Origin: an uncultured Spirochaetota bacterium | Lineage (GTDB): Bacteria; Spirochaetota; Spirochaetia; Treponematales; UBA12059 | Assembly: GCA_937873275.1 (NCBI GenBank) | Contig: CALMRC010000114.1 | Span: 2,666-66,665, forward strand | Length of the DNA stretch: 64,000 nucleotides | Reading direction: 5' to 3' | Made by a program: the position numbers and the translations under genes | In this document: piece by piece, positions 1-64,000 of the stretch | How the letters are laid out: the number at the start of each line of letters is the position of its first letter | Numbering within the stretch: the stretch's first letter is position 1 | Notes under the pieces: generated by a model | The model's database searches: none | Seen by the model: only the letters and a program-made list of their open reading frames with translations | Told to the model about the DNA's origin: nothing

Positions 1-1231
1 GCAGCACGGTCCGAACCGTCAGGACCATCTCGGCCACGCTGGCCCACTCGTACCGGGAGTGGTAGTTGTACCCTCCGGTGAAGATGTTCGGCGTCGGGAT
101 CCCCATCTCCGTGAGCCGGGCTCCGTCGGTGCCCCCCCGGATCGGCTTGATCACGGGAGTCACGCCCGCGTCCTTGCAGGCCCGCACCAGCCGCTCCAGG
201 ACCTCGGGGCGTTCGTCCAGCTTCTTGCGCATGTTCACGTACTGCTTCTGGATTTCCACGTTCACCGAGCCGCCCGGGAACTGGGCCTCCACGGCCTTGG
301 CCAGGGCCTTGACCGTCTCGATCCGCCGGTTCATCCCCTCGTCCGTGAAATCCCGGAGGAAGACCTCCACCGCCGCGCTCTCCAGGGTCCCCTGGATCTC
401 GAGGGGGCAGTAGTAGCCGTACCATCCGTCCGTGGATTCCGGGCTCTCCGCCCGGGGAAGCATCGACACGAAGGAGGCGGCCATGGCCGTGGCGTTGGCC
501 AGCTTGCCCCGGGCCGAACCGATGTGGATCACGTAGCCCTTGAAGGTCAGCTTGGCGGCGTAGGCGGTGAAGCACTCCGCCTCGATCTCCCCGAGCTTGC
601 CGCCGTCCAGGGTGTAGCAGGCCGTGGACCGGACGTTCTTGAGGGGGAAGAGGTTCATCCCCTTGCCGGTTTCCTCGTCGGGGGTGAAGAAGACTTCGAT
701 GGGGCCGTGGGGAAGCTCCGGATGGGCGATGAGGTGCCCCAGGGCGGTCAGGATCTCCGCGATCCCCGCCTTGTCGTCGGCCCCCAGGAGGGTCGTCCCG
801 TCCGTCACGATCAGGGTGTCGCCGGCGTGGTCCGCCAAGTCCGGGTAGGCGGCGGGATCCAGGGTATGCTCGTCCGAGAGCCGCAGGGCCTTCCCGTCGT
901 AGCCCGGGACGATCCGGGGCCGGACGTCCTTGGCGGTGACGTCGCTGGCCGTGTCCATGTGGGCCATGAACCCGACGGAGGGCTTGCCCTCGTACCCGGG
1001 GGTCGGGGGGAGCCGGGCGGAGAGGTAGCAGTGGTCGTCCAGGGTCACGTCGGAGAATCCGAGGTCCTGGAGCTCCTTCTGGAGGATCCGGGCCAGGTCC
1101 CACTGGGTCGGGGTGGACGGGATGTCCTCGACGTGACGGTCGCTGGTCGTCTCGATCCGGGCGTAGCGGACCAGGCGTTCGGCCAGCTCCCGGGCGAAGG
1201 GGTCGGAAAGCGCTTCCTTGTAGTTGTCCAT
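1..1231 (-). CDS. pepT: Peptidase T (tripeptide aminopeptidase, M20B family); the C-terminal end runs off the left edge of the window
   Basis: Own translation of the minus strand from ATG at 1231-1229 gives MDNYKEALSDPFARELAERLVRYARIETTSDRH...FMAHMDTASD...GADDKAGIAEI...FFTPDEETGKG, which are M20 metal-ligand motifs. It is absent from the ORF track because there is no stop inside the window. Confidence 0.85.
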   Translation of the reverse strand, partial: MDNYKEALSDPFARELAERLVRYARIETTSDRHVEDIPSTPTQWDLARILQKELQDLGFSDVTLDDHCYLSARLPPTPGYEGKPSVGFMAHMDTASDVTAKDVRPRIVPGYDGKALRLSDEHTLDPAAYPDLADHAGDTLIVTDGTTLLGADDKAGIAEILTALGHLIAHPELPHGPIEVFFTPDEETGKGMNLFPLKNVRSTACYTLDGGKLGEIEAECFTAYAAKLTFKGYVIHIGSARGKLANATAMAASFVSMLPRAESPESTDGWYGYYCPLEIQGTLESAAVEVFLRDFTDEGMNRRIETVKALAKAVEAQFPGGSVNVEIQKQYVNMRKKLDERPEVLERLVRACKDAGVTPVIKPIRGGTDGARLTEMGIPTPNIFTGGYNYHSRYEWASVAEMVLTVRTVL

Positions 1232-1295
1232 GCCCGGCAGTATGTCCCGGTTTCCGGGATTGGGCAAGTATCGCCGCCCGGGACGGCCGGTCGTC

Positions 1296-2339
1296 CTACG
1301 CGTCCGGAGCCCGCAGGTACTCCGCCAGCAGCATCAGGGTGTTCCGGAGGGCGTCCTCGTGGGTGCGCTCGTAGCCGTGGCTCGCGTAGACCCCGGGGCC
1401 GACCAGACCGTGCCGGACGTCGTGGCCGGCGGCCAGGCTGACCTCCACGTCGGACCCGTAGTGGGGATAGACGTCCACGGCGTAGGCGCAGCCCGCCCGC
1501 CGGGCCGCGGCGGCCAGGGCGTTCGTGACGTCCCAGTCGTAGGGCCCCCCGGAATCCTTGGCGCAAATGGAGACCATCCGCTCCGTGCAGCCCAGGTCGT
1601 CCCCGACCGCGCCCATGTCGACGCTGATCGCCTCCACGCAGTCCCCGGGAATCACGGCTCCCCCGTGACCGACCTCCTCGTAGGTCGTGAACAGGAGGTA
1701 GGTGCGGCGGTCGGGGCTCAGCCCGCCCTCCGAGACCATCCGGGCCAGGGCCAGGAGGACGGCGCAGCCGGCCTTGTCGTCCAGGTGCCGGCTCTTGAGG
1801 TAGCCCTTCTCCGTCCGGACGGGCCGCGCGTCGATGCTGACGACGTCCCCGGGGGCGATCCCGAGGGCCAGGACCGCGTCCCGGTTCGGGGCGTCCTCGT
1901 CCAGGAGGATCTCCAGGCCGTCCTCCTCGATGCGGCTCTCCTTGAGCTTCGCGTTGACGTGGACCGAGGCGTCCAGGGGCTGGAAGGTCCCGGTGAAGAT
2001 ACCGCCCGATCGCGCGTGGATCCGGCAGGTCTCCGTGGCCAGGTAGATGTCCGGGTAGCCGCCGATCTTGGAGAAGCGCAGGCGGCCGTTCGGCTTCACC
2101 GACCGGACCACGGCGCCCAGGGTGTCCACGTGGGCCGCCAGCACCAGGGGATCCCCCCCGTCCGCCAGGCGGCAGATCACGGAGCCTTTCGCGCTCCGCT
2201 CGGTGGGGAACCCGAGTCCCTCCAGGATGCCCGCCACCCGGTCCGCGGCCCCCCGGGTCATGCCCGCGGGGCTGGGGATGGCGCAGAGTTCCAGGGCGAT
2301 ATCGGCGGCCAGCCGGCCCCGGGATTGGAAGTCGAGCAT
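1296..2339 (-). CDS. M42 family metallopeptidase (glutamyl aminopeptidase / FrvX-like)
   Basis: 347-aa ORF with normal composition. LVLAAHVDTLG, HLDDKAGCAVLL and TTYEEVGHGGA are typical M42 metal-binding motifs. Confidence 0.85.
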   Translation of the reverse strand: MLDFQSRGRLAADIALELCAIPSPAGMTRGAADRVAGILEGLGFPTERSAKGSVICRLADGGDPLVLAAHVDTLGAVVRSVKPNGRLRFSKIGGYPDIYLATETCRIHARSGGIFTGTFQPLDASVHVNAKLKESRIEEDGLEILLDEDAPNRDAVLALGIAPGDVVSIDARPVRTEKGYLKSRHLDDKAGCAVLLALARMVSEGGLSPDRRTYLLFTTYEEVGHGGAVIPGDCVEAISVDMGAVGDDLGCTERMVSICAKDSGGPYDWDVTNALAAAARRAGCAYAVDVYPHYGSDVEVSLAAGHDVRHGLVGPGVYASHGYERTHEDALRNTLMLLAEYLRAPDA

Positions 2340-2439
2340 GGAACCTCCTTGTCGATGGTCCGACCGGCACTATACCACGAATCGCGGCTTCCGGGGCCGC
2401 GCCTTGCCCCGGGAAGGGCCAATCGATATATTCTTCCCG

Positions 2440-3312
2440 ATGGCAATACCCGAGTACCCCGAGTTCGCTCCGATCACCCTGGACATGCGGGACGAGATGT
2501 ACCCCCGGCTCAACCTCCTGGCCGACGGCATCTCGGAATTCACCTTCTCCAACCTCTACCTGTTCCGGCACGTCTACGGGTACAAGGTCTCCCGCATCCC
2601 GGACCAGACCCTGGTGTTGACGGGCGTCAAGAAGGGCGAACCCTTCTTCCTGACCCCCTGCGCGGTTCCGGACCGAGACCGCCTGGCGGACCTCTTCCGG
2701 GACCACCTGTACCTCAAGAACCTTTCGGAGAGCCAGTCCGAGAGCCGCCGGGTCGACCTGGAGCACTGGGGCTACCGCATCGAGGAGGACCGGGACAACT
2801 TCGACTACCTCTACCGGCGGGAGGACCTGGCGGAGCTCTCCGGCAAGGCCTACCACAAGAAGCGGAACCTGGTGAACGCCTTCCTGGGCACCTGCTCCTG
2901 CGAGCAGAGGCCCCTGACGAAGGCGAACGTGGGGGATGCCGTGGAGGTCCTGGACCGGTGGAGGGAAGCCAAGGGCGTCGAGGGCGACTACGCGGCGTCC
3001 CGGGAATCCCTGGACCTTTTCCGGGAACTGGGGATGCGGGGGGCGGTCTACTACGCCGACGGCCGTCCTGCGGGCTACGTCCTGGGGGAGCCCATCTCCA
3101 AGGCCCGGATGTTCGCGGTCCACTTCGAGAAGGCCGTGGAGGGCTACAAGGGGATCTACCAGTTCATCAACCAGGCCTTCGCCCAGACCCTGCCCAAGTA
3201 CTTCCGGATCGTGAACCGGGAACAGGACCTGGGGGACGAGGGGCTTCGGCAGGCCAAGATGACCTACCGTCCCTTCGGGTTCGTGAAGAAGTACCGGGTC
3301 TATAGAGCCTAG
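2440..3312 (+). CDS. DUF2156-type protein, related to the C-terminal transferase domain of phosphatidylglycerol lysyltransferase (MprF)
   Basis: In-frame ATG at 2440 (MAIPEYPEF...) inside ORF 2068..3312; the upstream 124 codons are Arg/Pro/Ser-rich and antisense to the M42 gene. Contains FDYLYRREDLAELSGKAYHKKRN. Confidence 0.65.
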   Translation: MAIPEYPEFAPITLDMRDEMYPRLNLLADGISEFTFSNLYLFRHVYGYKVSRIPDQTLVLTGVKKGEPFFLTPCAVPDRDRLADLFRDHLYLKNLSESQSESRRVDLEHWGYRIEEDRDNFDYLYRREDLAELSGKAYHKKRNLVNAFLGTCSCEQRPLTKANVGDAVEVLDRWREAKGVEGDYAASRESLDLFRELGMRGAVYYADGRPAGYVLGEPISKARMFAVHFEKAVEGYKGIYQFINQAFAQTLPKYFRIVNREQDLGDEGLRQAKMTYRPFGFVKKYRVYRA

Positions 3313-3337
3313 GAAGGTTCCGGGCTATACTGCATCC

Positions 3338-4384
3338 ATGACATCCTCCCTCGTGCGATGGACGGGCACCGAACACGGAAAGGCCTTCGACCGGAGGGGC
3401 TCCCTCCTCTCCCGGGCCCTCGAGGAGAACCGGCGTGGGATCCGCTCCCTCCCGGAGTACCTGGATTACCTGTCGGGGCGCACGGTCTGCCTGACCCTCC
3501 TGGCGGGGGCGGGATCCCGGTGGACGGATTCCTTGAAGGCCGCCGCCGCGGAGGGCCGGGCCCCCCGCTTCGACCCGTCCCGTCCCCGGGGGCTCTTTCC
3601 GGTGAGGAACTCCCTGGGCCGGGGCCCGGACCCGATCCCCATCGCGGCCTACGCGGTGGACGCCTTCCGGGGGCTCGGCCGCCGGGTCATCGTGGTCCGG
3701 GGCTGGGAGGACGAGATCGACCGGGAGATCCTGGCTCCCCTGGGGATCCCGCCGTCGGAACGCCGCTTCTTCACCCAGGAAGCCCCCCTGGGCAAGCCCC
3801 TGGGGCACGGGGACGCGGTCTGGCAGTGCCGGGAGCTCTGGAAGGACGCGGAGTATGTCCTGGTGAACTTCGGGGGCGACGCCTCCAGTCCCTTCACGGC
3901 CCGGGCCGCCCTGGCCGTCCTGGACGCCCTGGTATCCCGGGAGGAGCCCGTCGGGCTCCTCCTGCCCGCCGCCCGCCTGGAGAACCCGGCCTATCCCATT
4001 TCCCTGGACTCCTACGGCCGGCCGACCGCCTTCGGGCACGCCAAGCTCTCGGGGGCCACGGTCATGGCGGCCCCGGGCTGGGCCAACGTGGGCCTGCGGG
4101 CCTACAAGGCATCCTCCCTGTACGCCCTCTGCGAGACGATACGGGCGGAGCACTGGAAGGACGGGGAGGGATACTCGATTCCCGGGAACGATCCCGCGGG
4201 CCGGGAGTTCGCCCTGGACAACGTGGACGCCCGCCTGGCCGAGGGGCGGTTGGTGCGGTTGCTGGCTACGGCCCTGCCGGAGGAGTTGACTCCGGTCAAG
4301 AGCCTGGCGGACGTGCCGGCCTTCGAGGCCGCGGCCGCCCGGGTCCGTTCGGACGCGGCCGCCCTCCTGGGCGGAAATCCCTGA
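3338..4384 (+). CDS. UDPGP-family (UTP--hexose-1-phosphate uridylyltransferase-like) nucleotidyltransferase, substrate unknown
   Basis: LLAGAGSRW resembles the L-x-GG-x-GT-R nucleotide-binding loop. KPLGHGDAVWQ resembles the P-x-GHGD motif of UDPGP enzymes. Confidence 0.5.
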   Translation: MTSSLVRWTGTEHGKAFDRRGSLLSRALEENRRGIRSLPEYLDYLSGRTVCLTLLAGAGSRWTDSLKAAAAEGRAPRFDPSRPRGLFPVRNSLGRGPDPIPIAAYAVDAFRGLGRRVIVVRGWEDEIDREILAPLGIPPSERRFFTQEAPLGKPLGHGDAVWQCRELWKDAEYVLVNFGGDASSPFTARAALAVLDALVSREEPVGLLLPAARLENPAYPISLDSYGRPTAFGHAKLSGATVMAAPGWANVGLRAYKASSLYALCETIRAEHWKDGEGYSIPGNDPAGREFALDNVDARLAEGRLVRLLATALPEELTPVKSLADVPAFEAAAARVRSDAAALLGGNP

Positions 4385-4421
4385 GGACCCGGGCTAGGGC
4401 CGCCCGGGGATCCGCCGGCCG

Positions 4422-6488
4422 TCAGACCGGGTCGGACAGGAGGGGCCGGGGCTCCGCGAAGATGTAGCCCTGGCCGTAGTCCACCCCGAGCTCCACCAGC
4501 TTCTTCCAGATCTTGTCGGACTTCACGAACTCCCCGATGGTCTTGAGGCCCATGACGTGGCCCACGGAATTGATGGACTCCACCATCGTGCAGCTCACCA
4601 GGCTCTCGTCGATGTTCTGCACGAAGGATCCGTCGATCTTGAGGTAGTCCACCGGGAGGTTCTTCAGGTACCCGAAGGAGGAGAACCCGGACCCGAAATC
4701 GTCCAGGGCGAAGGTGAAGCCCTCCTCCTTGAGGCGTTTCATGAACCGGGAAGCGTAGGAGAGGTTCTGGATCGCCGCGGTCTCGGTGATCTCGAAGCAG
4801 AAGGAGGACGCGGACAGGCCGTACTGGGCCAGGGTCGCCAGGATCTTGTCGATCAGGGTCTCGTCCAGGAGGGAGGGGCCGGACAGGTTGATGGAGAAGA
4901 TGGAGTCCGCCAGGGGGTTTCCCCGGTCCTGGAGGGTGCGGAAGGCCCGGAACGCGTTCTCGATCACCCATCGGTCGATCTGGGGCATCATGTTGTACCG
5001 CTCCGCCGAGGGGATGAAGTCCGTGGGCCGGGCGATGCCCCCATCCTCGTTCACCAGGCGGATGAGGATCTCGATCTTCTTGGAATACCCCTTCACGGGA
5101 TCCAGGGGCACGATGGGCTGGTAGTAGAGCAGGAACCGGTTCTCGTCGATGGCCCGGTTGATCTTCCCGATCCACTCCATCTCGCCCCGGCGGCGCTGGA
5201 AGACCGAATCCTCCACCTGGAAGACGCTGATCTTGTTGCCCCCCGATTCCTTGGCGATGTGGCAGGCGTCGTCCCCCGCGGCCAGGACGGCGTGGATGTC
5301 CCCGGAATCCCGGTTCAACGGCACGATGCCGATGGACATGGTGACCGGGAAGACCGTGCCCTGCCAGAGGAACTTGCGGTTCGCCGCGGCCTCCTGGAGG
5401 CGCTTGGCCACGTTGGATGCGTCCTGGACCGCGCAGTTCATCAGGATGCAGGCGAACTCGTCCCCGCCGATGCGGGCGGAGATGTCGTTCCGCTGGATGT
5501 TGGCCTGGATGTGGGACGCGACCTGCCGCAGCAGTTCGTCCCCCGCCAGGGCCCCGCAGGTGTCGTTGACCGCCTTGAACCGGTCCACGTCCAGGATCAA
5601 AAGGCCGTGGCTCTCCCCGGTCTGCTGGATGTTCTTGAGTACCTCCCCCAGCTTGAAGGAGAACTCCTCCCGGTTGGACAGCCCCGTCAGGATGTCGTGG
5701 CTGGCCTGGTAGTTGATGGTCTCGGACATCCGCTTCATCTCGGTGATGTCCCGCAGGGCCAGCAAGTACCCCTCCGTGGCGTTCTCCTTCTCGTGGATCC
5801 GGGTGATGGATCCGTCCACCAGGATGGTCTGGTTGAAGGTGTTCTTGATGGACACCTCGTGGAAGAAGTAGGGGTGCTCGTCCACCAGGGGGACGCCGCT
5901 TCCCAGGAGGTCCTTCTGCTTCCGGGGGTCGAAGAGGGAGAGGATGCGGGGCAGGGAGGCGCCCTTGACGGCCTCCTCCTTGAAACCCGTGATGTCCTCC
6001 GCGACGGTGTTCATGAACTGGATGTTCAGGTTCATGTCCGTCGCCACGATCCCGTCGTTGATGGAATGGAGGATGGCGGAAAAGAGCCGCTCCTGCTTCC
6101 GAAGCCGCTTCTCGATTCCGTTCTTGTACAGGGCTATGTCGATGGTCGTGTAGAGTTCGCGTTCCTTCAGGGGCTTGAGGATGTAGCCGTAGGGCTCGAC
6201 CGCCTTGGCCCTCTCCAGGGTCTTCTCGTCCGTGTAGGCGGTCAGGAAGATGACCGGCAGGCCCAGCTGGTTGCGGATGATTCCCGCGGCCTCGATCCCG
6301 TCCATGGTCCCGGCCAGGTAGATGTCCATGAGGACGATGTCCGGCGCCGCCTGGCGGGCCAGCTCCACGGCGACCTCGCCCTCGCTGGCCATGCCGACCA
6401 CGGCGTACCCGAAGCGCTCCAGGCGGCGCTGGAGATCCAGGGCGATGATCTTCTCGTCCTCGACGATCAGTATCTTCTCGTTGTTCAT
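4422..6488 (-). CDS. Response regulator receiver - PAS - GGDEF - EAL protein (c-di-GMP turnover)
   Basis: N-terminal REC domain (ILIVEDE...DIVLMDIYL), then PAS, then a GGDEF domain (RIGGDEFACIL), then an EAL domain (EILIRL...FEITE...DDFGSGFSS...KIDGSF). Confidence 0.9.
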   Translation of the reverse strand: MNNEKILIVEDEKIIALDLQRRLERFGYAVVGMASEGEVAVELARQAAPDIVLMDIYLAGTMDGIEAAGIIRNQLGLPVIFLTAYTDEKTLERAKAVEPYGYILKPLKERELYTTIDIALYKNGIEKRLRKQERLFSAILHSINDGIVATDMNLNIQFMNTVAEDITGFKEEAVKGASLPRILSLFDPRKQKDLLGSGVPLVDEHPYFFHEVSIKNTFNQTILVDGSITRIHEKENATEGYLLALRDITEMKRMSETINYQASHDILTGLSNREEFSFKLGEVLKNIQQTGESHGLLILDVDRFKAVNDTCGALAGDELLRQVASHIQANIQRNDISARIGGDEFACILMNCAVQDASNVAKRLQEAAANRKFLWQGTVFPVTMSIGIVPLNRDSGDIHAVLAAGDDACHIAKESGGNKISVFQVEDSVFQRRRGEMEWIGKINRAIDENRFLLYYQPIVPLDPVKGYSKKIEILIRLVNEDGGIARPTDFIPSAERYNMMPQIDRWVIENAFRAFRTLQDRGNPLADSIFSINLSGPSLLDETLIDKILATLAQYGLSASSFCFEITETAAIQNLSYASRFMKRLKEEGFTFALDDFGSGFSSFGYLKNLPVDYLKIDGSFVQNIDESLVSCTMVESINSVGHVMGLKTIGEFVKSDKIWKKLVELGVDYGQGYIFAEPRPLLSDPV

Positions 6489-6525
6489 GGCGTACCTGGA
6501 AGTATCGTTGTCCCGGCGTTCCGGG

Positions 6526-7047
6526 TCAAGGGACGAGGAGCGAGAGGACCAGGCCGATCCCCCCCGCCCCCAGGATGATGAACAGGGGGTGGGTCTTGGT
6601 GAAGGCCGCCAGGACGAAGGCCCCCGCGGCCAGGATGCCCGAGGTCCAGGAGGACACCGCGGCGGGCAGGAAGGTCCACAGGGTCATCGCGACCAGGGCG
6701 ATGGTGCCCGTCTTGAGGGCTTCCTGCAGGACGCCCCGGGCCTTGCCCAGCCGGGCCAGGAGGCTCGTGGCCGCCAGGATGGAGAGGATCGGGAAGGCGA
6801 CGACGGACAGGGTCGCCGCGGCGGCCCCGGGGATTCCCGCCAGGCGGTACCCGACCAGGGTCGCGGCGTTCAGGGCCACGGGTCCCGGGGTCACCTGGGA
6901 GATGGCCACCAGGTCCGAGAATCCCGCCTCGGTGATCCATCCCCGTCCCAGGATCTCGGTCTTGATGATCCCGACGATGGTCCAGCCCCCGCCGTAGGCG
7001 GCGATGCCAATCTTGAAGAAGACCCAGGACAGACGGAGGAGGTTCAT
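6526..7047 (-). CDS. Chromate transporter family protein, short-chain half (second gene of pair)
   Basis: In-frame ATG at 7047 (MNLLRLSWVFFKIGIAAYGGGW...QVTPGPVALNAAT) inside ORF 6526..7674. The ATGA overlaps the stop of the upstream half. Confidence 0.8.
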   Translation of the reverse strand: MNLLRLSWVFFKIGIAAYGGGWTIVGIIKTEILGRGWITEAGFSDLVAISQVTPGPVALNAATLVGYRLAGIPGAAAATLSVVAFPILSILAATSLLARLGKARGVLQEALKTGTIALVAMTLWTFLPAAVSSWTSGILAAGAFVLAAFTKTHPLFIILGAGGIGLVLSLLVP

Positions 7048-7598
7048 GACCGCGCCTCCCCGACCAGGGCCACCAGCACGGAGGCGAAAAAGAGGGGGAT
7101 GGCCCAGGGCCGGAAGGAGATGATCGCGGCGGCCGCGCAGATCGTGCAAACCCCGCGCCAGACCGTCCAGGTCCGGGTCTTGGACATACGCCAGAGGAGG
7201 GCGCCCACGAGTCCCGGGATCACCGCCGCCGCTCCGCCCAGGAAGCCTCGAACCGGGGCCAGGTCCCCGAAACCGTCCAGGAGTAGGGCCACCACCAGGA
7301 CCGAGGCGAAGGGGGGCACCAGGATGCCCGCCAGGGCCAGGCAGAACCCCGCGATCCCCGCCGTCCTCCGCCCCACGATGAGGGCGGTGTTCAGGGCGAT
7401 GGGGCCCGGGAAGGACTGGGCCAGGGCGAAGAGGTCGTAGAACTCCTTCTCCTCCAGCCACCCCTTGGCGGTCACCTCCCGGCCGATGACGGGGACCATT
7501 GCGTATCCGCCGCCGATCGTGACGGCGGAGATGCGGAAGAAGGTCCAGAATATGCCGCCCGGGCTCGGGGGGGCCGGGGAGTTCGGGGTACGGTCCAT
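7044..7598 (-). CDS. Chromate transporter family protein, short-chain half (first gene of pair)
   Basis: FWTFFRISAVTIGGGYAMVP...AQSFPGPIALNTA is the CHR family signature. It has a 4-nt overlap with the downstream half. Confidence 0.8.
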   Translation of the reverse strand: MDRTPNSPAPPSPGGIFWTFFRISAVTIGGGYAMVPVIGREVTAKGWLEEKEFYDLFALAQSFPGPIALNTALIVGRRTAGIAGFCLALAGILVPPFASVLVVALLLDGFGDLAPVRGFLGGAAAVIPGLVGALLWRMSKTRTWTVWRGVCTICAAAAIISFRPWAIPLFFASVLVALVGEARS

Positions 7599-7847
7599 GG
7601 ATTCTCCGGAATGGCTGGATTCGAGGGGGCATCGGCCGGAGGTCCGCGGCCGGCTCCCCGTGCGGGTCCATCATACCGGGGGCCGGGGCGGCTGTAAAGA
7701 AGCGGGTGTCCGCCCGTACGCCCGGGGCGTCGGGAGCGGCCGCCCTTGTGCCCCCCGGTTCGGGATCAGTATATTAGTGGAAACGAGAACTATCCGCGTG
7801 CGGACTTCCGCCGCGGCAAGGGAATCCGGCCTCCGAACGGGAGTCCT

Positions 7848-8438
7848 ATGGCGTACTCGGTTCCGCTGCACCAACGAATCACCCTCCGGCCCGGGGATCA
7901 CCGGGCGACCACGGAGAAGACCGTACTGTCCACCCTCCTGGGGTCCTGCGTGTCCGCCTGCCTTTACGACCCCGTCGCCCGGGTAGCCGGCATGAACCAC
8001 TTCCTCCTGGCCAACCGGCGCTACGCCCGGAGCCTGCCGTTGAACGTCACGGAGGCCGGCCGGTACGGGATCCATGCCATGGAGCTCCTGATCAACGACA
8101 TGATGAAACTGGGCGCCCAGCGGTCCCGTCTCCAGGCCAAGGTTTTCGGTGGCGGGGCCATCCTGGACGAGGGGGCGGATTCCCATTTCCTCTGCGTCGG
8201 GGACGTCAACCAACGGTTCATCCGGGAATTCCTGACCGCCGAGGGCATACGGATCGTGTCGGAGGACCTGGGGGGCGAGCTCGGCCGGGTCATCCACTTC
8301 CACACGGACACCTTCCAGGTGTTCCGGAAGTTCATACCCAAGACCCAGACCCTCCGGATCGAGCGTCGGGAGCTGGGAATCTGGAAGCGGGAAATCGAGA
8401 AGCCGGAAGAGCGGGAAGGCGCGATAATTCTTTTCTAG
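7848..8438 (+). CDS. cheD: Chemoreceptor glutamine deamidase CheD
   Basis: ATG at 7848 (MAYSVPLHQRI...). LGSCVSACLYDP carries the catalytic Cys, with GMNHFLL and AKVFGGG. GGGAG lies 4 nt upstream. Confidence 0.85.
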   Translation: MAYSVPLHQRITLRPGDHRATTEKTVLSTLLGSCVSACLYDPVARVAGMNHFLLANRRYARSLPLNVTEAGRYGIHAMELLINDMMKLGAQRSRLQAKVFGGGAILDEGADSHFLCVGDVNQRFIREFLTAEGIRIVSEDLGGELGRVIHFHTDTFQVFRKFIPKTQTLRIERRELGIWKREIEKPEEREGAIILF

Positions 8439-8443
8439 GTAAA

Positions 8444-8516
8444 GCCGAGAAGGAGAATCGAACTCCTGACCTGCGCATTACGAGTGCGCCGCTCTGCCAT
8501 CTGAGCTATCTCGGCG
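8444..8516 (-). tRNA. tRNA-Thr (anticodon CGT), 73 nt, CCA not encoded
   Basis: Hand-folded cloverleaf: acceptor GCCGAGA/TCTCGGC, D stem GCTC/GAGC, anticodon stem GCGCA/TGCGC with loop CTCGTAA, T arm AGGAG-TTCGATT-CTCCT. Confidence 0.95.
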
Positions 8517-8527
8517 GGCGGTCGAGA

Positions 8528-8556
8528 CTATACCGGAAGCGGGTCAAAGAATCAAG
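8528..8556 (-). promoter_or_regulatory. Sigma70-type promoter for tRNA-Thr
   Basis: On the minus strand: TTGATT, 17-nt spacer, TATAGT. The -10 ends 11 nt before the tRNA 5' end. Confidence 0.55.
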
Positions 8557-8598
8557 GGGAACCGGGAATCCCGTACCCGCCGCGCTATCTTCTGGCGT

Positions 8599-9165
8599 AT
8601 GAACCAACGAGCGATCCCGCGGGCCCTGCCCGCCTTCCTTGTGGCCGCCCTCGCGTCGGTGATGTTCGTCTCGGCGGGATCCGCGGCGGCGCCGGGCTCC
8701 GAGGCCTCGGACCGGGAGGTCGAGGTCCTGGTGGTCCGCTTTTCCGGGGGAGCCTCGGAGGAACGGTACCGGTACATGGACCTGCCCGCGGCGGCGAGGT
8801 TCCTGTCCCCCGTCGCCTTTGCCGTTCGGGGCGGAACTCTGTCCTTCGAGACGGAGACCTCCTCGGGGTTCCTGGAACGGGGCCGCCGGTCCCTGGCGGG
8901 CCGCCCCGGGGGCGCCCTGGAGCTCGTCTCGGTGCTCCTGGCCTCGGAAACCCGGGAACCCCGACCGTCCCGGACGGTCACGGTGACCTTCACCCTGGAC
9001 GAGCTCCTGGCCCGGGGCGGCCCCTGGTCCGGGGTGCCCGCGGCCTGGGCCTGCCTCCGGGCGGCGTCGGACTCCCGCTGGACCTCCGGAAGGGTCTGGG
9101 CCCGTTCCGCGGACTACGACGCCCGCACGGGCCGGATCACCGTCCGGGTGGCCCTGCTCAAGTGA
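8599..9165 (+). CDS. Hypothetical secreted protein
   Basis: 188-aa ORF with an N-terminal signal-like segment (LPAFLVAALASVMFVSAGSAAA). No family recognised. The 3' end overlaps the addA stop by 8 nt (convergent). Confidence 0.45.
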   Translation: MNQRAIPRALPAFLVAALASVMFVSAGSAAAPGSEASDREVEVLVVRFSGGASEERYRYMDLPAAARFLSPVAFAVRGGTLSFETETSSGFLERGRRSLAGRPGGALELVSVLLASETREPRPSRTVTVTFTLDELLARGGPWSGVPAAWACLRAASDSRWTSGRVWARSADYDARTGRITVRVALLK

Positions 9166-12100
9166 GCCCGGGGGCCGTACGAGCGTCCGGATCGGCGTTG
9201 GAGCCCGGCCTCGGGGGCCCGGCTTCCAAGGCCGCCGCCCGGACCGCGGCCCGTATCAGCCGTTCCGTCTCGCCGGTCTGGGGAATCCGCTCCTCCGCCC
9301 GGGCGTCCCGGAGCCAGAACAGCCAGGTCCGGACCTCGGACCCCGGGAAGAGTTCCCGGCAGGCCGCCCGGTAGACCGCCAGCTGGCCGTCGTACTCGCC
9401 CTCCCGTCGCCGTCGGTCGCTCTTGAAGTCCACCACGTCCGTTCGGTTCCCCCTGCGGAAGCATAGGTCCATGCGTCCCGCGATCGTCGGGGCGGAGCGC
9501 CCTTCCGATTCCGCCCCCGGCCGTCCGCCCGGGGCGTACAGGAAGGGGGCCTCGGCCCGGAGGAACCCGGCCTTCCCGGCCTCGACCGCCGCCCGGCCCA
9601 GGTCCGACTCCAGGAACCTCCCGGCCAGGCTCCGAGCCTCCGCGGCCAGGGCCTCCCGGCGGGCCTCGGGCAGCCGGGAGAGGGCCTCCGCGAAGGCCTC
9701 GTCCCCGGCCCCGGAAGGGTCCAGCCGGGCCTGGACCGCGGCATGGCAGAGGGTCCCGAAGGAGTCTCCCGGGACTTCCTCGGCGAAGGCGTCGGCGCCC
9801 AGGGCCGGCAGATCCTCCCCGGGCGGCTCCGGCCGGCCGTCCCTCCCGTCCTCTTCCCAGGCGTCCCGGACTGCGGTGGCGGATACCTCGGCCCGGTCCC
9901 AGGTCCGCCGGACCGCCCGGGCGGCGTCGTAGAGAGGTGCCGGATCCTCGACCGCCCGGCTCCGTTCGCCGGAGAAGAGTCCCCGGTAGTCCTCCTCGGT
10001 CAGGTCGGGCACCGGAACCTCCCGCACCCGGTCGGAAAGTTCCGGGAACTTGCCGGTTCCCGGGTCCCGCAGGCCGTCCCCCCCGGCCAGGAGCGCGTGG
10101 AAGGAGGCCCCCCGTTTGTCGGCGCTCTCCGGCTCCGTCGCCGCGAAGACCAGGTGGGCGGAGGCCCGGGTGCAGGCGACATAGAAGAGCCGTTTGAGCT
10201 CCGCGGCCTCCTGCTGGGACTCCTCCTCCTTGGCCAGGTCGTAGAAGAGGTTGACGGTCTCGGCCCCGGGATCGTCCCAGGCCTTGAGGTTCAGGGTGAT
10301 CCCGTGCTCCCGGGACAGGTACCAGGCCTTGCCGCCGCCCCCGGACCGTCCCCGGTTCTCCAGGAAGGGAAGGATGACCACCGGGAACTCGAGGCCCTTG
10401 GATTTGTGGACCGTGAGGATCCGCAGGCCCGACCCCGCCTCCCGGGGGGCGTCCAGGTCCGAGAGCCGGTCCGGGGTGCCGGTCAGGGGCTCCAGCTCGG
10501 CCACGAAGGACGCCAGGGCCAGTCCCCGGGCGTCCGCGTCCGCGGCCAGTCGGAAGAGGTAGTCGAAGTGCTCCAGGAAGGGGTGGGCGTCGGGTTTCCG
10601 GACCAGCCCCAGCCGGAGTCCCTCGTCGTACCAGAGGGACCGTACCAGGGTCGAGAGGGGCCGGCGGTCCGCGTCCGACCGCAGGCGTTCCAGGATGTCC
10701 CGGCCCCGGTCGAACCGGGCCGCGTCGTCCGGGGAGAGCCCCGCTGCCTCCCGTGCGGCGGGATCGAAGGGCGGCAGGTCCCGGGCCAGGATCCGCACGA
10801 AGGCGTCGTCGGAAACCCGGACGAAGGGCGAGCGCAGGAAGGCCGCGTAGGCGGGGCCGTCCTCTGGGTGGACGGCCAGCCGGAGGGCCTGGTAGATGTC
10901 GTTGGCCGGGGACTCGGTGAAGAGGCCGCAGACGTCCCCGGCGGAGTAGGGTACCCCGAGGAGGCGGAAGTACTTTTCCAGGAGGTACTGCTTCCCGGTG
11001 CTCCGGAGCAGGACCGCGAAGTCCTCGTACCGGGCGGCCCGCCACCCGGGGCCTCCCGGCGACCCGGGATCCGGGATCCGGAGCTTCCCCCGCTCCACGG
11101 AGTCCCGGACGAAGGAGGCGACCCCGAAGGCCAGGGCCTCGTCGTCGCTCCGGAAACCCTCCCGGTCCCGGGGGGGGCGGCGGGGCTTGACCAGGTAGCG
11201 GATCGAGGGGGTTCCCCCGGGGGCGGGGTCCCGGGACAGGATCGGGGAGAACCGCGCCTCCCAGGGCCGGTCCGCCCCCCCGAGGACCCGTGCGAAAACC
11301 TCGTTGAAGAAATCCACCAGGGCGGGCTCGGAACGGTAGTTCGTGCGCAGGGCCGTACCCCCGGCGCCGAGGTCCTCCGCCAGGCCCCGGAAGACCGAGA
11401 CGTCGGCTCCCCGGAACCGGTAGATGCTCTGCTTCTCGTCCCCCACGAAGAAGAGCTTGTCGGGCTCCAGGTCCCGGGCTTCCGGGATGCCCGGGTCTTC
11501 CCGGTCCGGCCGCTCCGCCAACAGGTAGAGCAGGTCCTTCTGCAGCTCGTCGTCGTCCTGGAACTCGTCGATCATGATGTACCGGAACCGGGTCTTCCAG
11601 GCGCGCCGGATTCCCGGACGACGGGCCAGGAGGTCCACCGCCGCCTCCGCGACGTCCCGGAATCCCATGATCCCGGCCTTCCTCTTGGCTCCCCGCACCC
11701 GGTCCCCGAGCTCGGCCAACAGGCCCAGGACGGAACCCGCCAGGGGCGCCAACCTTTCCATCTCCACGGCCTTGAGGACCCGGCGGGCCGCGTCCCGGGC
11801 GGTCCCGGCGGCCTCCTTTATCCGGGTTTCGGCGTCCGAACGCCCGAAGCCGGACAGGTTGAAGGATGCGACGAGGTCCAGGGCCCCCGCGATCATGACG
11901 GCGGTACAGTTCGCGAAGGTTGTCGGCAGGGTCGCGAAGGCGTCCAGGACGGAGGCGGCCTTGGTGGAGGGGTTCCGGAGCCCGGCGCCCTCCTCCACGG
12001 CGGACCGGGCCGCGTCCAGGATGAGCGCCGCCTGGTCCCGGATCGTCCGCTCCACGGCGTCGGCCTGGAGGCGGAGCATGGCCGGGATGTCCGGGGCGGC

Positions 12101-12631
12101 GGAGGGGGTCCAGAGGCGGCCCGCGGCGTCCGCGAAGAGCTCCTTCCAGGCCCTCTCGAACCCCAGGCGGGAGAAGACCTCCCGGAGGGCGGGATCCTCC
12201 CGGCGTTCCAGGAGGAAGGCCAGGGCCCGGGCTTCGGCGATCCGGCCGCATTCCCCGTCGTCGATCCGGAAGTCCGGGGAATAGCCGTATTCCTGGGCCT
12301 CCGGACGGAGCACCAGGGAGCAGAAGGAGTCCAGGGTGGAGATCTGGGCCTCCGAGAACCGGTCCACCTGCTCCAGGGCCCGGGATTCCCCGGAGGCCAG
12401 GAGTGCCCGGTGGATGCGGCCGTACATCTCCGCCGCGGCCTTGCGGGTGAAGGTCAGGACCAGGATGTTCCGGACGTCCGCCCCCTCCCGCAGGACGAGG
12501 TCCAGGTACCGGGCCGCCAGGACCGTGGTCTTGCCGCTGCCGGCGCCCGCGGAGACGGCACCGTTCCGCCGCAGGCCGACCGCCGCCCTCTGGTCCGGGT
12601 CCAGACGGTCCATCATGGGATTGCCGCTCAT
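9158..12631 (-). CDS. addA: UvrD/Rep-family helicase with C-terminal PD-(D/E)XK nuclease (AddA/RecB-like subunit)
   Basis: Walker A at GAGSGKTTVLAARY, with helicase motifs (LVLTFTRKAA, IMIDEFQD, VHKSKGLEF). The C-terminal nuclease motif is GRMDLCF...VVDFKSD...YDGQLAVY. Confidence 0.85.
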   Translation of the reverse strand: MSGNPMMDRLDPDQRAAVGLRRNGAVSAGAGSGKTTVLAARYLDLVLREGADVRNILVLTFTRKAAAEMYGRIHRALLASGESRALEQVDRFSEAQISTLDSFCSLVLRPEAQEYGYSPDFRIDDGECGRIAEARALAFLLERREDPALREVFSRLGFERAWKELFADAAGRLWTPSAAPDIPAMLRLQADAVERTIRDQAALILDAARSAVEEGAGLRNPSTKAASVLDAFATLPTTFANCTAVMIAGALDLVASFNLSGFGRSDAETRIKEAAGTARDAARRVLKAVEMERLAPLAGSVLGLLAELGDRVRGAKRKAGIMGFRDVAEAAVDLLARRPGIRRAWKTRFRYIMIDEFQDDDELQKDLLYLLAERPDREDPGIPEARDLEPDKLFFVGDEKQSIYRFRGADVSVFRGLAEDLGAGGTALRTNYRSEPALVDFFNEVFARVLGGADRPWEARFSPILSRDPAPGGTPSIRYLVKPRRPPRDREGFRSDDEALAFGVASFVRDSVERGKLRIPDPGSPGGPGWRAARYEDFAVLLRSTGKQYLLEKYFRLLGVPYSAGDVCGLFTESPANDIYQALRLAVHPEDGPAYAAFLRSPFVRVSDDAFVRILARDLPPFDPAAREAAGLSPDDAARFDRGRDILERLRSDADRRPLSTLVRSLWYDEGLRLGLVRKPDAHPFLEHFDYLFRLAADADARGLALASFVAELEPLTGTPDRLSDLDAPREAGSGLRILTVHKSKGLEFPVVILPFLENRGRSGGGGKAWYLSREHGITLNLKAWDDPGAETVNLFYDLAKEEESQQEAAELKRLFYVACTRASAHLVFAATEPESADKRGASFHALLAGGDGLRDPGTGKFPELSDRVREVPVPDLTEEDYRGLFSGERSRAVEDPAPLYDAARAVRRTWDRAEVSATAVRDAWEEDGRDGRPEPPGEDLPALGADAFAEEVPGDSFGTLCHAAVQARLDPSGAGDEAFAEALSRLPEARREALAAEARSLAGRFLESDLGRAAVEAGKAGFLRAEAPFLYAPGGRPGAESEGRSAPTIAGRMDLCFRRGNRTDVVDFKSDRRRREGEYDGQLAVYRAACRELFPGSEVRTWLFWLRDARAEERIPQTGETERLIRAAVRAAALEAGPPRPGSNADPDARTAPGLT

Positions 12632-15303
12632 CCGCCCTCCGTCGCGTAGCCGACGCGGCAGACGGAAGCCCAGCCGCAGGACCCGCAGTCCCTCTCCGCG
12701 GGACGGGGGGTGCGGAAATCCCCCTCCCGGAGCCGCCGGGCCGTGGTCCGCAGGTATTCTTCGAAGACCTCCAGGGCCGGTCCGTAGTCCTCCAGGGTCC
12801 GCACACCCGGGCCCAGGACGTCCAGGGCCTTGGCCTCCTCCAGGGACCAGTACCGGGCCCGGGTGACCGTCCGGCCCTCGGCCTCGCAGAGGAGGACGTA
12901 GGCAGCCATCTGGGGAGCCGCGAGGTTCCCGTCCCCGTCGGGGATCACCTCGGTCTTTTTCGGGATCGAGCGCTTCTTGTAGTCGATGATCGCGTGCTCC
13001 CCGTCCCGGCTCGCCAGCCGATCCAGGCGTCCTACCAGACAGGCGTCCAGGTCCGGGTAGTCCTTTTCCAGGTCACCCTCCAGGCTCTCGATCCCCCAGC
13101 CCCGGAAGGTCCCGGCTTCCTCCCGGAGGAGCCGGGCGATCCGGTCCTCCAGCTTGGGGACATAGGCCTCGAACATGGGACGGAGGAAGGGACCGTGCCG
13201 GGATTCGAAGGCGGGGAGGACGCGGTCCACCGAGGGCCGGACCCAGGAGAGGTATTCCTCCAGGCGGTCCGCGTCGAAGGGACCGGATTCTCCGATCCGC
13301 TCGTAGAGGATCCGGAGGGACTCGTGGGCCATCTCCCCGGCCAGGAGGGCGTCGAAGAATCCCACTCCGGATTTCTCCTCCTCCAGGGCCAACCCCCGGG
13401 CCAGGAGCCAGGCGAAGGGACAGGACAACATCTCCGAAACCTGGGTGGCCGAGAGGCGGAGGCGGCCGTCCGCCCGGCTCGCCCGGGAGAGGACCTCCCG
13501 GCGGGCTTCCGGATCGGCTCGGTCCCGGCGGTAGTCCGAGGCGGGGGTGCCCAGGGAACGCGCCGCGGAACGGAAGGCTCGGACCTGGACCTCCAGGAGA
13601 TCCCGGGGAACGTCCCCGCCCCGCCAGGCCCGTTCCTCCCGGCCCCAGGGATCCGATTCCTTGAGGGCCGCGCCGTCCGGGGGCGGGCCGATCCGGCCCC
13701 CCCGGGAAAACCACGGGAAGGGGAGGTTCCAGCCCCGGAAGCCCTCCACGGAATAGCTGAAGACGGTCCCGTCCCGGGACGCGTAGGCCCGGGCGTAGTC
13801 CTGGGAGGCGTCCCGGTCCGGTAGCCCGAGGCCTTCCTTCTCGTCCTCCCGGAGGCCCGGGGCGGCGACGAAGCGGACCCCCAGGCCCTCCTGGGATGCC
13901 CCGGCCACGTAGTGGCGCCGGACGGCCTGGAGGGCGGAAACCCGGTAGGAGTACACCGGAACCCCCGGGCCCGTGGACTGATGAACGTACCGGAGCTCCG
14001 AGAGGACTCCCCGGAACTGGGAGAAGGCCGTGCCCCGGGGAAGTTCCAGGCCGAGCTCGGACTCCAGCCGGACGTAGGCCACCAGCTCGTCCATGGCCCG
14101 CTGGAAGGACCGTTCGTCCTCCTCGGAGAGGCGGGACTCCTCCAGGAATTCCCGCCGGAAGGCCACGAAGGCCCGGGCCAGGGCGCCGAAATCGCGGGCT
14201 TCCGTGAGCTCCCGGATTCCGGATTTCAACCTGCGGTAGAAGGAATCCAGCCCCGGTTCCGGGACGCCGCAGACCCGGAAGCTTTCCAGCCAGGGATCCA
14301 CCCGGCGGCCCTCCGCGACGTAGGGGGCGTAGGCGTGACGGCGTATTCCGAACCGGACCAGGGACCGCGCCCGCTCCGGCTCCCTCCAGGGCAGGAAGCG
14401 GTCCAGGAGGAGGGCGGTGACCGACTCCAGATCGAAGTCCCGTTCGGCGCAGGTCCCCAGGGCGCCCAGGAACCGGCCGACCGGCTGCCGCGCCAGGGGA
14501 AGACCGCTCCGGATCTCCGCGGGGACCCCCGCCAGGGCGGCGGCCTTCTCCACCCAGGGGGCGGTCTCGTCCAGGTCCGGAACCGTGACCGCGATATCCT
14601 CGGGACGGATCCCCGAGTCCAGGTCCCGGGCGACGGACAGGAAGATCCACCGAAACTCCTCGTGGAGGTTCGGGAACTCCGCCAGGGGAGGGCCCGCCGG
14701 TACGTCCGGGATCTCGAGGATCCGGATCCCCGGGGACGCGGCAAGGGCCTCCCGGTACTCCTCGAAGTCCCGGGCCAGTTCCGGGCAGACCAGGATGTGC
14801 CGGCGATCCGCCGCCGGTTCGGGGAGGGGCACCCAGGAGGGCTCGTAGAGGCCCCGATCCGCCAGGAAGGCGGCGTACCTCCGGTGGAGGGCCGCCAGGT
14901 CCCGGACCTTGCCTCCCCCGTCCGTCCGCCCGCCCCGGTCCGCGATCCTGCCGAGGGCCGGCAGGATCCCCGCGAGGAAGGGGACGTGGCCCGCGTACTC
15001 CCCCCGGAACTCCGGCCGGATCAGGGCGCCCAGGAAGGGGGAGCGGCTGTTCTCCTCCAGGACCGAGACGGCCCAGATCCTGCGGATCCGGTCGTCCGCG
15101 GGACGTCCCTCCTCCCTACGGGAGAAGAGGCCGGCCTTGAAGGTGTCCCAGCCCAGGAAGCGGTCCGAGAAGAGGGCCCGGGAGGGACCCAGGTCCAGGG
15201 CCCTTCGGGCCCAGGACGCGGCGGCCACCTCGCTGGGAAAGACGAAGGAGACCGAGGGGTCGGGCAAGGCGGCGGCGACGGCCGATTCGAGGAAGTCCGG
15301 CAT
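12628..15303 (-). CDS. addB: AddB-like PD-(D/E)XK nuclease subunit with C-terminal Fe-S cysteine cluster
   Basis: 4-nt overlap with addA. Nuclease motif is GRLDRLA...AIIDYKK. Cys pattern is SCPF...DCGSCGWASVC (C...C-x2-C-x5-C). I found no Walker A motif. Confidence 0.7.
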   Translation of the reverse strand: MPDFLESAVAAALPDPSVSFVFPSEVAAASWARRALDLGPSRALFSDRFLGWDTFKAGLFSRREEGRPADDRIRRIWAVSVLEENSRSPFLGALIRPEFRGEYAGHVPFLAGILPALGRIADRGGRTDGGGKVRDLAALHRRYAAFLADRGLYEPSWVPLPEPAADRRHILVCPELARDFEEYREALAASPGIRILEIPDVPAGPPLAEFPNLHEEFRWIFLSVARDLDSGIRPEDIAVTVPDLDETAPWVEKAAALAGVPAEIRSGLPLARQPVGRFLGALGTCAERDFDLESVTALLLDRFLPWREPERARSLVRFGIRRHAYAPYVAEGRRVDPWLESFRVCGVPEPGLDSFYRRLKSGIRELTEARDFGALARAFVAFRREFLEESRLSEEDERSFQRAMDELVAYVRLESELGLELPRGTAFSQFRGVLSELRYVHQSTGPGVPVYSYRVSALQAVRRHYVAGASQEGLGVRFVAAPGLREDEKEGLGLPDRDASQDYARAYASRDGTVFSYSVEGFRGWNLPFPWFSRGGRIGPPPDGAALKESDPWGREERAWRGGDVPRDLLEVQVRAFRSAARSLGTPASDYRRDRADPEARREVLSRASRADGRLRLSATQVSEMLSCPFAWLLARGLALEEEKSGVGFFDALLAGEMAHESLRILYERIGESGPFDADRLEEYLSWVRPSVDRVLPAFESRHGPFLRPMFEAYVPKLEDRIARLLREEAGTFRGWGIESLEGDLEKDYPDLDACLVGRLDRLASRDGEHAIIDYKKRSIPKKTEVIPDGDGNLAAPQMAAYVLLCEAEGRTVTRARYWSLEEAKALDVLGPGVRTLEDYGPALEVFEEYLRTTARRLREGDFRTPRPAERDCGSCGWASVCRVGYATEGG

Positions 15304-15310
15304 AGGTCAG

Positions 15311-15450
15311 GGAACCGTGAACCGTGGACAGTGGACCGTGAACCGAGGCGACGTTTCCGCCCGGATCCCGAGAATCGCTAATGCATCGAATGGTTCAAGT
15401 ATCCTGCCGTACATTCCCGTCCACCGTTCACCGTCTACCGTCCACGGTCC
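15311..15450. repeat. Heptamer-array inverted-repeat element, copy A (GTGRACN family)
   Basis: Left arm GGAACC GTGAACC GTGGACA GTGGACC GTGAACC (15311-15348), 67-nt core, right arm CGTCCAC CGTTCAC CGTCTAC CGTCCAC GGTCC (15416-15450). Confidence 0.8.
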
Positions 15451-15947
15451 GCCCACGCCCCCTCCACCGCGGCCACGTACATCCGGTGCCAGTCCCCGTT
15501 GGCGTAGTTCTTCAGCACCGCGGGGTCCACGATATGGCTGGGGCCGAGGTCCTGGGCGTAGAGCTTGCGGCAGGACAGGACGAGCCTTGCCTGGCGGAAG
15601 GAGACGACCCCCGGCTCGGGCTCGAAGGGTTCGAGGCCCGTGAGGGCCGCCTTGTCCGCGTCCCTCCCGGAGACGCTCCCGCATTTGGAAAGGATCTCCC
15701 TCCGTTCCTCGGGGAAAAAGGAGAGGGTGAAGCGGTCGCCCCGGTTCATGAACCCGAAGGTGTGTCGGGAGGGCCGCACGAAGACGAAGGCGACCCGCTG
15801 GTGCCAGAGGACCCCCAGGCCGCCCCAGCTGGCGGTCATGGTGTTCCAGGAGGAGGGATCCCCGGCGGTCACCAGCATCCAGTCCTTTCCGATGAGCTTC
15901 CAGGGGTTGTCCGTCAGGTTCTCGATGTCGATGGGCTCGAAGGGCAT
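15435..15947 (-). CDS. Flavin reductase-like (flavoredoxin-type) domain protein
   Basis: ATG at 15947 (MPFEPIDIENL...) preceded by AAGGAG. WMLVTAGDPSSWNTMTASWGG is typical of the flavin reductase-like fold. The upstream part of ORF 15435..16085 lies in repeat copy B. Confidence 0.65.
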   Translation of the reverse strand: MPFEPIDIENLTDNPWKLIGKDWMLVTAGDPSSWNTMTASWGGLGVLWHQRVAFVFVRPSRHTFGFMNRGDRFTLSFFPEERREILSKCGSVSGRDADKAALTGLEPFEPEPGVVSFRQARLVLSCRKLYAQDLGPSHIVDPAVLKNYANGDWHRMYVAAVEGAWADRGR

Positions 15948-15962
15948 GGTCACTCCTTGGTT

Positions 15963-16092
15963 CGGTGGTCCGTGGTCGGGGGACGGTGGACGGAGGGTAC
16001 TTCGGAATTCGGCGGCCGGCAAGACTCGGGCGGTCCCCGCGTCCGTGACCCGCCGTCGCGCTCCCGTCCCCGGTTTACAGTCCACCGTCCAC
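15963..16092. repeat. Heptamer-array inverted-repeat element, copy B (GTGRACN family, diverged)
   Basis: Left arm GTGGTCC GTGGTCG GGGGACG GTGGACG (15963-15997), 63-nt core, right arm CTCCCGTCCCCGGTTTACA GTCCAC CGTCCAC (16061-16092). Confidence 0.7.
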
Positions 16093-19000
16093 TTTGTATT
16101 CCGACTTCACCTCCATCTTCCGGAGGTCGGCGTATAGCTTCATCGCCGCGGTTTCCCGGGACTTGTAGGTCCCGCCGCCGGGAGCGAAGAGGACCCCCAG
16201 GGACGCGGCCGCGGCGAAGAGCCCGAAGCCCTCCGCCCGGAACCACTCGATCCCGTCCCAGGTGTTCACGCCCAGGATCCGGCGTCCGTCCTCGTCGGCG
16301 GTCCAGGCTTTCCAGAGGGTCCGGGCGGAGGGCCCGTCCGGGGCAAGGGCCGCCGCGGTCTTGGCCCCGTTGGCCAGGCGCCAGGCCTCGTCGCCGGGGA
16401 CCCCGGCGGCCTGCAGGGCTTCCCGGAGCTTCCGGTCCAGGCACCAGTGGTCCGCCAGGGCCCGGGCGTCCTCGCCCCGGGCCCGGGGGCCGAGCAGGGC
16501 CCGGAGGGAGTCCAGGACGACCAGGGCCGCGGCGGTCTGGGCCGCCGCCGGGAAGGCCGCGGTCAAGGCGGCGGGGAAGGAATCCGGTCCGCCCGACCTG
16601 ACTTCCTGCAGGAAGGACGCAAGGTCCCGGAACCCGGAGACGAGGGCGGCCGCGGTACGTTTCACGGGGTCCGTCGGGACGGTTCCGGACGGCTGCTTGT
16701 TCGCGGCCGTCGTGCCTTCCGGAACGGGCGTCGCCCGGGCTCCCTCCGATTTTCCCGGCGAGGGCTCGGCGCCCCCGTCGAAGTCCTCCAGGAAGACCAG
16801 GGCGGTCCGGGCGAAGGCCCGGGACCGTTCCGGGAGGGACTCGAGGAGGGATGCGACGGCCGGGGGCGGGACGGCGGTTTTTTTCGGCGCGCCCTTCCGG
16901 CTCCCCGCCGGGGCTTCCGCCGTCGACGGTTCCGGGTTCGGAGCCGGACCGGGAATCCCCGCCTCCGGTCCGGGGACCGGGGTAACCCGGAGGGCCGCCA
17001 GGAACTCCGGGGACAGCAGGGCGGCGAAAGCCGCGTAGAGCTCCGCCAGGTCGATGTCCTGGAGGGCCGCGGACAGGTCCGGAACCCCGGCGCCGCCCAG
17101 GTTCCGGCAGAGGGTCGCGTAGCGGCCCGTAGCGTCGTCCTCGATCTCGTGGGCGTCCAGGAAGACCTGGCTCTCGTACCCGTTCAGGGCGAGGTGGAGT
17201 CCCCGGGCCGCGACGTCCTTGGAGGGCCGGAGGTACCAGAGTTCGCTCCGCTGCTCCCGGAAGACCAGGAAGCGGCCGTCCCGGCCGGTGAGTCCCAGGG
17301 CATCCGAGAGGGACCGCTGGACATGGCGCTTGGTTCCGTCCGGGAGGATCTCCGCGTAGTAGGCGGAGTCCTTGATCCACCCCGAGGCCCGCTCGTAGGC
17401 GTTGTTGAAGGCCACCAGGGCGGCCTCCCCTCCGGACCGGTTGGAGTAGGCGAAGACGTTCTGGTTGACCTGGCCCCGCTCTTCCCAAAGGTCGTAGAGC
17501 AGGAAGTCCTCCACCCCCGAGAAGAGGTACCGGCGCTTGAGGAGGGGGAAGATCTCCCGCTCGTGCCGGGCCACCAGTCCCGCGTCGGCCTTCTCATCCC
17601 GGTAGGCCCGGCGGTACTCCATGCCGTACTTCTCCTCGAAACCCTCGACCTGGCCGTGGCCGAACATGGGCAGCCCCGGCAGGGTGGCCATCAGGGTGCA
17701 GACCCCGAAGTACTTGTCCCCCTTGCCGAACTGGGCCACCGCGGTCTCCTCGTCCGGGTTGTTCAGGAAGTTCACGAAGCGCTTGAGGATGCGCTTGTCG
17801 AACTCCTGGGTGTTCTTGATGGTCTCCTTGAACTTCCCGTTCTCCTCCTTCTTGAGCATGTTCATGAAGGCGGAGTTGTAGACCCGGTGCATGCCCAGGG
17901 TCCGGACGAAGTAGCCTTCCATCATCCAGAAGGCCTCGGCCAAAAGCAGGGTGTCCGGGGCGTCCCGGGCGCAGCGGTCCACGATCTGGCGCCAGAACTC
18001 CTCGGGCATCCGCTCGTCGAAGTCCGGCCGGGAGAGGGCGTGCTCCGCCCGCGAGGCTATGTCGCCGCCCGATCCGGGCTCGGGGTACCAGAGCCGGCGG
18101 AAGTGCCGCTTGGCCAGGACCATGGCCGCGTCGAAGCGGATGATGGGGAAGACCCGGGCCACGTGGAGGATCCGCTCCGCCACCGCCTCCCGGGCCTCGG
18201 GCTTGAGGAAATCGATCTGAGCGGTGTCGTTCCAGGGCATCCCGGTCCCGTCGTTCCCGTGGTAGACGAAGCGGGTATCCCCGGTGCGGAAATCCGTCCG
18301 CTTGAACACCACCGCCGCGTCGGAGCGGTTGTAGTAGTGGTCCTCCAGCCAGATCCCGACGGAGGGATCTCCGGAGAGGTTTTCCCCGTTGAAGGTGTAG
18401 CCCGGGAAGGGCGGGTGGCCCGCCTGGACGAAGAGGTCCGGCCGGTTCCGGACCCACTCGGAGTCGATGCCCGTGTGGTTGGGCACCATATCCGCCGCCA
18501 GCCGGATCCCCCGCCAGGCGCAGCGCTCCCGGAGGTTGTGCAGGGAGGACCACCCCCCCAGCTCCCCGGCGATCTCGTAGTCGAAGAGGCTGTAGGCGCT
18601 GGCCGCCGCCTCGGGGTTCCCGCAGAGCTGCTTGATCCGGCGGCTCGCGTCGGATCGCTCCCACAGGCCGATGAGCCACAGGGCGTTGAAGCCCCGGGTG
18701 GCCAGGAGGTCCAGCTCCTCGTCGGGGATGAGGTCCAGGCGGTCGATGGTCCGGCCGTAGGCGACGGAGAGCTGGTGAAGCCACACGAGGACGCTCTTGG
18801 CCATCATCACGACCCGGGGCATCCAGTCCTTGTCCTCCGTGAACCGCTCGTACTCGTGCTCCATGCCCTCGTAGACGTAGACTCGGGAGGGGCCGGGTCC
18901 CGGGAAGAAGGGCTTCTCCTCCTCCTTGATCATGTCCAGGCCGCCCAGGATCCGGGCCAGCAAGGGACCCAGGAGGAGGCCCCAGTTCCGGCGCATGTAG

Positions 19001-19743
19001 TCCAGCTGGCCGGGCAGGGAGTAGGGGGAGGCCTCCACGGGACAGCGGAGGAGCTTGACCAGGGGGAGACGCTCCGGACCGAAGGGCGGAAGGCCGTCGA
19101 AGAAGGTCTCCAGGCTTTCCAGGGCCGGCAGGTACTTCGTCGCGCCCCGGAGGGCCGAGTCGTCGAAGAGCTCCCGGAAGGGTTCGAAGGCGGGATTCTC
19201 GTTGGCCAGCTTCAGGAGCAGGAGTTCCTCCAGGGCCAGGGCCTTGTTGGGGACCCCGTCGGTCGAACCGGCGAGCCAGTCGGCCTCGTCCGCCTTGTTC
19301 CGGTAGACGTCCCGGGGCGGGAAGTCCCGGGTGAAGGCCAGGAGCAGGGCGTCGGTCTGGGCCTTGCCCACGTCCTTCTCCACCGCGGCCAGGGCCCGGA
19401 CGAAGGCGTCCGGGGCGACGGCGGCCCGGAACCGGGCGCAGACGAAGTGGAGGATCTCGTCCACCAGGCCCATCGCGTTGAGGCGTCCGGCCTTGACGGA
19501 GCGGTCCGGGTGGGCCTGGACGGCGGGGCGGGAGTTCAGGGACCGGGCCAGGACCCGGGAGGCGTAGAAATTGGGGAAGATTACGTTGCCGGAGAGCTGG
19601 AAGAGGGATTCGTCCAGCCCGTGTTCCGCCCGGAGGGAGCGGCGCACGTGGAACTCCATCGCCGGGCCGCCGGCCCGGGCCTCCGGCTCGTTCCCGCCGT
19701 CGAATGCCGAGAGCCTCAGGACGATACCGTAGCGCTGGGTCAT
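16075..19743 (-). CDS. Large alpha-amylase family (GH13-like) glycoside hydrolase with Ala-rich C-terminal extension
   Basis: 1222-aa ORF. FNALWLIGLWERS...YSLFDYEI...GIRLAADMVPNHTG...IRFDAAM...LLAEAFW are GH13 conserved regions. The function of the C-terminal ~350 aa is unknown. Confidence 0.75.
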   Translation of the reverse strand: MTQRYGIVLRLSAFDGGNEPEARAGGPAMEFHVRRSLRAEHGLDESLFQLSGNVIFPNFYASRVLARSLNSRPAVQAHPDRSVKAGRLNAMGLVDEILHFVCARFRAAVAPDAFVRALAAVEKDVGKAQTDALLLAFTRDFPPRDVYRNKADEADWLAGSTDGVPNKALALEELLLLKLANENPAFEPFRELFDDSALRGATKYLPALESLETFFDGLPPFGPERLPLVKLLRCPVEASPYSLPGQLDYMRRNWGLLLGPLLARILGGLDMIKEEEKPFFPGPGPSRVYVYEGMEHEYERFTEDKDWMPRVVMMAKSVLVWLHQLSVAYGRTIDRLDLIPDEELDLLATRGFNALWLIGLWERSDASRRIKQLCGNPEAAASAYSLFDYEIAGELGGWSSLHNLRERCAWRGIRLAADMVPNHTGIDSEWVRNRPDLFVQAGHPPFPGYTFNGENLSGDPSVGIWLEDHYYNRSDAAVVFKRTDFRTGDTRFVYHGNDGTGMPWNDTAQIDFLKPEAREAVAERILHVARVFPIIRFDAAMVLAKRHFRRLWYPEPGSGGDIASRAEHALSRPDFDERMPEEFWRQIVDRCARDAPDTLLLAEAFWMMEGYFVRTLGMHRVYNSAFMNMLKKEENGKFKETIKNTQEFDKRILKRFVNFLNNPDEETAVAQFGKGDKYFGVCTLMATLPGLPMFGHGQVEGFEEKYGMEYRRAYRDEKADAGLVARHEREIFPLLKRRYLFSGVEDFLLYDLWEERGQVNQNVFAYSNRSGGEAALVAFNNAYERASGWIKDSAYYAEILPDGTKRHVQRSLSDALGLTGRDGRFLVFREQRSELWYLRPSKDVAARGLHLALNGYESQVFLDAHEIEDDATGRYATLCRNLGGAGVPDLSAALQDIDLAELYAAFAALLSPEFLAALRVTPVPGPEAGIPGPAPNPEPSTAEAPAGSRKGAPKKTAVPPPAVASLLESLPERSRAFARTALVFLEDFDGGAEPSPGKSEGARATPVPEGTTAANKQPSGTVPTDPVKRTAAALVSGFRDLASFLQEVRSGGPDSFPAALTAAFPAAAQTAAALVVLDSLRALLGPRARGEDARALADHWCLDRKLREALQAAGVPGDEAWRLANGAKTAAALAPDGPSARTLWKAWTADEDGRRILGVNTWDGIEWFRAEGFGLFAAAASLGVLFAPGGGTYKSRETAAMKLYADLRKMEVKSEYKVDGGL

Positions 19744-20033
19744 GGCCTTGCCCCCTGTCTCCGATCATAGCCGAAGGAAGGGGGAGGTGTCCAATGCCGC
19801 GATGCCGAGCTCCGCTCGGTGATTTTTTCCGCGGCACCGAAGGAGGGAGAGGAATTGCTCATTCCGTCCATTTTTTATCTTGACAGCTCTAATATATCAG
19901 GTGAAGATACCAATACGTCGACATGAGTTTTCTCCTCAAAGAAACACGTACGAGGGGGAATTCCTGTCCGCAGCCGGGAATCCTGGGATTCCCGGAACCA
20001 TTTCAAAGGGACTTCACGTCCCGGGAGGCTTCG

Positions 20034-21266
20034 ATGCGGAAAATCGCCGCAGTCATCCTCGCGCTCGCCTTGATCGCATCCGCGGGCGCCCAGGACAAGG
20101 TCATCAAGATCGGGACCCTCTTCCCCATGACGGGCCCCGTCGCCACCGCCGGCCAGAGGTGCCAGGCGGCGGTCGAGACCATCGTGGACATCATCAACGG
20201 CGTGTACCCGGACCTGGACCTGCCGATCGCCAAGAAGGCGGGGCTCCTGGACGGGTACAGGATCGAGCTGGTCAAGGCGGACCACCAGGGCAAGCCCGAC
20301 GTGGCCAAGTCCGAGGCCGAGCGCCTCTACGGGCAGGAGGGCGTCTTCGCCGTCATCGGCTCCTACAACTCCTCCGCCTCCAAGCCCGCCAGCGCCGTGG
20401 CCGAGCGCCTTCAGAAGATCTTCATGTGCGGCGCCTCCTCCTCCGCGGCCCTCACCGAGCGGGACCTCAAGTACTTCTTCCGCCTGGCCCCCACGGACCG
20501 CATCGAGGCCATCGAGTTCGTGCACTGGTTCGACGAGCTCAACAAGTCCAAGAAGGCGGGGATCAAGACCGTCGGCGTCATCTACGAGAACACCGAGTTC
20601 GGCAAGCACGCCGCGGACGAGGCCAAGGCCCACGCCCAGAAGTCCGGCTACAAGGTCGTGGCGGACGTTCCCTTCACGGTCGGAGCCACCAACCTGAACT
20701 CTGAGATCCAGAAGCTCAAGGCCGCCAACCCCGACGCTCTCTTCGGCGCGGTCCTGGGCGCGGACTACTCCCTGATGGTCCGGACCATGAAGCAGTTCAA
20801 GTGGAAGCCGAAGATCGCCATCAACTTCTGCTCGGGCTACCAGGACCAGAAGATCAACGAACAGCTGGGCAAGGACGGCTGGGGCTTCATGGGCTCCGCG
20901 GGCTACACCCCCGAGTTCGGCGCCCGGTTCATGAAGGGCGTCGCCCCCGTGGAGGCGTACTTCATGAAGAAGGTCGGGGTGCCCTTCGACTCCAACTCCA
21001 TCCAGGAAGCCGTGGCCATCTATGTCCTGGCCCTGGCCATCGAGAAGGCCGGCACCCTGGACACCGAGAAGGTCGCCGAGGTCCTGCGCACCGCCACCTT
21101 CGACAGCCCCCTGTCCATGGGCGGCAAGGTCAAGTTCGAGTCCCCCGGCGGACAGAACATCATGGCCCGGAGCGTGATCTCCCAGCTCCAGGACGGGGCC
21201 TACAAGACCGTATTCCCCTACGAGTACAAGGACGCGGCCCCGATCTATCCGATCCCGAAGTGGTAA
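20034..21266 (+). CDS. ABC transporter substrate-binding protein, branched-chain amino acid (LivJ/LivK-like) family
   Basis: ATG at 20034 (MRKIAAVILALALIASAGAQDKVIKIGTLFPMTGPVATAG) has a signal peptide followed by the family-typical N-terminus. It lies upstream of livHMGF. Confidence 0.85.
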   Translation: MRKIAAVILALALIASAGAQDKVIKIGTLFPMTGPVATAGQRCQAAVETIVDIINGVYPDLDLPIAKKAGLLDGYRIELVKADHQGKPDVAKSEAERLYGQEGVFAVIGSYNSSASKPASAVAERLQKIFMCGASSSAALTERDLKYFFRLAPTDRIEAIEFVHWFDELNKSKKAGIKTVGVIYENTEFGKHAADEAKAHAQKSGYKVVADVPFTVGATNLNSEIQKLKAANPDALFGAVLGADYSLMVRTMKQFKWKPKIAINFCSGYQDQKINEQLGKDGWGFMGSAGYTPEFGARFMKGVAPVEAYFMKKVGVPFDSNSIQEAVAIYVLALAIEKAGTLDTEKVAEVLRTATFDSPLSMGGKVKFESPGGQNIMARSVISQLQDGAYKTVFPYEYKDAAPIYPIPKW

Positions 21267-21278
21267 TCTGAGTTTCCG

Positions 21279-21302
21279 GGGGGCCGGCCTCGGCCGGCCC
21301 CC
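21279..21302 (+). terminator. GC-rich hairpin between the binding-protein gene and livH (possible attenuator or partial terminator)
   Basis: GGGGGCCGGCC-TC-GGCCGGCCCCC is a palindrome of about 10 bp, followed by GCTCTTTCC (weak T tract). Confidence 0.4.
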
Positions 21303-21345
21303 GCTCTTTCCGCGCAACCATCCCATTCTGCGAGGTTCACGGACT

Positions 21346-22203
21346 ATGTCGTTATTCCTTCAGGTCATTCTGGACGGCCTCTGGGCGGGTCTGCTGTACG
21401 GGCTCATTGCGGCGGGCTTGAGCCTCATCTGGGGCGTCATGGACGTGCTCAACTTCGCCCACGGCGACTTCCTCATGGTGGGCATGTACGTCTCCTTCTT
21501 CCTGGGATTTCTCTTCAAGGCGGATCCCCTGGTCTCCTGGATCGCCTCCGGGATCTTCCTGTTCCTGTTCGGGATGCTCACCTACAAGCTGATCATCTCC
21601 CGGATCCTGGGAAAGGCGATGGCGCCCCTCCTGGCGACCTTCGGCCTTTCCATGATGGTGAAGAACTTCGTCCTCAACCGGTTCTCCCCGAATTTCCGCA
21701 TCCTCGAGTCCACCATCCTGGAGGGCCGGTCCTTCATGGTCGGGGACGTGATCGTGCCCCTGCCCCAGTTCGTGACCTCCCTCTTCGCCCTGGTCGTGCT
21801 GGGGCTTCTCTATTGGATGCTGACCCGGACCCGGTTCGGCTGGGCCGTCCAGGCCACGGCCCTGGACGGGGAAGCCGCCCGGCTCATGGGGGTCAACACG
21901 GAGAAGATCTTTCTCCTGGTCTTCGGCATCGGCGGAGCCTGCGTGGGGATCGCCGGAGGGCTGCTGCCCTCGTATCTGGCCACCCACCCGGATGTCGGGA
22001 CCCTGTTCAGCCTCATCGCCTTCATGATCGTGGCCATGGGCGGCTTCGGGAGCGTGCCCGGGGCCCTGGTGGCCGCGGTGATGGTGGGACTCATCGAGTC
22101 CCTGGCGGGGTTCTACATCGGCCCGGTCTACAAGTACATCGCGGTCTTCGGGATCTACCTCGTCGTCATCCTCATCCGGCCCAAGGGCCTCTTCGGGTGG
22201 TGA
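21346..22203 (+). CDS. livH: Branched-chain amino acid ABC transporter permease
   Basis: 285-aa polytopic membrane ORF, LivH-like (NFAHGDFLMVGMY; GGFGSVPGALV). Confidence 0.85.
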   Translation: MSLFLQVILDGLWAGLLYGLIAAGLSLIWGVMDVLNFAHGDFLMVGMYVSFFLGFLFKADPLVSWIASGIFLFLFGMLTYKLIISRILGKAMAPLLATFGLSMMVKNFVLNRFSPNFRILESTILEGRSFMVGDVIVPLPQFVTSLFALVVLGLLYWMLTRTRFGWAVQATALDGEAARLMGVNTEKIFLLVFGIGGACVGIAGGLLPSYLATHPDVGTLFSLIAFMIVAMGGFGSVPGALVAAVMVGLIESLAGFYIGPVYKYIAVFGIYLVVILIRPKGLFGW

Positions 22204-22206
22204 GCC

Positions 22207-23217
22207 ATGGATATCCGTAAGTTCCTTTCGAAGTACGGTTGGCCCCTCCTCCTGGCCGCCCTGGCCGCCCTGCCCCTGGTGGGGCTGGTGGGCCCCGGGT
22301 TTTCCTCCCACGTCCTCATCACCATCCTCCTGACCGCCGCGATGGCCCAGGCCTGGAACCTGATCGGCGGCTACGGCGGCCAGGTATCCTTCGGCCACTC
22401 GGTATTCTTCGGTATCGGGGCCTACGGGGCGGCCTTCGCGGTCTGCGTGGGCAAGACCACCCCCTGGCCGGGGGTGATCGTCGGCGCCCTCCTGGCGGCG
22501 GTCACCGCGGTGATCGTCAGCTATCCCTGCTTCAAGCTGAAGGGACACTACTTCGCCATCGCGACCTTCGCGGTGGTGGAGATCTTCAACCGGGTCTTCA
22601 TGATCTGGGACTGGGTGGGCGGGGCCGTGGGTCTGGACTACACGATCCTGGAGGACGGGTGGCGGAACTTCACCTGGTCCGTGGACAAGCGGGGCTACTA
22701 CCTGGGAGCCCTGGCCCTCTTCGCCCTGGTCTTCACGGTGACCCGGGTCATCGAGCGATCCCGGTTCGGGTACTACCTCCGGGCCGTCCGGGAGGGGCAG
22801 GAGACGGCCGAATCCCTGGGGGTCAACTCCACGGGGGTCAAGCTGACGGCCATGGCCCTGTCCGCCTTCCTGGCGGCCCTGTGCGGGGCCTTCTTCGCCC
22901 AGTACAACTTCCGGGTGGACCCGCCCATGGTGATGAGCCTGGACATGTCCATGAAGTTCGTCCTGGTGGCCATCCTGGGCGGTATCGGAACCTTCTGGGG
23001 GCCCCTCTTGGGAGCCCTGGTGCTCATCCCCCTGCAGGAGTACAGCCGCGCCTACCTGGCCAAGCTGGGCTCCGGGGTGGACCTCATCATCTTCGGCCTC
23101 ATCATCATCCTCATGATGGTCTACCAACCCGGGGGCATCCTGGGCATCCTGACGGGCACCAAGGCGAGGAAAGCCCGGCTCCGGGCCCGGCTGGCGGCGG
23201 AAGGAGGCGCGAAATGA
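22207..23217 (+). CDS. livM: Branched-chain amino acid ABC transporter permease
   Basis: 336-aa polytopic membrane ORF, LivM-like (GGYGGQVSFGHSVFFGIGAY). Confidence 0.85.
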   Translation: MDIRKFLSKYGWPLLLAALAALPLVGLVGPGFSSHVLITILLTAAMAQAWNLIGGYGGQVSFGHSVFFGIGAYGAAFAVCVGKTTPWPGVIVGALLAAVTAVIVSYPCFKLKGHYFAIATFAVVEIFNRVFMIWDWVGGAVGLDYTILEDGWRNFTWSVDKRGYYLGALALFALVFTVTRVIERSRFGYYLRAVREGQETAESLGVNSTGVKLTAMALSAFLAALCGAFFAQYNFRVDPPMVMSLDMSMKFVLVAILGGIGTFWGPLLGALVLIPLQEYSRAYLAKLGSGVDLIIFGLIIILMMVYQPGGILGILTGTKARKARLRARLAAEGGAK

Positions 23218-23963
23218 GCGCGATCCTGCAGGTGGAGGGCGTCTCCATGAAATTCGGCGCCCTCCTGGCCAACAAGGACGTATCCTTCGACGTGGAGGAG
23301 GGGGCCATCGTCGGCCTCATCGGCCCGAACGGGGCGGGCAAGACCACCCTGTTCAACTGCGTGGCGGGGTTCTACAAACCCTCCGCGGGCTCCATCCGGT
23401 TCCGGGGCGAGGAGATCGCGGGCCTGCCCTCGTACAAGGTCGCCCGGAAGGGCCTGGCCCGGACCTTCCAGGTCGTGCGCCCCCTCAAGGAAATGTCGGT
23501 CTTCGAGAACATCCTGGTCGGGGCCTACCTGGGCCACCCGGACAACAAGCACGCCCGCGAGGTCGCCGAGGAGTGCCTGGAGACCTGCTTCCTCCAGGAC
23601 TGGCGGGACTGGCCGGCCGGGGACATGACCATCGGCAACAAGAAGCGGCTGGAGGTCGCCCGGGCTTTGGCCACCTCGCCCCGGATGATCCTCCTGGACG
23701 AGGCGGTCGCGGGGCTCACCAGCACCGAGGTGCGGGAGATGGTGGAGGTCATCAAGCGCCTCAAGGCAAACGGGCTCACGGTCCTCATGGTGGAGCACAT
23801 CATGGAGGCCATCATGCCCATCGCGGACAAGATCGTCGTGCTGGCCTCGGGGGAGAAGATCGCCGAAGGGGCCCCGAAGGACATCGTCCGGGATCCCAAG
23901 GTGATCACCGCCTACCTCGGCAAGAAGTACGCCGAGGCCATGGACAAGGGGGCCGGAGCATGA
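23214..23963 (+). CDS. livG: Branched-chain amino acid ABC transporter ATP-binding protein
   Basis: ATG at 23214 overlaps the livM stop (ATGA). Walker A is GPNGAGKTT. The LivG-type N-terminus is LQVEGVSMKFGAL. Confidence 0.85.
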   Translation: MSAILQVEGVSMKFGALLANKDVSFDVEEGAIVGLIGPNGAGKTTLFNCVAGFYKPSAGSIRFRGEEIAGLPSYKVARKGLARTFQVVRPLKEMSVFENILVGAYLGHPDNKHAREVAEECLETCFLQDWRDWPAGDMTIGNKKRLEVARALATSPRMILLDEAVAGLTSTEVREMVEVIKRLKANGLTVLMVEHIMEAIMPIADKIVVLASGEKIAEGAPKDIVRDPKVITAYLGKKYAEAMDKGAGA

Positions 23964-24679
23964 GCGGGGAACTCCTTCTCGAAGTCAAGGACATCCATTG
24001 CGGGTACGACGGGGTGCCCGTGATCCACGGCGTCTCCCTGGAGGTCCGCTCCGGCGAGATCGTCGCCCTCATCGGGGCCAACGGGGCCGGCAAGTCCACC
24101 ACCATGCGGACCATCGCCGGGCTCATGCACGCCGCCTCGGGGACCATCGCCTTCGACGGAGCGGACATCACCAAGGTGCCCGCCTACTCGATCGTTGCCC
24201 GGGGCCTGGCCTACGTGCCGGAGGCCCGAAGACTCTTCTCCAAGCTGTCGGTACGGCAGAACCTGGAGATGGGGGCCTTCACGGTCAAGGACCGGGGCGA
24301 GGTCGCCGCCCGCCTGGACCGGGCCTTCCGGCTCTTCCCGGTGCTCAAGGACCGGGCCGGCCAGATCGCGGAGACCATGTCCGGGGGCGAACAGCAGATG
24401 TGCGCCATCGCCCGGGGCCTCATGTCGAATCCCAAGCTGATCATGCTGGATGAACTCTCCCTGGGCCTCCAGCCGAGCATCGTGGAGAAGGTCCTGGAGA
24501 CGGTCGTGGAGATCCGGAAGCAGGGCATAACCGTCCTCCTGGTCGAGCAGCTGGTCCAGGAAGCCCTGGAGATCGCGGACCGGGGCTACGTCATCCAGAC
24601 CGGGGCCATCGTCCACCAGGGCACCGCCGCGGAGCTCCTGGCCTCCCCGGAGGTTCGGAAGGCGTACATGGGGATGTAG
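23960..24679 (+). CDS. livF: Branched-chain amino acid ABC transporter ATP-binding protein
   Basis: ATG at 23960 overlaps the livG stop. Walker A is GANGAGKST, the signature is MSGGEQQM, and Walker B is LIMLDE. Confidence 0.85.
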   Translation: MSGELLLEVKDIHCGYDGVPVIHGVSLEVRSGEIVALIGANGAGKSTTMRTIAGLMHAASGTIAFDGADITKVPAYSIVARGLAYVPEARRLFSKLSVRQNLEMGAFTVKDRGEVAARLDRAFRLFPVLKDRAGQIAETMSGGEQQMCAIARGLMSNPKLIMLDELSLGLQPSIVEKVLETVVEIRKQGITVLLVEQLVQEALEIADRGYVIQTGAIVHQGTAAELLASPEVRKAYMGM

Positions 24680-24720
24680 CGTCATTCTGTTGGGCCGCGC
24701 TGCGGCCCAACAGAATGACG
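24680..24720. terminator. Perfect 19-bp hairpin immediately after the livF stop (no T tract)
   Basis: CGTCATTCTGTTGGGCCGC-GCT-GCGGCCCAACAGAATGACG, paired by hand from 24680-24698 to 24702-24720. Confidence 0.5.
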
Positions 24721-24745
24721 GCAACGAAGCCCTTCGGGCTTCGTT

Positions 24746-24864
24746 GATTTACAGTAGGCACGGCGACGAGCTTCGCTCGTCGATTTACATTAGGCGCGGC
24801 GCGGAAGCCCTCATTTGGGCTTCCACGATTTTACGATGGACGGCGCCGATACGCGCTCGCCGGC
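24746..24864. repeat. Three degenerate tandem units, each a conserved ~19-nt head followed by a different short hairpin
   Basis: Heads are GATTTACAGTAGGCACGGC (24746), GATTTACATTAGGCGCGGC (24782) and GATTTTACGATGGACGGC (24827). They are followed by hairpins GACGAGC-TTC-GCTCGTC, GGAAGCCC-TCATTT-GGGCTTCC and a weak CGGCG...CGCCG. Confidence 0.6.
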
Positions 24865-27309
24865 TTATTTATGTACCCAGACTCCTCCCTGCAGGTAATA
24901 CAGGCCATTCTTGTCGTTCACGGTCCAAACGGCTTCCGAGGAATCGGATGTGGACTTCAGAACAATTCCCATGTTGCCGGCGTCTGAAATCTCGGGTGTC
25001 CCGTCGGGATTGCAGAGTATGCCCCAGAGGAAAGACTTCTCCTTCCTGGAATCCCCGGTGAACTCGAAATCGAGGGTGAATCCCTTTTCCAGGAAAAGGC
25101 GGCCGGTTCCGTCCGCGGACAGGATCAAGAAACTCCTCGGTCCGTCTTCCCGTCCGCCACCTTCGGCCTTATAGGATCCGACGACACCGCTGATATCGCG
25201 TCGCACCAGAACCTTCTTCCCTTGGGCCTGCATCTCGATCAGGTTGCTTTTCTGCGGACCGGCAGTCGTCGGAGCCGCGGATGTGCCGGAGGTCCCGGGC
25301 GTGCCCGATGCGGGAGTCGTGCCCGCAAGCCCCATCCTGTCGGCGAACCCGACCGGTCCCGGAGTGCCGGCTGTGCCGCTCCCCGAGGTTCCGCTGGCCG
25401 GTGTCCCCGGAGCTCCAGCGGCTCCCGCCCCGCCGGTCCGGGAGTCCGCGATCGCCTGGGCCGTGCTCTTAGAGCCCGACATGGAGGCATCCCCCCTTGT
25501 CACATCCCCGGCGACCTTGGCTCCGAACAAGGCGGCCTCGGCGCCGGACATCCCGACGCTCCCACCCGCGAGGGCGGCCCCCACTCCGAAGATCCCCGCG
25601 ATCAGTTTGTTGCTGGACTTGGAGGCCAGCGCCTTCTGCTCCGCCGCGGTCCGCTCCGCCGCGAGCCGGGCCATCTCCGCTTGGTCCGCCTTCTCCTTGG
25701 CCAGCTTCTCCCGCTCCTGCCGCAGGGCTTCAATCTGCCTCTCGTTCTCCTGCTTGATCAGGAAGGCCTGGTCGATGCGCTTGCCGTCGTAGTACTCGCA
25801 GCGTTCTATGCTCTCTCCGTTGAAATAGATCCCGATCCCGTGGGGCTTGCCGTCCCGGAAGGTACCCTCGAACTTCTCGCCGTCCGGCCGGGAGAGGACG
25901 CCCTGTCCGTGGTAGACGCCGGACTTGAACTCCCCCTCGTAGCGGGTCCCGTCGGGAAGGAGGACGATCCCCCTCCCCTCGGGCTTTCCGTCCGCCAGTC
26001 CCCCGGTGTAGGTCCAGCCCGAAGCGCCCCGGATCGTTCCCTGGACGAGCCGGTCCTCCGAGAACCGGCCGACGTAGAGGGTGCCGTCGGGTCCTTCCAT
26101 CGTCCCCTCGACCAGTCGCCCGCCCCGGAAGGTGCCCTCCAGGATCCGCCACGCGGCGTCCGCGGATATCGCCCGGCCCTTCCCGTCCACGGGGATGCCC
26201 TTGGCGGTCCGGCCCAGGAAGATCCACTCCCGGACGGGGGAGAGGATCTTCCCTCCCAAGGGGAAGCTCTCCTTGAGGACGCCGTTCTCCCAGAACTGGA
26301 CCTCTCCGCCCCCGCTCTTCAGCAGGGCGCCCCAGCCGTCCCGCAGGTCGTCCCGGTAGGCGCCCACGTAGGATGTGCCGTCGGGCATCGCCAAGACGCC
26401 CCGGCCCTGCCGGCCGTCCGCGACGCGTCCCGACCAGCGCTCCCCGGAGCGGTTGACCCCCAGGCGGTTCCATCCGAAACGGTCGAAGCCGTCCCGGTCG
26501 AATCCGTCTCGATCCCGGCCGTCGATGATACTGAAGCCATCTTGGAATAAATATTCTGGTCTGATGCTAGAAATCGCAGATTGTAAATCTTTTTCACGTC
26601 TTATATAGAGTTTATATGTATATGAATACCCCATTATATTGCTTGCATCGAGGAAATATGTCTGACCGCCGCCTGTTCTAATGAGTTGAAGCGTCATAAG
26701 AGGTTTGAAGGATATTGATTCCCATACTACTCCCTTGCTCAATTGTGTTTCAGGCCAAGACGACTTTCCATGTTGTTGTAATCTTCTGCTGCTTGATTCT
26801 TCCGATTCTTGGTATAGCAGAGTCATCTGCAATGGAGGGATGCGAGGGACAGAATTCATGAATAAAGTGCGACAATTCAAAATGGAGTCAAGGTATTCTT
26901 TGCTCGCGGAAGTTTCCGACTTTGTCACTTTTCCTGAAGACAGGTCAATATAAAAATGTCGGTAGATATGAGGTCTGTACTGCGTATGAATCGCCAATAG
27001 ATTATTCGAAGGATTATATCTTACCATCAGCTCCAGTGTGATTGGCTTCATGCCTGGAAATTCCGGTGCAGAAGTTGGGATAGGAGCTGAGTCCAATCCG
27101 TAAAATTCGATAACGATCGCTTGGCTGGTTGGTAATGCTTTTTCTATGTCAATAGCAGTGGCCGATGGTTGTGATTTGGGCTTTTGATCATCGGATTTCC
27201 CATAACTACTAGACGTGGATGGTTCTTCGGCGGTTCCTGCACTCCAAGCCTGATGGATCATAATCGATGCAAGAAATGATGCAATGACCAGGCGATAGAT
27301 TTTCTTCAC
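24865..27309 (-). CDS. Secreted MORN-repeat protein with unknown N- and C-terminal domains, a coiled coil and a Gly/Ala/Thr/Pro low-complexity linker
   Basis: GTG start at 27309, 7 nt after AAGGAG. Signal peptide is MKKIYRLVIASFLASIMIHQAWSAG. MORN-like units are YVGAYRDDLRDGWG, YVGRFSEDRLVQG, YTGGLADGKPEGRG, YEGEFKSGVYHGQG and FEGTFRDGKPHGIG. Confidence 0.75.
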   Translation of the reverse strand: MKKIYRLVIASFLASIMIHQAWSAGTAEEPSTSSSYGKSDDQKPKSQPSATAIDIEKALPTSQAIVIEFYGLDSAPIPTSAPEFPGMKPITLELMVRYNPSNNLLAIHTQYRPHIYRHFYIDLSSGKVTKSETSASKEYLDSILNCRTLFMNSVPRIPPLQMTLLYQESEESSSRRLQQHGKSSWPETQLSKGVVWESISFKPLMTLQLIRTGGGQTYFLDASNIMGYSYTYKLYIRREKDLQSAISSIRPEYLFQDGFSIIDGRDRDGFDRDGFDRFGWNRLGVNRSGERWSGRVADGRQGRGVLAMPDGTSYVGAYRDDLRDGWGALLKSGGGEVQFWENGVLKESFPLGGKILSPVREWIFLGRTAKGIPVDGKGRAISADAAWRILEGTFRGGRLVEGTMEGPDGTLYVGRFSEDRLVQGTIRGASGWTYTGGLADGKPEGRGIVLLPDGTRYEGEFKSGVYHGQGVLSRPDGEKFEGTFRDGKPHGIGIYFNGESIERCEYYDGKRIDQAFLIKQENERQIEALRQEREKLAKEKADQAEMARLAAERTAAEQKALASKSSNKLIAGIFGVGAALAGGSVGMSGAEAALFGAKVAGDVTRGDASMSGSKSTAQAIADSRTGGAGAAGAPGTPASGTSGSGTAGTPGPVGFADRMGLAGTTPASGTPGTSGTSAAPTTAGPQKSNLIEMQAQGKKVLVRRDISGVVGSYKAEGGGREDGPRSFLILSADGTGRLFLEKGFTLDFEFTGDSRKEKSFLWGILCNPDGTPEISDAGNMGIVLKSTSDSSEAVWTVNDKNGLYYLQGGVWVHK

Positions 27310-27368
27310 AGGTAAACTCCTTGTTAATTTTTCCAGATCGAAAGGTGCTCGAGATCCTCTTGAAGATC

Positions 27369-27397
27369 ACTATATATATACCGGGTTGGCTTGGTAA
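27369..27397 (-). promoter_or_regulatory. Sigma70-type promoter candidate for the MORN gene
   Basis: Minus strand: TTACCA (27397-27392), 17-nt spacer, TATAGT (27374-27369), about 60 nt upstream of the GTG start, in AT-rich DNA. Confidence 0.45.
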
Positions 27398-27674
27398 GAA
27401 TCGCTACGTCCGTACCTTTGTTGAGTGGAATCCAGTTTCATGCACCGGTGGTCAACGTTCACCCGTTGCAGGGCCTGATTGGTGTGTGGGTCTCCGACTG
27501 CTTCATCCATTTTGGTTTTCGGATCCCCGGTTATGAAGGATGTGTATTTGATCTCTAGACCGCCCAGCCCTTCCGATGGAATGACCATGGTCCGCCTCCA
27601 GACGTTCCTGGTATTTTGTTGTCCGTCGGATCACCTGTCAACCGTCGAAATCGCTGCGACGACCGGACGAGGCC

Positions 27675-28400
27675 CTACCTCCCGGCCGCCCTCGCGATCC
27701 CCCACACGACCCCGTACAGGACCGGCAGGTGGACCAGGTAGAAGGCCAGGGAACGCCGGCCGAGCCACGCCAGGGCGCGGACGGGAGGCGCCTCCAGGAA
27801 GACCCGGGACGGCTCGAAACGGCGCCGGCCCCGTGGGTAGAGGAGGGCGGCCACGGCGATCCCGAAGAGGAACCAGGCGTACCACGGCAGGACCGGGAGG
27901 TAGTCCGCGGGGTGGTAGCCCTCGGGGCGCAACCCCAGCCAGGCCAGGGCCGGGCCCGGGAACCTCCGGGACCCCAGGGCCAGACCCCCGGCCAGGACGG
28001 CGGCGCCCAGGGCGGCGGCGGCCGCGGGCCGGTCCGCCAGGGGGTACGAGACAAGGGTGGCGAAGGCTATCAGGTGGATGACCCCGAAGAAGACGAAGGT
28101 CCCGGGGCCCAGGGCGAGATAGGTGACCGCCGAGATGCCCGCGGCCACGGCCGCCAGACGCAGCCCCCGAGCCAGGAAGGGCCGTAGACCGGCGCCCGTC
28201 CTGGCCTTCCGCAGGGCCATCGAGAGCCCGGCCAGGGTCACGAAGGCCGCCGCGATGCACCGGGGGAACCACCACCAGAAGCCCTCCCAGAAGGCCAGGC
28301 CCGCGACGCCGAAGATCACCAGGTCGTAGGCAAGATGGTAGACGGCCATGCAGACCAGGGCGAACCCGCGCAAGGCGTCGATCTCGGGATATCGTTCCAT
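27675..28400 (-). CDS. DUF1624 / heparan-alpha-glucosaminide N-acetyltransferase-like membrane acyltransferase
   Basis: ATG at 28400 (MERYPEIDALRGFALVCMAVYHLAYDL...) is the family-typical N-terminus. The protein is polytopic. The upstream extension of ORF 27675..28643 has no family match. Confidence 0.65.
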   Translation of the reverse strand: MERYPEIDALRGFALVCMAVYHLAYDLVIFGVAGLAFWEGFWWWFPRCIAAAFVTLAGLSMALRKARTGAGLRPFLARGLRLAAVAAGISAVTYLALGPGTFVFFGVIHLIAFATLVSYPLADRPAAAAALGAAVLAGGLALGSRRFPGPALAWLGLRPEGYHPADYLPVLPWYAWFLFGIAVAALLYPRGRRRFEPSRVFLEAPPVRALAWLGRRSLAFYLVHLPVLYGVVWGIARAAGR

Positions 28401-28509
28401 GGGGGGAGTATACGACGGGGGAACCGGGCCGGACAGGCCCCTTTTTCCCGGTGCCGTCTTATCAAAGGAGAATACCTTGGTATATAGTACGTGACAGGAG
28501 GGCCCCGGT

Positions 28510-29103
28510 TTGTCAATCGTCGTAGAGCACGAGAAGCGCAAGAAGGAGATCCTGGAGCGCGCTTTGGACGTCTTCACGGACGAGGGATACGAGGATACCA
28601 CCTTCCGGAAGATCGCCGAGCGCTGCGGGATCACCCGTACCATCCTGTACCTCTATTTCAAGAACAAACGCGAGATCTTTTCCTACAGCATCAAGCAGTT
28701 CACCGTGGGGTTGGAGGCGGACGTCCGGGAGTTCGCGACCCGGGAGGACCTCTCCAACGCGGAGAAGATCTCCGCCATCCTGGACATGGTCCTGGCCCGC
28801 TGTGCCGAGGAGAAGCGGCTCCTGACCGTCATCTTCGGCTACCTGGACCACCTGCGACGTTCCGGGGGAGACCCGGACGAGAGGGTCCGGCGCCGGACCA
28901 TCCGCATGCGGCACATCCTGTCCACGCTCCTGATCGCCGGCATCCAGGCCGGGGAATTCCGGAAGGTTCCCGTCCGGGCCGCCACGGACCTCCTCTATTC
29001 CCTGATCGAGGCGGCGATCTTCCGGATCGTCATCCTGGGCAAGTCCGAGGCGGGTACCTTGGTCGACTCGGGGCACCTGGTCGTGGAGGGGATGAAACGG
29101 TGA
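28510..29103 (+). CDS. TetR/AcrR family transcriptional regulator
   Basis: TTG start. The HTH region is ILERALDVFTDEGYEDTTFRKIAERCGITRTILYLYFKNKREIF. Confidence 0.8.
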   Translation: MSIVVEHEKRKKEILERALDVFTDEGYEDTTFRKIAERCGITRTILYLYFKNKREIFSYSIKQFTVGLEADVREFATREDLSNAEKISAILDMVLARCAEEKRLLTVIFGYLDHLRRSGGDPDERVRRRTIRMRHILSTLLIAGIQAGEFRKVPVRAATDLLYSLIEAAIFRIVILGKSEAGTLVDSGHLVVEGMKR

Positions 29104-29951
29104 CCGGCCCGAAGCCCGCCTGGCTCCGGGTGCCCATCCCCTCGGGCCCCGAATGGAGGAACATGAGCCGGCTCCTGGACCGGCGGGGCCTCCACACGGT
29201 CTGCGATTCCGCCCGCTGTCCGAACAAGGCCGAGTGCTGGGGCTGCGGGACCGCGACCTTCATGATCCTGGGGAACACCTGCACCCGGAACTGCCGGTTC
29301 TGCGCCGTCGCGACCGGTCGGACCGGGGATTCGGTCAACCCCGACGAGCCGGGCCAACTGGCCCAGGCCGTCGCGGAACTTCGCCTGACCTACGCGGTCC
29401 TGACCAGCGTGGATCGGGACGACCTGCCGGACCGGGGTGCGGGACACTTCGCCGCCTGCGTCCGGGCGATCAAGGCGGGCAACCCGGGCGTCCGGGTGGA
29501 GGTCCTGGTGCCCGACTTCCGGGAGGGTGAGATCGACCTCGTCCTGGCCGCGGGCCCCGACGCGGTGGCCCACAACGTAGAGACCGTGCCCCGGCTCCAG
29601 CGGGTCCGGGACGCCCGGGCCTCCTACGAAGGTTCCCTCCATACCCTGGAACGGGCCGCCGCCGCGGGGATCGAGGTGGTCAAGTCCAGCCTGCTCCTGG
29701 GGCTCGGGGAGACCCGGGAGGAGGTGCTCGGAGTCCTGGACGACCTGCGCCGGATCGGCTGCGGCAGCGTCGTCCTGGGCCAGTACCTCCGACCGACGCC
29801 CTCCCAGGTTCCCGTGGCGGAGTACGTGACCCCGGAGACCTTCGCCGAGTACGCCCGGGAAGCCCGTGCCCGGGGATTCTCCGCCGTGGTGTCCGGTCCC
29901 CTGGCCCGGACCAGCTACCACGCCCGCCAGGCCTTCGAGGAGGTGTCGTGA
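29100..29951 (+). CDS. lipA: Lipoyl synthase
   Basis: GTG at 29100 overlaps the tetR stop (GTGA). CPNKAECW plus the radical-SAM motif CTRNCRFC, and RTSYHA near the C-terminus. Confidence 0.9.
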   Translation: MTGPKPAWLRVPIPSGPEWRNMSRLLDRRGLHTVCDSARCPNKAECWGCGTATFMILGNTCTRNCRFCAVATGRTGDSVNPDEPGQLAQAVAELRLTYAVLTSVDRDDLPDRGAGHFAACVRAIKAGNPGVRVEVLVPDFREGEIDLVLAAGPDAVAHNVETVPRLQRVRDARASYEGSLHTLERAAAAGIEVVKSSLLLGLGETREEVLGVLDDLRRIGCGSVVLGQYLRPTPSQVPVAEYVTPETFAEYAREARARGFSAVVSGPLARTSYHARQAFEEVS

Positions 29952-30235
29952 CCCTCCGCAGGATCGTGAAGATCCCCGCCGGGAAGCTCCTCAAGCTGAC
30001 CGCGGACGTCGAGAACGGCGTCCTGAAGTCCGTCGCCGTCCGGGGGGACTTCTTCGCCCACCCGGAGGAGGGCTTCGACCGGGCGGAGGAGAGCCTGGTA
30101 GATATCCCCGTCGGGGAGTTCCGGAGCGCCTTTTCCGCCGCCCTCGCCCGGGAGGGCGTGGAACTCTTCGGCCTCTCCGCGGACGCGGCGGCCGACGTCT
30201 TCGAGGAGATGCTCCATGACCTTCCGCCTGCTTGA
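29948..30235 (+). CDS. Small protein resembling the accessory C-terminal domain of lipoate-protein ligase (LplB-like)
   Basis: 95-aa ORF whose GTG overlaps the lipA stop (GTGA). GKLLKLTADVENGVLKSVAVRGDFFAHPE resembles the LplA C-terminal domain. It lies immediately upstream of the catalytic-domain gene. Confidence 0.5.
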   Translation: MTLRRIVKIPAGKLLKLTADVENGVLKSVAVRGDFFAHPEEGFDRAEESLVDIPVGEFRSAFSAALAREGVELFGLSADAAADVFEEMLHDLPPA

Positions 30236-30977
30236 AACCGGGGTCTCCCCGGGAGCCTTCAACATGGGCCTGGACGAGGCGATCCTGGGCGCCGTGGCGG
30301 AGGGCCGCCAGCCTCCCACCCTGCGCCTGTACGGATGGAATCCCCCCACCGTGACCCTGGGATACTTCCAGGGACTGGACGAGGAGGTGGACCGGGAGGC
30401 CTGCGCCCGGATGGGCGTGGATGTCGTCCGGCGGATCACCGGGGGCGGGGCGGTCTTCCACGACGCGGAGCTGACCTATAGCATCGTCCTGCCCGAGAGC
30501 CATCCCCGGGCCCGGCCGGGCATCCTGGACTCCTACCGGGTTCTCTGCGCGGGGGTCGTGGAAGGCTTGGCCCGGCTCGGCCTGTCCGGGGAGTTCGCGC
30601 CCATCAACGACGTCCTCGTGGGGGGACGGAAGGTCTCCGGAAACGCCCAGACCCGGAAGCGGGGCTGCATCCTCCAGCACGGGACCATCCTCCTGGACGT
30701 GGACGTGGACCGGATGTTCGCCCTTCTCAAGGTGCCCTCGGAGAAGATGAAGGGGAAGCTGATCGAGGACGTGAAGCAGAGGGTCACGAGCCTGCGTCAC
30801 CAGCTCGGCCGGAGCGTGGGCCTTCCCGAGGCGGCCGCCGCCTTCGCCGCGGGGTTCGCCGCCGCCCTGGACGTCGTCCTGGACCCCGCGCAGCCCTCCC
30901 CGGAGGAGCTCGAGGAGGGCCGCCGTATTGCACGGGAGAAGTACGGCACCGAGGCCTGGACAGGGAGAAGGAAGTGA
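30216..30977 (+). CDS. lplA: Lipoate-protein ligase / octanoyltransferase catalytic domain protein (LplA/LipM family)
   Basis: LRLYGWNPPTVTLGYFQ, RRITGGGAVFHD and GGRKVSGNAQ (catalytic Lys region). At 253 aa it has the catalytic domain only. Confidence 0.8.
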   Translation: MTFRLLETGVSPGAFNMGLDEAILGAVAEGRQPPTLRLYGWNPPTVTLGYFQGLDEEVDREACARMGVDVVRRITGGGAVFHDAELTYSIVLPESHPRARPGILDSYRVLCAGVVEGLARLGLSGEFAPINDVLVGGRKVSGNAQTRKRGCILQHGTILLDVDVDRMFALLKVPSEKMKGKLIEDVKQRVTSLRHQLGRSVGLPEAAAAFAAGFAAALDVVLDPAQPSPEELEEGRRIAREKYGTEAWTGRRK

Positions 30978-31092
30978 ATGGGTGAATAGTGAATCGTGAA
31001 TAGGACGGTCGGGGTAATAGCTATGAACTCCATCGGCCGGCTCTTCACCCATTCACCCATTCACTTATTCACCTATTCACCTATTCACCTAC
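30974..31092. repeat. Short-repeat inverted-array element, copy E (GTGAATN / ATTCACCY variant)
   Basis: Left arm GTGAATG GGTGAAT AGTGAAT CGTGAAT AGG (30974-31004), ~39-nt core, right arm TTCACCC ATTCACCC ATTCACTT ATTCACCT ATTCACCT ATTCACCT (31044-31092). Confidence 0.8.
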
Positions 31093-31094
31093 TT

Positions 31095-31835
31095 TCATTC
31101 CACCTTCGTCCCCCGCGTCCCGTCCTTCGCCGCCGCGATTCTCCGGGCCAGCACCTGGGCCTCGAAGAGGGCCTCCAAATTCGAGGCGTACTTGGTGATC
31201 CGGGAGATGTAATCGAGGGTTTTCCGGGGCGTGCCGCCCTTGGATACCCGGCCGTACCCGGCGTTGTAGATGGCCAGGGCCGCCACTTCGTTCCCGCCCT
31301 CATCCAGGCAGTAGGCCAGATGGGCGATCCCCTTCTTCGCGTTCAGGACGGGGTCGTAGAACTGCTCGATGGTCATGTTCGGGAAGGACTTGGAATTAAG
31401 CTGGAAGAGTCCTCGGTCCACGCTCTCGGCGTTGCGGTTGATCGCCCGGGGGTGGAACTGGCTCTCCTCGAAGGCCAGGGCGAAGGCCAGGGAGACGGGG
31501 ACCGAGTACTCGACGGCGTTGTCCAGGATGGCCTGGGCGATCTCGGTGGACTTGGTGATGCTGGAGAAGAAGGCCAGGACCGATTCCCGGTACAGGGGGT
31601 TCCCGTAGCCCGCGGCGATGAAATCCTCGGGGGCGTGGCTCCGGAAGGCCTGGACGTACTCGGTCTCGTCGTAGGAGGAGAACTTACGGAACTCCTCGGG
31701 GACGTAGGCTTCCGGTTCCACGGCGGTCACGGAGGACATGCAGGACGATACGACGACCGTGAGGGAAGCGGCGGCCAACGCCGCGGCCAGGACCGCCAAA
31801 CTGCGAAACAGGGTTCGAGAAGTGGGAACGGGCAT
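31095..31835 (-). CDS. Lytic transglycosylase (SLT domain) lipoprotein
   Basis: Lipobox-like VVVSSC. The SLT catalytic region is AFEESQFHPRAINRN...DRGLFQLNS...AIYNAGYG. Confidence 0.8.
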   Translation of the reverse strand: MPVPTSRTLFRSLAVLAAALAAASLTVVVSSCMSSVTAVEPEAYVPEEFRKFSSYDETEYVQAFRSHAPEDFIAAGYGNPLYRESVLAFFSSITKSTEIAQAILDNAVEYSVPVSLAFALAFEESQFHPRAINRNAESVDRGLFQLNSKSFPNMTIEQFYDPVLNAKKGIAHLAYCLDEGGNEVAALAIYNAGYGRVSKGGTPRKTLDYISRITKYASNLEALFEAQVLARRIAAAKDGTRGTKVE

Positions 31836-32051
31836 GCGATCGATGCTCCTGACGATTTGGAATCGGGCCCGAGGGGACCCGCTGCATTTCGAAATAGGGC
31901 CGGCCGGGGGGCCGGAGGAATCGGGGCCCGGAGGCCCGCGCGACGGGTCCCCATTTTATGGAGATTTCGGAGATCGTCAAGCCCCGCCCGCGGGAGCCCG
32001 GCGCCCTTGCGCCCGGGACCCGGGCATCGTACACTGGGGCCCGGAGGAGAT

Positions 32052-32618
32052 ATGCTGAACCGCGACGAAGCCATCCGGCTCTGGAGGACCCACAATCAGG
32101 ACGAATCCCTGTTCCGGCACGCCCTTTCCGTGGAGGCGGCCCTCCGGCGGTTCGCGGTCCGGTACGGCCGGGACCCGGACTGGTGGGGCCTCGTGGGGCT
32201 CCTGCACGATATCGACTACGAGAAGTGGCCCGAGGAGCACCTGAAACACGCCCGGCCCATCCTGGCCGAGGCGGGCCTGCCGGAAGAGTTCATCCGGGCC
32301 GTGGAGAGCCACGGCTGGGGCCTTTGCACCGACGTGGAGCCGAAATCGGACATGGAGAAGGTCCTGTACGCCGTGGACGAGCTCACGGGCTTCATCGCCG
32401 CCTGCGCCTTCGTCCGGCCCTCCCGGAGCGTCCTGGACATGGAGGTGAAGAGCGTCCGGAAGAAGTGGGGCGCCGCGGCCTTCGCCGCCAAGGTGGACCG
32501 GTCCGTGATCGAGAAGGGAGCCGCGATGCTCGGCCTCTCCCTGGACGAGCTCATCGGCGAGACCATCCTGGCCCTCCGGGACGCCTCGGAGGCGGTGGGC
32601 CTTAAAGGAACCTTGTGA
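32052..32618 (+). CDS. HD-domain metal-dependent phosphohydrolase
   Basis: ATG at 32052 (MLNRDEAIRLW...), with H...LLHDIDYEKW. The upstream part of ORF 30996..32618 is repeat-derived and antisense to the SLT gene. Confidence 0.75.
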   Translation: MLNRDEAIRLWRTHNQDESLFRHALSVEAALRRFAVRYGRDPDWWGLVGLLHDIDYEKWPEEHLKHARPILAEAGLPEEFIRAVESHGWGLCTDVEPKSDMEKVLYAVDELTGFIAACAFVRPSRSVLDMEVKSVRKKWGAAAFAAKVDRSVIEKGAAMLGLSLDELIGETILALRDASEAVGLKGTL

Positions 32619-32637
32619 TCCCGGGTCACTCCGGGCG

Positions 32638-32785
32638 CTAGGAGTTTGTCGGGCCCGCCCACGAAAACCAAAGGAAAATCGCATACTTGCGATTTTCCTA
32701 CCTCGCAAACTCCCAAAGGAGCCCGATAATCGGGACTTTTTACGCCTACTGGCGTAAAAAGTCCACAAATCCGACAGGCTCCTAG
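32638..32785. other. 148-nt AT-rich structured element with terminal inverted repeats and two TACT-loop hairpins (MITE-like or ncRNA; function unknown)
   Basis: TIRs are CTAGGAGTTTGTCGG (32638-32652) and CCGACAGGCTCCTAG (32771-32785). Hairpins are AGGAAAATCGCA-TACT-TGCGATTTTCCT (32672-32699) and GGACTTTTTACGCC-TACT-GGCGTAAAAAGTCC (32733-32764). Confidence 0.6.
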
Positions 32786-32862
32786 ACGCGCCCGCCCGGG
32801 ACGGGACATACTCGCATCCGCCGCGGCCGTCGCGCCGGCAATACCCTTTCCGCGAGGAATCC

Positions 32863-34206
32863 ATGCTCGAACGGCTCACCCAGAAATTCGGGGACGTCCT
32901 CCGCACCATCGGCGGCAAGTCGTCCATCAGCGAAAAGAACATCGAGGAGGCGGTCGAGCAGATCAAGCTGGCCCTCCTGGAGGCGGACGTCAACCTTCGG
33001 GTGGTCCGCCGCTTCGTCAATTCCACCATCGAGGAAGCCAAGGGCGAGAAGGTCCTCCGCGCGGTCTCCCCGGGCCAGCAGTTCGTCAAGATCGTCCACG
33101 ACAAGATGGTCGCCCTCCTGGGGGACACCCGCCAGGAACTCCAGCTCCGGGGCCCCGACGTCGTCTCGGTAATCCTCCTCCTGGGCCTCCAGGGCTCCGG
33201 AAAGACCACGACTGCGGCCAAGCTGGCCCATCATCTCAAGGGCAAGGGACGAAAGGTCCTCCTGGCCGCCTGCGACCTGGTGCGCCCCGCCGCGGTGGAA
33301 CAGCTCTCGGTCCTGGGATCGCAGATCGGCGTCGAGGTCTACAAGGAAGACGGCGCCAAGGACCCCGTGAAGGTGGCGCGTGCGGCCCTGGATCGAGCGA
33401 AAAAGGGGCTCTTCGACACCCTGATCGTGGATACCGCGGGCCGCCTGGAGATCGACGAGGCGATGATGGACCAGCTGGTCCGGATCCGGGACGCCGTCAA
33501 GCCCGACGAGGCCCTCCTGGTGGCGGACGCCATGACGGGCCAGGCCGCGGTGGACATCGCCAAGGTCTTCGACGAGAAGGTGGGCGTGTCCGGCGTCATA
33601 CTCTCCAAGTTCGATTCCGACGCCCGGGGCGGGGCGGCCCTGTCCCTGAAGAGCGTGACCGGGAAGGCCGTCAAGTTCATCGGCGTCTCCGAGCGTCCCG
33701 ACGGCCTGGAGCCCTTCCATCCGGACCGGATCGCCGGCCGAATCCTGGGCATGGGCGACATCGTCTCCCTGGTGGAGAAGGCCCAGGAGCAGTTCGACGC
33801 CCGGGAGGCCGAGGAGCTCCAGCGTAAGATGTCCGAGGAGGGGCTCACCCTGGAGGACTACCTGGACCAGCTCCGGCGCATGAAGAAGATGGGCTCCCTG
33901 AAGGGGGTCCTGGACATGATCCCCGGGGCCGCGGGCCAGATTTCGGAGGATCAGATCGACGAGGGAGAGCTCCGGCGGGAGGAAGCCATCCTGACCTCCA
34001 TGACTCGGAAGGAACGGGCCAACTATCTGATCATCGGGCCGTCCCGTCGCTCCCGGATCGCCCGGGGCTCCGGGACCTCCGTGGCGGAGGTGGCCCGGCT
34101 CCTCAAGAAGTTCGAGAAGACCCGGACCATGATGAAGAAGATGGCCCGGGGCCGGGGCCGGGAAGCCCAGGCGTGGGCGAAGATGTCGGTGAACGGTGGA
34201 CGGTGA
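32863..34206 (+). CDS. ffh: Signal recognition particle protein Ffh (SRP54)
   Basis: GLQGSGKTTTAAKLA, DTAGRL and LSKFDSDARGG, followed by a Met-rich M domain. Confidence 0.95.
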   Translation: MLERLTQKFGDVLRTIGGKSSISEKNIEEAVEQIKLALLEADVNLRVVRRFVNSTIEEAKGEKVLRAVSPGQQFVKIVHDKMVALLGDTRQELQLRGPDVVSVILLLGLQGSGKTTTAAKLAHHLKGKGRKVLLAACDLVRPAAVEQLSVLGSQIGVEVYKEDGAKDPVKVARAALDRAKKGLFDTLIVDTAGRLEIDEAMMDQLVRIRDAVKPDEALLVADAMTGQAAVDIAKVFDEKVGVSGVILSKFDSDARGGAALSLKSVTGKAVKFIGVSERPDGLEPFHPDRIAGRILGMGDIVSLVEKAQEQFDAREAEELQRKMSEEGLTLEDYLDQLRRMKKMGSLKGVLDMIPGAAGQISEDQIDEGELRREEAILTSMTRKERANYLIIGPSRRSRIARGSGTSVAEVARLLKKFEKTRTMMKKMARGRGREAQAWAKMSVNGGR

Positions 34207-34319
34207 ACAGTGGACGGAAGCGACACGATGGTTCGGTCAGAAATCCCGCCAAGGCGGGGTGTGTTTCCGCAGTCTTCTGCCATTTCCGATCACTGTCCAC
34301 CGACCACCGTCCACGGACC
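34187..34319. repeat. Heptamer-array inverted-repeat element, copy C (GTGRACN family)
   Basis: Left arm CG GTGAACG GTGGACG GTGAACA GTGGACG G (34187-34217), 68-nt core with a CCCGCC-AA-GGCGGG hairpin, right arm CCGATCACT GTCCAC CGACCAC CGTCCAC GGACC (34286-34319). Confidence 0.8.
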
Positions 34320-34322
34320 TAC

Positions 34323-34351
34323 TTTACACTCCCCGCCCTCATCGCTATACT
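34323..34351 (+). promoter_or_regulatory. Sigma70-type promoter candidate for rpmB
   Basis: TTTACA (34323-34328), 17-nt spacer, TATACT (34346-34351), 35 nt upstream of the rpmB ATG. Confidence 0.55.
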
Positions 34352-34386
34352 ACGCGAACCAATTCGCACAACCGGAGAAGACCGAT

Positions 34387-34578
34387 ATGGCTAGACGATG
34401 CGATATCTGCGGGAAGGGCACCACCTTCGGACACAACGTGTCCCACGCCAAGAACAGGACCAACCGGGTCTGGAAACCCAACCTCGTCCAGGTGCGGACG
34501 CTGATCGAGGGCACCGTCCTGACGGTCAAGGTCTGCACCCGCTGTCTGAAGGCCGGCAAGATCGTAAAGTACGTCTGA
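34387..34578 (+). CDS. rpmB: 50S ribosomal protein L28
   Basis: ATG at 34387 gives [36 protein letters not shown], a typical L28. Confidence 0.9.
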
Positions 34579-34597
34579 TCGAGCCTCGGACCGCGTG

Positions 34598-34629
34598 AAA
34601 AGCCGCCTTTTAAGGCGGCTTTTTTCTTG
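34598..34629. terminator. Rho-independent terminator, potentially bidirectional between convergent genes
   Basis: AAAAGCCGCC-TTTTAA-GGCGGCTTTT followed by TTCTT. The A tract on the other side serves the opposite strand. Confidence 0.8.
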
Positions 34630-34726
34630 TCCTCGGTACGGCGGGCCCGGGCAAAAAAGGACCCCGGCCGGGGATCCCGGCCGGGGTCGAACCTTCGTTC
34701 GGCGTCGTCGGGGACGCCGGAGCGGC

Positions 34727-35194
34727 TTACCAGCGGCCGCGCCCGCCGGGCATCATGCCCCGGCCCATGGGGCCGTAGTCGCCGGCCGGGCCGTAGGCGC
34801 CCATCATCCCGCGGCCGTAGCCGAAGGACTGGGAGAGGTCGATCTCCCGGCCGCCGACGGTCAACTTGACGACGTGGAACATCGCGACGTTCGTCGCGTA
34901 CGGCAGGGGCTGCTCGTACCCCTCGAGCTTGACCTGGGCGCCTTCCTTGAGGCCGTCCACGAAACCGAAGAGCCGGCCGGGGATGCCCACGTAGTAGGTC
35001 TTGTCCTTCACGACCACCGCGGGGTGGGCGTTGACCAGGGCGAGCTTGCCTTCGATCTTTACGGTCTCGGCGGGGGCCGCGGGGGCGGCGTAGGCGCCGG
35101 GGCCGGGGCCGCGGAAGCCCGGGGCCCATCCCTGGGCGGACACGGCGGAGGCCGCGACGGCGACGGCCAGGACTACGATGATTGCGCGCTTCAT
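34727..35194 (-). CDS. Hypothetical secreted protein with Gly/Met-rich C-terminal tail
   Basis: ATG at 35194 (MKRAIIVVLAVAVAASAVSAQG) lies 6 nt after AAGGAG. The tail is GYGRGMMGAYGPAGDYGPMGRGMMPGGRGRW. No family recognised. Confidence 0.55.
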   Translation of the reverse strand: MKRAIIVVLAVAVAASAVSAQGWAPGFRGPGPGAYAAPAAPAETVKIEGKLALVNAHPAVVVKDKTYYVGIPGRLFGFVDGLKEGAQVKLEGYEQPLPYATNVAMFHVVKLTVGGREIDLSQSFGYGRGMMGAYGPAGDYGPMGRGMMPGGRGRW

Positions 35195-35302
35195 ATGGAA
35201 CTCCTTGTGGTTCACTCAGTCCCGATCCTCAAGGATCGGTGCCGGTTTCCTTCCGACACCTTATATATTGCAATCGCCGTGCCAAGTCGAATTTTTTGAA
35301 AA

Positions 35303-35450
35303 AATCAGAACAGGATTTTCATGATGTACAGGATTAACAAGATTAAGAATCTAAATATTTATAGAAATGGAATAAAAATATAAACATGAGAGAGAATAAG
35401 AATCATGTTAATCTATATGAAATCATGATCATCCTGTTCTGATTATCCTG
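35303..35450. repeat. AT-rich imperfect palindromic element, copy F (ACAGGAT/ACAAGAT family)
   Basis: AATCAGAACAGGATTTTCATGAT (35303-35325) pairs with ATCATGATCATCCTGTTCTGATT (35422-35444), including 12 perfect bp TCAGAACAGGAT/ATCCTGTTCTGA. Inner arms are also related (GATTAACAAGATT vs GATTAACATGATT). Confidence 0.7.
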
Positions 35451-35526
35451 AGAAATTGGCGTGATCAAGCGCTTTTTTAGTATTTCGTACGATTGTTCCG
35501 GGAAGTTTTTCCACCCCGGTGGGAAA

Positions 35527-36402
35527 TTATTTCCCGTCCGGACGTTCCGCCTTCGGCCGGGATGTACGGGTGACCAGCATCCGGATTCCCGAGGCCCCCA
35601 GAAAGACGGCTCCCGACAGGACCACGACGACGGCTCCGGAGGGCAGGTCGGTCTCCCAGGACAGGGCCAGGCCGCCCACCGAAAAGACCGCGGACAACAG
35701 GGACGCCAGGACCATCATCCCCCGGAGATTCCGGGCCGCGAACCCCGCGGTTCCGGCGGGCAGGGTGAGCATGGCGATGACCATGACGATGCCCACGAAG
35801 GTCTGGAGGACGACCACGGATACGGCCACGACGGCCAGGATCGCCAGGAAGACCGTGTTCGTGGGGACGCCCCGGGTCCGGGCGAACTCCTCGTCGAAGG
35901 AGGCCGCCTCGATCTGGGGATAGAATCTCACGGCCCCCGCCACGACCAGGACCGAGAGTACGGCCATCAGGACCAGGTCCTGACCGGAAATCAGGAGGAT
36001 GTTGCCGAAGAGGTAGCTCATGGGATCCGCGTAGCCCGGGGTCTTGGCGATGAACAGGACCCCGACGCTCATGCCCACGGCCCAGATGGCGTTGATGACC
36101 GTGTCCTCCCTCTGCTTGGCCTTCAGGGAGACGACGCCGATCAGCCCCGCGGACAGCACCGCGAAGACCAGGGCTCCGGCGATCGGGGGCAGGCCGGGCA
36201 CCAGCCCCTTGGCGGAAAGGAAGAGGGCCAAGCCGATGCCTCCGAGCACCGCATGGGAGATGGCTCCCGCCAAGCCCGCGATCCGCTTGACGGTGACCAC
36301 GGAGCCCAGGACGCCGAAGAGGACGGAGGAAAGAAGGCCCGCCAGAAGGGCGTTCCGTACGAAGGGAAGACCGGGATCCAGGAGGGCGGACAGGAAACTC
36401 AC
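35527..36402 (-). CDS. znuB: Metal (zinc-type) ABC transporter permease, ABC-3 family
   Basis: 291-aa polytopic ORF, ABC-3/ZnuB-like, directly downstream of the ATPase gene. Confidence 0.8.
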   Translation of the reverse strand: MSFLSALLDPGLPFVRNALLAGLLSSVLFGVLGSVVTVKRIAGLAGAISHAVLGGIGLALFLSAKGLVPGLPPIAGALVFAVLSAGLIGVVSLKAKQREDTVINAIWAVGMSVGVLFIAKTPGYADPMSYLFGNILLISGQDLVLMAVLSVLVVAGAVRFYPQIEAASFDEEFARTRGVPTNTVFLAILAVVAVSVVVLQTFVGIVMVIAMLTLPAGTAGFAARNLRGMMVLASLLSAVFSVGGLALSWETDLPSGAVVVVLSGAVFLGASGIRMLVTRTSRPKAERPDGK

Positions 36403-36403
36403 C

Positions 36404-37237
36404 TCATTCCCCCTTCCCGCAGCAGTCCTCGGGCGGGATCTCCGTGTCGTGCAGGACCTGCCGGGCGCCGCCTCCGAAGGTCCCCGGAGCCAGGCCGCGG
36501 GCCACGGGTACGGAAGCGTGGCGGACCACGGATCCCGGCCGGCCGTCCCGGTCCCCGACGCAGAGCACCGCGTCCGTGAGGTCCGAGACGAATAGGGTGT
36601 CGTGGGTCACCACGAGGACCGTCGCTCGCCCCTTCAACTCGCCCAGGGCCCGGAAGAGTCGGGTCTCGCTCTCGGCGTCCATGTTGGCCGTGGGTTCGTC
36701 CAGGACCAGGAGCCGGGGACGTGCGGCAAGGGCCCGGGCCACCAGGACCCGGCGTCTTTGCCCTCCGGAGAGGGCGGAGTAGGGACGGTCCCGGAGATCG
36801 GCGACGTCCGCCTGCTCCAGGGCGGCGTCCGCCGCCCGAAGGTCCTCCGGAGAGTACCGGCCCCGGCCTCCCCGGAGCCGGCCCATGCGCACCACCTCGA
36901 CCACGGAGATCGGGAAGGCGGGGTCGAAGGCCGCGTTCTGGGGGACGTAGCCCAGGGACTCGAGGGCCGTGTGGGGCGGAGCGCCGAGGACCTCGATCCT
37001 TCCCGAGGATGGGGTGGCCAGGCCCAGGAGGAGCCGGAGAATGGTCGTCTTGCCGGAGCCGTTCGGGCCGATCAGGGCGGCGAACTCCCCCTCGTGGATA
37101 TGGAAGGAAACTTCGGAGAGGACCGCATCGGATCCGTAGGCGAAATTGACCTTGTCGAACAGGACGGCCATCGGCCGGCCGTGAAGGGGGTGGGAGGGGG
37201 CCGAATCCGTTTCGCCCCGGTCGTCGCGTTCGCTCAT
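36404..37237 (-). CDS. znuC: Metal (zinc-type) ABC transporter ATP-binding protein; start uncertain (37276, 37237 or 37171)
   Basis: Walker A is GPNGSGKTT, the signature is LSGGQRRRV, and Walker B is LLVLDEP. The ATG at 37237 has an AGGA 11 nt upstream. Confidence 0.75.
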   Translation of the reverse strand: MSERDDRGETDSAPSHPLHGRPMAVLFDKVNFAYGSDAVLSEVSFHIHEGEFAALIGPNGSGKTTILRLLLGLATPSSGRIEVLGAPPHTALESLGYVPQNAAFDPAFPISVVEVVRMGRLRGGRGRYSPEDLRAADAALEQADVADLRDRPYSALSGGQRRRVLVARALAARPRLLVLDEPTANMDAESETRLFRALGELKGRATVLVVTHDTLFVSDLTDAVLCVGDRDGRPGSVVRHASVPVARGLAPGTFGGGARQVLHDTEIPPEDCCGKGE

Positions 37238-37309
37238 GCCGCCGTATATCCTAGACCCTTTGCGATCGGCCCGCAAGCGGGCGGGGTTTCCGGAATCCTG
37301 GGAGACGGC

Positions 37310-38218
37310 TCAACGAGCCGCGGCTTTCAGGGCGTCCCCCATCCGTTTAAGGTTCGCGAGCCAGTCCGGGGCAAGATCGTCGATTTCCGCCACGACTCCC
37401 CCGATGGCCCCCGCGACGGTACGGGCCGCGGTCTTCGAGAACTGGGGCTGGACGAAGATCACCCGGGCGTTTTCCCTCCGCGCCCTCTCGATCAGGGCGG
37501 CCAGGTTCTTCTGGGTGGGTTCCTTCCCCCCCGCCTCCACCGCGACCTGCTCGATGCCGAATTCATCCAGGAAATACCCGAAGGCGGGATGATAGACGAA
37601 TACCGGCCTTCCCCGCAGGGGGGTAAGGGTATCGGCGAGATCATCGAACACGGCGTCGATTTCACGGATCAGGGCGTCGTGGTTCCGAACGTACAGGTCG
37701 GCGTTCCCGGGATCCAGGGCCGTGAGTACGTTCCGGGCATGCCGGGCCTGGGCGACGGCCCCCTCCCTGCCCAGCCAGACATGCACGTCCTTCCCGTCGA
37801 CTCGATCCGGGCCGCCCTCGTGGCCGAGTTCGTCCGCCTCGTGGGAATGGGCCGCCAGTGCGCGGAATTTCAAGCCCTCGGTGGTGTCGACAAGCCTCAA
37901 CCGGGGGTACAGGTTCCTCACCTTCGGTGCGAGACCGTTTTCGAAGTCCACCCCGATGGTCAGCCAGGCCGTCGCGGCGCCCAGGTCCGCCATCTGCCTC
38001 GGAGTCGGCTCGTAGGAATGGGGATTCTGTCCGGGCCCGACGAGCACGAGGACCCGGGCGGCCCCTCCGGAGATCCGGTCCACGAAGTATTTCTGGGGCA
38101 GGATGCTGACCGCCACCCGGGGCGTCTGGGCCGAAGACAGGGGGACCGCCGCGACCGCTAGAACCGCCAGAAGGAGGAAACGATGACGGGCGGTCGGGAC
38201 TCTGGTTCTGGGTATCAT
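37310..38218 (-). CDS. znuA: Periplasmic zinc-binding protein of an ABC transporter (cluster 9 SBP)
   Basis: ATG at 38218 follows GGAGGA. Signal peptide is FLLLAVLAVAAVPLSSAQ. The His/acidic loop AHSHEADELGHEGGPDRVDGKDVH is typical of ZnuA. Confidence 0.75.
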   Translation of the reverse strand: MIPRTRVPTARHRFLLLAVLAVAAVPLSSAQTPRVAVSILPQKYFVDRISGGAARVLVLVGPGQNPHSYEPTPRQMADLGAATAWLTIGVDFENGLAPKVRNLYPRLRLVDTTEGLKFRALAAHSHEADELGHEGGPDRVDGKDVHVWLGREGAVAQARHARNVLTALDPGNADLYVRNHDALIREIDAVFDDLADTLTPLRGRPVFVYHPAFGYFLDEFGIEQVAVEAGGKEPTQKNLAALIERARRENARVIFVQPQFSKTAARTVAGAIGGVVAEIDDLAPDWLANLKRMGDALKAAAR

Positions 38219-38254
38219 GGATGTCCTCCGGACATGGGGGGCGTCATGGAATCC

Positions 38255-38278
38255 TAATGTAATACGATGTAATACATT
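38255..38278 (-). promoter_or_regulatory. Candidate metalloregulator (Zur-like) operator upstream of znuA
   Basis: TAATGTAATACGATGTAATACATT contains ATGTAATAC twice (38257-38265 and 38267-38275). It also reads as a 10-3-10 palindrome with one mismatch, 37-60 nt upstream of the znuA ATG. Confidence 0.45.
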
Positions 38279-38280
38279 CG

Positions 38281-39078
38281 TCAATCGGCGGTACGGTCGT
38301 CCCGGAATTCGAGCTCCATCCCGTCCCAGGCGGGGCGGACGGTACAATCCGGTGAGGACAGATCCGAGCAGAGCCCCTCGAGGTCCCGGTGGGAATGGTC
38401 GTGGCAGATATGGATGATCCAGGCCTCCCGGGCGCCCAGGGAGCGGGCCGTCTCTGCGGCCTCGGGAATCGAGAAATGGGTGGGGTGAGGACGCATCCGG
38501 AGGCCGTCGACGGCCAGCACCCGGACGCCCTCCAGGAGCGGCCGGCTCGTTTCGGGAATGCCGGAGCAGTCCGTGAGGTAGGCGAAATCACCGAAGCGGA
38601 AGCCCAGGATGGGTAGGATCCCGTGCAGGATCGGGACAGGACGGACCTCGACGCCGCCGACCCGGATGCCATCCGGAGGCATCTCCCGGAGCAGGATCCG
38701 GGGAACCCCGCCCCCCGGCTGGGGAGGGTCGAAGGCGTAGGCGAATCGGACCTCCAGTTCTGCCCGAGCCGCCGGGTCCGCCCAGACGGGCAGGGGGGCT
38801 TCCCGGGTGAGGGGCCGGACGTCGTCCAGGCCGTGGATGTGGTCCGCGTGGGCGTGGGTCACCAGGACGGCGTCCAGGCGGTCGATCCCGGCCCGGAGGG
38901 CTTGGAGTCGGAACTCGGGCCCCGGGTCGATGAGGATCCGCTCCCCCCCGTCCCCGCGGACCAGGAGGGACGCCCGATTCCGGGAGTCCCGGGGATCCGC
39001 CGACCGGCAGACGGGGCAGGGGCAGCCCACGACGGGCACGCCGTGGCTGGTGCCCGTTCCCAGGAAGAGAACTCTCAC
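38281..39078 (-). CDS. MBL-fold metallo-hydrolase (PhnP-like)
   Basis: GTG at 39078 overlaps the MCP stop (GTGA). [24 protein letters not shown] and [13 protein letters not shown]. Only the last 266 codons of track ORF 38281..41445 look like real protein. Confidence 0.75.
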
Positions 39079-41381
39079 GCGGGATCGCGCTTCACGTCCA
39101 CGCCCCGCTCGGTCACCGTCCGGCCCCGGGTCCGGAATTTCCCGGCGGCCTCCCGGATGGCGTTGGTCGTGTCCGCGCTCTGGCGGGAGAGGTCGGAAAG
39201 CTCCGTGGCGGAGCGGTCGATCTCGGAGATGCCCAGGGTCATTTCCTGGGCGGCGCTGCGGTTTTCCGCGGACAGCCGGCGTACGTCCTCCACGGTTCGG
39301 CCGATCACGGCGGTCCCGGACTCCAGGCCCCCCGAGGCCTCCGACAGTGCCCGGCTGGTACCGGCCAGGCCTTCCAGGGCCGCGACGACCTCCCGGCTCC
39401 GGGATGCGGCGTCCATCAGGGCGTCCGAGGTGGAGGCCAGCTCGCCCATGAGTTCCTCCAGCCCGTCGATGGCGGACCCGATGGCCCCGTTGGCGGTCTC
39501 CGTGGACTCCGCGGCGTTGCGGATGGCCTCCGCGGTCTCCTCGATGGTGCGGCTGATGCCCTGGGCGTTTTCCGCGGTGCTCTCGGAAAGCTTGCGGATC
39601 TCCTCCGCGACCACCGCGAAGCCCCGTCCCGATTCGCCCGCGTGGGCCGCCTCGATGGCGGCGTTCATGGCCAGAAGTCCCGTCTGCTCGGCGATGCCGT
39701 TGATGATGTCCACCAGCTCCAGGGTCCGGCGGGCGCTGGCTTCCATGCGCTCCATGGCCGCGGCCGCGGTCTCCACCCGGTCCCGGCCCTCGGCTCCCTG
39801 GCCAGAAACCCGCCGGGCCGTCTCCGTCTGCCGGGATGCCCGTTCCGCCAGGGTCCCGAGCTCGGTTCCGATCTCGCCGATCAGTCCCCGGGTGTCCTCG
39901 ACGGCCCTCTCCAGGTCCCGGATGGCGGTCATCACGGTCCCGGCCGCGTCCGCGATATCCTGCCGGGCCTTCTCGGCGTCCCCCGCCGCCGTATCCAGGG
40001 CCTCGGTCTGGTGCTTCATGGAGGCGATGCCCGCGGACATCTGGGTGATGGTCGCGGCGGTTTCCGCGGAATGGGCCGCCAAGGTCTCCGCCGCGGAGGC
40101 GCTCTTTTCCGCCGCGGCCTGGATATCCTCCACGATGGAGGACAACCGGTCCGTCAGGGCTTGGACGGCCGTCTGGATCTGGCTGACCTCGCTGGAGGAT
40201 CGCCTCCTTGCGGATACGGAGAGGTCCCCGGTCGCCACCGCGGTGAGCACGTCCCGAAGTTCCCGGACCTGGACGGAGACCCGCCGAGTCACGGCCAGGA
40301 TCACGAAGACACCCAGCAGGAACGCGGCTCCCGCCGCGGCTCCGCCCCCGGCCAGGGACCGGTAGAGGGGCCGCATGCTCTCCGCGACGGAGGTGTAGAC
40401 CAGGATGGTACCCTGGATGCCCGTGTTTTTGGACAGGGGGCTGGAGCTGATGAACCAGGAGTCGGAGCCGGTCCGGATCTCGTCGTACCAGGTGGAGGAG
40501 GTCTCGGAGGAGGCGCTCACGGCGTCCACGGACCCGTGGGCCGCCGCGGCGGCCACCACGACGTCGCCGCTCTCCAGGGCGGGGATGCGCTCGGGTTTTC
40601 CGTCCACGTCCCGGGTCACCGGGAATTCCCGGGACAGGGCGATGAGGCTTCCCGAAGCGTCCAGCAGGGCGGCGTCCGCCCCGGACCCCTGGGCCGCCTC
40701 GGTGATCAGGGTTTTCAGGGCGTCCAGGGAGACGTCCGCCCCCAGGACCCCGACGATCCGGCCGGAATGGTCCTTGACGGGGACGTAGGGGGTGATGACC
40801 AGGCCCTTGGTCACGAAGTCCACGTAGATCTCCGTCCACCCGGCCTCCCCGGAGGTTTCGGCGGCCCGGTACCAACCCCGGGAGGTCGGGGCGAAGTCCG
40901 CGGCTTCCCGGAAAGCCCCGACGGAGCCGTCCGGCCCCAGGTCGTAGAAGTTGAGCTTGCCCTCCGTCGTGCCGTCCCGGATGCAGACGAGCCCCCCTCC
41001 GCCGGGGTTTCGGCTGATCAGGACCGTCCGGTCCGATCGGTCGCCGTAGTAGATCGTGGACGCCGCGGGGGTGATCCCGGCGAATTCGTACAGCATGGTC
41101 CGGAGGGAGTCGGAATCCTCGAGGTCCAGATTCCCGGATTCCGCGGCGGCCGCCAGGCCCGAGAGGAGGGACCGGGCGGCGGTGAAATACCCGGCCAGGC
41201 GGGCGTCGATCTCCCCCGCGGTCTTCCAGGTCAGGGAAATGGAGGCTTCCCGAACGAGCTTGCGGCCCGCCTGGAGGGAACTCCAGGCCACGGTGCCGAT
41301 GGCCAGGAGGAAGGACAGAACCGTCGGAATGACGATCAGGACCAGAAGGGGAACGGTTTTTCCATGGTTCGTTCGGGCCAC
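39075..41381 (-). CDS. Methyl-accepting chemotaxis protein with periplasmic Cache-type sensor and HAMP domain
   Basis: Two TM segments flank a ~300-aa sensor. The conserved signalling hairpin is [38 protein letters not shown]. Confidence 0.9.
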
Positions 41382-41482
41382 GACCTGCTCCTAATTGAAT
41401 GGTTTCCGGAGGATCCGGCTGGGCTCGCATGCGCCCGGGGGCCATTGCGCAACGCTAAGTCTAGTGCCGGGCGGACGCTTTG

Positions 41483-42838
41483 TCACGGTCCGGCGGAACC
41501 CGGGACCGGCAGCCCCGGGGGATCGAAATCCGGGAGGGCGGGAATCCGGACCAGGTGGGCGAATTCGGAGGGATACCGGCGCAGGACGGCGTCCAGGCTG
41601 GTTTCCTCCGCGCTCTCGAACACGGCGACCTTGAACTCCCCCCCGGGTTCGAAGTAGGGAAAGAGCAGGGCCTCGTGGAAGTACTGCCGGAGCGCTACGT
41701 CCTGCCCCATCCGGCGATTGAAGGAGGCGATGTAGAAATTCCCGGGTTCCCGGACGGCAAGGACGTAGAGGAGGGGGCGGAGGCCGTCCACCCGGTACCC
41801 CCCGATCTCGAAATTCGCCGGATAGGGCTCGTAGGACTGGCTTCCGTTGGCGGGCTCCGAGCTGCCCCGGTCCACCAGGGCGAAGGCGGGGATCCGTACG
41901 TCGTTGTCCGTGACCCGATTGGTGCGGCTGGGGTACAGGGCGTCCGACACGGCCCGGCCCAGGTTCCAGGCCCAGTCCAGGCCGAAGAAGGGGTCCCGGG
42001 CCCGCTCGTAGGGCTGGGTGAAGGAGGATCCCCGGATGTCCTCGTGCCGTACCTTCAGGGCCTCCAAGGAAAGCCAGGATCCGGTCACGGGCTTCAGCAT
42101 GCCGTCCACCACCCACTTCGCGAATCCGGAACAGTTCAGGCCGGGATCCCCCGCGGGAATGCCGCCGGCGATGAGGACCGGACGCCCGGTCTCGTCCAGG
42201 GCCCCGTCGTCCCGGTACCGCAGGCTTCCCAGCCGGTCCCGGACGGCCTGGGCGAGGGTCCGGAGGTTGCCGTACAGGCCCGGCGCCGGAGATAGCAGGT
42301 CCCAGTCCACGGAATCCCGGGTCCACCGGACGATGTCCCGGAGGGGGGACGCCAGGAGCTTTCGGAAGGGCACGGGCAGGACGATGTCGTGCCGGATCAC
42401 GCCGCGATAGATCACAAGGTCCAGCTTGGATCGGTCCCCGAAGGGGTAGATCCGGAGGAAGGTGTTCGGGTCGTTCCGTAGGAAGATCTTGGCCTGGACG
42501 AAGCGGCCGTCGGCGAGGTCGCGCTTGATGATCCAGGCGCCCTGGCCGTAGAGCACCTCCCGGTCCGGCACCACGGCGATGTAGAAAGCCCGGGCGCCCC
42601 GAATGGTCTCCAGCCTCCACCTCCCCGCGACGTTGTCCTCGACGCGGGTGCGGAAGGCCAAGGCCCGGTCCCGGGGAGCCTCGATCAGCCCCGTCATCCA
42701 TCGCACCCGGAGATCGTCGTTCTCCGGAATGGATTCCAGGGGCAGGTCCCCGCCCAGGGGGCCGGCCGCCCGGGCGGAACGGGGAAGACAGGCCAGAAGG
42801 GCCAGGATCAGGATGCCGACTCGGGCGCGTGCGGTCAT
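41483..42838 (-). CDS. Hypothetical secreted protein (possible Cys-dependent hydrolase fold; unverified)
   Basis: ATG at 42838 (MTARARVGILILALLACLPRSARAAG) has a signal peptide. GLNCSGFAKWVVDG is reminiscent of NlpC/P60-type nucleophile motifs. No confident family. Confidence 0.55.
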   Translation of the reverse strand: MTARARVGILILALLACLPRSARAAGPLGGDLPLESIPENDDLRVRWMTGLIEAPRDRALAFRTRVEDNVAGRWRLETIRGARAFYIAVVPDREVLYGQGAWIIKRDLADGRFVQAKIFLRNDPNTFLRIYPFGDRSKLDLVIYRGVIRHDIVLPVPFRKLLASPLRDIVRWTRDSVDWDLLSPAPGLYGNLRTLAQAVRDRLGSLRYRDDGALDETGRPVLIAGGIPAGDPGLNCSGFAKWVVDGMLKPVTGSWLSLEALKVRHEDIRGSSFTQPYERARDPFFGLDWAWNLGRAVSDALYPSRTNRVTDNDVRIPAFALVDRGSSEPANGSQSYEPYPANFEIGGYRVDGLRPLLYVLAVREPGNFYIASFNRRMGQDVALRQYFHEALLFPYFEPGGEFKVAVFESAEETSLDAVLRRYPSEFAHLVRIPALPDFDPPGLPVPGSAGP

Positions 42839-43028
42839 GGAACCTCGCGGCGGTTCAGGGGCTCGGCGGGTCGGGGGCCCGAACGCCCCCGGAGAACCCG
42901 GCCTGCCTTTATACCATCGGAATATGCGCCCGGGAAATCGAGGGTCCCCTTCAGGAGGCTCCCCCGGGGACCGATACTGGAAGGACGGCTCCGAGCCGAA
43001 ATCCCGCATCCCATTCGCAAGGACACCT

Positions 43029-44084
43029 ATGCGCTTCCAGCTTCTGCGAACGGCTCTCCTGTCCCTCGCGGCGGCCGCCGCGGCCGCGGCCGCCTCCGCC
43101 GAGGGCGCCACCTCCCTGGGCGACCCCGCCCGCCCGGCCCCGGGGGCCGTTCCCGAGGCGGCCCGGGCGGAGCCGTACCGGCTGTTTCCCCGGGCCTATC
43201 GCCCGGATCCTGCGGCCGGGACCGACGCGCCCGCCGGGATGGTCGCCTGGGTTCCCGACGAGGCGGAAGCCGAGGCGGCCCGGGCCGCGGAACGGGCCCA
43301 ACGCTTGCGCGTGCCCGTCCCGGCGAACACCGACATAGTATCCTTCTACGGGCATCCCTCCTCCAAGCGCATGGGAATCCTGGGAGAGTACCCCAAGGAC
43401 AAGCTCGCGGGCCTCCTTTCCGGGTACGCCCAGCTCTTCGACGCGGCCAACGGGGACCGGGACGTGGTCCCCGCCTTCCACCTGATCTACGGGACCTGCT
43501 GGCCCGAGGGGGAGATAGGGTACCTTTCTTCCGCGGTCGTGGACGAGTACGTCCGATTCGCCGCGGAGCGGGGCATGCTGGTCTTCCTGGACCACCAGAT
43601 CGGAAAATACACGGTGGAGGAATCCGTGCGTAGGCTCCTTCCCTTCCTCCGGTATCCCAACGTGCACCTCGCCCTGGATCCCGAGTGGAGGACCCTCTCG
43701 CCGATGAAGGAGATCGGTTCCGTGACCGCCGGGGAGATCAACCGGGCCCAGGAGCTCATCCAGGCCTACCTGGTGGAGCACGGCCTGCCGGGGGTCCGGA
43801 TGCTGGTGGTCCACCAGTTCACGGAAAAGATGATCCAGGACCGTTCCCGGGTCCGGGCGGATCTCGACCGGGTCCTCCCGGTGCACGTGATGGACGGCTT
43901 CGGTAACCCGGCCCTAAAGCGGAATTCCTACGCCCAGAACGCGAAGGCCGGAAACCTGCCTCTCAAGGGGTTCAAGCTCTTCTTCAAGAGCGGATACCCC
44001 GGGGCCGGCTTCGACGAGCCCCTCATGACTCCCCGGGAGGTCCTGGGACTCGCGCCCGCCCCGGTGCTGATAATGTACCAGTAG
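43029..44084 (+). CDS. Hypothetical secreted protein (possibly glycosidase-like)
   Basis: ATG at 43029 (MRFQLLRTALLSLAAAAAAAAASAEG) has a signal peptide. The composition is ordinary (not RPG-rich) over 351 aa. Function not recognised. Confidence 0.55.
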   Translation: MRFQLLRTALLSLAAAAAAAAASAEGATSLGDPARPAPGAVPEAARAEPYRLFPRAYRPDPAAGTDAPAGMVAWVPDEAEAEAARAAERAQRLRVPVPANTDIVSFYGHPSSKRMGILGEYPKDKLAGLLSGYAQLFDAANGDRDVVPAFHLIYGTCWPEGEIGYLSSAVVDEYVRFAAERGMLVFLDHQIGKYTVEESVRRLLPFLRYPNVHLALDPEWRTLSPMKEIGSVTAGEINRAQELIQAYLVEHGLPGVRMLVVHQFTEKMIQDRSRVRADLDRVLPVHVMDGFGNPALKRNSYAQNAKAGNLPLKGFKLFFKSGYPGAGFDEPLMTPREVLGLAPAPVLIMYQ

Positions 44085-44107
44085 ATGCGGCCGGCGGAGC
44101 CGGTTGA

Positions 44108-44116
44108 TGGTATATT
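44108..44116 (+). promoter_or_regulatory. Extended -10 promoter candidate for the large OmpA-family gene
   Basis: TGgTATATT at 44108-44116, about 160 nt upstream of the ATG at 44276. No good -35. Confidence 0.3.
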
Positions 44117-44275
44117 ATCTTTAGTCCGATCCGAGCCGTAACCAGCCCGGCGCCCCGGCGTTATCCTTGGGGGTGCCTTGTCCGCGGCGAGCCCGGTTCG
44201 GTCGGTATGTAAATCCATGATTGGAATCGCCCGTCGTTTCGGATACGGAAAACCCTCCCGGCAAAGGAGAGACCG

Positions 44276-47200
44276 ATGAAAGCCATCCGTCCCGCATACC
44301 TCGTGCTCGCGCTGGCCGTCCTGGCCGCCGCCCCGTCCTCGGCGTACGACCCGCCTCGGGGCGGGGAATACGCCTCGCTCCTGACCTCGCCCTATCTCCT
44401 GGCGGGGGGGTCCTGGGCGGCTTCGACGGAATCCCCGGTATCCGACTATTTGAATCCCGCGGCCTCCGCGGGGCAGCAGCGGGTGGTTCTGGACGCCAAC
44501 TACGCGGCCATCGTGGGGATGGACGCCCAGACCGGGTGGGGTTCGGCCTTCAACCTCGGCTTCACGATCCCCAAACCCTACGGGGTCTGGACCGCCTCCG
44601 CCCAGTTCCTCTCGGTCCCGGACTCCCTGACCAGCCTTCCCTTGGGCACCGCCTTCCGGGTGGAGGGATCCATCGCCAAGGATCTTTCCCCCAACTTCTA
44701 CGCGGGCATCGGGGCGGGCCTCGTCATCGGGGACGACTGGGGCCTGGCCGCGGACCTGGGCATCCTTCACAAGGTCGGGAACCTAGCCTTCCTCAAGAAT
44801 TTCCAGTGGGGCCTGGTCGTCTCCGGCCTGGGCAAGCCGTACGTACCGGACGGACTCGGCGCCGCGGGCACGGCGGCCACGGCCTTCCCCAGCCCCTACA
44901 CCCTGACGGTCGGGGGGCGGGGCGATTTCGTGGATACCGAGAAATTCCGGGCCGGGCTCTCCCTGGACCTCTCGGCCCCGAGCTTCCAGAACCTCCTTGT
45001 GAACGCCGGCCTGGAGGGCTCCTTCCGGGAGAAGGTGATCCTCCGCCTGGGCTGGGGCCTCAATTTCCACGAGCTCTCCAACGGGCCCGCCGCACTCCTG
45101 CCCTCCTTCGGGCTCTTCGGGAAGTTCGAGCTGAACCGCAAGGCCGACGAGTCCTTCATCTCCAAGCAGGGCTGGGACCGCAGCGAACTCCGGCCCGGTT
45201 TCGCGGTGAAGCCCCTGTACGACGGGATCTACGCCTATTCCGCGGGCATCAACCTTCCCTTGGGCGTCGTGGACCGGGACGCCCCGGTCGTCCAGCTGAC
45301 GTATCCGGAAACCCCCTGGGGCGCCTATTACCTGTCTCCCAACTCGGACGGGAAGAACGACGAGCTGGTCCTTCCCCTGACCATCAAGGAACGCCGTTAC
45401 CTGGCGGGCTACACCATGACGGTGTACCGGGGGGATCCCGCCCCGGCCGGTTCCGCCGCGCCCGCCCAGGGCGCCCCCACGGCCCCGGCCGCCGGACCGG
45501 ACGCCCCGGCCTCCGGGGTTCCCGCCGAGGGGACCGCGGTTAGGATCATCGGCAACAAGGAGAGCCGCCCGGAGACCGCGGGGCTCGCGGGGTTCTGGGA
45601 CCGGGTCACCTACGTCAAGAAAGGCATCCCCGTACCGGAAAACCTGGTCTGGAACGGTTTCACCGAGGAAGGCAAGCCGGCCCCGGACGGTCGCTACACC
45701 CTGGTGGTGGAGGCGGTCGACGACAACGGCAACAAGGGACGGAGCGAGGTCTACGAGGTCTTCGTCGACTCGACGCCCCCCTCCGCGGAGATCGCCGCCC
45801 CCCGGGACCCGGCGGACCTCATCTTCAGCCCCGACGGAGACGGCGGCAAGGATACCCTGACGGTCCGCAAGTCCGGTTCCCGGGAGGACCTCTGGACCGC
45901 CCGGATCCTGGACGCCGCGGGGACCGCCGTACGGACGGTGGAATACAAGGAAGCCGCGCCCGCCGACTTCACCTGGGACGGCAAGAACGACGCCGGTGCC
46001 GTGGTACCCGACGGGGTGTATTCCTTCGTCCTGGAGTCCACGGACCGGGGCATGAACTCCATAGCCCGGCGCCTGGACAACATCGTGGTGAACACCCAGC
46101 AGCCCCCGATCACCATGTCCATCGACGTCTCGGCCTTCAGCCCCAACGGGGACGGGGCCCGGGACACGGTAACCCTCCAGCCCGGGGTTCCCATCCGGAC
46201 GGGCCTGGCCTCCTGGAAGCTGGCGGTCCTGGACGAGGGCAAGGCGGAGAAGTGGAGCCGAGCGGGGACCGACGCCGCGTCCCTGCCGGACCGCTGGACC
46301 TTCGACGGGAAGGACGCCTCCGGGCGGCTCCTGCCCGAGGGCAGCTACCGGGCCTTCCTGGAGGTCCGGTACGTGAACGGCTACAAGCCGTCCGCCACCT
46401 CCCCCCTCTTCGTGCTGGACGTGACGCCCCCCGCGGCCAAGGCCTCGGTGGAAAGGTCGACCTTCAATCCCGCCGGGACCGCGGGCCAGAACGCCGCGGT
46501 GCTGACCGCATCGGGCAGCCGGGAGATCACCTGGACCGCGGAGATCTCGGATCCCGCGGGCAAGGCCGTCCGGACCTGGACCTTCCCGTCGGAGCCCGAC
46601 GCCCGCATCGAGTGGGACGGTCGGGACGAGTCCGGCAAGATCGTCCCCGACGGCCGGTACGCCTTCCGGCTCAAGTCCGTGGACCGGGCCGGAAATCCCG
46701 GGGCCTCGGCCCCCGTCGAGCTTCGGGTGGACACCGAGAAAAAGGCCGCGGTCCTCTCCTCCGACGCCCGGGCCTTCAGCCCCAACGGGGACGGGGTCAA
46801 GGACGCGGTCCGCATCCTCCCGGAGGTCCGTTCCTCCGACGCCCCCGTCTCCTGGGAGGTCGTCGTGAAGGCCGCGGCCGGGGGAACCCCGGTCCGGTCC
46901 TGGAAGGGAACCGGCGCCGTACCCCGGGAACTCGTCTGGAACGGCAAGACCGACGGGGGCGCCTCGGCCCCGGACGGCTCCTACGAGGCGGAGCTGACGG
47001 TGCGGTTCGCCAACCTGGATACCGCCGTAGCCTCCTCCGGGGCGGTCGTCCTGGACACCGTGGCTCCGAAGGCCGAAGTGTCCGCGGCTCCCCTGCTCTT
47101 CAGCCCCAACGGGGACGGCCGGAAGGACGCGGTCGAGATCGCCCAGTCCGCGGCGGTGCCCGGGGACGACTGGCGTGGAACCCTGGCGGCCGCGAACGGG

Positions 47201-48472
47201 AGGATAGTCCGATCCTGGACCTGGCGGGGCGTCCTGGCGCCCGTCTCCTGGGACGGCAAGGACGAGGAGGGCAATCCCGTCCCCGACGGCCGGTATGTCT
47301 ACATCCTGGCCAGCGAGGACGCCGCGGGCAACAAGGCCGAATACCGGATCGACGGGATCGCCGCGGATACCCGGGCGGTCCAGGTCTTCCTGACCTCCAA
47401 CCGGGCGGGCTTCAGCCCGAACGGGGACGGCCGGTACGACGACATCCGCTTCAGCCCCATCGTGAACCTCCGGGAGGGGGTGGAATCCTGGAGCCTGGCC
47501 CTGACGGACTCCTCGGGGACAGCCCGGAGAACCTTCTCGGGGACGGCCATCGCCGCCCTGCCCCGGGAGATCCCCTGGGACGGCAAGGACGACCGGGGAG
47601 CCCCGGCGCCCCAGGGCGCCTACACCGCGGTGTTCACCGTGGTCTACGCCAAGGGCGACGCCCCCCAGGCCCGGACGAGCCCCTTCGCACTGGACACCGA
47701 GGGGCCCAAGGTGCGCCTGCGGACCAGCCCCGAATTCTTCAGCCCCGACAACGACGGGGTGGACGACGAGCTGACCGTGGCCATCGCCATCGAGGACGCC
47801 AGCCCCGTGGAGACCTGGCAGTTCGAGATCCTCGAATCCTCCGTGGAGGAAGGCTCGGGTCCCGCCAAGGTGCGGCTCTTCACGTCCTGGTCCGGGACCG
47901 GGAATCCCACGGAGCGCATCCTCTGGGACGGCCGCTCCAACAAGGGCGAGCTGGTCGAGGGCGCCACGGACTACCCCTACGCGATGACCGTCATGGACGC
48001 CTGGGGCAACTCCTCCAAGGTCGAGGGCAAGGTCACCGTGGACGTCCTGGTCATCCGGGACGGGGACCGGCTCAAGATCAAGGTCCCCTCCATCGTGTTC
48101 CGCTCCAATTTCGCGGACTTCAAGGACCTGCCCCAGGACAAGCTGGACCGCAACGACCAGGTGCTGAAACGGATCGCCCAGATCCTCAACCGGTTCCGGG
48201 ACTACAAGATCCGGGTCGAGGGCCACGCCAACAGCATCGGGAAGATCTACGGATACTCCGCGGCCCAGGTGAACAAGGAGGAGACCGAGGAGCTTCTGCC
48301 CCTGTCCCTGGCCCGGGCCGAGGCCGTCCGGGACCAGCTCATCAAGTTCGGGGTGGACGCCCGACGGCTGTCGGTCCGGGGCCTCGGATCCAGCGAACCG
48401 GTGGTGGACTTCAAGGACGCGGATAACCGCTGGAAGAATCGCCGGGTCGAGTTTATCCTGATCAAGGAGTGA
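44276..48472 (+). CDS. Very large OmpA-family outer-membrane protein with eight FlgD-Ig-like repeats
   Basis: AAGGAG RBS and signal peptide (AYLVLALAVLAAAPSSA). There are eight ~100-aa repeats with F(S/N)P(N/D)(G/S/N)DG-x-x-D motifs. The C-terminal OmpA domain is RVEGHANS...NRWKNRRVEFIL. Confidence 0.85.
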   Translation: MKAIRPAYLVLALAVLAAAPSSAYDPPRGGEYASLLTSPYLLAGGSWAASTESPVSDYLNPAASAGQQRVVLDANYAAIVGMDAQTGWGSAFNLGFTIPKPYGVWTASAQFLSVPDSLTSLPLGTAFRVEGSIAKDLSPNFYAGIGAGLVIGDDWGLAADLGILHKVGNLAFLKNFQWGLVVSGLGKPYVPDGLGAAGTAATAFPSPYTLTVGGRGDFVDTEKFRAGLSLDLSAPSFQNLLVNAGLEGSFREKVILRLGWGLNFHELSNGPAALLPSFGLFGKFELNRKADESFISKQGWDRSELRPGFAVKPLYDGIYAYSAGINLPLGVVDRDAPVVQLTYPETPWGAYYLSPNSDGKNDELVLPLTIKERRYLAGYTMTVYRGDPAPAGSAAPAQGAPTAPAAGPDAPASGVPAEGTAVRIIGNKESRPETAGLAGFWDRVTYVKKGIPVPENLVWNGFTEEGKPAPDGRYTLVVEAVDDNGNKGRSEVYEVFVDSTPPSAEIAAPRDPADLIFSPDGDGGKDTLTVRKSGSREDLWTARILDAAGTAVRTVEYKEAAPADFTWDGKNDAGAVVPDGVYSFVLESTDRGMNSIARRLDNIVVNTQQPPITMSIDVSAFSPNGDGARDTVTLQPGVPIRTGLASWKLAVLDEGKAEKWSRAGTDAASLPDRWTFDGKDASGRLLPEGSYRAFLEVRYVNGYKPSATSPLFVLDVTPPAAKASVERSTFNPAGTAGQNAAVLTASGSREITWTAEISDPAGKAVRTWTFPSEPDARIEWDGRDESGKIVPDGRYAFRLKSVDRAGNPGASAPVELRVDTEKKAAVLSSDARAFSPNGDGVKDAVRILPEVRSSDAPVSWEVVVKAAAGGTPVRSWKGTGAVPRELVWNGKTDGGASAPDGSYEAELTVRFANLDTAVASSGAVVLDTVAPKAEVSAAPLLFSPNGDGRKDAVEIAQSAAVPGDDWRGTLAAANGRIVRSWTWRGVLAPVSWDGKDEEGNPVPDGRYVYILASEDAAGNKAEYRIDGIAADTRAVQVFLTSNRAGFSPNGDGRYDDIRFSPIVNLREGVESWSLALTDSSGTARRTFSGTAIAALPREIPWDGKDDRGAPAPQGAYTAVFTVVYAKGDAPQARTSPFALDTEGPKVRLRTSPEFFSPDNDGVDDELTVAIAIEDASPVETWQFEILESSVEEGSGPAKVRLFTSWSGTGNPTERILWDGRSNKGELVEGATDYPYAMTVMDAWGNSSKVEGKVTVDVLVIRDGDRLKIKVPSIVFRSNFADFKDLPQDKLDRNDQVLKRIAQILNRFRDYKIRVEGHANSIGKIYGYSAAQVNKEETEELLPLSLARAEAVRDQLIKFGVDARRLSVRGLGSSEPVVDFKDADNRWKNRRVEFILIKE

Positions 48473-48519
48473 GCCCGCGACGGCGGGCCCCGAACCGGGC
48501 CCGCTGCGGATTTCTCGGG

Positions 48520-48567
48520 ATCCGGCGTCCTCCTCCCTTCCGGGGACGGGGACGCCGGATTTATTTC
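48520..48567 (+). terminator. Terminator of the OmpA-family gene
   Basis: ATCCGGCGTCC (48520-48530) pairs with GGACGCCGGAT (48550-48560) and is followed by TTATTT. Confidence 0.6.
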
Positions 48568-48602
48568 AGGATTTGTTCCTGAAACCTGAATACCTGTATA
48601 TT
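48564..48602 (+). promoter_or_regulatory. Promoter candidate with an overlapping palindromic operator upstream of the DAK2-DegV gene
   Basis: The palindrome TTTCAGGA-TTTGT-TCCTGAAA (48564-48584) overlaps TTGTTC (48573-48578). An 18-nt spacer and the extended -10 TGTATATT (48595-48602) follow. Confidence 0.4.
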
Positions 48603-48659
48603 GTCTAAAACGTAGAACAGAATCCGCGGTCCGAGCGCGGCCGGGGACGGGGAGGAGCG

Positions 48660-50444
48660 GTGCACGAACTCGACGGACATCAGATCTACCGGGTGTTCCG
48701 GGCGGGAGCCCGACGGGTCCTGGGGGTGCGCAGGGAGCTGGACCGGATCAACGTCTTTCCCGTGCCCGACGGGGATACGGGAACCAACCTGGCGGCCACC
48801 CTGGCCACGGCGGTGGAAAGCTCCCGGCCCACGGATTCCGCCGTCAAGACCATGGAGAACATCGCCGACGCGGCCCTCGCCGGAGCCCGGGGTAACTCGG
48901 GGGTCATCTTCGCCCAGTTCATCTCGGGATTCTACGAGGCCCTCACGGACGCCGCGACGATAAGCATGGAAAAGTTCGTCGCCGCGGTGGAGAACGCCTA
49001 CACCCGGTCCCGCTCCGCCATCTCCAATCCCCGGGACGGGACCATCCTGTCCATGATCGGGGACTGGGCTGCCGCCCTCCGGACCGAGCTCGGACGGGCC
49101 AAGAATTTCCGGGAACTTCTGGGGGGCACCCTTCCCGCCCTCCGGAATTCCCTGGCGGACACCCCCAACCGCCTGGCGGAGCTCAAGGCCGCGGGGGTCG
49201 TGGACGCCGGGGCCAGCGGTTTCCTGGCCTTCGTCGCGGGAGCCCACGCCTACGTGGACGGAGGGGAGGGGGCGGAGGAGTCCCTGGACCTGTCGGACCT
49301 GGATTCCGGCGGGGAGGCCCCGGACCTGCACGACCTGCGGGAGCTCAAGTACCGGTACTGCACGGAGGCCCTGGTGGTGGGGGAATCCCTGGATCCCGAG
49401 GCCGTCCGGGCCGAGGTCTCCGACCTGGGGGATTCCCTGATCGCGGCGGGGAACCGAAGGAAGCTCCGGATCCACATCCACACGGACCGTCCCGCGGACC
49501 TGATCGAGCGGCTTTCGGCCCGGGGGGACGTCCTCCAGCAGAAGGTGGACGACATGCGGGAGCAGTTCCTGGCGGCCCACGCCCGGAAATACCCTATAGC
49601 CGTGGTCACCGACTCCGCCTGCGACCTTCCCCCGGAGATCCTGGAGGAATACCAGGTGCACGTGGTGCCCCTCCAGATCCGGGTGGGCGAGATCGAGTAC
49701 CTGGACCGCCGCACCCTATCGCCGGAGCGGTTCTACGACCTGGCGGACCGGGCCCCCTCCTTCCCCAAGTCCTCCCAGCCCTCCGGGGCCGTCTTCCTCC
49801 GGACCTACCGCTTCCTGGCGGAGCACTACGAGTCGATCCTGGCGGTGCATCTGTCGGGGAGGCTCTCCGGCACCCTGGAGGCGAGCCGCCGGGCCGCCGA
49901 ACAGGTTTCCGCGGAAACCGGGAAGCGCATCGACGTGGTGGATTCCCGCCACCTGTCCGGCTCCCTGGGCCTGGTGGTCCTGCGGGCGGCCCGGGCCGTG
50001 GCGGACGGGTGGACCCACGAGCGGATCCTGGCGGACCTCCCGACCTGGTCCGACAAGGCGGACATCCTGGTCTCCGTGCGGACCCTCCGGTACATGGTCC
50101 GGGGCGGCCGGGTGAGCCCCCTCCAGGGGCTGGCCGCGAAGGTACTCAACCTCAAGCCCATCGTTTCCTTGGAGAGGGACGGTTCCTCCAAGCTCTACGG
50201 GAAGGCCTTCAGCGTGGAGGCCAACCTGCGGAAGATCCTGGAGATGACGAGGGGAAAGCAGGCGGGACGAGGGCTCCGGAACTACGCGGTCGTCCACGCC
50301 CACGACCCCGAGGGAGCCCGGAACCTCGCCCGGCGGCTGGAGGATGCCCTCGGGTTCCCCCCGGAATACATCATGGAGATCTCGTCCGTGATCGCCCTGA
50401 ACGCGGGCCGGGGCGCCCTGGCCGTCGTGTCCATGGCCGAGTAG
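48660..50444 (+). CDS. DAK2 (DhaL-like) domain - DegV (fatty-acid binding) fusion protein
   Basis: GTG start. The N-terminus has the DhaL-type motifs INVFPVPDGDTGTN and GARGNSGVI. The C-terminal half is DegV-like (IAVVTDSACDLP...SSQPS...HLSGRLSGT). Confidence 0.8.
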   Translation: MHELDGHQIYRVFRAGARRVLGVRRELDRINVFPVPDGDTGTNLAATLATAVESSRPTDSAVKTMENIADAALAGARGNSGVIFAQFISGFYEALTDAATISMEKFVAAVENAYTRSRSAISNPRDGTILSMIGDWAAALRTELGRAKNFRELLGGTLPALRNSLADTPNRLAELKAAGVVDAGASGFLAFVAGAHAYVDGGEGAEESLDLSDLDSGGEAPDLHDLRELKYRYCTEALVVGESLDPEAVRAEVSDLGDSLIAAGNRRKLRIHIHTDRPADLIERLSARGDVLQQKVDDMREQFLAAHARKYPIAVVTDSACDLPPEILEEYQVHVVPLQIRVGEIEYLDRRTLSPERFYDLADRAPSFPKSSQPSGAVFLRTYRFLAEHYESILAVHLSGRLSGTLEASRRAAEQVSAETGKRIDVVDSRHLSGSLGLVVLRAARAVADGWTHERILADLPTWSDKADILVSVRTLRYMVRGGRVSPLQGLAAKVLNLKPIVSLERDGSSKLYGKAFSVEANLRKILEMTRGKQAGRGLRNYAVVHAHDPEGARNLARRLEDALGFPPEYIMEISSVIALNAGRGALAVVSMAE

Positions 50445-50527
50445 AATCCCGGCTCCGGCGGCCCGGTGGCGTCCGGTCGCCCCGCCGGGCGAGCCCCGGC
50501 CCGTCCGGGCAGGATTCCCGGATTCCC

Positions 50528-53089
50528 CTATTCCTCTTCCTCAAGATCCTCCGGGGTCCGGGCCCCCAGGATCCGGGCCACCCGGTCCGGCTGCTTCAGA
50601 GCCTGGGCGATCAGGGAGAGGGTCCGGAGGTGATCCTCCGGGGACTGGGAGCTGGGGGCGCAGAGCAGGACGACGATGCGCACGGGCTCCTCCAGGGCCA
50701 GGAGCCGGAGCCCCGCGGGCTTGGCTCCGATCAGCACCCGGGGCTCGTCGATGATGTCCACGTGGGCGTGGAGCAGGAGGACCCCGGGCGCCAGCTCGAT
50801 CGGCTGCTTCTGGGCGATGTCCGCGTAGAGGCCCGTCAGGCGGTTGACGCTCCGCCGGTCGCCCGGGAATCCCCGCTCCAGGAGGATGCGGATAACGTCC
50901 ACGACCGCCGCGGCGGGCAGGTTCGGCAGGACCCGGCCGGCCCTCGCCAGGGACCGGTAGAACAGGTCCGGCGGGCCGGGAGGCTCGGCGGCGGGGCGGC
51001 CCGCGGGCGCCGGAGTCGGCTCCGGGGCTTCCCGGGCCTCGGGGGGCCGGAACTCCGCGGGTTCCGCGACGGCCGTCGAACCGGCCGCCGCAAAGTCCTT
51101 CGGAAGGCCCTCCTCGTCGGGGAGGTAGAACACCAGGAGGGTGGATTCCGGGAAGGCTTCCGCGGCGTCCCGGGGCAGCTGCTCCAGGGAGGGGTGCCAG
51201 GCCAGGCGGCCCGGGCGGGGACAGAGGAATAGGAACGCGGTGCCCTCGGGCTGCTTGTCGATGGCCTGCGGGAACTCCTTCCAGGTTTCCAGTTCCAGGA
51301 TATGGGGCGCCGATCCCCGGACCTTGCGGAGGGAAGTCCGGACCCCCGACGAATCCGAGACGAGGGTGATGACCGTCAGCTTGGCGGGCACTCCGCCCAG
51401 GATCCGGCGCAGGAGGGCGTAGGCCCGGGCCGCCCCGGGGTTGCGCTCCACGAAGGGCGGGATGACCAGGACCAGGGAGGGGGATTCCGGCAGGGACCGG
51501 CGCAGGCGGGCCACGACGGTCAACTGACGGCCCGCCGCCACGACCTGGTCGATCACGTCCCCGAAGATGGCTCCCGAAGGCCGGGGCGGGCGGTTCCATC
51601 CCACCAGGACCGTGGTGGCTTCCTGCTCCTGGGCGGCTTGGAGGATACCCTCCGCGGCGTTGAGACTTACCCGGGTGGAGGGCCGGACCGGGATCCCCTC
51701 GGCTACCCCCTGGGCGATCGCCTGGGCCAGGACCGTCTCCGCCTGTTCCAGGTCCCGATCCGCGCCGGGGGAATCCTGGACGACGCAGACCGGCAGCACG
51801 GGTTCCGAGGACTTGGGATCCCGCATCAGGAACGCGAAATCCGCCAGGGGCCGGAGGGTCCCGGGGTTGGAGACGGCGATCAGGATGCGTTCCCCGGGAA
51901 AGCCCGCACCGCCGGGACCCCGGGAGGTCTCCACCGCCAGGCCCGTCGCCGCCCTCCGGGTTACGATCGGCCCCAGGACGCAGGTCGCTATGAACATGAC
52001 CACGGTTCCCGCCAGGACCGAGTCCCCCAGGATGCCCAGACGGTAGCCGACCAGGGCCGCGGCCAGGGTGGACGCCGTCTGGTTGACCGAGAGCCCGAAG
52101 GACAGGTTCACCTCCCCCAGGGAAAATCCGAACAGGGGCTTCAGGATGAGGGAGGAGGAATATTTCGAGACCAGGATGACACCCAGCATGACGGCCGCAA
52201 GGCCCGCCATTCCCGGGTCCGTGACGAGGGCCCGGGCGTCGGTCAGGGCACCGATGTAGAAGATGCACAGAGGCACGAAGAGGGCGTCCCCGGCGAATTT
52301 GAGCAGGGACATGAGGCCGCTCCGTTCAGGGATGTACCGGTTCAGAAGGATTCCCGCGGCGAAGGCGCCCACGGCGGGCTCGATGCCCGCCCGGCCCGCG
52401 GAAGCGGCGCAGAACAGGGCGACCGCCAGGGCGAACAGGAATTCCGAAGGACCGCCGGACTTGATCCGCCGGAAGAAGCGCCGGATGACCGGGGGCAGGA
52501 GCAGGGCCGCCCCGACGGTCCAGGCCGCGAGGATCCCCACCGTTCGAAGCCAGAACCTCCAGTCCGGTCCGGAACCGGCGGTGGTCAGGGCCAGGGCCGC
52601 CATGGCCAGGATGTCCGTGATGGTCGTGGCTCCGATGGAGGCGTAGACCGCCCGGCTGCCCGCGAGCCCCATCGCCTGGACGATGGGGTAGGGGAGCATG
52701 GTGTGGGACGCGAAGAGGCTGCCGAAGAGGATTGCGGGTACCGGAGGAAGCCGGAAGACCCAGATGCCCGCGGCGTATCCCAGTCCCAGGGGGATCAGGA
52801 AGGTCAGGGCCCCGAACGCCGCGGCGTCTCCGCTCTTCCGGCGGAGCTTCCGGAGGTCCAGCTCGAGTCCGGCGGTGAAGAAGATGTACAGCAGCCCGAA
52901 TCCCCCCGCCGCCTCCAGGAATCCCGTCGCCTCGAGCACCCCCAGGCCGCGGGGCCCCAGGAGGATGCCGGCCAGCACCGTCCCCACCAGCCCGGGAAGG
53001 CGGACCAGCTCCGCCAGGATGGGAGCCGCGAACAGGGACGCGAAGAGTACGAAAAACACGCCGACCGGATCGGTGACGGGGAGGTCCAT
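50528..53089 (-). CDS. CPA2-type cation:proton antiporter fused to a cytoplasmic regulatory region ending in a PTS EIIA(Ntr)-like domain
   Basis: The N-terminal ~390 aa is a polytopic Na+/H+-exchanger type. The C-terminus, GVLLLHAHVDIIDEPRVLIGAKP...IVVLLCAPS...HLRTLSLIAQAL, resembles PTS_EIIA_2. Confidence 0.75.
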   Translation of the reverse strand: MDLPVTDPVGVFFVLFASLFAAPILAELVRLPGLVGTVLAGILLGPRGLGVLEATGFLEAAGGFGLLYIFFTAGLELDLRKLRRKSGDAAAFGALTFLIPLGLGYAAGIWVFRLPPVPAILFGSLFASHTMLPYPIVQAMGLAGSRAVYASIGATTITDILAMAALALTTAGSGPDWRFWLRTVGILAAWTVGAALLLPPVIRRFFRRIKSGGPSEFLFALAVALFCAASAGRAGIEPAVGAFAAGILLNRYIPERSGLMSLLKFAGDALFVPLCIFYIGALTDARALVTDPGMAGLAAVMLGVILVSKYSSSLILKPLFGFSLGEVNLSFGLSVNQTASTLAAALVGYRLGILGDSVLAGTVVMFIATCVLGPIVTRRAATGLAVETSRGPGGAGFPGERILIAVSNPGTLRPLADFAFLMRDPKSSEPVLPVCVVQDSPGADRDLEQAETVLAQAIAQGVAEGIPVRPSTRVSLNAAEGILQAAQEQEATTVLVGWNRPPRPSGAIFGDVIDQVVAAGRQLTVVARLRRSLPESPSLVLVIPPFVERNPGAARAYALLRRILGGVPAKLTVITLVSDSSGVRTSLRKVRGSAPHILELETWKEFPQAIDKQPEGTAFLFLCPRPGRLAWHPSLEQLPRDAAEAFPESTLLVFYLPDEEGLPKDFAAAGSTAVAEPAEFRPPEAREAPEPTPAPAGRPAAEPPGPPDLFYRSLARAGRVLPNLPAAAVVDVIRILLERGFPGDRRSVNRLTGLYADIAQKQPIELAPGVLLLHAHVDIIDEPRVLIGAKPAGLRLLALEEPVRIVVLLCAPSSQSPEDHLRTLSLIAQALKQPDRVARILGARTPEDLEEEE

Positions 53090-53127
53090 ATATAGATGCT
53101 AATGCGAGATAGCGGGGAGCGCAAGCT

Positions 53128-53256
53128 GTAAACGGTGGACGGTGGACGGTGGACGGAAATGTGAGACCGTACGCGGGCGCATCCCACGCTGATGCGGGGA
53201 ACGGGACGGTCCTCGTGTGCCGTCCCCGTCCACGTACCACCGTTCACGGTTCACCG
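53128..53256. repeat. Heptamer-array inverted-repeat element, copy D (GTGRACN family, cleanest copy)
   Basis: GTAAACG GTGGACG GTGGACG GTGGACG G (53128-53156), 64-nt core with nested hairpins, then CGTCCC CGTCCAC GTACCAC CGTTCAC GGTTCAC CG (53221-53256). Confidence 0.85.
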
Positions 53257-54167
53257 ACTATAACCACCTCCGGCTCCAGTTCATACCCGAACCGTTCCCG
53301 GGCGTCCCGGCGGGCCAGGTCGATCAGGGCCCGCATGTCCGCGGCCGTGGCCCCCCCGGGATTCACGAAGATGTTCGCGTGTTTTTCCGAGACCGCCGCG
53401 GTGCCCAGGCGCCGGCCGCGGAATCCCAGCTCGTCCAGGATCTTCCCGGTGGGTCGCCCGAAACGCCGGTCGTTCTTGAAGACGCTCCCGGCGCAGGGAA
53501 AGTCGAAGTGGCCCTTCGCGGCCCGGTCCGCCTCCAGTTCCCGCATCCGGGCCCGGATCGCGGCCCGGTCCCCCGGGACCAGGCGGAACCCGGCTCCCAG
53601 GACGACGGACCCGGAAAGGCGCCCTCCGGGCATGAAGGGGGTGCGTTTATAGGCCCATTCCCCGCGGTCCGGGGATAGGCGGCCGAAGGTCCCCCCGGGA
53701 TCCAGGTAGTCGATCCGCACCACCACGTCCGCGAACTCCCGCTCGTAGCACCGGGCGTTCATGTAGGCGGCCCCTCCCACGGAGCCCGGGAGGCCCGCCG
53801 CGAACTCCAGGCCCGAGAGCCCCGCCTCCGCCGCGGCCTCCACCAGGTCCGTTACGGCCGCGCCGGCATCCGCCCAGAGGCCCTCCTCGGACCGCCGGAT
53901 GCCCGCCAGGCCCTTCAGGGCCACGACGAGGCCCCGGATGCCTCCGTCCCCCACCAGGAGATTGGCCCCGCCCCCCAGGATGAAGACGGGAAGCCCCTCG
54001 GCGCGGGCGGCGGAGAGCAGGGCGGCCAGGGATTCCCGGGACCCCGGCTCGACCAGGGCCTCCGCGGGTCCGCCGATCCGGAAGGTCGTGCGCCCCGACA
54101 GGAGCTCCCCGTAGCTCACCGGGCCGTCGAACTTGATTTTTTCCAGGAATTCCCGTACCGTAGGCAT
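53244..54167 (-). CDS. murB: UDP-N-acetylenolpyruvoylglucosamine reductase
   Basis: 307-aa ORF with TTFRIGGPAEALVEP, FILGGGANLL and GSVFKN, as in MurB. Confidence 0.9.
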   Translation of the reverse strand: MPTVREFLEKIKFDGPVSYGELLSGRTTFRIGGPAEALVEPGSRESLAALLSAARAEGLPVFILGGGANLLVGDGGIRGLVVALKGLAGIRRSEEGLWADAGAAVTDLVEAAAEAGLSGLEFAAGLPGSVGGAAYMNARCYEREFADVVVRIDYLDPGGTFGRLSPDRGEWAYKRTPFMPGGRLSGSVVLGAGFRLVPGDRAAIRARMRELEADRAAKGHFDFPCAGSVFKNDRRFGRPTGKILDELGFRGRRLGTAAVSEKHANIFVNPGGATAADMRALIDLARRDARERFGYELEPEVVIVGEP

Positions 54168-54237
54168 GTCCCGAATTGTACAGGAATTCGTTCCCGGCCC
54201 GCAACGAGGCCGTCCCGGCGCCGCGAGGAGGCTCCCC

Positions 54238-55668
54238 GTGCACCCGATCCGGCTCTACAACACCCTCGGAAGGGAACTCCAGGAGTTCCGGCCCCTGCAA
54301 CCCGGGAAGGTCGGTTTCTACGGCTGCGGACCCACGGTCTACAACTTCGCCCACATCGGAAACCTCCGGATGTACGTCTTCGAGGACACCCTTTCCCGGT
54401 CGCTCCGTTACCTCGGATACGACGTCCGACACGTGATGAACATCACGGACGTGGGGCACCTGACCGGGGACGACGACACCGGGGACGACAAGATGGTGGC
54501 GAGCGCCCGGGAGCGCGGCCAGAGTGTCCTGGAGATCGCCCGGTTCTACACGGACGCCTTCTTCCGGGACACCGAGCGGCTGAACATCCGCCGCCCCGAC
54601 GTGGTCTGCAAGGCCACCGAGCACGTCGGCGACATGATCGATCTCATCCGGCGCATCGAGGCCAACGGCTATACCTATTTCGCCGGGGGCAACCTCTATT
54701 TCGACGTTTCCAAGTTCGACTCCTACGGCCGCCTCGCCCTGCTCAACCTCCAGGACCTCAAGGCCGGAGCCCGGATCGAGGTGGACGCGAACAAGCGGAA
54801 TCCCTACGACTTCGTGCTCTGGTTCACCAAGGGCAAGTTCGAGAACCAGGCCCTGGTCTGGGACAGCCCCTGGGGGACGGGGTACCCGGGCTGGCATATC
54901 GAGTGTTCCGCCATGAGCATGAAGTACCTGGGGGACAGCATCGACATCCATGCCGGCGGAATCGACCACATCCCGATCCACCATACGAACGAGATCGCCC
55001 AGTCCGAGGCCGCCACGGGAAAGCCCTGGGTCCGGTATTGGCTCCACGGGGAGTTCCTGGTGATGGACAAGGGCAAGATGTCCAAGTCCTCCGGAAGCTT
55101 CCTGACCCTCCAGTCCCTGGTGGACGCGGGCTACGAACCCCTGGACTACCGGTACTTCTGCCTGGGGGGGCACTACCGGTCCCAGCTCCAGTTCTCCTTC
55201 GACGCCCTGGACTCCGCCCGGGCTTCCCGCCGCTCCCTGGGGGACCGCCTGCGGACCCTCCGCGCCCAGGCCGATCCGGCTCCCGTCCTTCCCTCCGCGG
55301 GCAAGGCCCGGATATGGCTCGACGCCTTCGCGGACCACATCGCCGAGGACCTGGCCTTGCCCCGGGCCCTGGCGGACCTGTGGGGGCTCCTCCGGGATCC
55401 GGACGTCGCCCCCGCGGACGCCCTGGCCGCCGCCTTCGACATGGACCGGGTCCTGGGACTGGGACTCCGGGAAGCCGCCGAGACGGCGCCGGACGGGAAG
55501 GTCGCCTCCCCGGAGCTGGCCGCGGAGATCGAGGGGCGGATCGCGGAGCGGACCGAGGCCAAGAAGGCCAAGGATTGGGCCCGGGCGGACGCGATCCGGG
55601 ATGAGCTCAAGGCGCGGGGCGTCGTCCTGACGGACGGCCCCGCCGGAACCACGTGGAAGCTCTCGTAA
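54238..55668 (+). CDS. cysS: Cysteine--tRNA ligase
   Basis: GTG at 54238 (VHPIRLYNTLGRELQEF). The HIGH motif is AHIGNLR and the KMSKS motif is GKMSKSSG. The upstream part of ORF 54133 overlaps the murB start region. Confidence 0.9.
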   Translation: MHPIRLYNTLGRELQEFRPLQPGKVGFYGCGPTVYNFAHIGNLRMYVFEDTLSRSLRYLGYDVRHVMNITDVGHLTGDDDTGDDKMVASARERGQSVLEIARFYTDAFFRDTERLNIRRPDVVCKATEHVGDMIDLIRRIEANGYTYFAGGNLYFDVSKFDSYGRLALLNLQDLKAGARIEVDANKRNPYDFVLWFTKGKFENQALVWDSPWGTGYPGWHIECSAMSMKYLGDSIDIHAGGIDHIPIHHTNEIAQSEAATGKPWVRYWLHGEFLVMDKGKMSKSSGSFLTLQSLVDAGYEPLDYRYFCLGGHYRSQLQFSFDALDSARASRRSLGDRLRTLRAQADPAPVLPSAGKARIWLDAFADHIAEDLALPRALADLWGLLRDPDVAPADALAAAFDMDRVLGLGLREAAETAPDGKVASPELAAEIEGRIAERTEAKKAKDWARADAIRDELKARGVVLTDGPAGTTWKLS

Positions 55669-55683
55669 AGGCGTGTAACGATC

Positions 55684-56229
55684 GTGAGCGGGGCTTTGTT
55701 TAACAGGGAGGAAGGCTTCGGCCCGGAGCGGATTCGCGCGCTCTACGACTCCTCGTTCACCCTGCTCTACCGGATCGCCTATCGGATCACCGGTTCGGAG
55801 GAGGCGGCCCAGGACGTGGTGCACGACTCCTTCGAACGGCTGATGGAAAAGAAGATACCCTTCCCAACCCAGGACGACGCCAAGTACTGGCTGATCCGGG
55901 TCGTAAAGAACAATGCCCTGAATTGGGCCAAGCGCAAGGGCCGGGAGGCCCGGGCCTACGAGCGGTACTTCCGGGAGTCCGACGAGGAGTCCTCCTCCGC
56001 CGAGGACGAGACCCTCCGGCGGTTCACCGCGGAGGACGTGAAGGCGAAGCTGGAGAGGCTGCCGGGGAATCTCCGGACGGTCCTGATCCTCAAGGAATAC
56101 GGATTGTTGAACTATAAAGAGATAGGAAGGGTATTGGGTATCAGCGAGGGGAACGTCAAGGTCCGGGTTTTCCGTGCCCGGGAAGCGCTCCTCTCCCTGT
56201 TCCGGGAGGGTAACCGGGATGTGTCCTGA
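55684..56229 (+). CDS. ECF-type RNA polymerase sigma factor
   Basis: GTG start. Region 2 is AQDVVHDSFERLM...YWLIRVVKNNALNW. Region 4 is LILKEYGLLNYKEIGRVLGISEGNVKVRVFRARE. Confidence 0.85.
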   Translation: MSGALFNREEGFGPERIRALYDSSFTLLYRIAYRITGSEEAAQDVVHDSFERLMEKKIPFPTQDDAKYWLIRVVKNNALNWAKRKGREARAYERYFRESDEESSSAEDETLRRFTAEDVKAKLERLPGNLRTVLILKEYGLLNYKEIGRVLGISEGNVKVRVFRAREALLSLFREGNRDVS

Positions 56230-56773
56230 CCGCCAGATTCTTTCCGCCTTCGTGGACGGCGAGGTGCCGTCCCCGTGGAACGAGAAGGTTTCCGATCATC
56301 TGGAGTCCTGCGAATCCTGCGCCCGGATCGTCCGGGGATACCGGTCCGTTTCGGACGGCCTTTCCTCCGCTCCCGGTCCCGACCTCGCCGCCGCCCGGGA
56401 AGCCGGTTGGGCCCGCCTCGCGGAATCCTCCCGGCACCGGCGTTCGGAGCCCCTCTGGAAGGCGAGCTTCGCCGTCCCCCTTCCCCTCGCCGCCGCGGCT
56501 ATGCTGGCCTTCGCGGTCCTGTCCACCCTGGTGGTCACCGCCCGACGGGAGAATGATACCCTCCGGATGGCCATCCTCACCTCCTCGGAACTGTCCCAGC
56601 CCGTCAGCCAGACCGCGTCCATGGAGACGGTCCTCAAGTTCCTGGAATCCCAGGATTCCCGCATCAGCGTGACCGTACAGCTTCCTCCCGGCGCGGGGGT
56701 CGAGTCCTACGGGAAGCCGGTCTTCATGAAGGCGCCGGACCTGGCCCCCATGGTGGGGGAGGGAGGAAAATGA
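56219..56773 (+). CDS. Anti-sigma factor (zf-HC2 type) with a single TM segment
   Basis: ATG at 56219 overlaps the sigma gene by 11 nt. The H-x3-C-x2-C motif is DHLESCESC. The TM segment is VPLPLAAAAMLAFAVLSTLVV. Confidence 0.7.
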   Translation: MCPDRQILSAFVDGEVPSPWNEKVSDHLESCESCARIVRGYRSVSDGLSSAPGPDLAAAREAGWARLAESSRHRRSEPLWKASFAVPLPLAAAAMLAFAVLSTLVVTARRENDTLRMAILTSSELSQPVSQTASMETVLKFLESQDSRISVTVQLPPGAGVESYGKPVFMKAPDLAPMVGEGGK

Positions 56774-57291
56774 GTCCCTCCCGGCCTCGGCCGGTCCGGG
56801 CCGCCTTCCCGGGCATGGCCATGCTGGCCTTCAGCGTCGCCGTGTCCTCCGCGGCCGCCCAGTCGGCTCCCGAGATCCCGGAAGCCCTCCGGGACAAGGC
56901 CCTGACCGTGACGGTCCAAACCCAGGTTCCCGAGAGCCCGTCGGCTCCCGCCTGGGAAGCCAAGGAAGTGAAGTACACCCTTCCGGGATCCGCGGTCTCC
57001 GTGAAGCTGGTCGGGGAATCCCTGGTCGTGCTGATCCACGTGACACCGTACCAGGGACCCGAAGGCCTCATGCTGGTGACCCAGGCCCAGGTCTGGATCA
57101 AGAACAAGGATTCCCTCCAGTACCATACGGCCCTCAACACCCTGAAGGTGGCCTTCGGGGAGCCCGTGGCCTTCTATCCCCTCGGGGAGGGGAAGGGGAA
57201 GGCGCCCCTGAGGGTGGTCATCGTCGTCCAGCCGTACATTCAGGCCGCACCCCCCGCGGCGCCGGTTTCCGACCCTCCCAAGGCTCCATGA
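56770..57291 (+). CDS. Hypothetical secreted protein, co-transcribed with the ECF pair
   Basis: ATGA overlap with the anti-sigma stop and a GGGAGG RBS. Signal-like segment is [21 protein letters not shown]. No family recognised. Confidence 0.55.
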
Positions 57292-58973
57292 GCAAGCCGT
57301 CCCCCTCCGCCCCCGGACTCACCCGGGGCGCCCGCCTGGCGGCCCTGGCGTTGGTCGTGCTCGCGGTCTCGGGGGCCGGGACCGGTCTCCATCTCTGGCT
57401 CCGGGAACGGGCGCGCCCCGTCATCTCCGCCCTGGACCCCTCCATCGGGGAGCCCGGAGGGATCGTGCGGGTGGTCGGCCGGAATTTCGGGGCCGAACGG
57501 GGGGAGAGCCGGGTCGAGATCGCGGGAGTGTCCCCCACGTCCTCCTCCTACCTGTCCTGGAACGATTCCCTGGTGGAACTCCGGGTCCCGGTCACGGTCA
57601 GCTCGGGGCTCGTCTACGTGCAGACCAAGAGCGGCCGGAGCCGCCCCCGGCTGTTCATGAACCGGGAGCGACTGCCCCTCCGGCCCCAGGGGGTTCTGGC
57701 GTCCAAGTCCGGACCCGCCATCGAGGGACTTTCCGCCGCGCGGGGCGTCGTCGGTTCCCTGCTCTCCATATCGGGGCTCAACTTCGGAGCCAACCGGGGG
57801 GCGGGCCGGGTCGAGTTCGCCTGGGTGGGGGACTCCGGCTTCACCAACCCGGGCCCGGAGGAGTCCTCGGCCTTCGTCCCCGCGGAAGAGCTTTCCCTGG
57901 CCTACGAGTCCTGGACGGACAAGGAGATCCGGGTCCGGGTGCCCGACGGGGCGGCCACGGGCGGGGTCCGGGTGGTGACGGAAAAGGGAGCCAGCGACGC
58001 CGTGTTCTTCCGGGTGGACGGCGGACCCGGGACGAAGTTCCTGCACGACCGAAAGACCTACGCCGTCTCCTATTTCGTCAGCCTGACCAAGGTCAAGGCG
58101 TCCGGGGAGAACGAGCTGTATCTCTGGATTCCCCGACCCGCGGAATCCGCCGGCCAACGGGGTGTCCGGGTGCTTTCCCAGTCCCATGTCCCCATGGTCC
58201 CCGAGTACCGGGGGGTGGCCATCTACCGCCTCCGGGACCTCCGGACGGACGCGCCCGTCACGGTATCCCAAAGCTACATAGCCCAGGTCTACGCGGTCAG
58301 CACGGATATCCGGTCCGATTCGGTCCGGCAGCCCCCGGATCCCGCCCCGGCCCTCTACGCCCGGTTCACCGCGCCGGACGGCCGCGTTCCCTCCGGGGAT
58401 CCCACCCTGGTCGGGGCGGCCAAGAAAGCGGTCGGACGCGAGAGAAATCCCCACAAGATCGCGGAATCGTTGTATTCTATGCTCCTCAAGGAAGTGAAGT
58501 ACACGGCGGACCATGTCCACGAATCCCCCCTGGAGGCGTGGAAGGACAAGACCGCGGACGCCTACTCCATGGCCGTCCTGTACTGCGCCCTGCTTCGGGC
58601 CTCCGGGGTTCCCGCCCTTCCCGTGTCCGGATTCCTCATCGGGACCGACCGGAAGGCGGTACGGCATTTCTGGACCGAGTACTACCTGTACGGCCTGGGG
58701 TGGGTCCCCGTGGACCCGGTCCTGGGATCGGGCGCGGAGATCCCGGGGTTCGAGGCTCCCCTGGAGGACCGGACCAAGTACTTCGGGAACCTGGACAATC
58801 GGCGGCTCGCGATTTCCCGGGGGGTGGTCGAACTGGCCCCCATGACCCCCGGCGGCCGAACCGCGGTCAAGGAGAGGCAGTTCGCCCTCCAGGACCTATA
58901 CGAGGAGGCGTCCGGGAAACTGGAAGCCTACAGTTCCTTCTGGAGCGATTTGGAAGTCACGGGGGTGTACTGA
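57288..58973 (+). CDS. Membrane-anchored protein with two IPT/TIG-like repeats and a transglutaminase-like Cys-His-Asp core
   Basis: ATGA overlap with the upstream gene. The TIG-like units are [23 protein letters not shown] and [23 protein letters not shown]. The transglutaminase core is [17 protein letters not shown]...HFWTEYY...WVPVDP. Confidence 0.7.
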
Positions 58974-59020
58974 TCCCGGCTCGCGTCGGGACGGGACATT
59001 CCCGAAAAAAAGGAGCGACC

Positions 59021-60313
59021 ATGTCCCATATCGAATCGTACGATCCCGAACTCTGGAACGCCATGAGCCTGGAGCGCAAGCGCCAGAGGGAAAAGCTCGA
59101 GCTCATCGCAAGCGAGAACTACACGAGCCCCGCGGTGATGGAAGCCGTGGGGTCGGTGCTCACCAACAAGTACGCCGAGGGCTATCCCGGCAAGCGGTAT
59201 TACGGCGGCTGCGAATTCGTGGACATGGCGGAGGACCTCGCCCGGGACCGGGCCAAGGCCCTGTTCGGGGCGGACCACGCCAACGTCCAGCCCCATTCCG
59301 GAAGCCAGGCCAACATGGGAGTGCTCTATGCGGCCCTCAACCACGGGGACGTCATCCTGGGCATGGACCTGGCCCACGGCGGGCACCTTACCCACGGGGC
59401 CCCGGTCTCCTTCTCCGGCCGGCAGTACAAGGTCGTCCGGTACGGGGTGAACCCGGACACCGAGACCATCGACTACGACGAGCTGGCCCGGATCGCCCGG
59501 GAGTCCAAGCCCAAGCTCATCATCGCCGGCGCCTCCGCGTACTCCCGGGTCCTGGATTTCCAGAAATTCCGGGCCGTCGCGGACGAGGTCGGAGCCTTCC
59601 TGATGGTGGACATGGCCCATATCGCCGGTCTCGTGGCCGCGGGCTACCATCCGTCCCCGGTCGCCCTGGCGGACTTCACCACCACGACCACCCACAAGAC
59701 CCTCCGGGGCCCCCGGGGCGGGATGATCCTGATCGGGAAGGACCGGGAGAACACCATCGGCGCCGTGGCCCCCAAGAGCGGCCGGGCCAAGCAGTGGTCC
59801 GAGGTCCTGGACGGCATGGTCATGCCGGGCATCCAGGGCGGCCCCCTCATGCACGTGATCGCCGGGAAGGCCGTCGCCCTGAAGGAGGCCCTGGAGCCTT
59901 CCTTCAAGGAGTACATCCGGCAGGTCGTGGCCAACGCCAAGGTCCTGGCCGCCTCCCTGGCGGAGGGCGGGGCCCGGATCGTCTCCGGCGGCACGGACAA
60001 CCATCTCATGCTGGTGGACCTCACCCCCCTGGGCATCACGGGCAAGGAGGCCGAGACCTGGCTGGACGCCGCGAACATCACGGTGAACAAGAACGGGATT
60101 CCCTTCGACCAGAAGAACCCCTTCATCACCTCGGGCATCCGGGTGGGCAGTCCCGCCGTGACTACCCGGGGCATGAAGGAGCCCGAGATGCGCCAGATCG
60201 CCGGGTTCATCGTGGAGGTCCTCAAGTCCAAGGGAGACGAGAAGGTCCTCAAAGCCGTCGCGGAGAAGGTCCTGGGCCTGACCAAGCGCTTCCCGGTCCC
60301 CGCGGAGGCCTGA
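59021..60313 (+). CDS. glyA: Serine hydroxymethyltransferase
   Basis: ATG at 59021 follows [31 protein letters not shown] and the PLP-lysine motif [14 protein letters not shown]. Confidence 0.95.
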
Positions 60314-60349
60314 TCCGGAAGCGGGGAACGGACAGGTCTATTGACCTTA

Positions 60350-60553
60350 CCACGGAGTACACGGAGGGCACGGAGAAAGCGATCCCGGAACCATAGATCC
60401 AACAGGATGTACAGGATGGATCAAGATTTACAAGATGAAAACGGATGAATCGATCCATCTTTGATTTAATTATCTTGTTCATCTTTTTATTGATCTTGTC
60501 CATCTTGTTGGTACGATGGTTCCGTAGTTTTCTCCTCTCCGTGATCTCCGTGG
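60350..60553. repeat. 204-nt imperfect palindromic element, copy G (CACGGAG plus ACAGGAT/ACAAGAT repeats)
   Basis: The arms start with CCACGGAG and end with CTCCGTGG, and the apex is ATCGAT at 60449-60454. Blocks conserved between the arms are CCACGGAG..CACGGAG, GAGAAA, CGGAACCAT and CCAACARGATG. There are two 7-nt indels between the arms. Confidence 0.8.
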
Positions 60554-60652
60554 TTGATTCCTGCAGGGCGTTTCGGCGGGCGGGCGCGATTGACAGGTCC
60601 GATGGGGGTATCTATACTTGATCCGAGACAGCTCGGTCATACGGAAGGCGGG

Positions 60653-61885
60653 ATGGAAAGTCCTCTCCAGCTGACATTCGTAAGCTTTAAAAAAGACTCA
60701 TATATCGTGGTGGAAGGCAAACAGAACGCCGACCGCTTCTACATCATACGGCAGGGCAAGGTCCGGGTTTCCAAGGACGTGGAGGTGGTGGAGGAGGAGG
60801 GGGGCAACATCTTCGGCCCCGGCGACTTCTTCGGCGTCGTGTCCACCATGTCCAACCACAGCCACATCGAGACCGCCCAGGCGGTGACCGACTGCGTCCT
60901 CATCTCCGTGGCCCGGGAGCAGTACGGCACCCTTATCGAGAAGAACACCCCGGTCGCCATGAAGATCATCATGGCCTTCTCCAAGCGCATGCGCTACCTG
61001 GACGAGGCCCTGACCCGCCTGACCCTCAAGAACACCGCGGAGGCGGATCCCTCCCACCTGTTCCGGGTGGCGGAGTACTACGCCAAGCAGAGCCAGTACA
61101 ACCAGGCCTTCTACGCCTACCACCAGTACCTGAAGTTCTGTCCCAACGGACCCCACGTGGCGGTGGCCCGGGAACGGATGGCCAAGATCACTCCGTACTC
61201 CAAGGCGGTCTACCTGGACGGGTCCGCCGAGGAGTTCAACCGCTTCTACCCCAAGGACACGATGATCTTTTCCGAGGGCATGACGGGCTCGGAGCTCTAC
61301 ATCATCCAGAAGGGCTCCGTGAAGATCACCAAGATCGTGGACAACAACGAGGTTCTCCTGGCGGTGCTCAAGACCGGGGACATCTTCGGGGAGATGGCCA
61401 TCCTGGAGAACAAGCCCCGGAGCGCCAGCGCCATCGCCTTCGAGGACGCCTACCTCCTGGCGGTGAACAAGGCGAACTTCGAACGCATGGTCCAGACCCA
61501 GCCCCAGATCGTCACCCGCCTGACCACCCTCCTGGCCGAGCGGATCTGGTTCATCTACAAGCAGCTGGCCAACACCCTGATCGCGGATCCCCTGGGGCGG
61601 ATGTACGACGCCCTCCTCATCCAGCTGGAGAAGAACCGGGTGCCCCTGAAACCCGGGGCCTCCTACACCTTCGATTTCGGTCCCAAGGAGCTGATCAACA
61701 TGGTGGGCCTGCCCCTCGGGGAAGGCAACATGGTCATGCACAAGCTCCTGGAGAACAACAAGGTGCGGGTGGCGGACAACAAGATCCTGCTCTCCGACGT
61801 GACCGAGGTGGAGAAGCAGACCGAGTACTACCGGAAGATGCAGAAGATCGAGAAAGCCCGGAAGGCCGCCCAGGCCCTCCGGTGA
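60653..61885 (+). CDS. Protein with two cyclic-nucleotide-binding (cNMP) domains
   Basis: ATG at 60653 follows GGAAGG. The two domains are centred on FGPGDFFGVVS...ETAQA and DIFGEMAILENKPRSASAIA. Confidence 0.75.
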   Translation: MESPLQLTFVSFKKDSYIVVEGKQNADRFYIIRQGKVRVSKDVEVVEEEGGNIFGPGDFFGVVSTMSNHSHIETAQAVTDCVLISVAREQYGTLIEKNTPVAMKIIMAFSKRMRYLDEALTRLTLKNTAEADPSHLFRVAEYYAKQSQYNQAFYAYHQYLKFCPNGPHVAVARERMAKITPYSKAVYLDGSAEEFNRFYPKDTMIFSEGMTGSELYIIQKGSVKITKIVDNNEVLLAVLKTGDIFGEMAILENKPRSASAIAFEDAYLLAVNKANFERMVQTQPQIVTRLTTLLAERIWFIYKQLANTLIADPLGRMYDALLIQLEKNRVPLKPGASYTFDFGPKELINMVGLPLGEGNMVMHKLLENNKVRVADNKILLSDVTEVEKQTEYYRKMQKIEKARKAAQALR

Positions 61886-61904
61886 CCCGGCTTTCCTCCC
61901 GGCC

Positions 61905-62888
61905 TTGACCCTCCGCGGCGGTCCCGACGACCTCCTCACCCGCCTCCTGGCCGACGCCTTGAGGTCGAGAGGCGTCCCCGCCTTCGGGTTCCTGGGCCGT
62001 GCCCTCCTGTCCCGGGTCGCCCGGGACGTGCCCCCTTCGATCGCGGCCTCCTACGGCCTGGACGCGGCCCGGGGCGCCCTGGTCGCGGCCCTCCACTACG
62101 ACACCACCGGCTCTCCCGCGGGGGCGATGGACGCGGACCGCTTCCGGGACCGGGAGGGTCGCCCGCTGGCGTCCCTGGGCTGGTTCGCCCGGGCCCACTG
62201 GTACCGGGAACTGGCGGACATCCTGGCCGCGGCTTCCCGGAGCCCCGGCCTCGCGGCCGCCGGACCCCGGAAGGCCTTCCGGATCGGGGTGAACTCCCGT
62301 CTGCCGGAAAAGGCCCTGGCCGTCGCAGCGGGGCTGGGTCCCGTCGGCCGGAACACCCTGGTCCTGGAACGGACCGGAGGCCCCGGCTGCGTCCTGGGGG
62401 TCCTCCTCCTGCCCTTCGAGCCCGTCCCGTCCGGGGAACTCGCCGGCCGGGACCCCGGGTCCCCGGTCTCCGGGAGTCCGGGCGCCGAGTGCGGGACCTG
62501 CCGCGAGTGCGTCCGGGCCTGCCCGACCGGGGCCGTGCGCGGGGACGGCGGCATCGACCGGCTCCGGTGCATCCAGTACTGGGCCGGGGCGGAGGGGCCG
62601 GTGCCTCCCGGGATCGAGGAAGCCTGGAGGGGGAACCTGTACGGCTGCGACCTCTGCCTGGCGGCCTGCCCCCGGTTCCGCCCCGGGGTCGAGCGCGGGG
62701 CCTCCGCGGGAGTCCTGGGACCGGGCCTGGACCCCGACGCCCTGCTCCGGGCCGGGGACGGGGAGATCCGGGCGCGGTTCCGGGGCACGGCCCTGGGCCT
62801 TTCCTGGCTGAGCCCCGGGCGGATCCGCCGCAACGCCCGGCTGGCACGGGATTCCCGGATCCGGAAATCGGGAATCGATGTCGTTTGA
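61905..62888 (+). CDS. queG: Epoxyqueuosine reductase
   Basis: TTG start. The two 4Fe-4S motifs are CGTCRECVRACPTGA and CDLCLAACP. The N-terminus is QueG-like. Confidence 0.75.
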   Translation: MTLRGGPDDLLTRLLADALRSRGVPAFGFLGRALLSRVARDVPPSIAASYGLDAARGALVAALHYDTTGSPAGAMDADRFRDREGRPLASLGWFARAHWYRELADILAAASRSPGLAAAGPRKAFRIGVNSRLPEKALAVAAGLGPVGRNTLVLERTGGPGCVLGVLLLPFEPVPSGELAGRDPGSPVSGSPGAECGTCRECVRACPTGAVRGDGGIDRLRCIQYWAGAEGPVPPGIEEAWRGNLYGCDLCLAACPRFRPGVERGASAGVLGPGLDPDALLRAGDGEIRARFRGTALGLSWLSPGRIRRNARLARDSRIRKSGIDVV

Positions 62889-62936
62889 CTCCGCCCGGTC
62901 CCGCGGATACACTCTAGGACAGGAGGCGGAACCGTC

Positions 62937-63428
62937 ATGGAAGGAACCACAGCCAACCAGTACCTGACCTTCACCCTGGAAGGCGAGCAGTATGCCATCG
63001 GCGTCGCCAAGGTCCGGGAAGTCCTGGAGCACACCAAAATCACCAAATTGCCCAAGACCGCGGAGTACATGAAGGGCATCATCAACCTTCGCGGTATGGG
63101 AGTTCCCGTCATAGATCTCCGGCTCAAGTTCGGCATGCCGGAAACCCCGGTCACCAAGGATACCAGCATCATCGTGATGGAGGTGGACGGTCTGGAAGGT
63201 TCCGTGGTCGTGGGCGCCCTGGCGGACGCCGTCCACGAGGTCGTGGAGATCGACGCCGGAAGCGTCGAGCCCGCGCCCAAGTTCGGGACCCGGCTGGCCG
63301 CGGAGTTCATCCGGGGGGTCGGGAAGAGGGAGGAGGGCTTCGTCATCCTCCTGGATATCGACCGGATCTTCAACTCCGAGGAGATGACCGTCCTGCGGGC
63401 CGCCGAGACCGCGGAAGCCGGCGTCTAG
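62937..63428 (+). CDS. cheW: Chemotaxis coupling protein CheW
   Basis: QYLTFTLEGEQYAIGVAKVREVL, GIINLRGMGVPVIDLR and ILLDIDRIF. Confidence 0.9.
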   Translation: MEGTTANQYLTFTLEGEQYAIGVAKVREVLEHTKITKLPKTAEYMKGIINLRGMGVPVIDLRLKFGMPETPVTKDTSIIVMEVDGLEGSVVVGALADAVHEVVEIDAGSVEPAPKFGTRLAAEFIRGVGKREEGFVILLDIDRIFNSEEMTVLRAAETAEAGV

Positions 63429-63457
63429 GATCCCCGGAACCGTCCGGACGGGAAGCG

Positions 63458-64000
63458 ATGGAAACCAGACTACTCGAGGAGCGCTCGAGGATCCTCACGG
63501 AGACCCGGGCCTTCTTCCTCCGCCGGGGGTACCTGGAGACCGACACGCCGGCCCTCGCCCCGTCCCTCATCCCGGAATCCTGCCTGGAGGTGTTCCGGAC
63601 CGAGTACGACAATCCCTTCCTGGGACGCATGGACCTCTGGCTGGTCCCCTCCCCGGAAGTCTGGATGAAGCCCCTCATCGCCCGGTACAAGCGAAGCGTG
63701 TTCCAGGTCTGCAAGTGCTTCCGGAACTCCGAATCCGTCGGCCGCCTGCACAACCCCGAGTTCACCATGCTGGAGTACTACACGGTGGGGGCGGATTCGG
63801 GAACCTCCCGGGAACTCACGGAGGAGCTCTTCCGGGCCTGCGCGGGACCCGACACCCCCGCCTGGGCGCGGCCGCCCTTCCGTCGCATGACCATGGCCGA
63901 AGCCTTCCGGGAGTACACGGGGCTCGACCTGGAATCCCTCCAGGACCGGGAAGCCCTGGTCGAGGCGGGTCTCGGCAAAGGCCTCCTGGTTCCCCGGGAG
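63458..64000 (+). CDS. epmA: EF-P lysine aminoacylase (class II lysyl-tRNA synthetase paralogue, GenX/PoxA); the 3' end is off the window
   Basis: FFLRRGYLETDTPAL and the class II motif 2 CKCFRNSESVGRLHNPEFTMLEYY. Confidence 0.7.
   Translation, partial: METRLLEERSRILTETRAFFLRRGYLETDTPALAPSLIPESCLEVFRTEYDNPFLGRMDLWLVPSPEVWMKPLIARYKRSVFQVCKCFRNSESVGRLHNPEFTMLEYYTVGADSGTSRELTEELFRACAGPDTPAWARPPFRRMTMAEAFREYTGLDLESLQDREALVEAGLGKGLLVPRE

Follow-up and report, generated by a model that had tools for sequence, protein, structure and literature searches.

Palindromic repeats with inward heptamer arrays at gene ends of an uncultured spirochaete

The 64,000-nt stretch of DNA analysed here (the window), which comes from an uncultured spirochaete, contains five elements (A to E, that is, 5 per 64 kb) in which two tandem arrays of a short unit face each other across a small core. 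Four of them, A to D, are palindromic repeats of about 130 bases per copy with inward GTGRACN arrays of 4–5 units per arm flanking a core of 64–75 nt, as read directly from the window. On balance, we lean towards regarding these sites as a non-autonomous dispersed palindromic repeat comparable to the REP/BIME, ERIC or MITE sequences. The initial annotation did not recognise them as a described family, which holds for the sequence but not for the architecture, already described elsewhere in bacteria, without a mechanism, in Xanthomonas (PMC4692102) and Geobacter (PMC2700814). Rfam at its gathering threshold returns only a tRNA match for the whole window.

A second reading reproduced both the sequence first given for D, with four heptamers, a 64-nt core and five inverse heptamers, and the same plan in A, B and C (Table 1), and TRF reports period-7 arrays at all eight arms. 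The count of four copies was right for GTGRACN units but left out E, a fifth element that repeats this plan with GTGAAT as its unit and whose arms differ in period (7 on one, 8 on the other). With at most one mismatch, GTGRACNGTGRAC is found at 26 places in the window, whereas shuffled sequence predicts 1.1 (none of 100 shuffles gets to 26), and 21 of the 26 matches lie inside A–D. The conserved junctions that had been noticed when A(+), C(+) and D(−) are oriented alike were confirmed, and B, left unoriented at that time, is (−). In this common polarity the core opens with ..GCGAC.. and closes with ..CAYTYCC; read in the opposite orientation, all of A–D open with ACGG(A/G)A(A/G)TG. Regarding the core interior, initially seen as shuffled, the blocks GTTTCCGC and GATGGTTC do exchange their order between A and C, but divergence around a consensus centre of constant length fits better. 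BLAST connects none of the four window cores with another, as they have diverged too far, and so gives no support to recent copying inside this genome.

Table 1. Positions and features of the five elements in the window.
Feature	Positions	Strand	Remarks
Element A, whole	15310-15452	(+)	orientation by shared polarity
A arm 1	15310..15343	+	GGGAACC GTGAACC GTGGACA GTGGACC GTGAACC; 7 nt from addB-like start (15303)
A core	15344..15418		diverged; self-structure not significant (z +1.3); ortholog L251
A arm 2	15419..15452	-	5 units; flavin reductase stop TAG 15435-15437 inside unit GTAGAC
Element B, whole	15963-16092	(-)	orientation by shared polarity
B degenerate arm	15963..15993	+	GGTGGTC CGTGGTC GGGGGAC GGTGGAC GG; 12 nt from flavin reductase RBS and ATG
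B core	15994..16065
B arm 2	16066..16092	-	GTGGACG GTGGACT GTAAACC GGGGAC (- strand reading); amylase-like stop TAA 16075-16077 inside unit GTAAAC
Element E, sibling family	30973-31091		(GTGAATN)x4, 40-nt core, (TTCACCYA)x6; between convergent lplA-like and SLT genes; lplA-like stop TGA 30975-30977 inside first unit
Element C, whole	34189-34314	(+)	orientation by shared polarity
C arm 1	34189..34215	+	GTGAACG GTGGACG GTGAACA GTGGAC; ffh stop TGA 34204-34206 inside third unit
C core	34216..34287	-	GGAAATG..CCCGCC-TT-GGCGGG..GCTTCC (- strand reading)
C arm 2	34288..34314	-	4 units
Promoter-like site for rpmB	34323..34351	+	TTTACA-17-TATACT; 4-9 nt past element C
Element D, whole	53128-53254	(-)	orientation by shared polarity
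D arm 1	53128..53155	+	GTAAACG + 3 x GTGGACG; away from murB, toward Na+/H+ exchanger gene start at 53089
D core	53156..53219	+	64 nt; GAAATG..ACGCGGGCG..CACGC-TGAT-GCG..; ortholog L252
D arm 2	53220..53254	-	GTGAACC GTGAACG GTGGTAC GTGGACG GGGACGG (- strand reading); murB stop TGA 53244-53246 inside second unit

The inference of a genuine multi-copy intergenic family with inward heptamer arrays was upheld outside the four loci, since relatives are present in related MAGs, in further spirochaete genomes and in metagenome contigs. A two-arm pattern search of GTDB genomes gave, among the matches listed, genomes with several copies, and a scan of a metagenome collection that does not include the source contig gave 29 stretches, about 10 of them true members of the family. 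Altogether, 25 spirochaete-type copies align across 88 columns, nearly gapless, with a clear consensus shared across loci and species (GGAAATG..ACGCGG.GGA..ACGC-N4-GCG..CCGCG..CACTTCC), which the core of D also fits. The centre of the family has a constant length, 84–85 nt in related MAGs and metagenome contigs and about 71 nt by the consensus. BLAST also clusters cores from different loci in the case of 7 Victivallales and 6 Desulfohalobiaceae copies. Core homology across phyla was considered and rejected, as the cores of other phyla are unrelated and the window organism is itself a spirochaete. A literal search of the literature for the sequence returned primers only.

Some rules of the arrays are general. 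Among the sampled loci, the spacing of units follows period 7 in 1093 of 1207 cases and the number of units per array has its mode at 4, followed by 5, while hexamers can be spaced 7, 8, 9 or 10 nt apart. Array pairs are convergent in 131 instances vs 4 apparently divergent ones, the latter formed by neighbouring elements, and all five pairs of the window are convergent; an unbiased one-arm viral sample gave a ratio of about 6 vs 1, and viral-contig scans for the convergent and divergent layouts gave one contig each. A special role of GTGGAC is weakened by the finding that the same loci carry many other heptamer units, often as inverted pairs. GTGGAC, GTGAAT, CAGGAGT and ACARGAT are all seen in this spirochaete, AGTTATC and GGATTGC are further unrelated units among those of the same and other genomes, and the same unit is present in at least 12 phyla.

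The ribbon-helix-helix omega repressor polymerises on WATCACW heptads, direct or inverted, and the omega operators of plasmid pSM19035 are contiguous 7-bp WATCACW units in both arrangements that are bound cooperatively. An analogous protein polymerising on heptads could turn the arrays described here into DNA-level roadblocks at gene ends, topological barriers or nucleoid anchors, and the EbfC/YbaB family, a nucleoid protein of which binds GTnAC in Borrelia, offers a candidate type of binder. This explanation would suit the constancy of GT-RR-AC positions 1, 2, 5 and 6 across all arms in spite of diverging cores, the flexible hexamer spacing (7–10 nt), the two periods of E, the polar layout with every unit inward, the preferred number of about 4–5 units and the lack of mirroring between arm variants. 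We nevertheless consider it unlikely, because a single protein cannot account for a class with so many unrelated units, no candidate gene was found, a 7-bp spacing is known for only a few protein folds, and presence, absence and family swaps in near-identical strains are more in line with a dispensable element than with a conserved regulatory site. The predicted analogy with omega extends to the TCAC that WATCACW shares with GTYCAC, but the omega heptads are contiguous and located in plasmid promoter and centromere regions, whereas those of the spirochaete sit at chromosomal gene ends around a 70-nt core. In any case, a conserved hexamer next to drifting cores is a hint of some sequence-specific constraint, for instance a binding protein, beyond what a model of selfish repeats provides.

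Each copy had been placed 3′ of a gene, and the actual relationship is closer: the stop codons of the murB, ffh, flavin reductase and amylase-like genes lie inside GTRRAC units, and the upstream gene terminates inside a unit in 5/5 window copies. In a wider sample, 51 of 109 genes have their stop codon within the array, at fixed hexamer positions (2–4), and the median distance to the element is 3 nt from stop codons vs 70 nt on the sides facing a gene start. Among 74 elements with both flanks callable, the flanking genes are convergent in 31, tandem in 41 and divergent in 2 (gene calls behind these context statistics are ORF heuristics). Elements occur in both orientations relative to the flanking genes, which in the window are of the housekeeping kind (ffh, rpmB, murB, addAB-like), and occupied sites include tight operon junctions, of 3 nt for A and 13 nt for B (stop-RBS-ATG). 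Since a period of 7 shifts the reading frame from unit to unit and the common variants GTGAAC, GTAGAC and GTAAAC contain TGA, TAG and TAA, any gene entering an arm would meet a stop after a few codons, a property that would make gene ends tolerant landing sites. Selection for stop-containing units beside genes found no support (40% of the units in proximal vs 36% in distal ones among the arms, and no gradient with position).

This location directly after stop codons, enriched between convergent genes, is also what one would expect of dedicated factor-independent terminators, often bidirectional, that evolved in place and whose arms would serve to assemble a long GC-rich stem and to change its size through slippage. 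Moreover, C ends just before the rpmB promoter, at a place where L243 and L244 have an ordinary GC hairpin, and the hairpin potential of C, D and E is strong on both strands (z = −5 to −6). However, no U-tract or T-run follows the stems of the elements, neither C nor E is called by the terminator scan, and a strong terminator in the operon junctions of A and B would silence the downstream addB/addA-like genes. The whole replacement of cores, instead of their remodelling, and a consensus common to loci and species, which argues for copying over local origin, also make dedicated terminators an improbable identity for these elements.

The polymorphism between close strains, comprising insertion, replacement and deletion of elements, points to a mobile repeat of the REP/MITE type. 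In the ffh–rpmB spacer, whose right variable boundary at C is the promoter-like site of rpmB, alleles with Ffh at least 90% identical carry an element of the GTGGAC or of the GTGAAT type, plain hairpins, or nothing at all, and one allele has 4 vs 3 units in two samples. Site A, an operon junction, is occupied by three different heptamer families, or by nothing, depending on the strain; the flanks of L248 and L251 are 97.5–98.6% identical there and yet the two carry different families. A metagenome scan for the donor of the recently swapped L248 element gave no match. At site B, L248 and L251 have no element but the window and L250 do, and the outer two units of arm 2 of B, which encode the C-terminal residues VDGGL* of the amylase-like protein, are retained in strains without the element. 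Unit number differs by one or two between orthologs of D and of A. Gain and loss are not always polarisable, as ‘empty’ alleles keep array-like stubs. A comparable situation is found among E. coli strains, where different palindromic families (BIME or ERIC) occur at the same intergenic site.

A third possibility is that of a structured non-coding RNA (a small RNA or a 3′UTR motif regulating in cis), with a functional core and repeats that might bind a multimeric Csp/S1/HutP-like factor. For the TAACTGA repeats of Beggiatoaceae, Cyanobacteria and Bacteroidetes, heptamer-binding RNA chaperones have indeed been proposed (MacGregor 2015; PMC4679880). In the spirochaete family, the constant length of the centre, a conserved apex hairpin (NCGC-N4-GCGN′), one compensatory change between orthologs (C-G to T-A in the apex hairpin of L245, the ortholog of C) and a hand-drawn structure in which 81.6% of the cells pair, vs 31–41% with partners slid, are consistent with such an RNA. 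Nevertheless, covariation does not rise above chance (score 0.148 vs a shuffle mean of 0.142, with 156 of 500 shuffles reaching the observed value), mirror correlation of arm variants is absent at every register, and the stronger-folding strand, 4/4 in the window, splits 10 vs 11 among 22 copies (p = 0.74). These three negative tests make a dedicated structured RNA unlikely as the identity of the elements; the occurrence of both orientations to flanking genes, the lack of an own promoter and of an Rfam match, and the dispensability of elements among strains lower its chances further, so that we regard it as very improbable. The doubts of the initial annotation about a simple RNA hairpin with imperfectly pairing arms were thus well founded. 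Folding of the cores by themselves is modest (median z −0.76, with 31% of cores below −2), RNAalifold on the first alignment recovers only the arm helix, and a permissive Rfam scan of D gives only spurious microRNA-hairpin matches (E >= 0.28).

To our knowledge, several reports have found heptamers over-represented between bacterial genes (Xanthomonas, Nostoc, Geobacter, Beggiatoa), and an explanation has never been given. A close precedent in layout comes from the GGGAATC arrays of Xanthomonas (Rehm et al. 2015, PLoS One; PMC4692102), with 70–75 convergent opposite-strand array pairs per genome. These are located in intergenic DNA, no more than 50 bp from a stop codon and seldom between divergent ORFs, and their unit number is variable. 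Heptamers in groups of about 4, convergent pairs near stops, a genome-wide spread and variation in unit number are shared with the spirochaete family, whereas in Xanthomonas neither a conserved core between the arms nor an analysis of insertion and replacement at the strain level has been reported. The GGGNATC arrays of Xanthomonas and Nostoc were interpreted as G-quadruplex formers (PMC4692102), the G-rich Xanthomonas unit forming these structures in vitro. With four units in each arm, a similar genomic context and GG tracts in GGTGGACGG that could give two-tetrad quadruplexes, the spirochaete arrays might be interpreted in the same way. We find this hardly credible, given that about 40% of the units (GTGAAC, GTAGAC, GTAAAC) lack a GG tract, quadruplexes are impossible for the sibling families GTGAAT and ACARGAT, and the complementary arm would compete through duplex formation.

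Similar parallels exist with the ‘putative global regulator binding sites’ of Geobacter metallireducens, classes 1–3 (Aklujkar et al. 2009; PMC2700814), which are multi-copy opposite-strand pairs of 3–5 tandem octa- or heptanucleotides with a variable spacer, intergenic and also inside operons (proBA), with several unit classes in one genome. Their units differ (GTTGCTYN, TCTCCGTS, MTYCTGA) and were read as putative IHF/HU sites, and ISGme8/9 lie at a fixed distance there, an IS association not seen in our case. The TAACTGA repeats and the cyanobacterial STRR resemble the spirochaete arrays as intergenic arrays of 2–6 units (up to 43 in those repeats), with one and the same unit in distant phyla and no transfer mechanism known, but they are nearly always direct, mostly located just 5′ of start codons, and have no core.

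The preferred reading as a dispersed palindromic repeat likens the elements to the REP/BIME and ERIC (IRU) sequences of enterobacteria, which are imperfect palindromes located outside genes, next to their 3′ ends or between cistrons, in either orientation, strain-polymorphic and co-transcribed, with different families able to share one spacer. REPs, however, are palindromes of 20–40 bp with a GTAG/CGTC head and tied to a RAYT; the elements of about 130 nt do not match this type (CGTC is incidental, appearing when N7 is C or G) and have arms of tandem heptamers. ERIC, of about 127 bp, has no tandem sub-repeats, in contrast to arms that are tandem arrays. MITE-like traits are also present, namely inverted arms, small size and similar copies at unrelated loci. 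A convincing target-site duplication did not emerge: filled and empty alleles are compatible with a duplication of AA, CGG or zero length, these short matches being also part of the arm sequence, and TA-like flanks in Victivallales are accounted for by the unit’s own N7 base. In agreement with the initial annotation, Pfam scans of the main ORFs (a few of them without a match) detected no transposase, RAYT or RT gene in the 64-kb window. Around 113 sampled loci there is no recurrent ORF or mobilising gene, only ABC ATPases, kinases and similar, and no array pair encloses a gene that could be an autonomous partner. Integron attC sites were also rejected, as the units deviate from the RYYYAAC/GTTRRRY consensus, the flanks are housekeeping genes and there is no integrase in the window.

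The elements, two independent inward arrays of GT-RR-AC-N flanking a conserved centre, land on the last codons of a gene or the first bases beyond it, including tight operon junctions. According to the explanation that we favour, array length would change by replication slippage, and whole elements might be lost when the palindrome draws short direct repeats close to each other and the DNA between them is deleted, which would leave stub arrays often still coding for the C-terminal tail of the protein and its stop codon. New copies could arise through a putative trans-acting activity or through recombination that prefers hairpins or arrays already present at gene ends. After its insertion, the element is predicted to be co-transcribed and foldable on either strand as a mismatched stem of about 30 bp, acting at most as a context-dependent 3′-end or intercistronic hairpin, either a partial terminator or an mRNA stabiliser, and not as an RNA gene. 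In this regard, the effects of REPs on mRNA stability or termination are described as context-dependent (bioRxiv 10.64898/2026.03.23.713779).

A broader and quite speculative idea, to which we give little more credit than to protein-binding arrays or terminators, is that inward arrays of short units, mostly of 7 nt and non-triplet, around a small palindromic core form a widespread class of mobile ‘gene-end cassettes’, moved and exchanged by a dedicated putative machinery that would recognise the arrays and home to stop-proximal hairpins. Its candidate members may include the GTGGAC, GTGAAT, CAGGAGT and ACARGAT families of this spirochaete, the GGGAATC arrays of Xanthomonas and the Geobacter classes. 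Such a machinery, if true, would account for both family replacement at one junction and the same unit in so many phyla.

Whatever the mechanism, this spirochaete lineage is a clean natural experiment, with several families on one plan, a conserved centre and sharp filled, empty and swapped alleles at about 98% flank identity (L248 vs L251). Essential genes such as ffh and murB have their stop codon and C-terminal tail rewritten by the elements. The alleles say exactly where to look for a mobilising or binding factor, if there is one; if there is none, the case records how the turnover of palindromic repeats at gene ends creates variation in protein tails. On the practical side, the arrays break assemblies, shift the annotation of gene ends and serve as strain markers.

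Elements A to D, four window copies of a repeat with heptamer arms around a core, and a fifth element, E, from a sibling family, share one plan (see table), and in all five the units point inward from both sides, an arrangement that stays the same after reverse complementation and is distinct from an outward-pointing one. Element D, for instance, reads GTAAACG and three GTGGACG, a 64-nt core, and then CCGTCCC CGTCCAC GTACCAC CGTTCAC GGTTCAC. The elements are real: GTGRACNGTGRAC, with one mismatch at most, has 26 matches in the window against 1.1 expected, 21 of them inside A-D, and TRF finds period-7 arrays at each of their arms, which together with direct reading bears out the anatomy of heptamer arms, core and inverse arms described at four sites in the initial annotation. 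On either strand C, D and E fold as long mismatched hairpins (z -5 to -6); folding is weaker in A and B (z -1.3 to -2.8).

Elements in the window and alleles at the matching gene junctions of other strains (L-numbers are fetched comparison loci)
Feature	Position	Arm 1	Core	Arm 2	Description
Element A	15310-15452	15310-15343	15344-15418	15419-15452	
Element B	15963-16092	15963-15993	15994-16065	16066-16092	
Element E	30973-31091				Same plan, unit GTGAAT; left arm period 7, right arm period 8
Element C	34189-34314	34189-34215	34216-34287	34288-34314	
rpmB promoter-like site	34323-34351				TTTACA-17-TATACT
Element D	53128-53254	53128-53155	53156-53219	53220-53254	
ffh-rpmB spacer					Window (C) and L245 GTGGAC-type; GTGAATAG-type in L240/L241, where two samples differ by having 4 vs 3 units; GC hairpins of the ordinary kind in L243/L244; no element in L242, which has a short spacer
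Site A (between the flavin reductase stop and the addB-like ATG)					GTGGAC-type in the window (left arm of 5 units) and in L251 (3 units); GTGAATAG-type in L248; CAGGAGT/CCTGAGT, a third family, in L250; nothing in L249
Site B (between the amylase-like stop and the flavin reductase ATG)					Filled in the window and L250; empty in L248 and L251; a four-unit stub in L249
D site					Distal arm of three units in the window and of two in L252, whose core is ~75% identical

Window-type DNA comes from anaerobic-digester metagenomes, and its Ffh, annotated at NCBI as from a Spirochaetia/Spirochaetales bacterium, groups with Treponema sp. proteins. The two-arm pattern is not confined to the four window loci: a GTDB scan with GTGGACNGTGRAC-N55-85-GTYCACNGTYCAC, using one genome per species, gave at least 113 stretches, where our own estimate under uniform base composition is ~1 by chance. 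The matches listed span at least 12 phyla, with many loci each in Victivallales RGIG3456, Treponema AS27yjCOA_177, Spirochaetota PPR_0593, one Desulfohalobiaceae MAG and one Gemmatimonadetes MAG. Among them, 309 arrays contained GTGGAC 761 times, GTGAAC 297, GTAGAC 102 and GTTGAC 52, spaced by 7 nt in 1093 cases (8-10 were found too), most often with four units and next with five. A special status of GTGGAC is not supported: TRF on the same loci gives many other 7-nt units, often as inverted pairs (AGTTATC/TGATAAC, CAGTCGG/GCCGACT, GGATTGC/AATCCGC, AATATCC/TTGGATA, TCAGTGA/CACTGAT), with period 7 outnumbering 6, 8 and 9. Outward polarity also exists as a family, with GTCCAC arrays followed by GTGGAC arrays twice in the viral contig IMGVR_UViG_3300036786_000120 (L081 6612-6717 and L247 10213-10300). 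In L134, L142 and L237 (Acidobacteriota, Proteobacteria) GTGGAC hexamers stand 9-10 nt apart; the spacers of L237 are exactly mirrored between arms and form a perfect palindrome, unlike the unmirrored period-7 arms.

The centre, which the initial annotation had described as shuffled, turned out to be a family and not noise. Copies from the window, four spirochaete MAGs and ~10 metagenome contigs, oriented to begin with ACGGAAATG, align nearly without gaps over 84-85 nt from innermost to innermost unit in spirochaete-type copies, with the consensus GTGGACGGAAATGGC..C.G.ACGCGG.GGA...C.ACGCTT..GCGT.GGA..CG.CCGCG..CT....TCACTTCCGTCCAC. An HMM built from seven other spirochaete cores alone matched the window twice and nowhere else, at the cores of C and D (E-value ~0.1 each in ~1 Mb); A and B belong to the family but have diverged further. 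In BLAST, cores from other phyla are unrelated to the spirochaete family, but those from different loci group together among the 7 Victivallales copies and among the 6 Desulfohalobiaceae copies, so whole elements have been dispersed there.

With genes called by an ORF heuristic, 74 elements among the matches listed lie between convergent (31), tandem (41) or divergent (2) genes. In the same set, facing stop codons lie a median of 3 nt (IQR -6.5 to 15) from the outer arm edge, against 70 nt on start-codon-facing sides, and 51 of 109 genes have their stop inside the array, always at hexamer positions 2-4 (G-TRR-AC), in unit 1, 2, 3 or 4 in 21, 11, 12 and 5 cases. Arrays therefore encode short C-terminal tails such as ..GGR*, ..DRGR* and ..VDGGL*. 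The claim that every window copy lies 3' of a gene holds even more closely than stated, as the stops of murB, ffh and the flavin reductase, amylase-like and lplA-like genes lie within arrays. Gene-proximal arms show no enrichment of stop-containing units (40% vs 36%), and we thus regard the all-three-frame stops of a period-7 array not as a function under selection but as a reason why gene ends tolerate the elements. Elements B and A occupy two junctions of a packed minus-strand gene string (9158-19743) of amylase-like, flavin reductase, addB-like (PD-(D/E)XK) and addA-like (UvrD helicase-nuclease) genes.

Hairpins so placed might be terminators formed in place, an improbable explanation in our opinion. 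In strains with Ffh at least 90% identical, the variable segment at ffh-rpmB starts exactly at the last ffh codons and stops at the -35 box that precedes rpmB; in its apex hairpin L245 has a single compensatory change relative to window C. Empty site B alleles read ..GTGGACGGTGGACTGTAA|CCAAGGAGTGACCATG, and the window and L250 carry ~113 nt inserted exactly at the bar, whereas the empty site A of L249 (..GCGGTCCGCTGACCTATG) consists of stop, 3 nt and ATG. L248 and L251 have flanking genes 97.5-98.6% identical, yet different families at site A, and at this junction L250 (1640-1765, tail ..ARSQESGGR*) has a left arm of CAGGAGT that faces a right arm of (CCTGAGT)x9. The GTGAAT family of element E also replaces the GTGGAC type at ffh and flavin-reductase junctions of other strains. 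Three unrelated families at one junction require gains or replacements. Since "empty" alleles retain array-like stubs, with short direct repeats (CGG, AACC, GGAG) at junctions, some are probably deletions, as expected for long palindromes. Within a population the number of units changes, as seen from the one-unit (8-nt) difference between the GTGAATAG arrays of L240 (2832-2872) and L241 (1565-1597), two samples of the same study. JGI contig Ga0116153_10000590 (L003, L251) is identical to the window at the ffh locus and 77-92% at the flavin-reductase locus, a mosaic relatedness that suggests recombination between strains.

No Rfam family matches the elements; the sole match in the window at gathering threshold is a tRNA gene (8443-8515, minus strand). 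A three-helix structure drawn on a 25-sequence alignment has 81.6% of cells paired, against 31-41% with partners slid; covariation does not exceed column shuffles (0.148 vs 0.142, reached by 156 of 500), so the pairing comes from the palindromic consensus and not from compensatory change. Unit variants of the two arms show no complementary match at mirror positions beyond that of other positions in any register (38% vs 34-42%), 22 oriented copies show no preferred strand in folding energy (10 vs 11, p = 0.74), and orientation relative to tandem genes goes either way. A dedicated, strand-specific structured RNA is thus unlikely, and we grant structured RNA very little probability overall, in line with the earlier doubt about a simple RNA hairpin; a generic hairpin on whichever strand gets transcribed is possible.

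In line with the initial annotation, which had seen no transposase, RAYT or RT gene in the window, Pfam scans of the main ORFs gave no hit to any of these or to an integrase. Among the matches listed, no neighbour gene beyond large housekeeping families recurs beside the at least 113 loci and no array pair encloses a gene; target-site duplications are ambiguous. A metagenome scan gave no donor for the recently swapped L248 element, in a collection without these samples. The mobilising step is therefore inferred. On balance we favour REP/MITE-like, non-autonomous palindromic insertion elements: some step would mobilise new copies, which would land on gene ends and then become part of transcripts as a generic hairpin, their heptamer arms being prone to slippage.

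This paired-array architecture is of a known but unexplained kind, the paired arrays of Xanthomonas and Geobacter resembling the spirochaete ones. Xanthomonas GGGAATC arrays prefer four units and form 70-75 convergent inverted pairs per genome, which are transcribed and lie near stop codons, rarely between divergent ORFs (Rehm et al. 2015, PMC4692102). These authors read them as G-quadruplex formers, a role that for our arrays seems most improbable. Geobacter metallireducens has three classes of octa- or heptanucleotide arrays paired on opposite strands, also inside operons, for which IHF/HU sites were guessed (Aklujkar et al. 2009, PMC2700814); for our elements we hold an array bound by protein as DNA to be rather unlikely. 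Beggiatoaceae TAACTGA direct repeats are common to distant phyla (MacGregor 2015, PMC4679880). In the searchable literature we met no description of the spirochaete GTGRACN family, its conserved 71-nt centre or its allele dynamics. That the repeat is undescribed, as the initial annotation supposed, hence holds for its sequence but not for the architecture, which is not new; the mechanism is our proposal. The class is under-studied, and the sharp alleles of this lineage are useful for finding its mechanism.

Other arrays occur in the window. Upstream of a cNMP-binding-domain gene, the spacer at window 60351-60553 holds a nested inverted-array element of 9-10-nt units, with outer arrays (CACGGAGNN)x3 facing (CTCCGTG)x2 and inner arrays (ACARGATGN)x5 facing (CATCYTGTN)x4. 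A 9-nt ACAGGAT/ACAAGAT unit facing ATCCTGT in the AT-rich spacer at window 35300-35450 recurs at L243/L244 3931-3968, L153 815-850, L217 2708-2743 and L230 1833-1868, and may represent a further family of the inward-array class.
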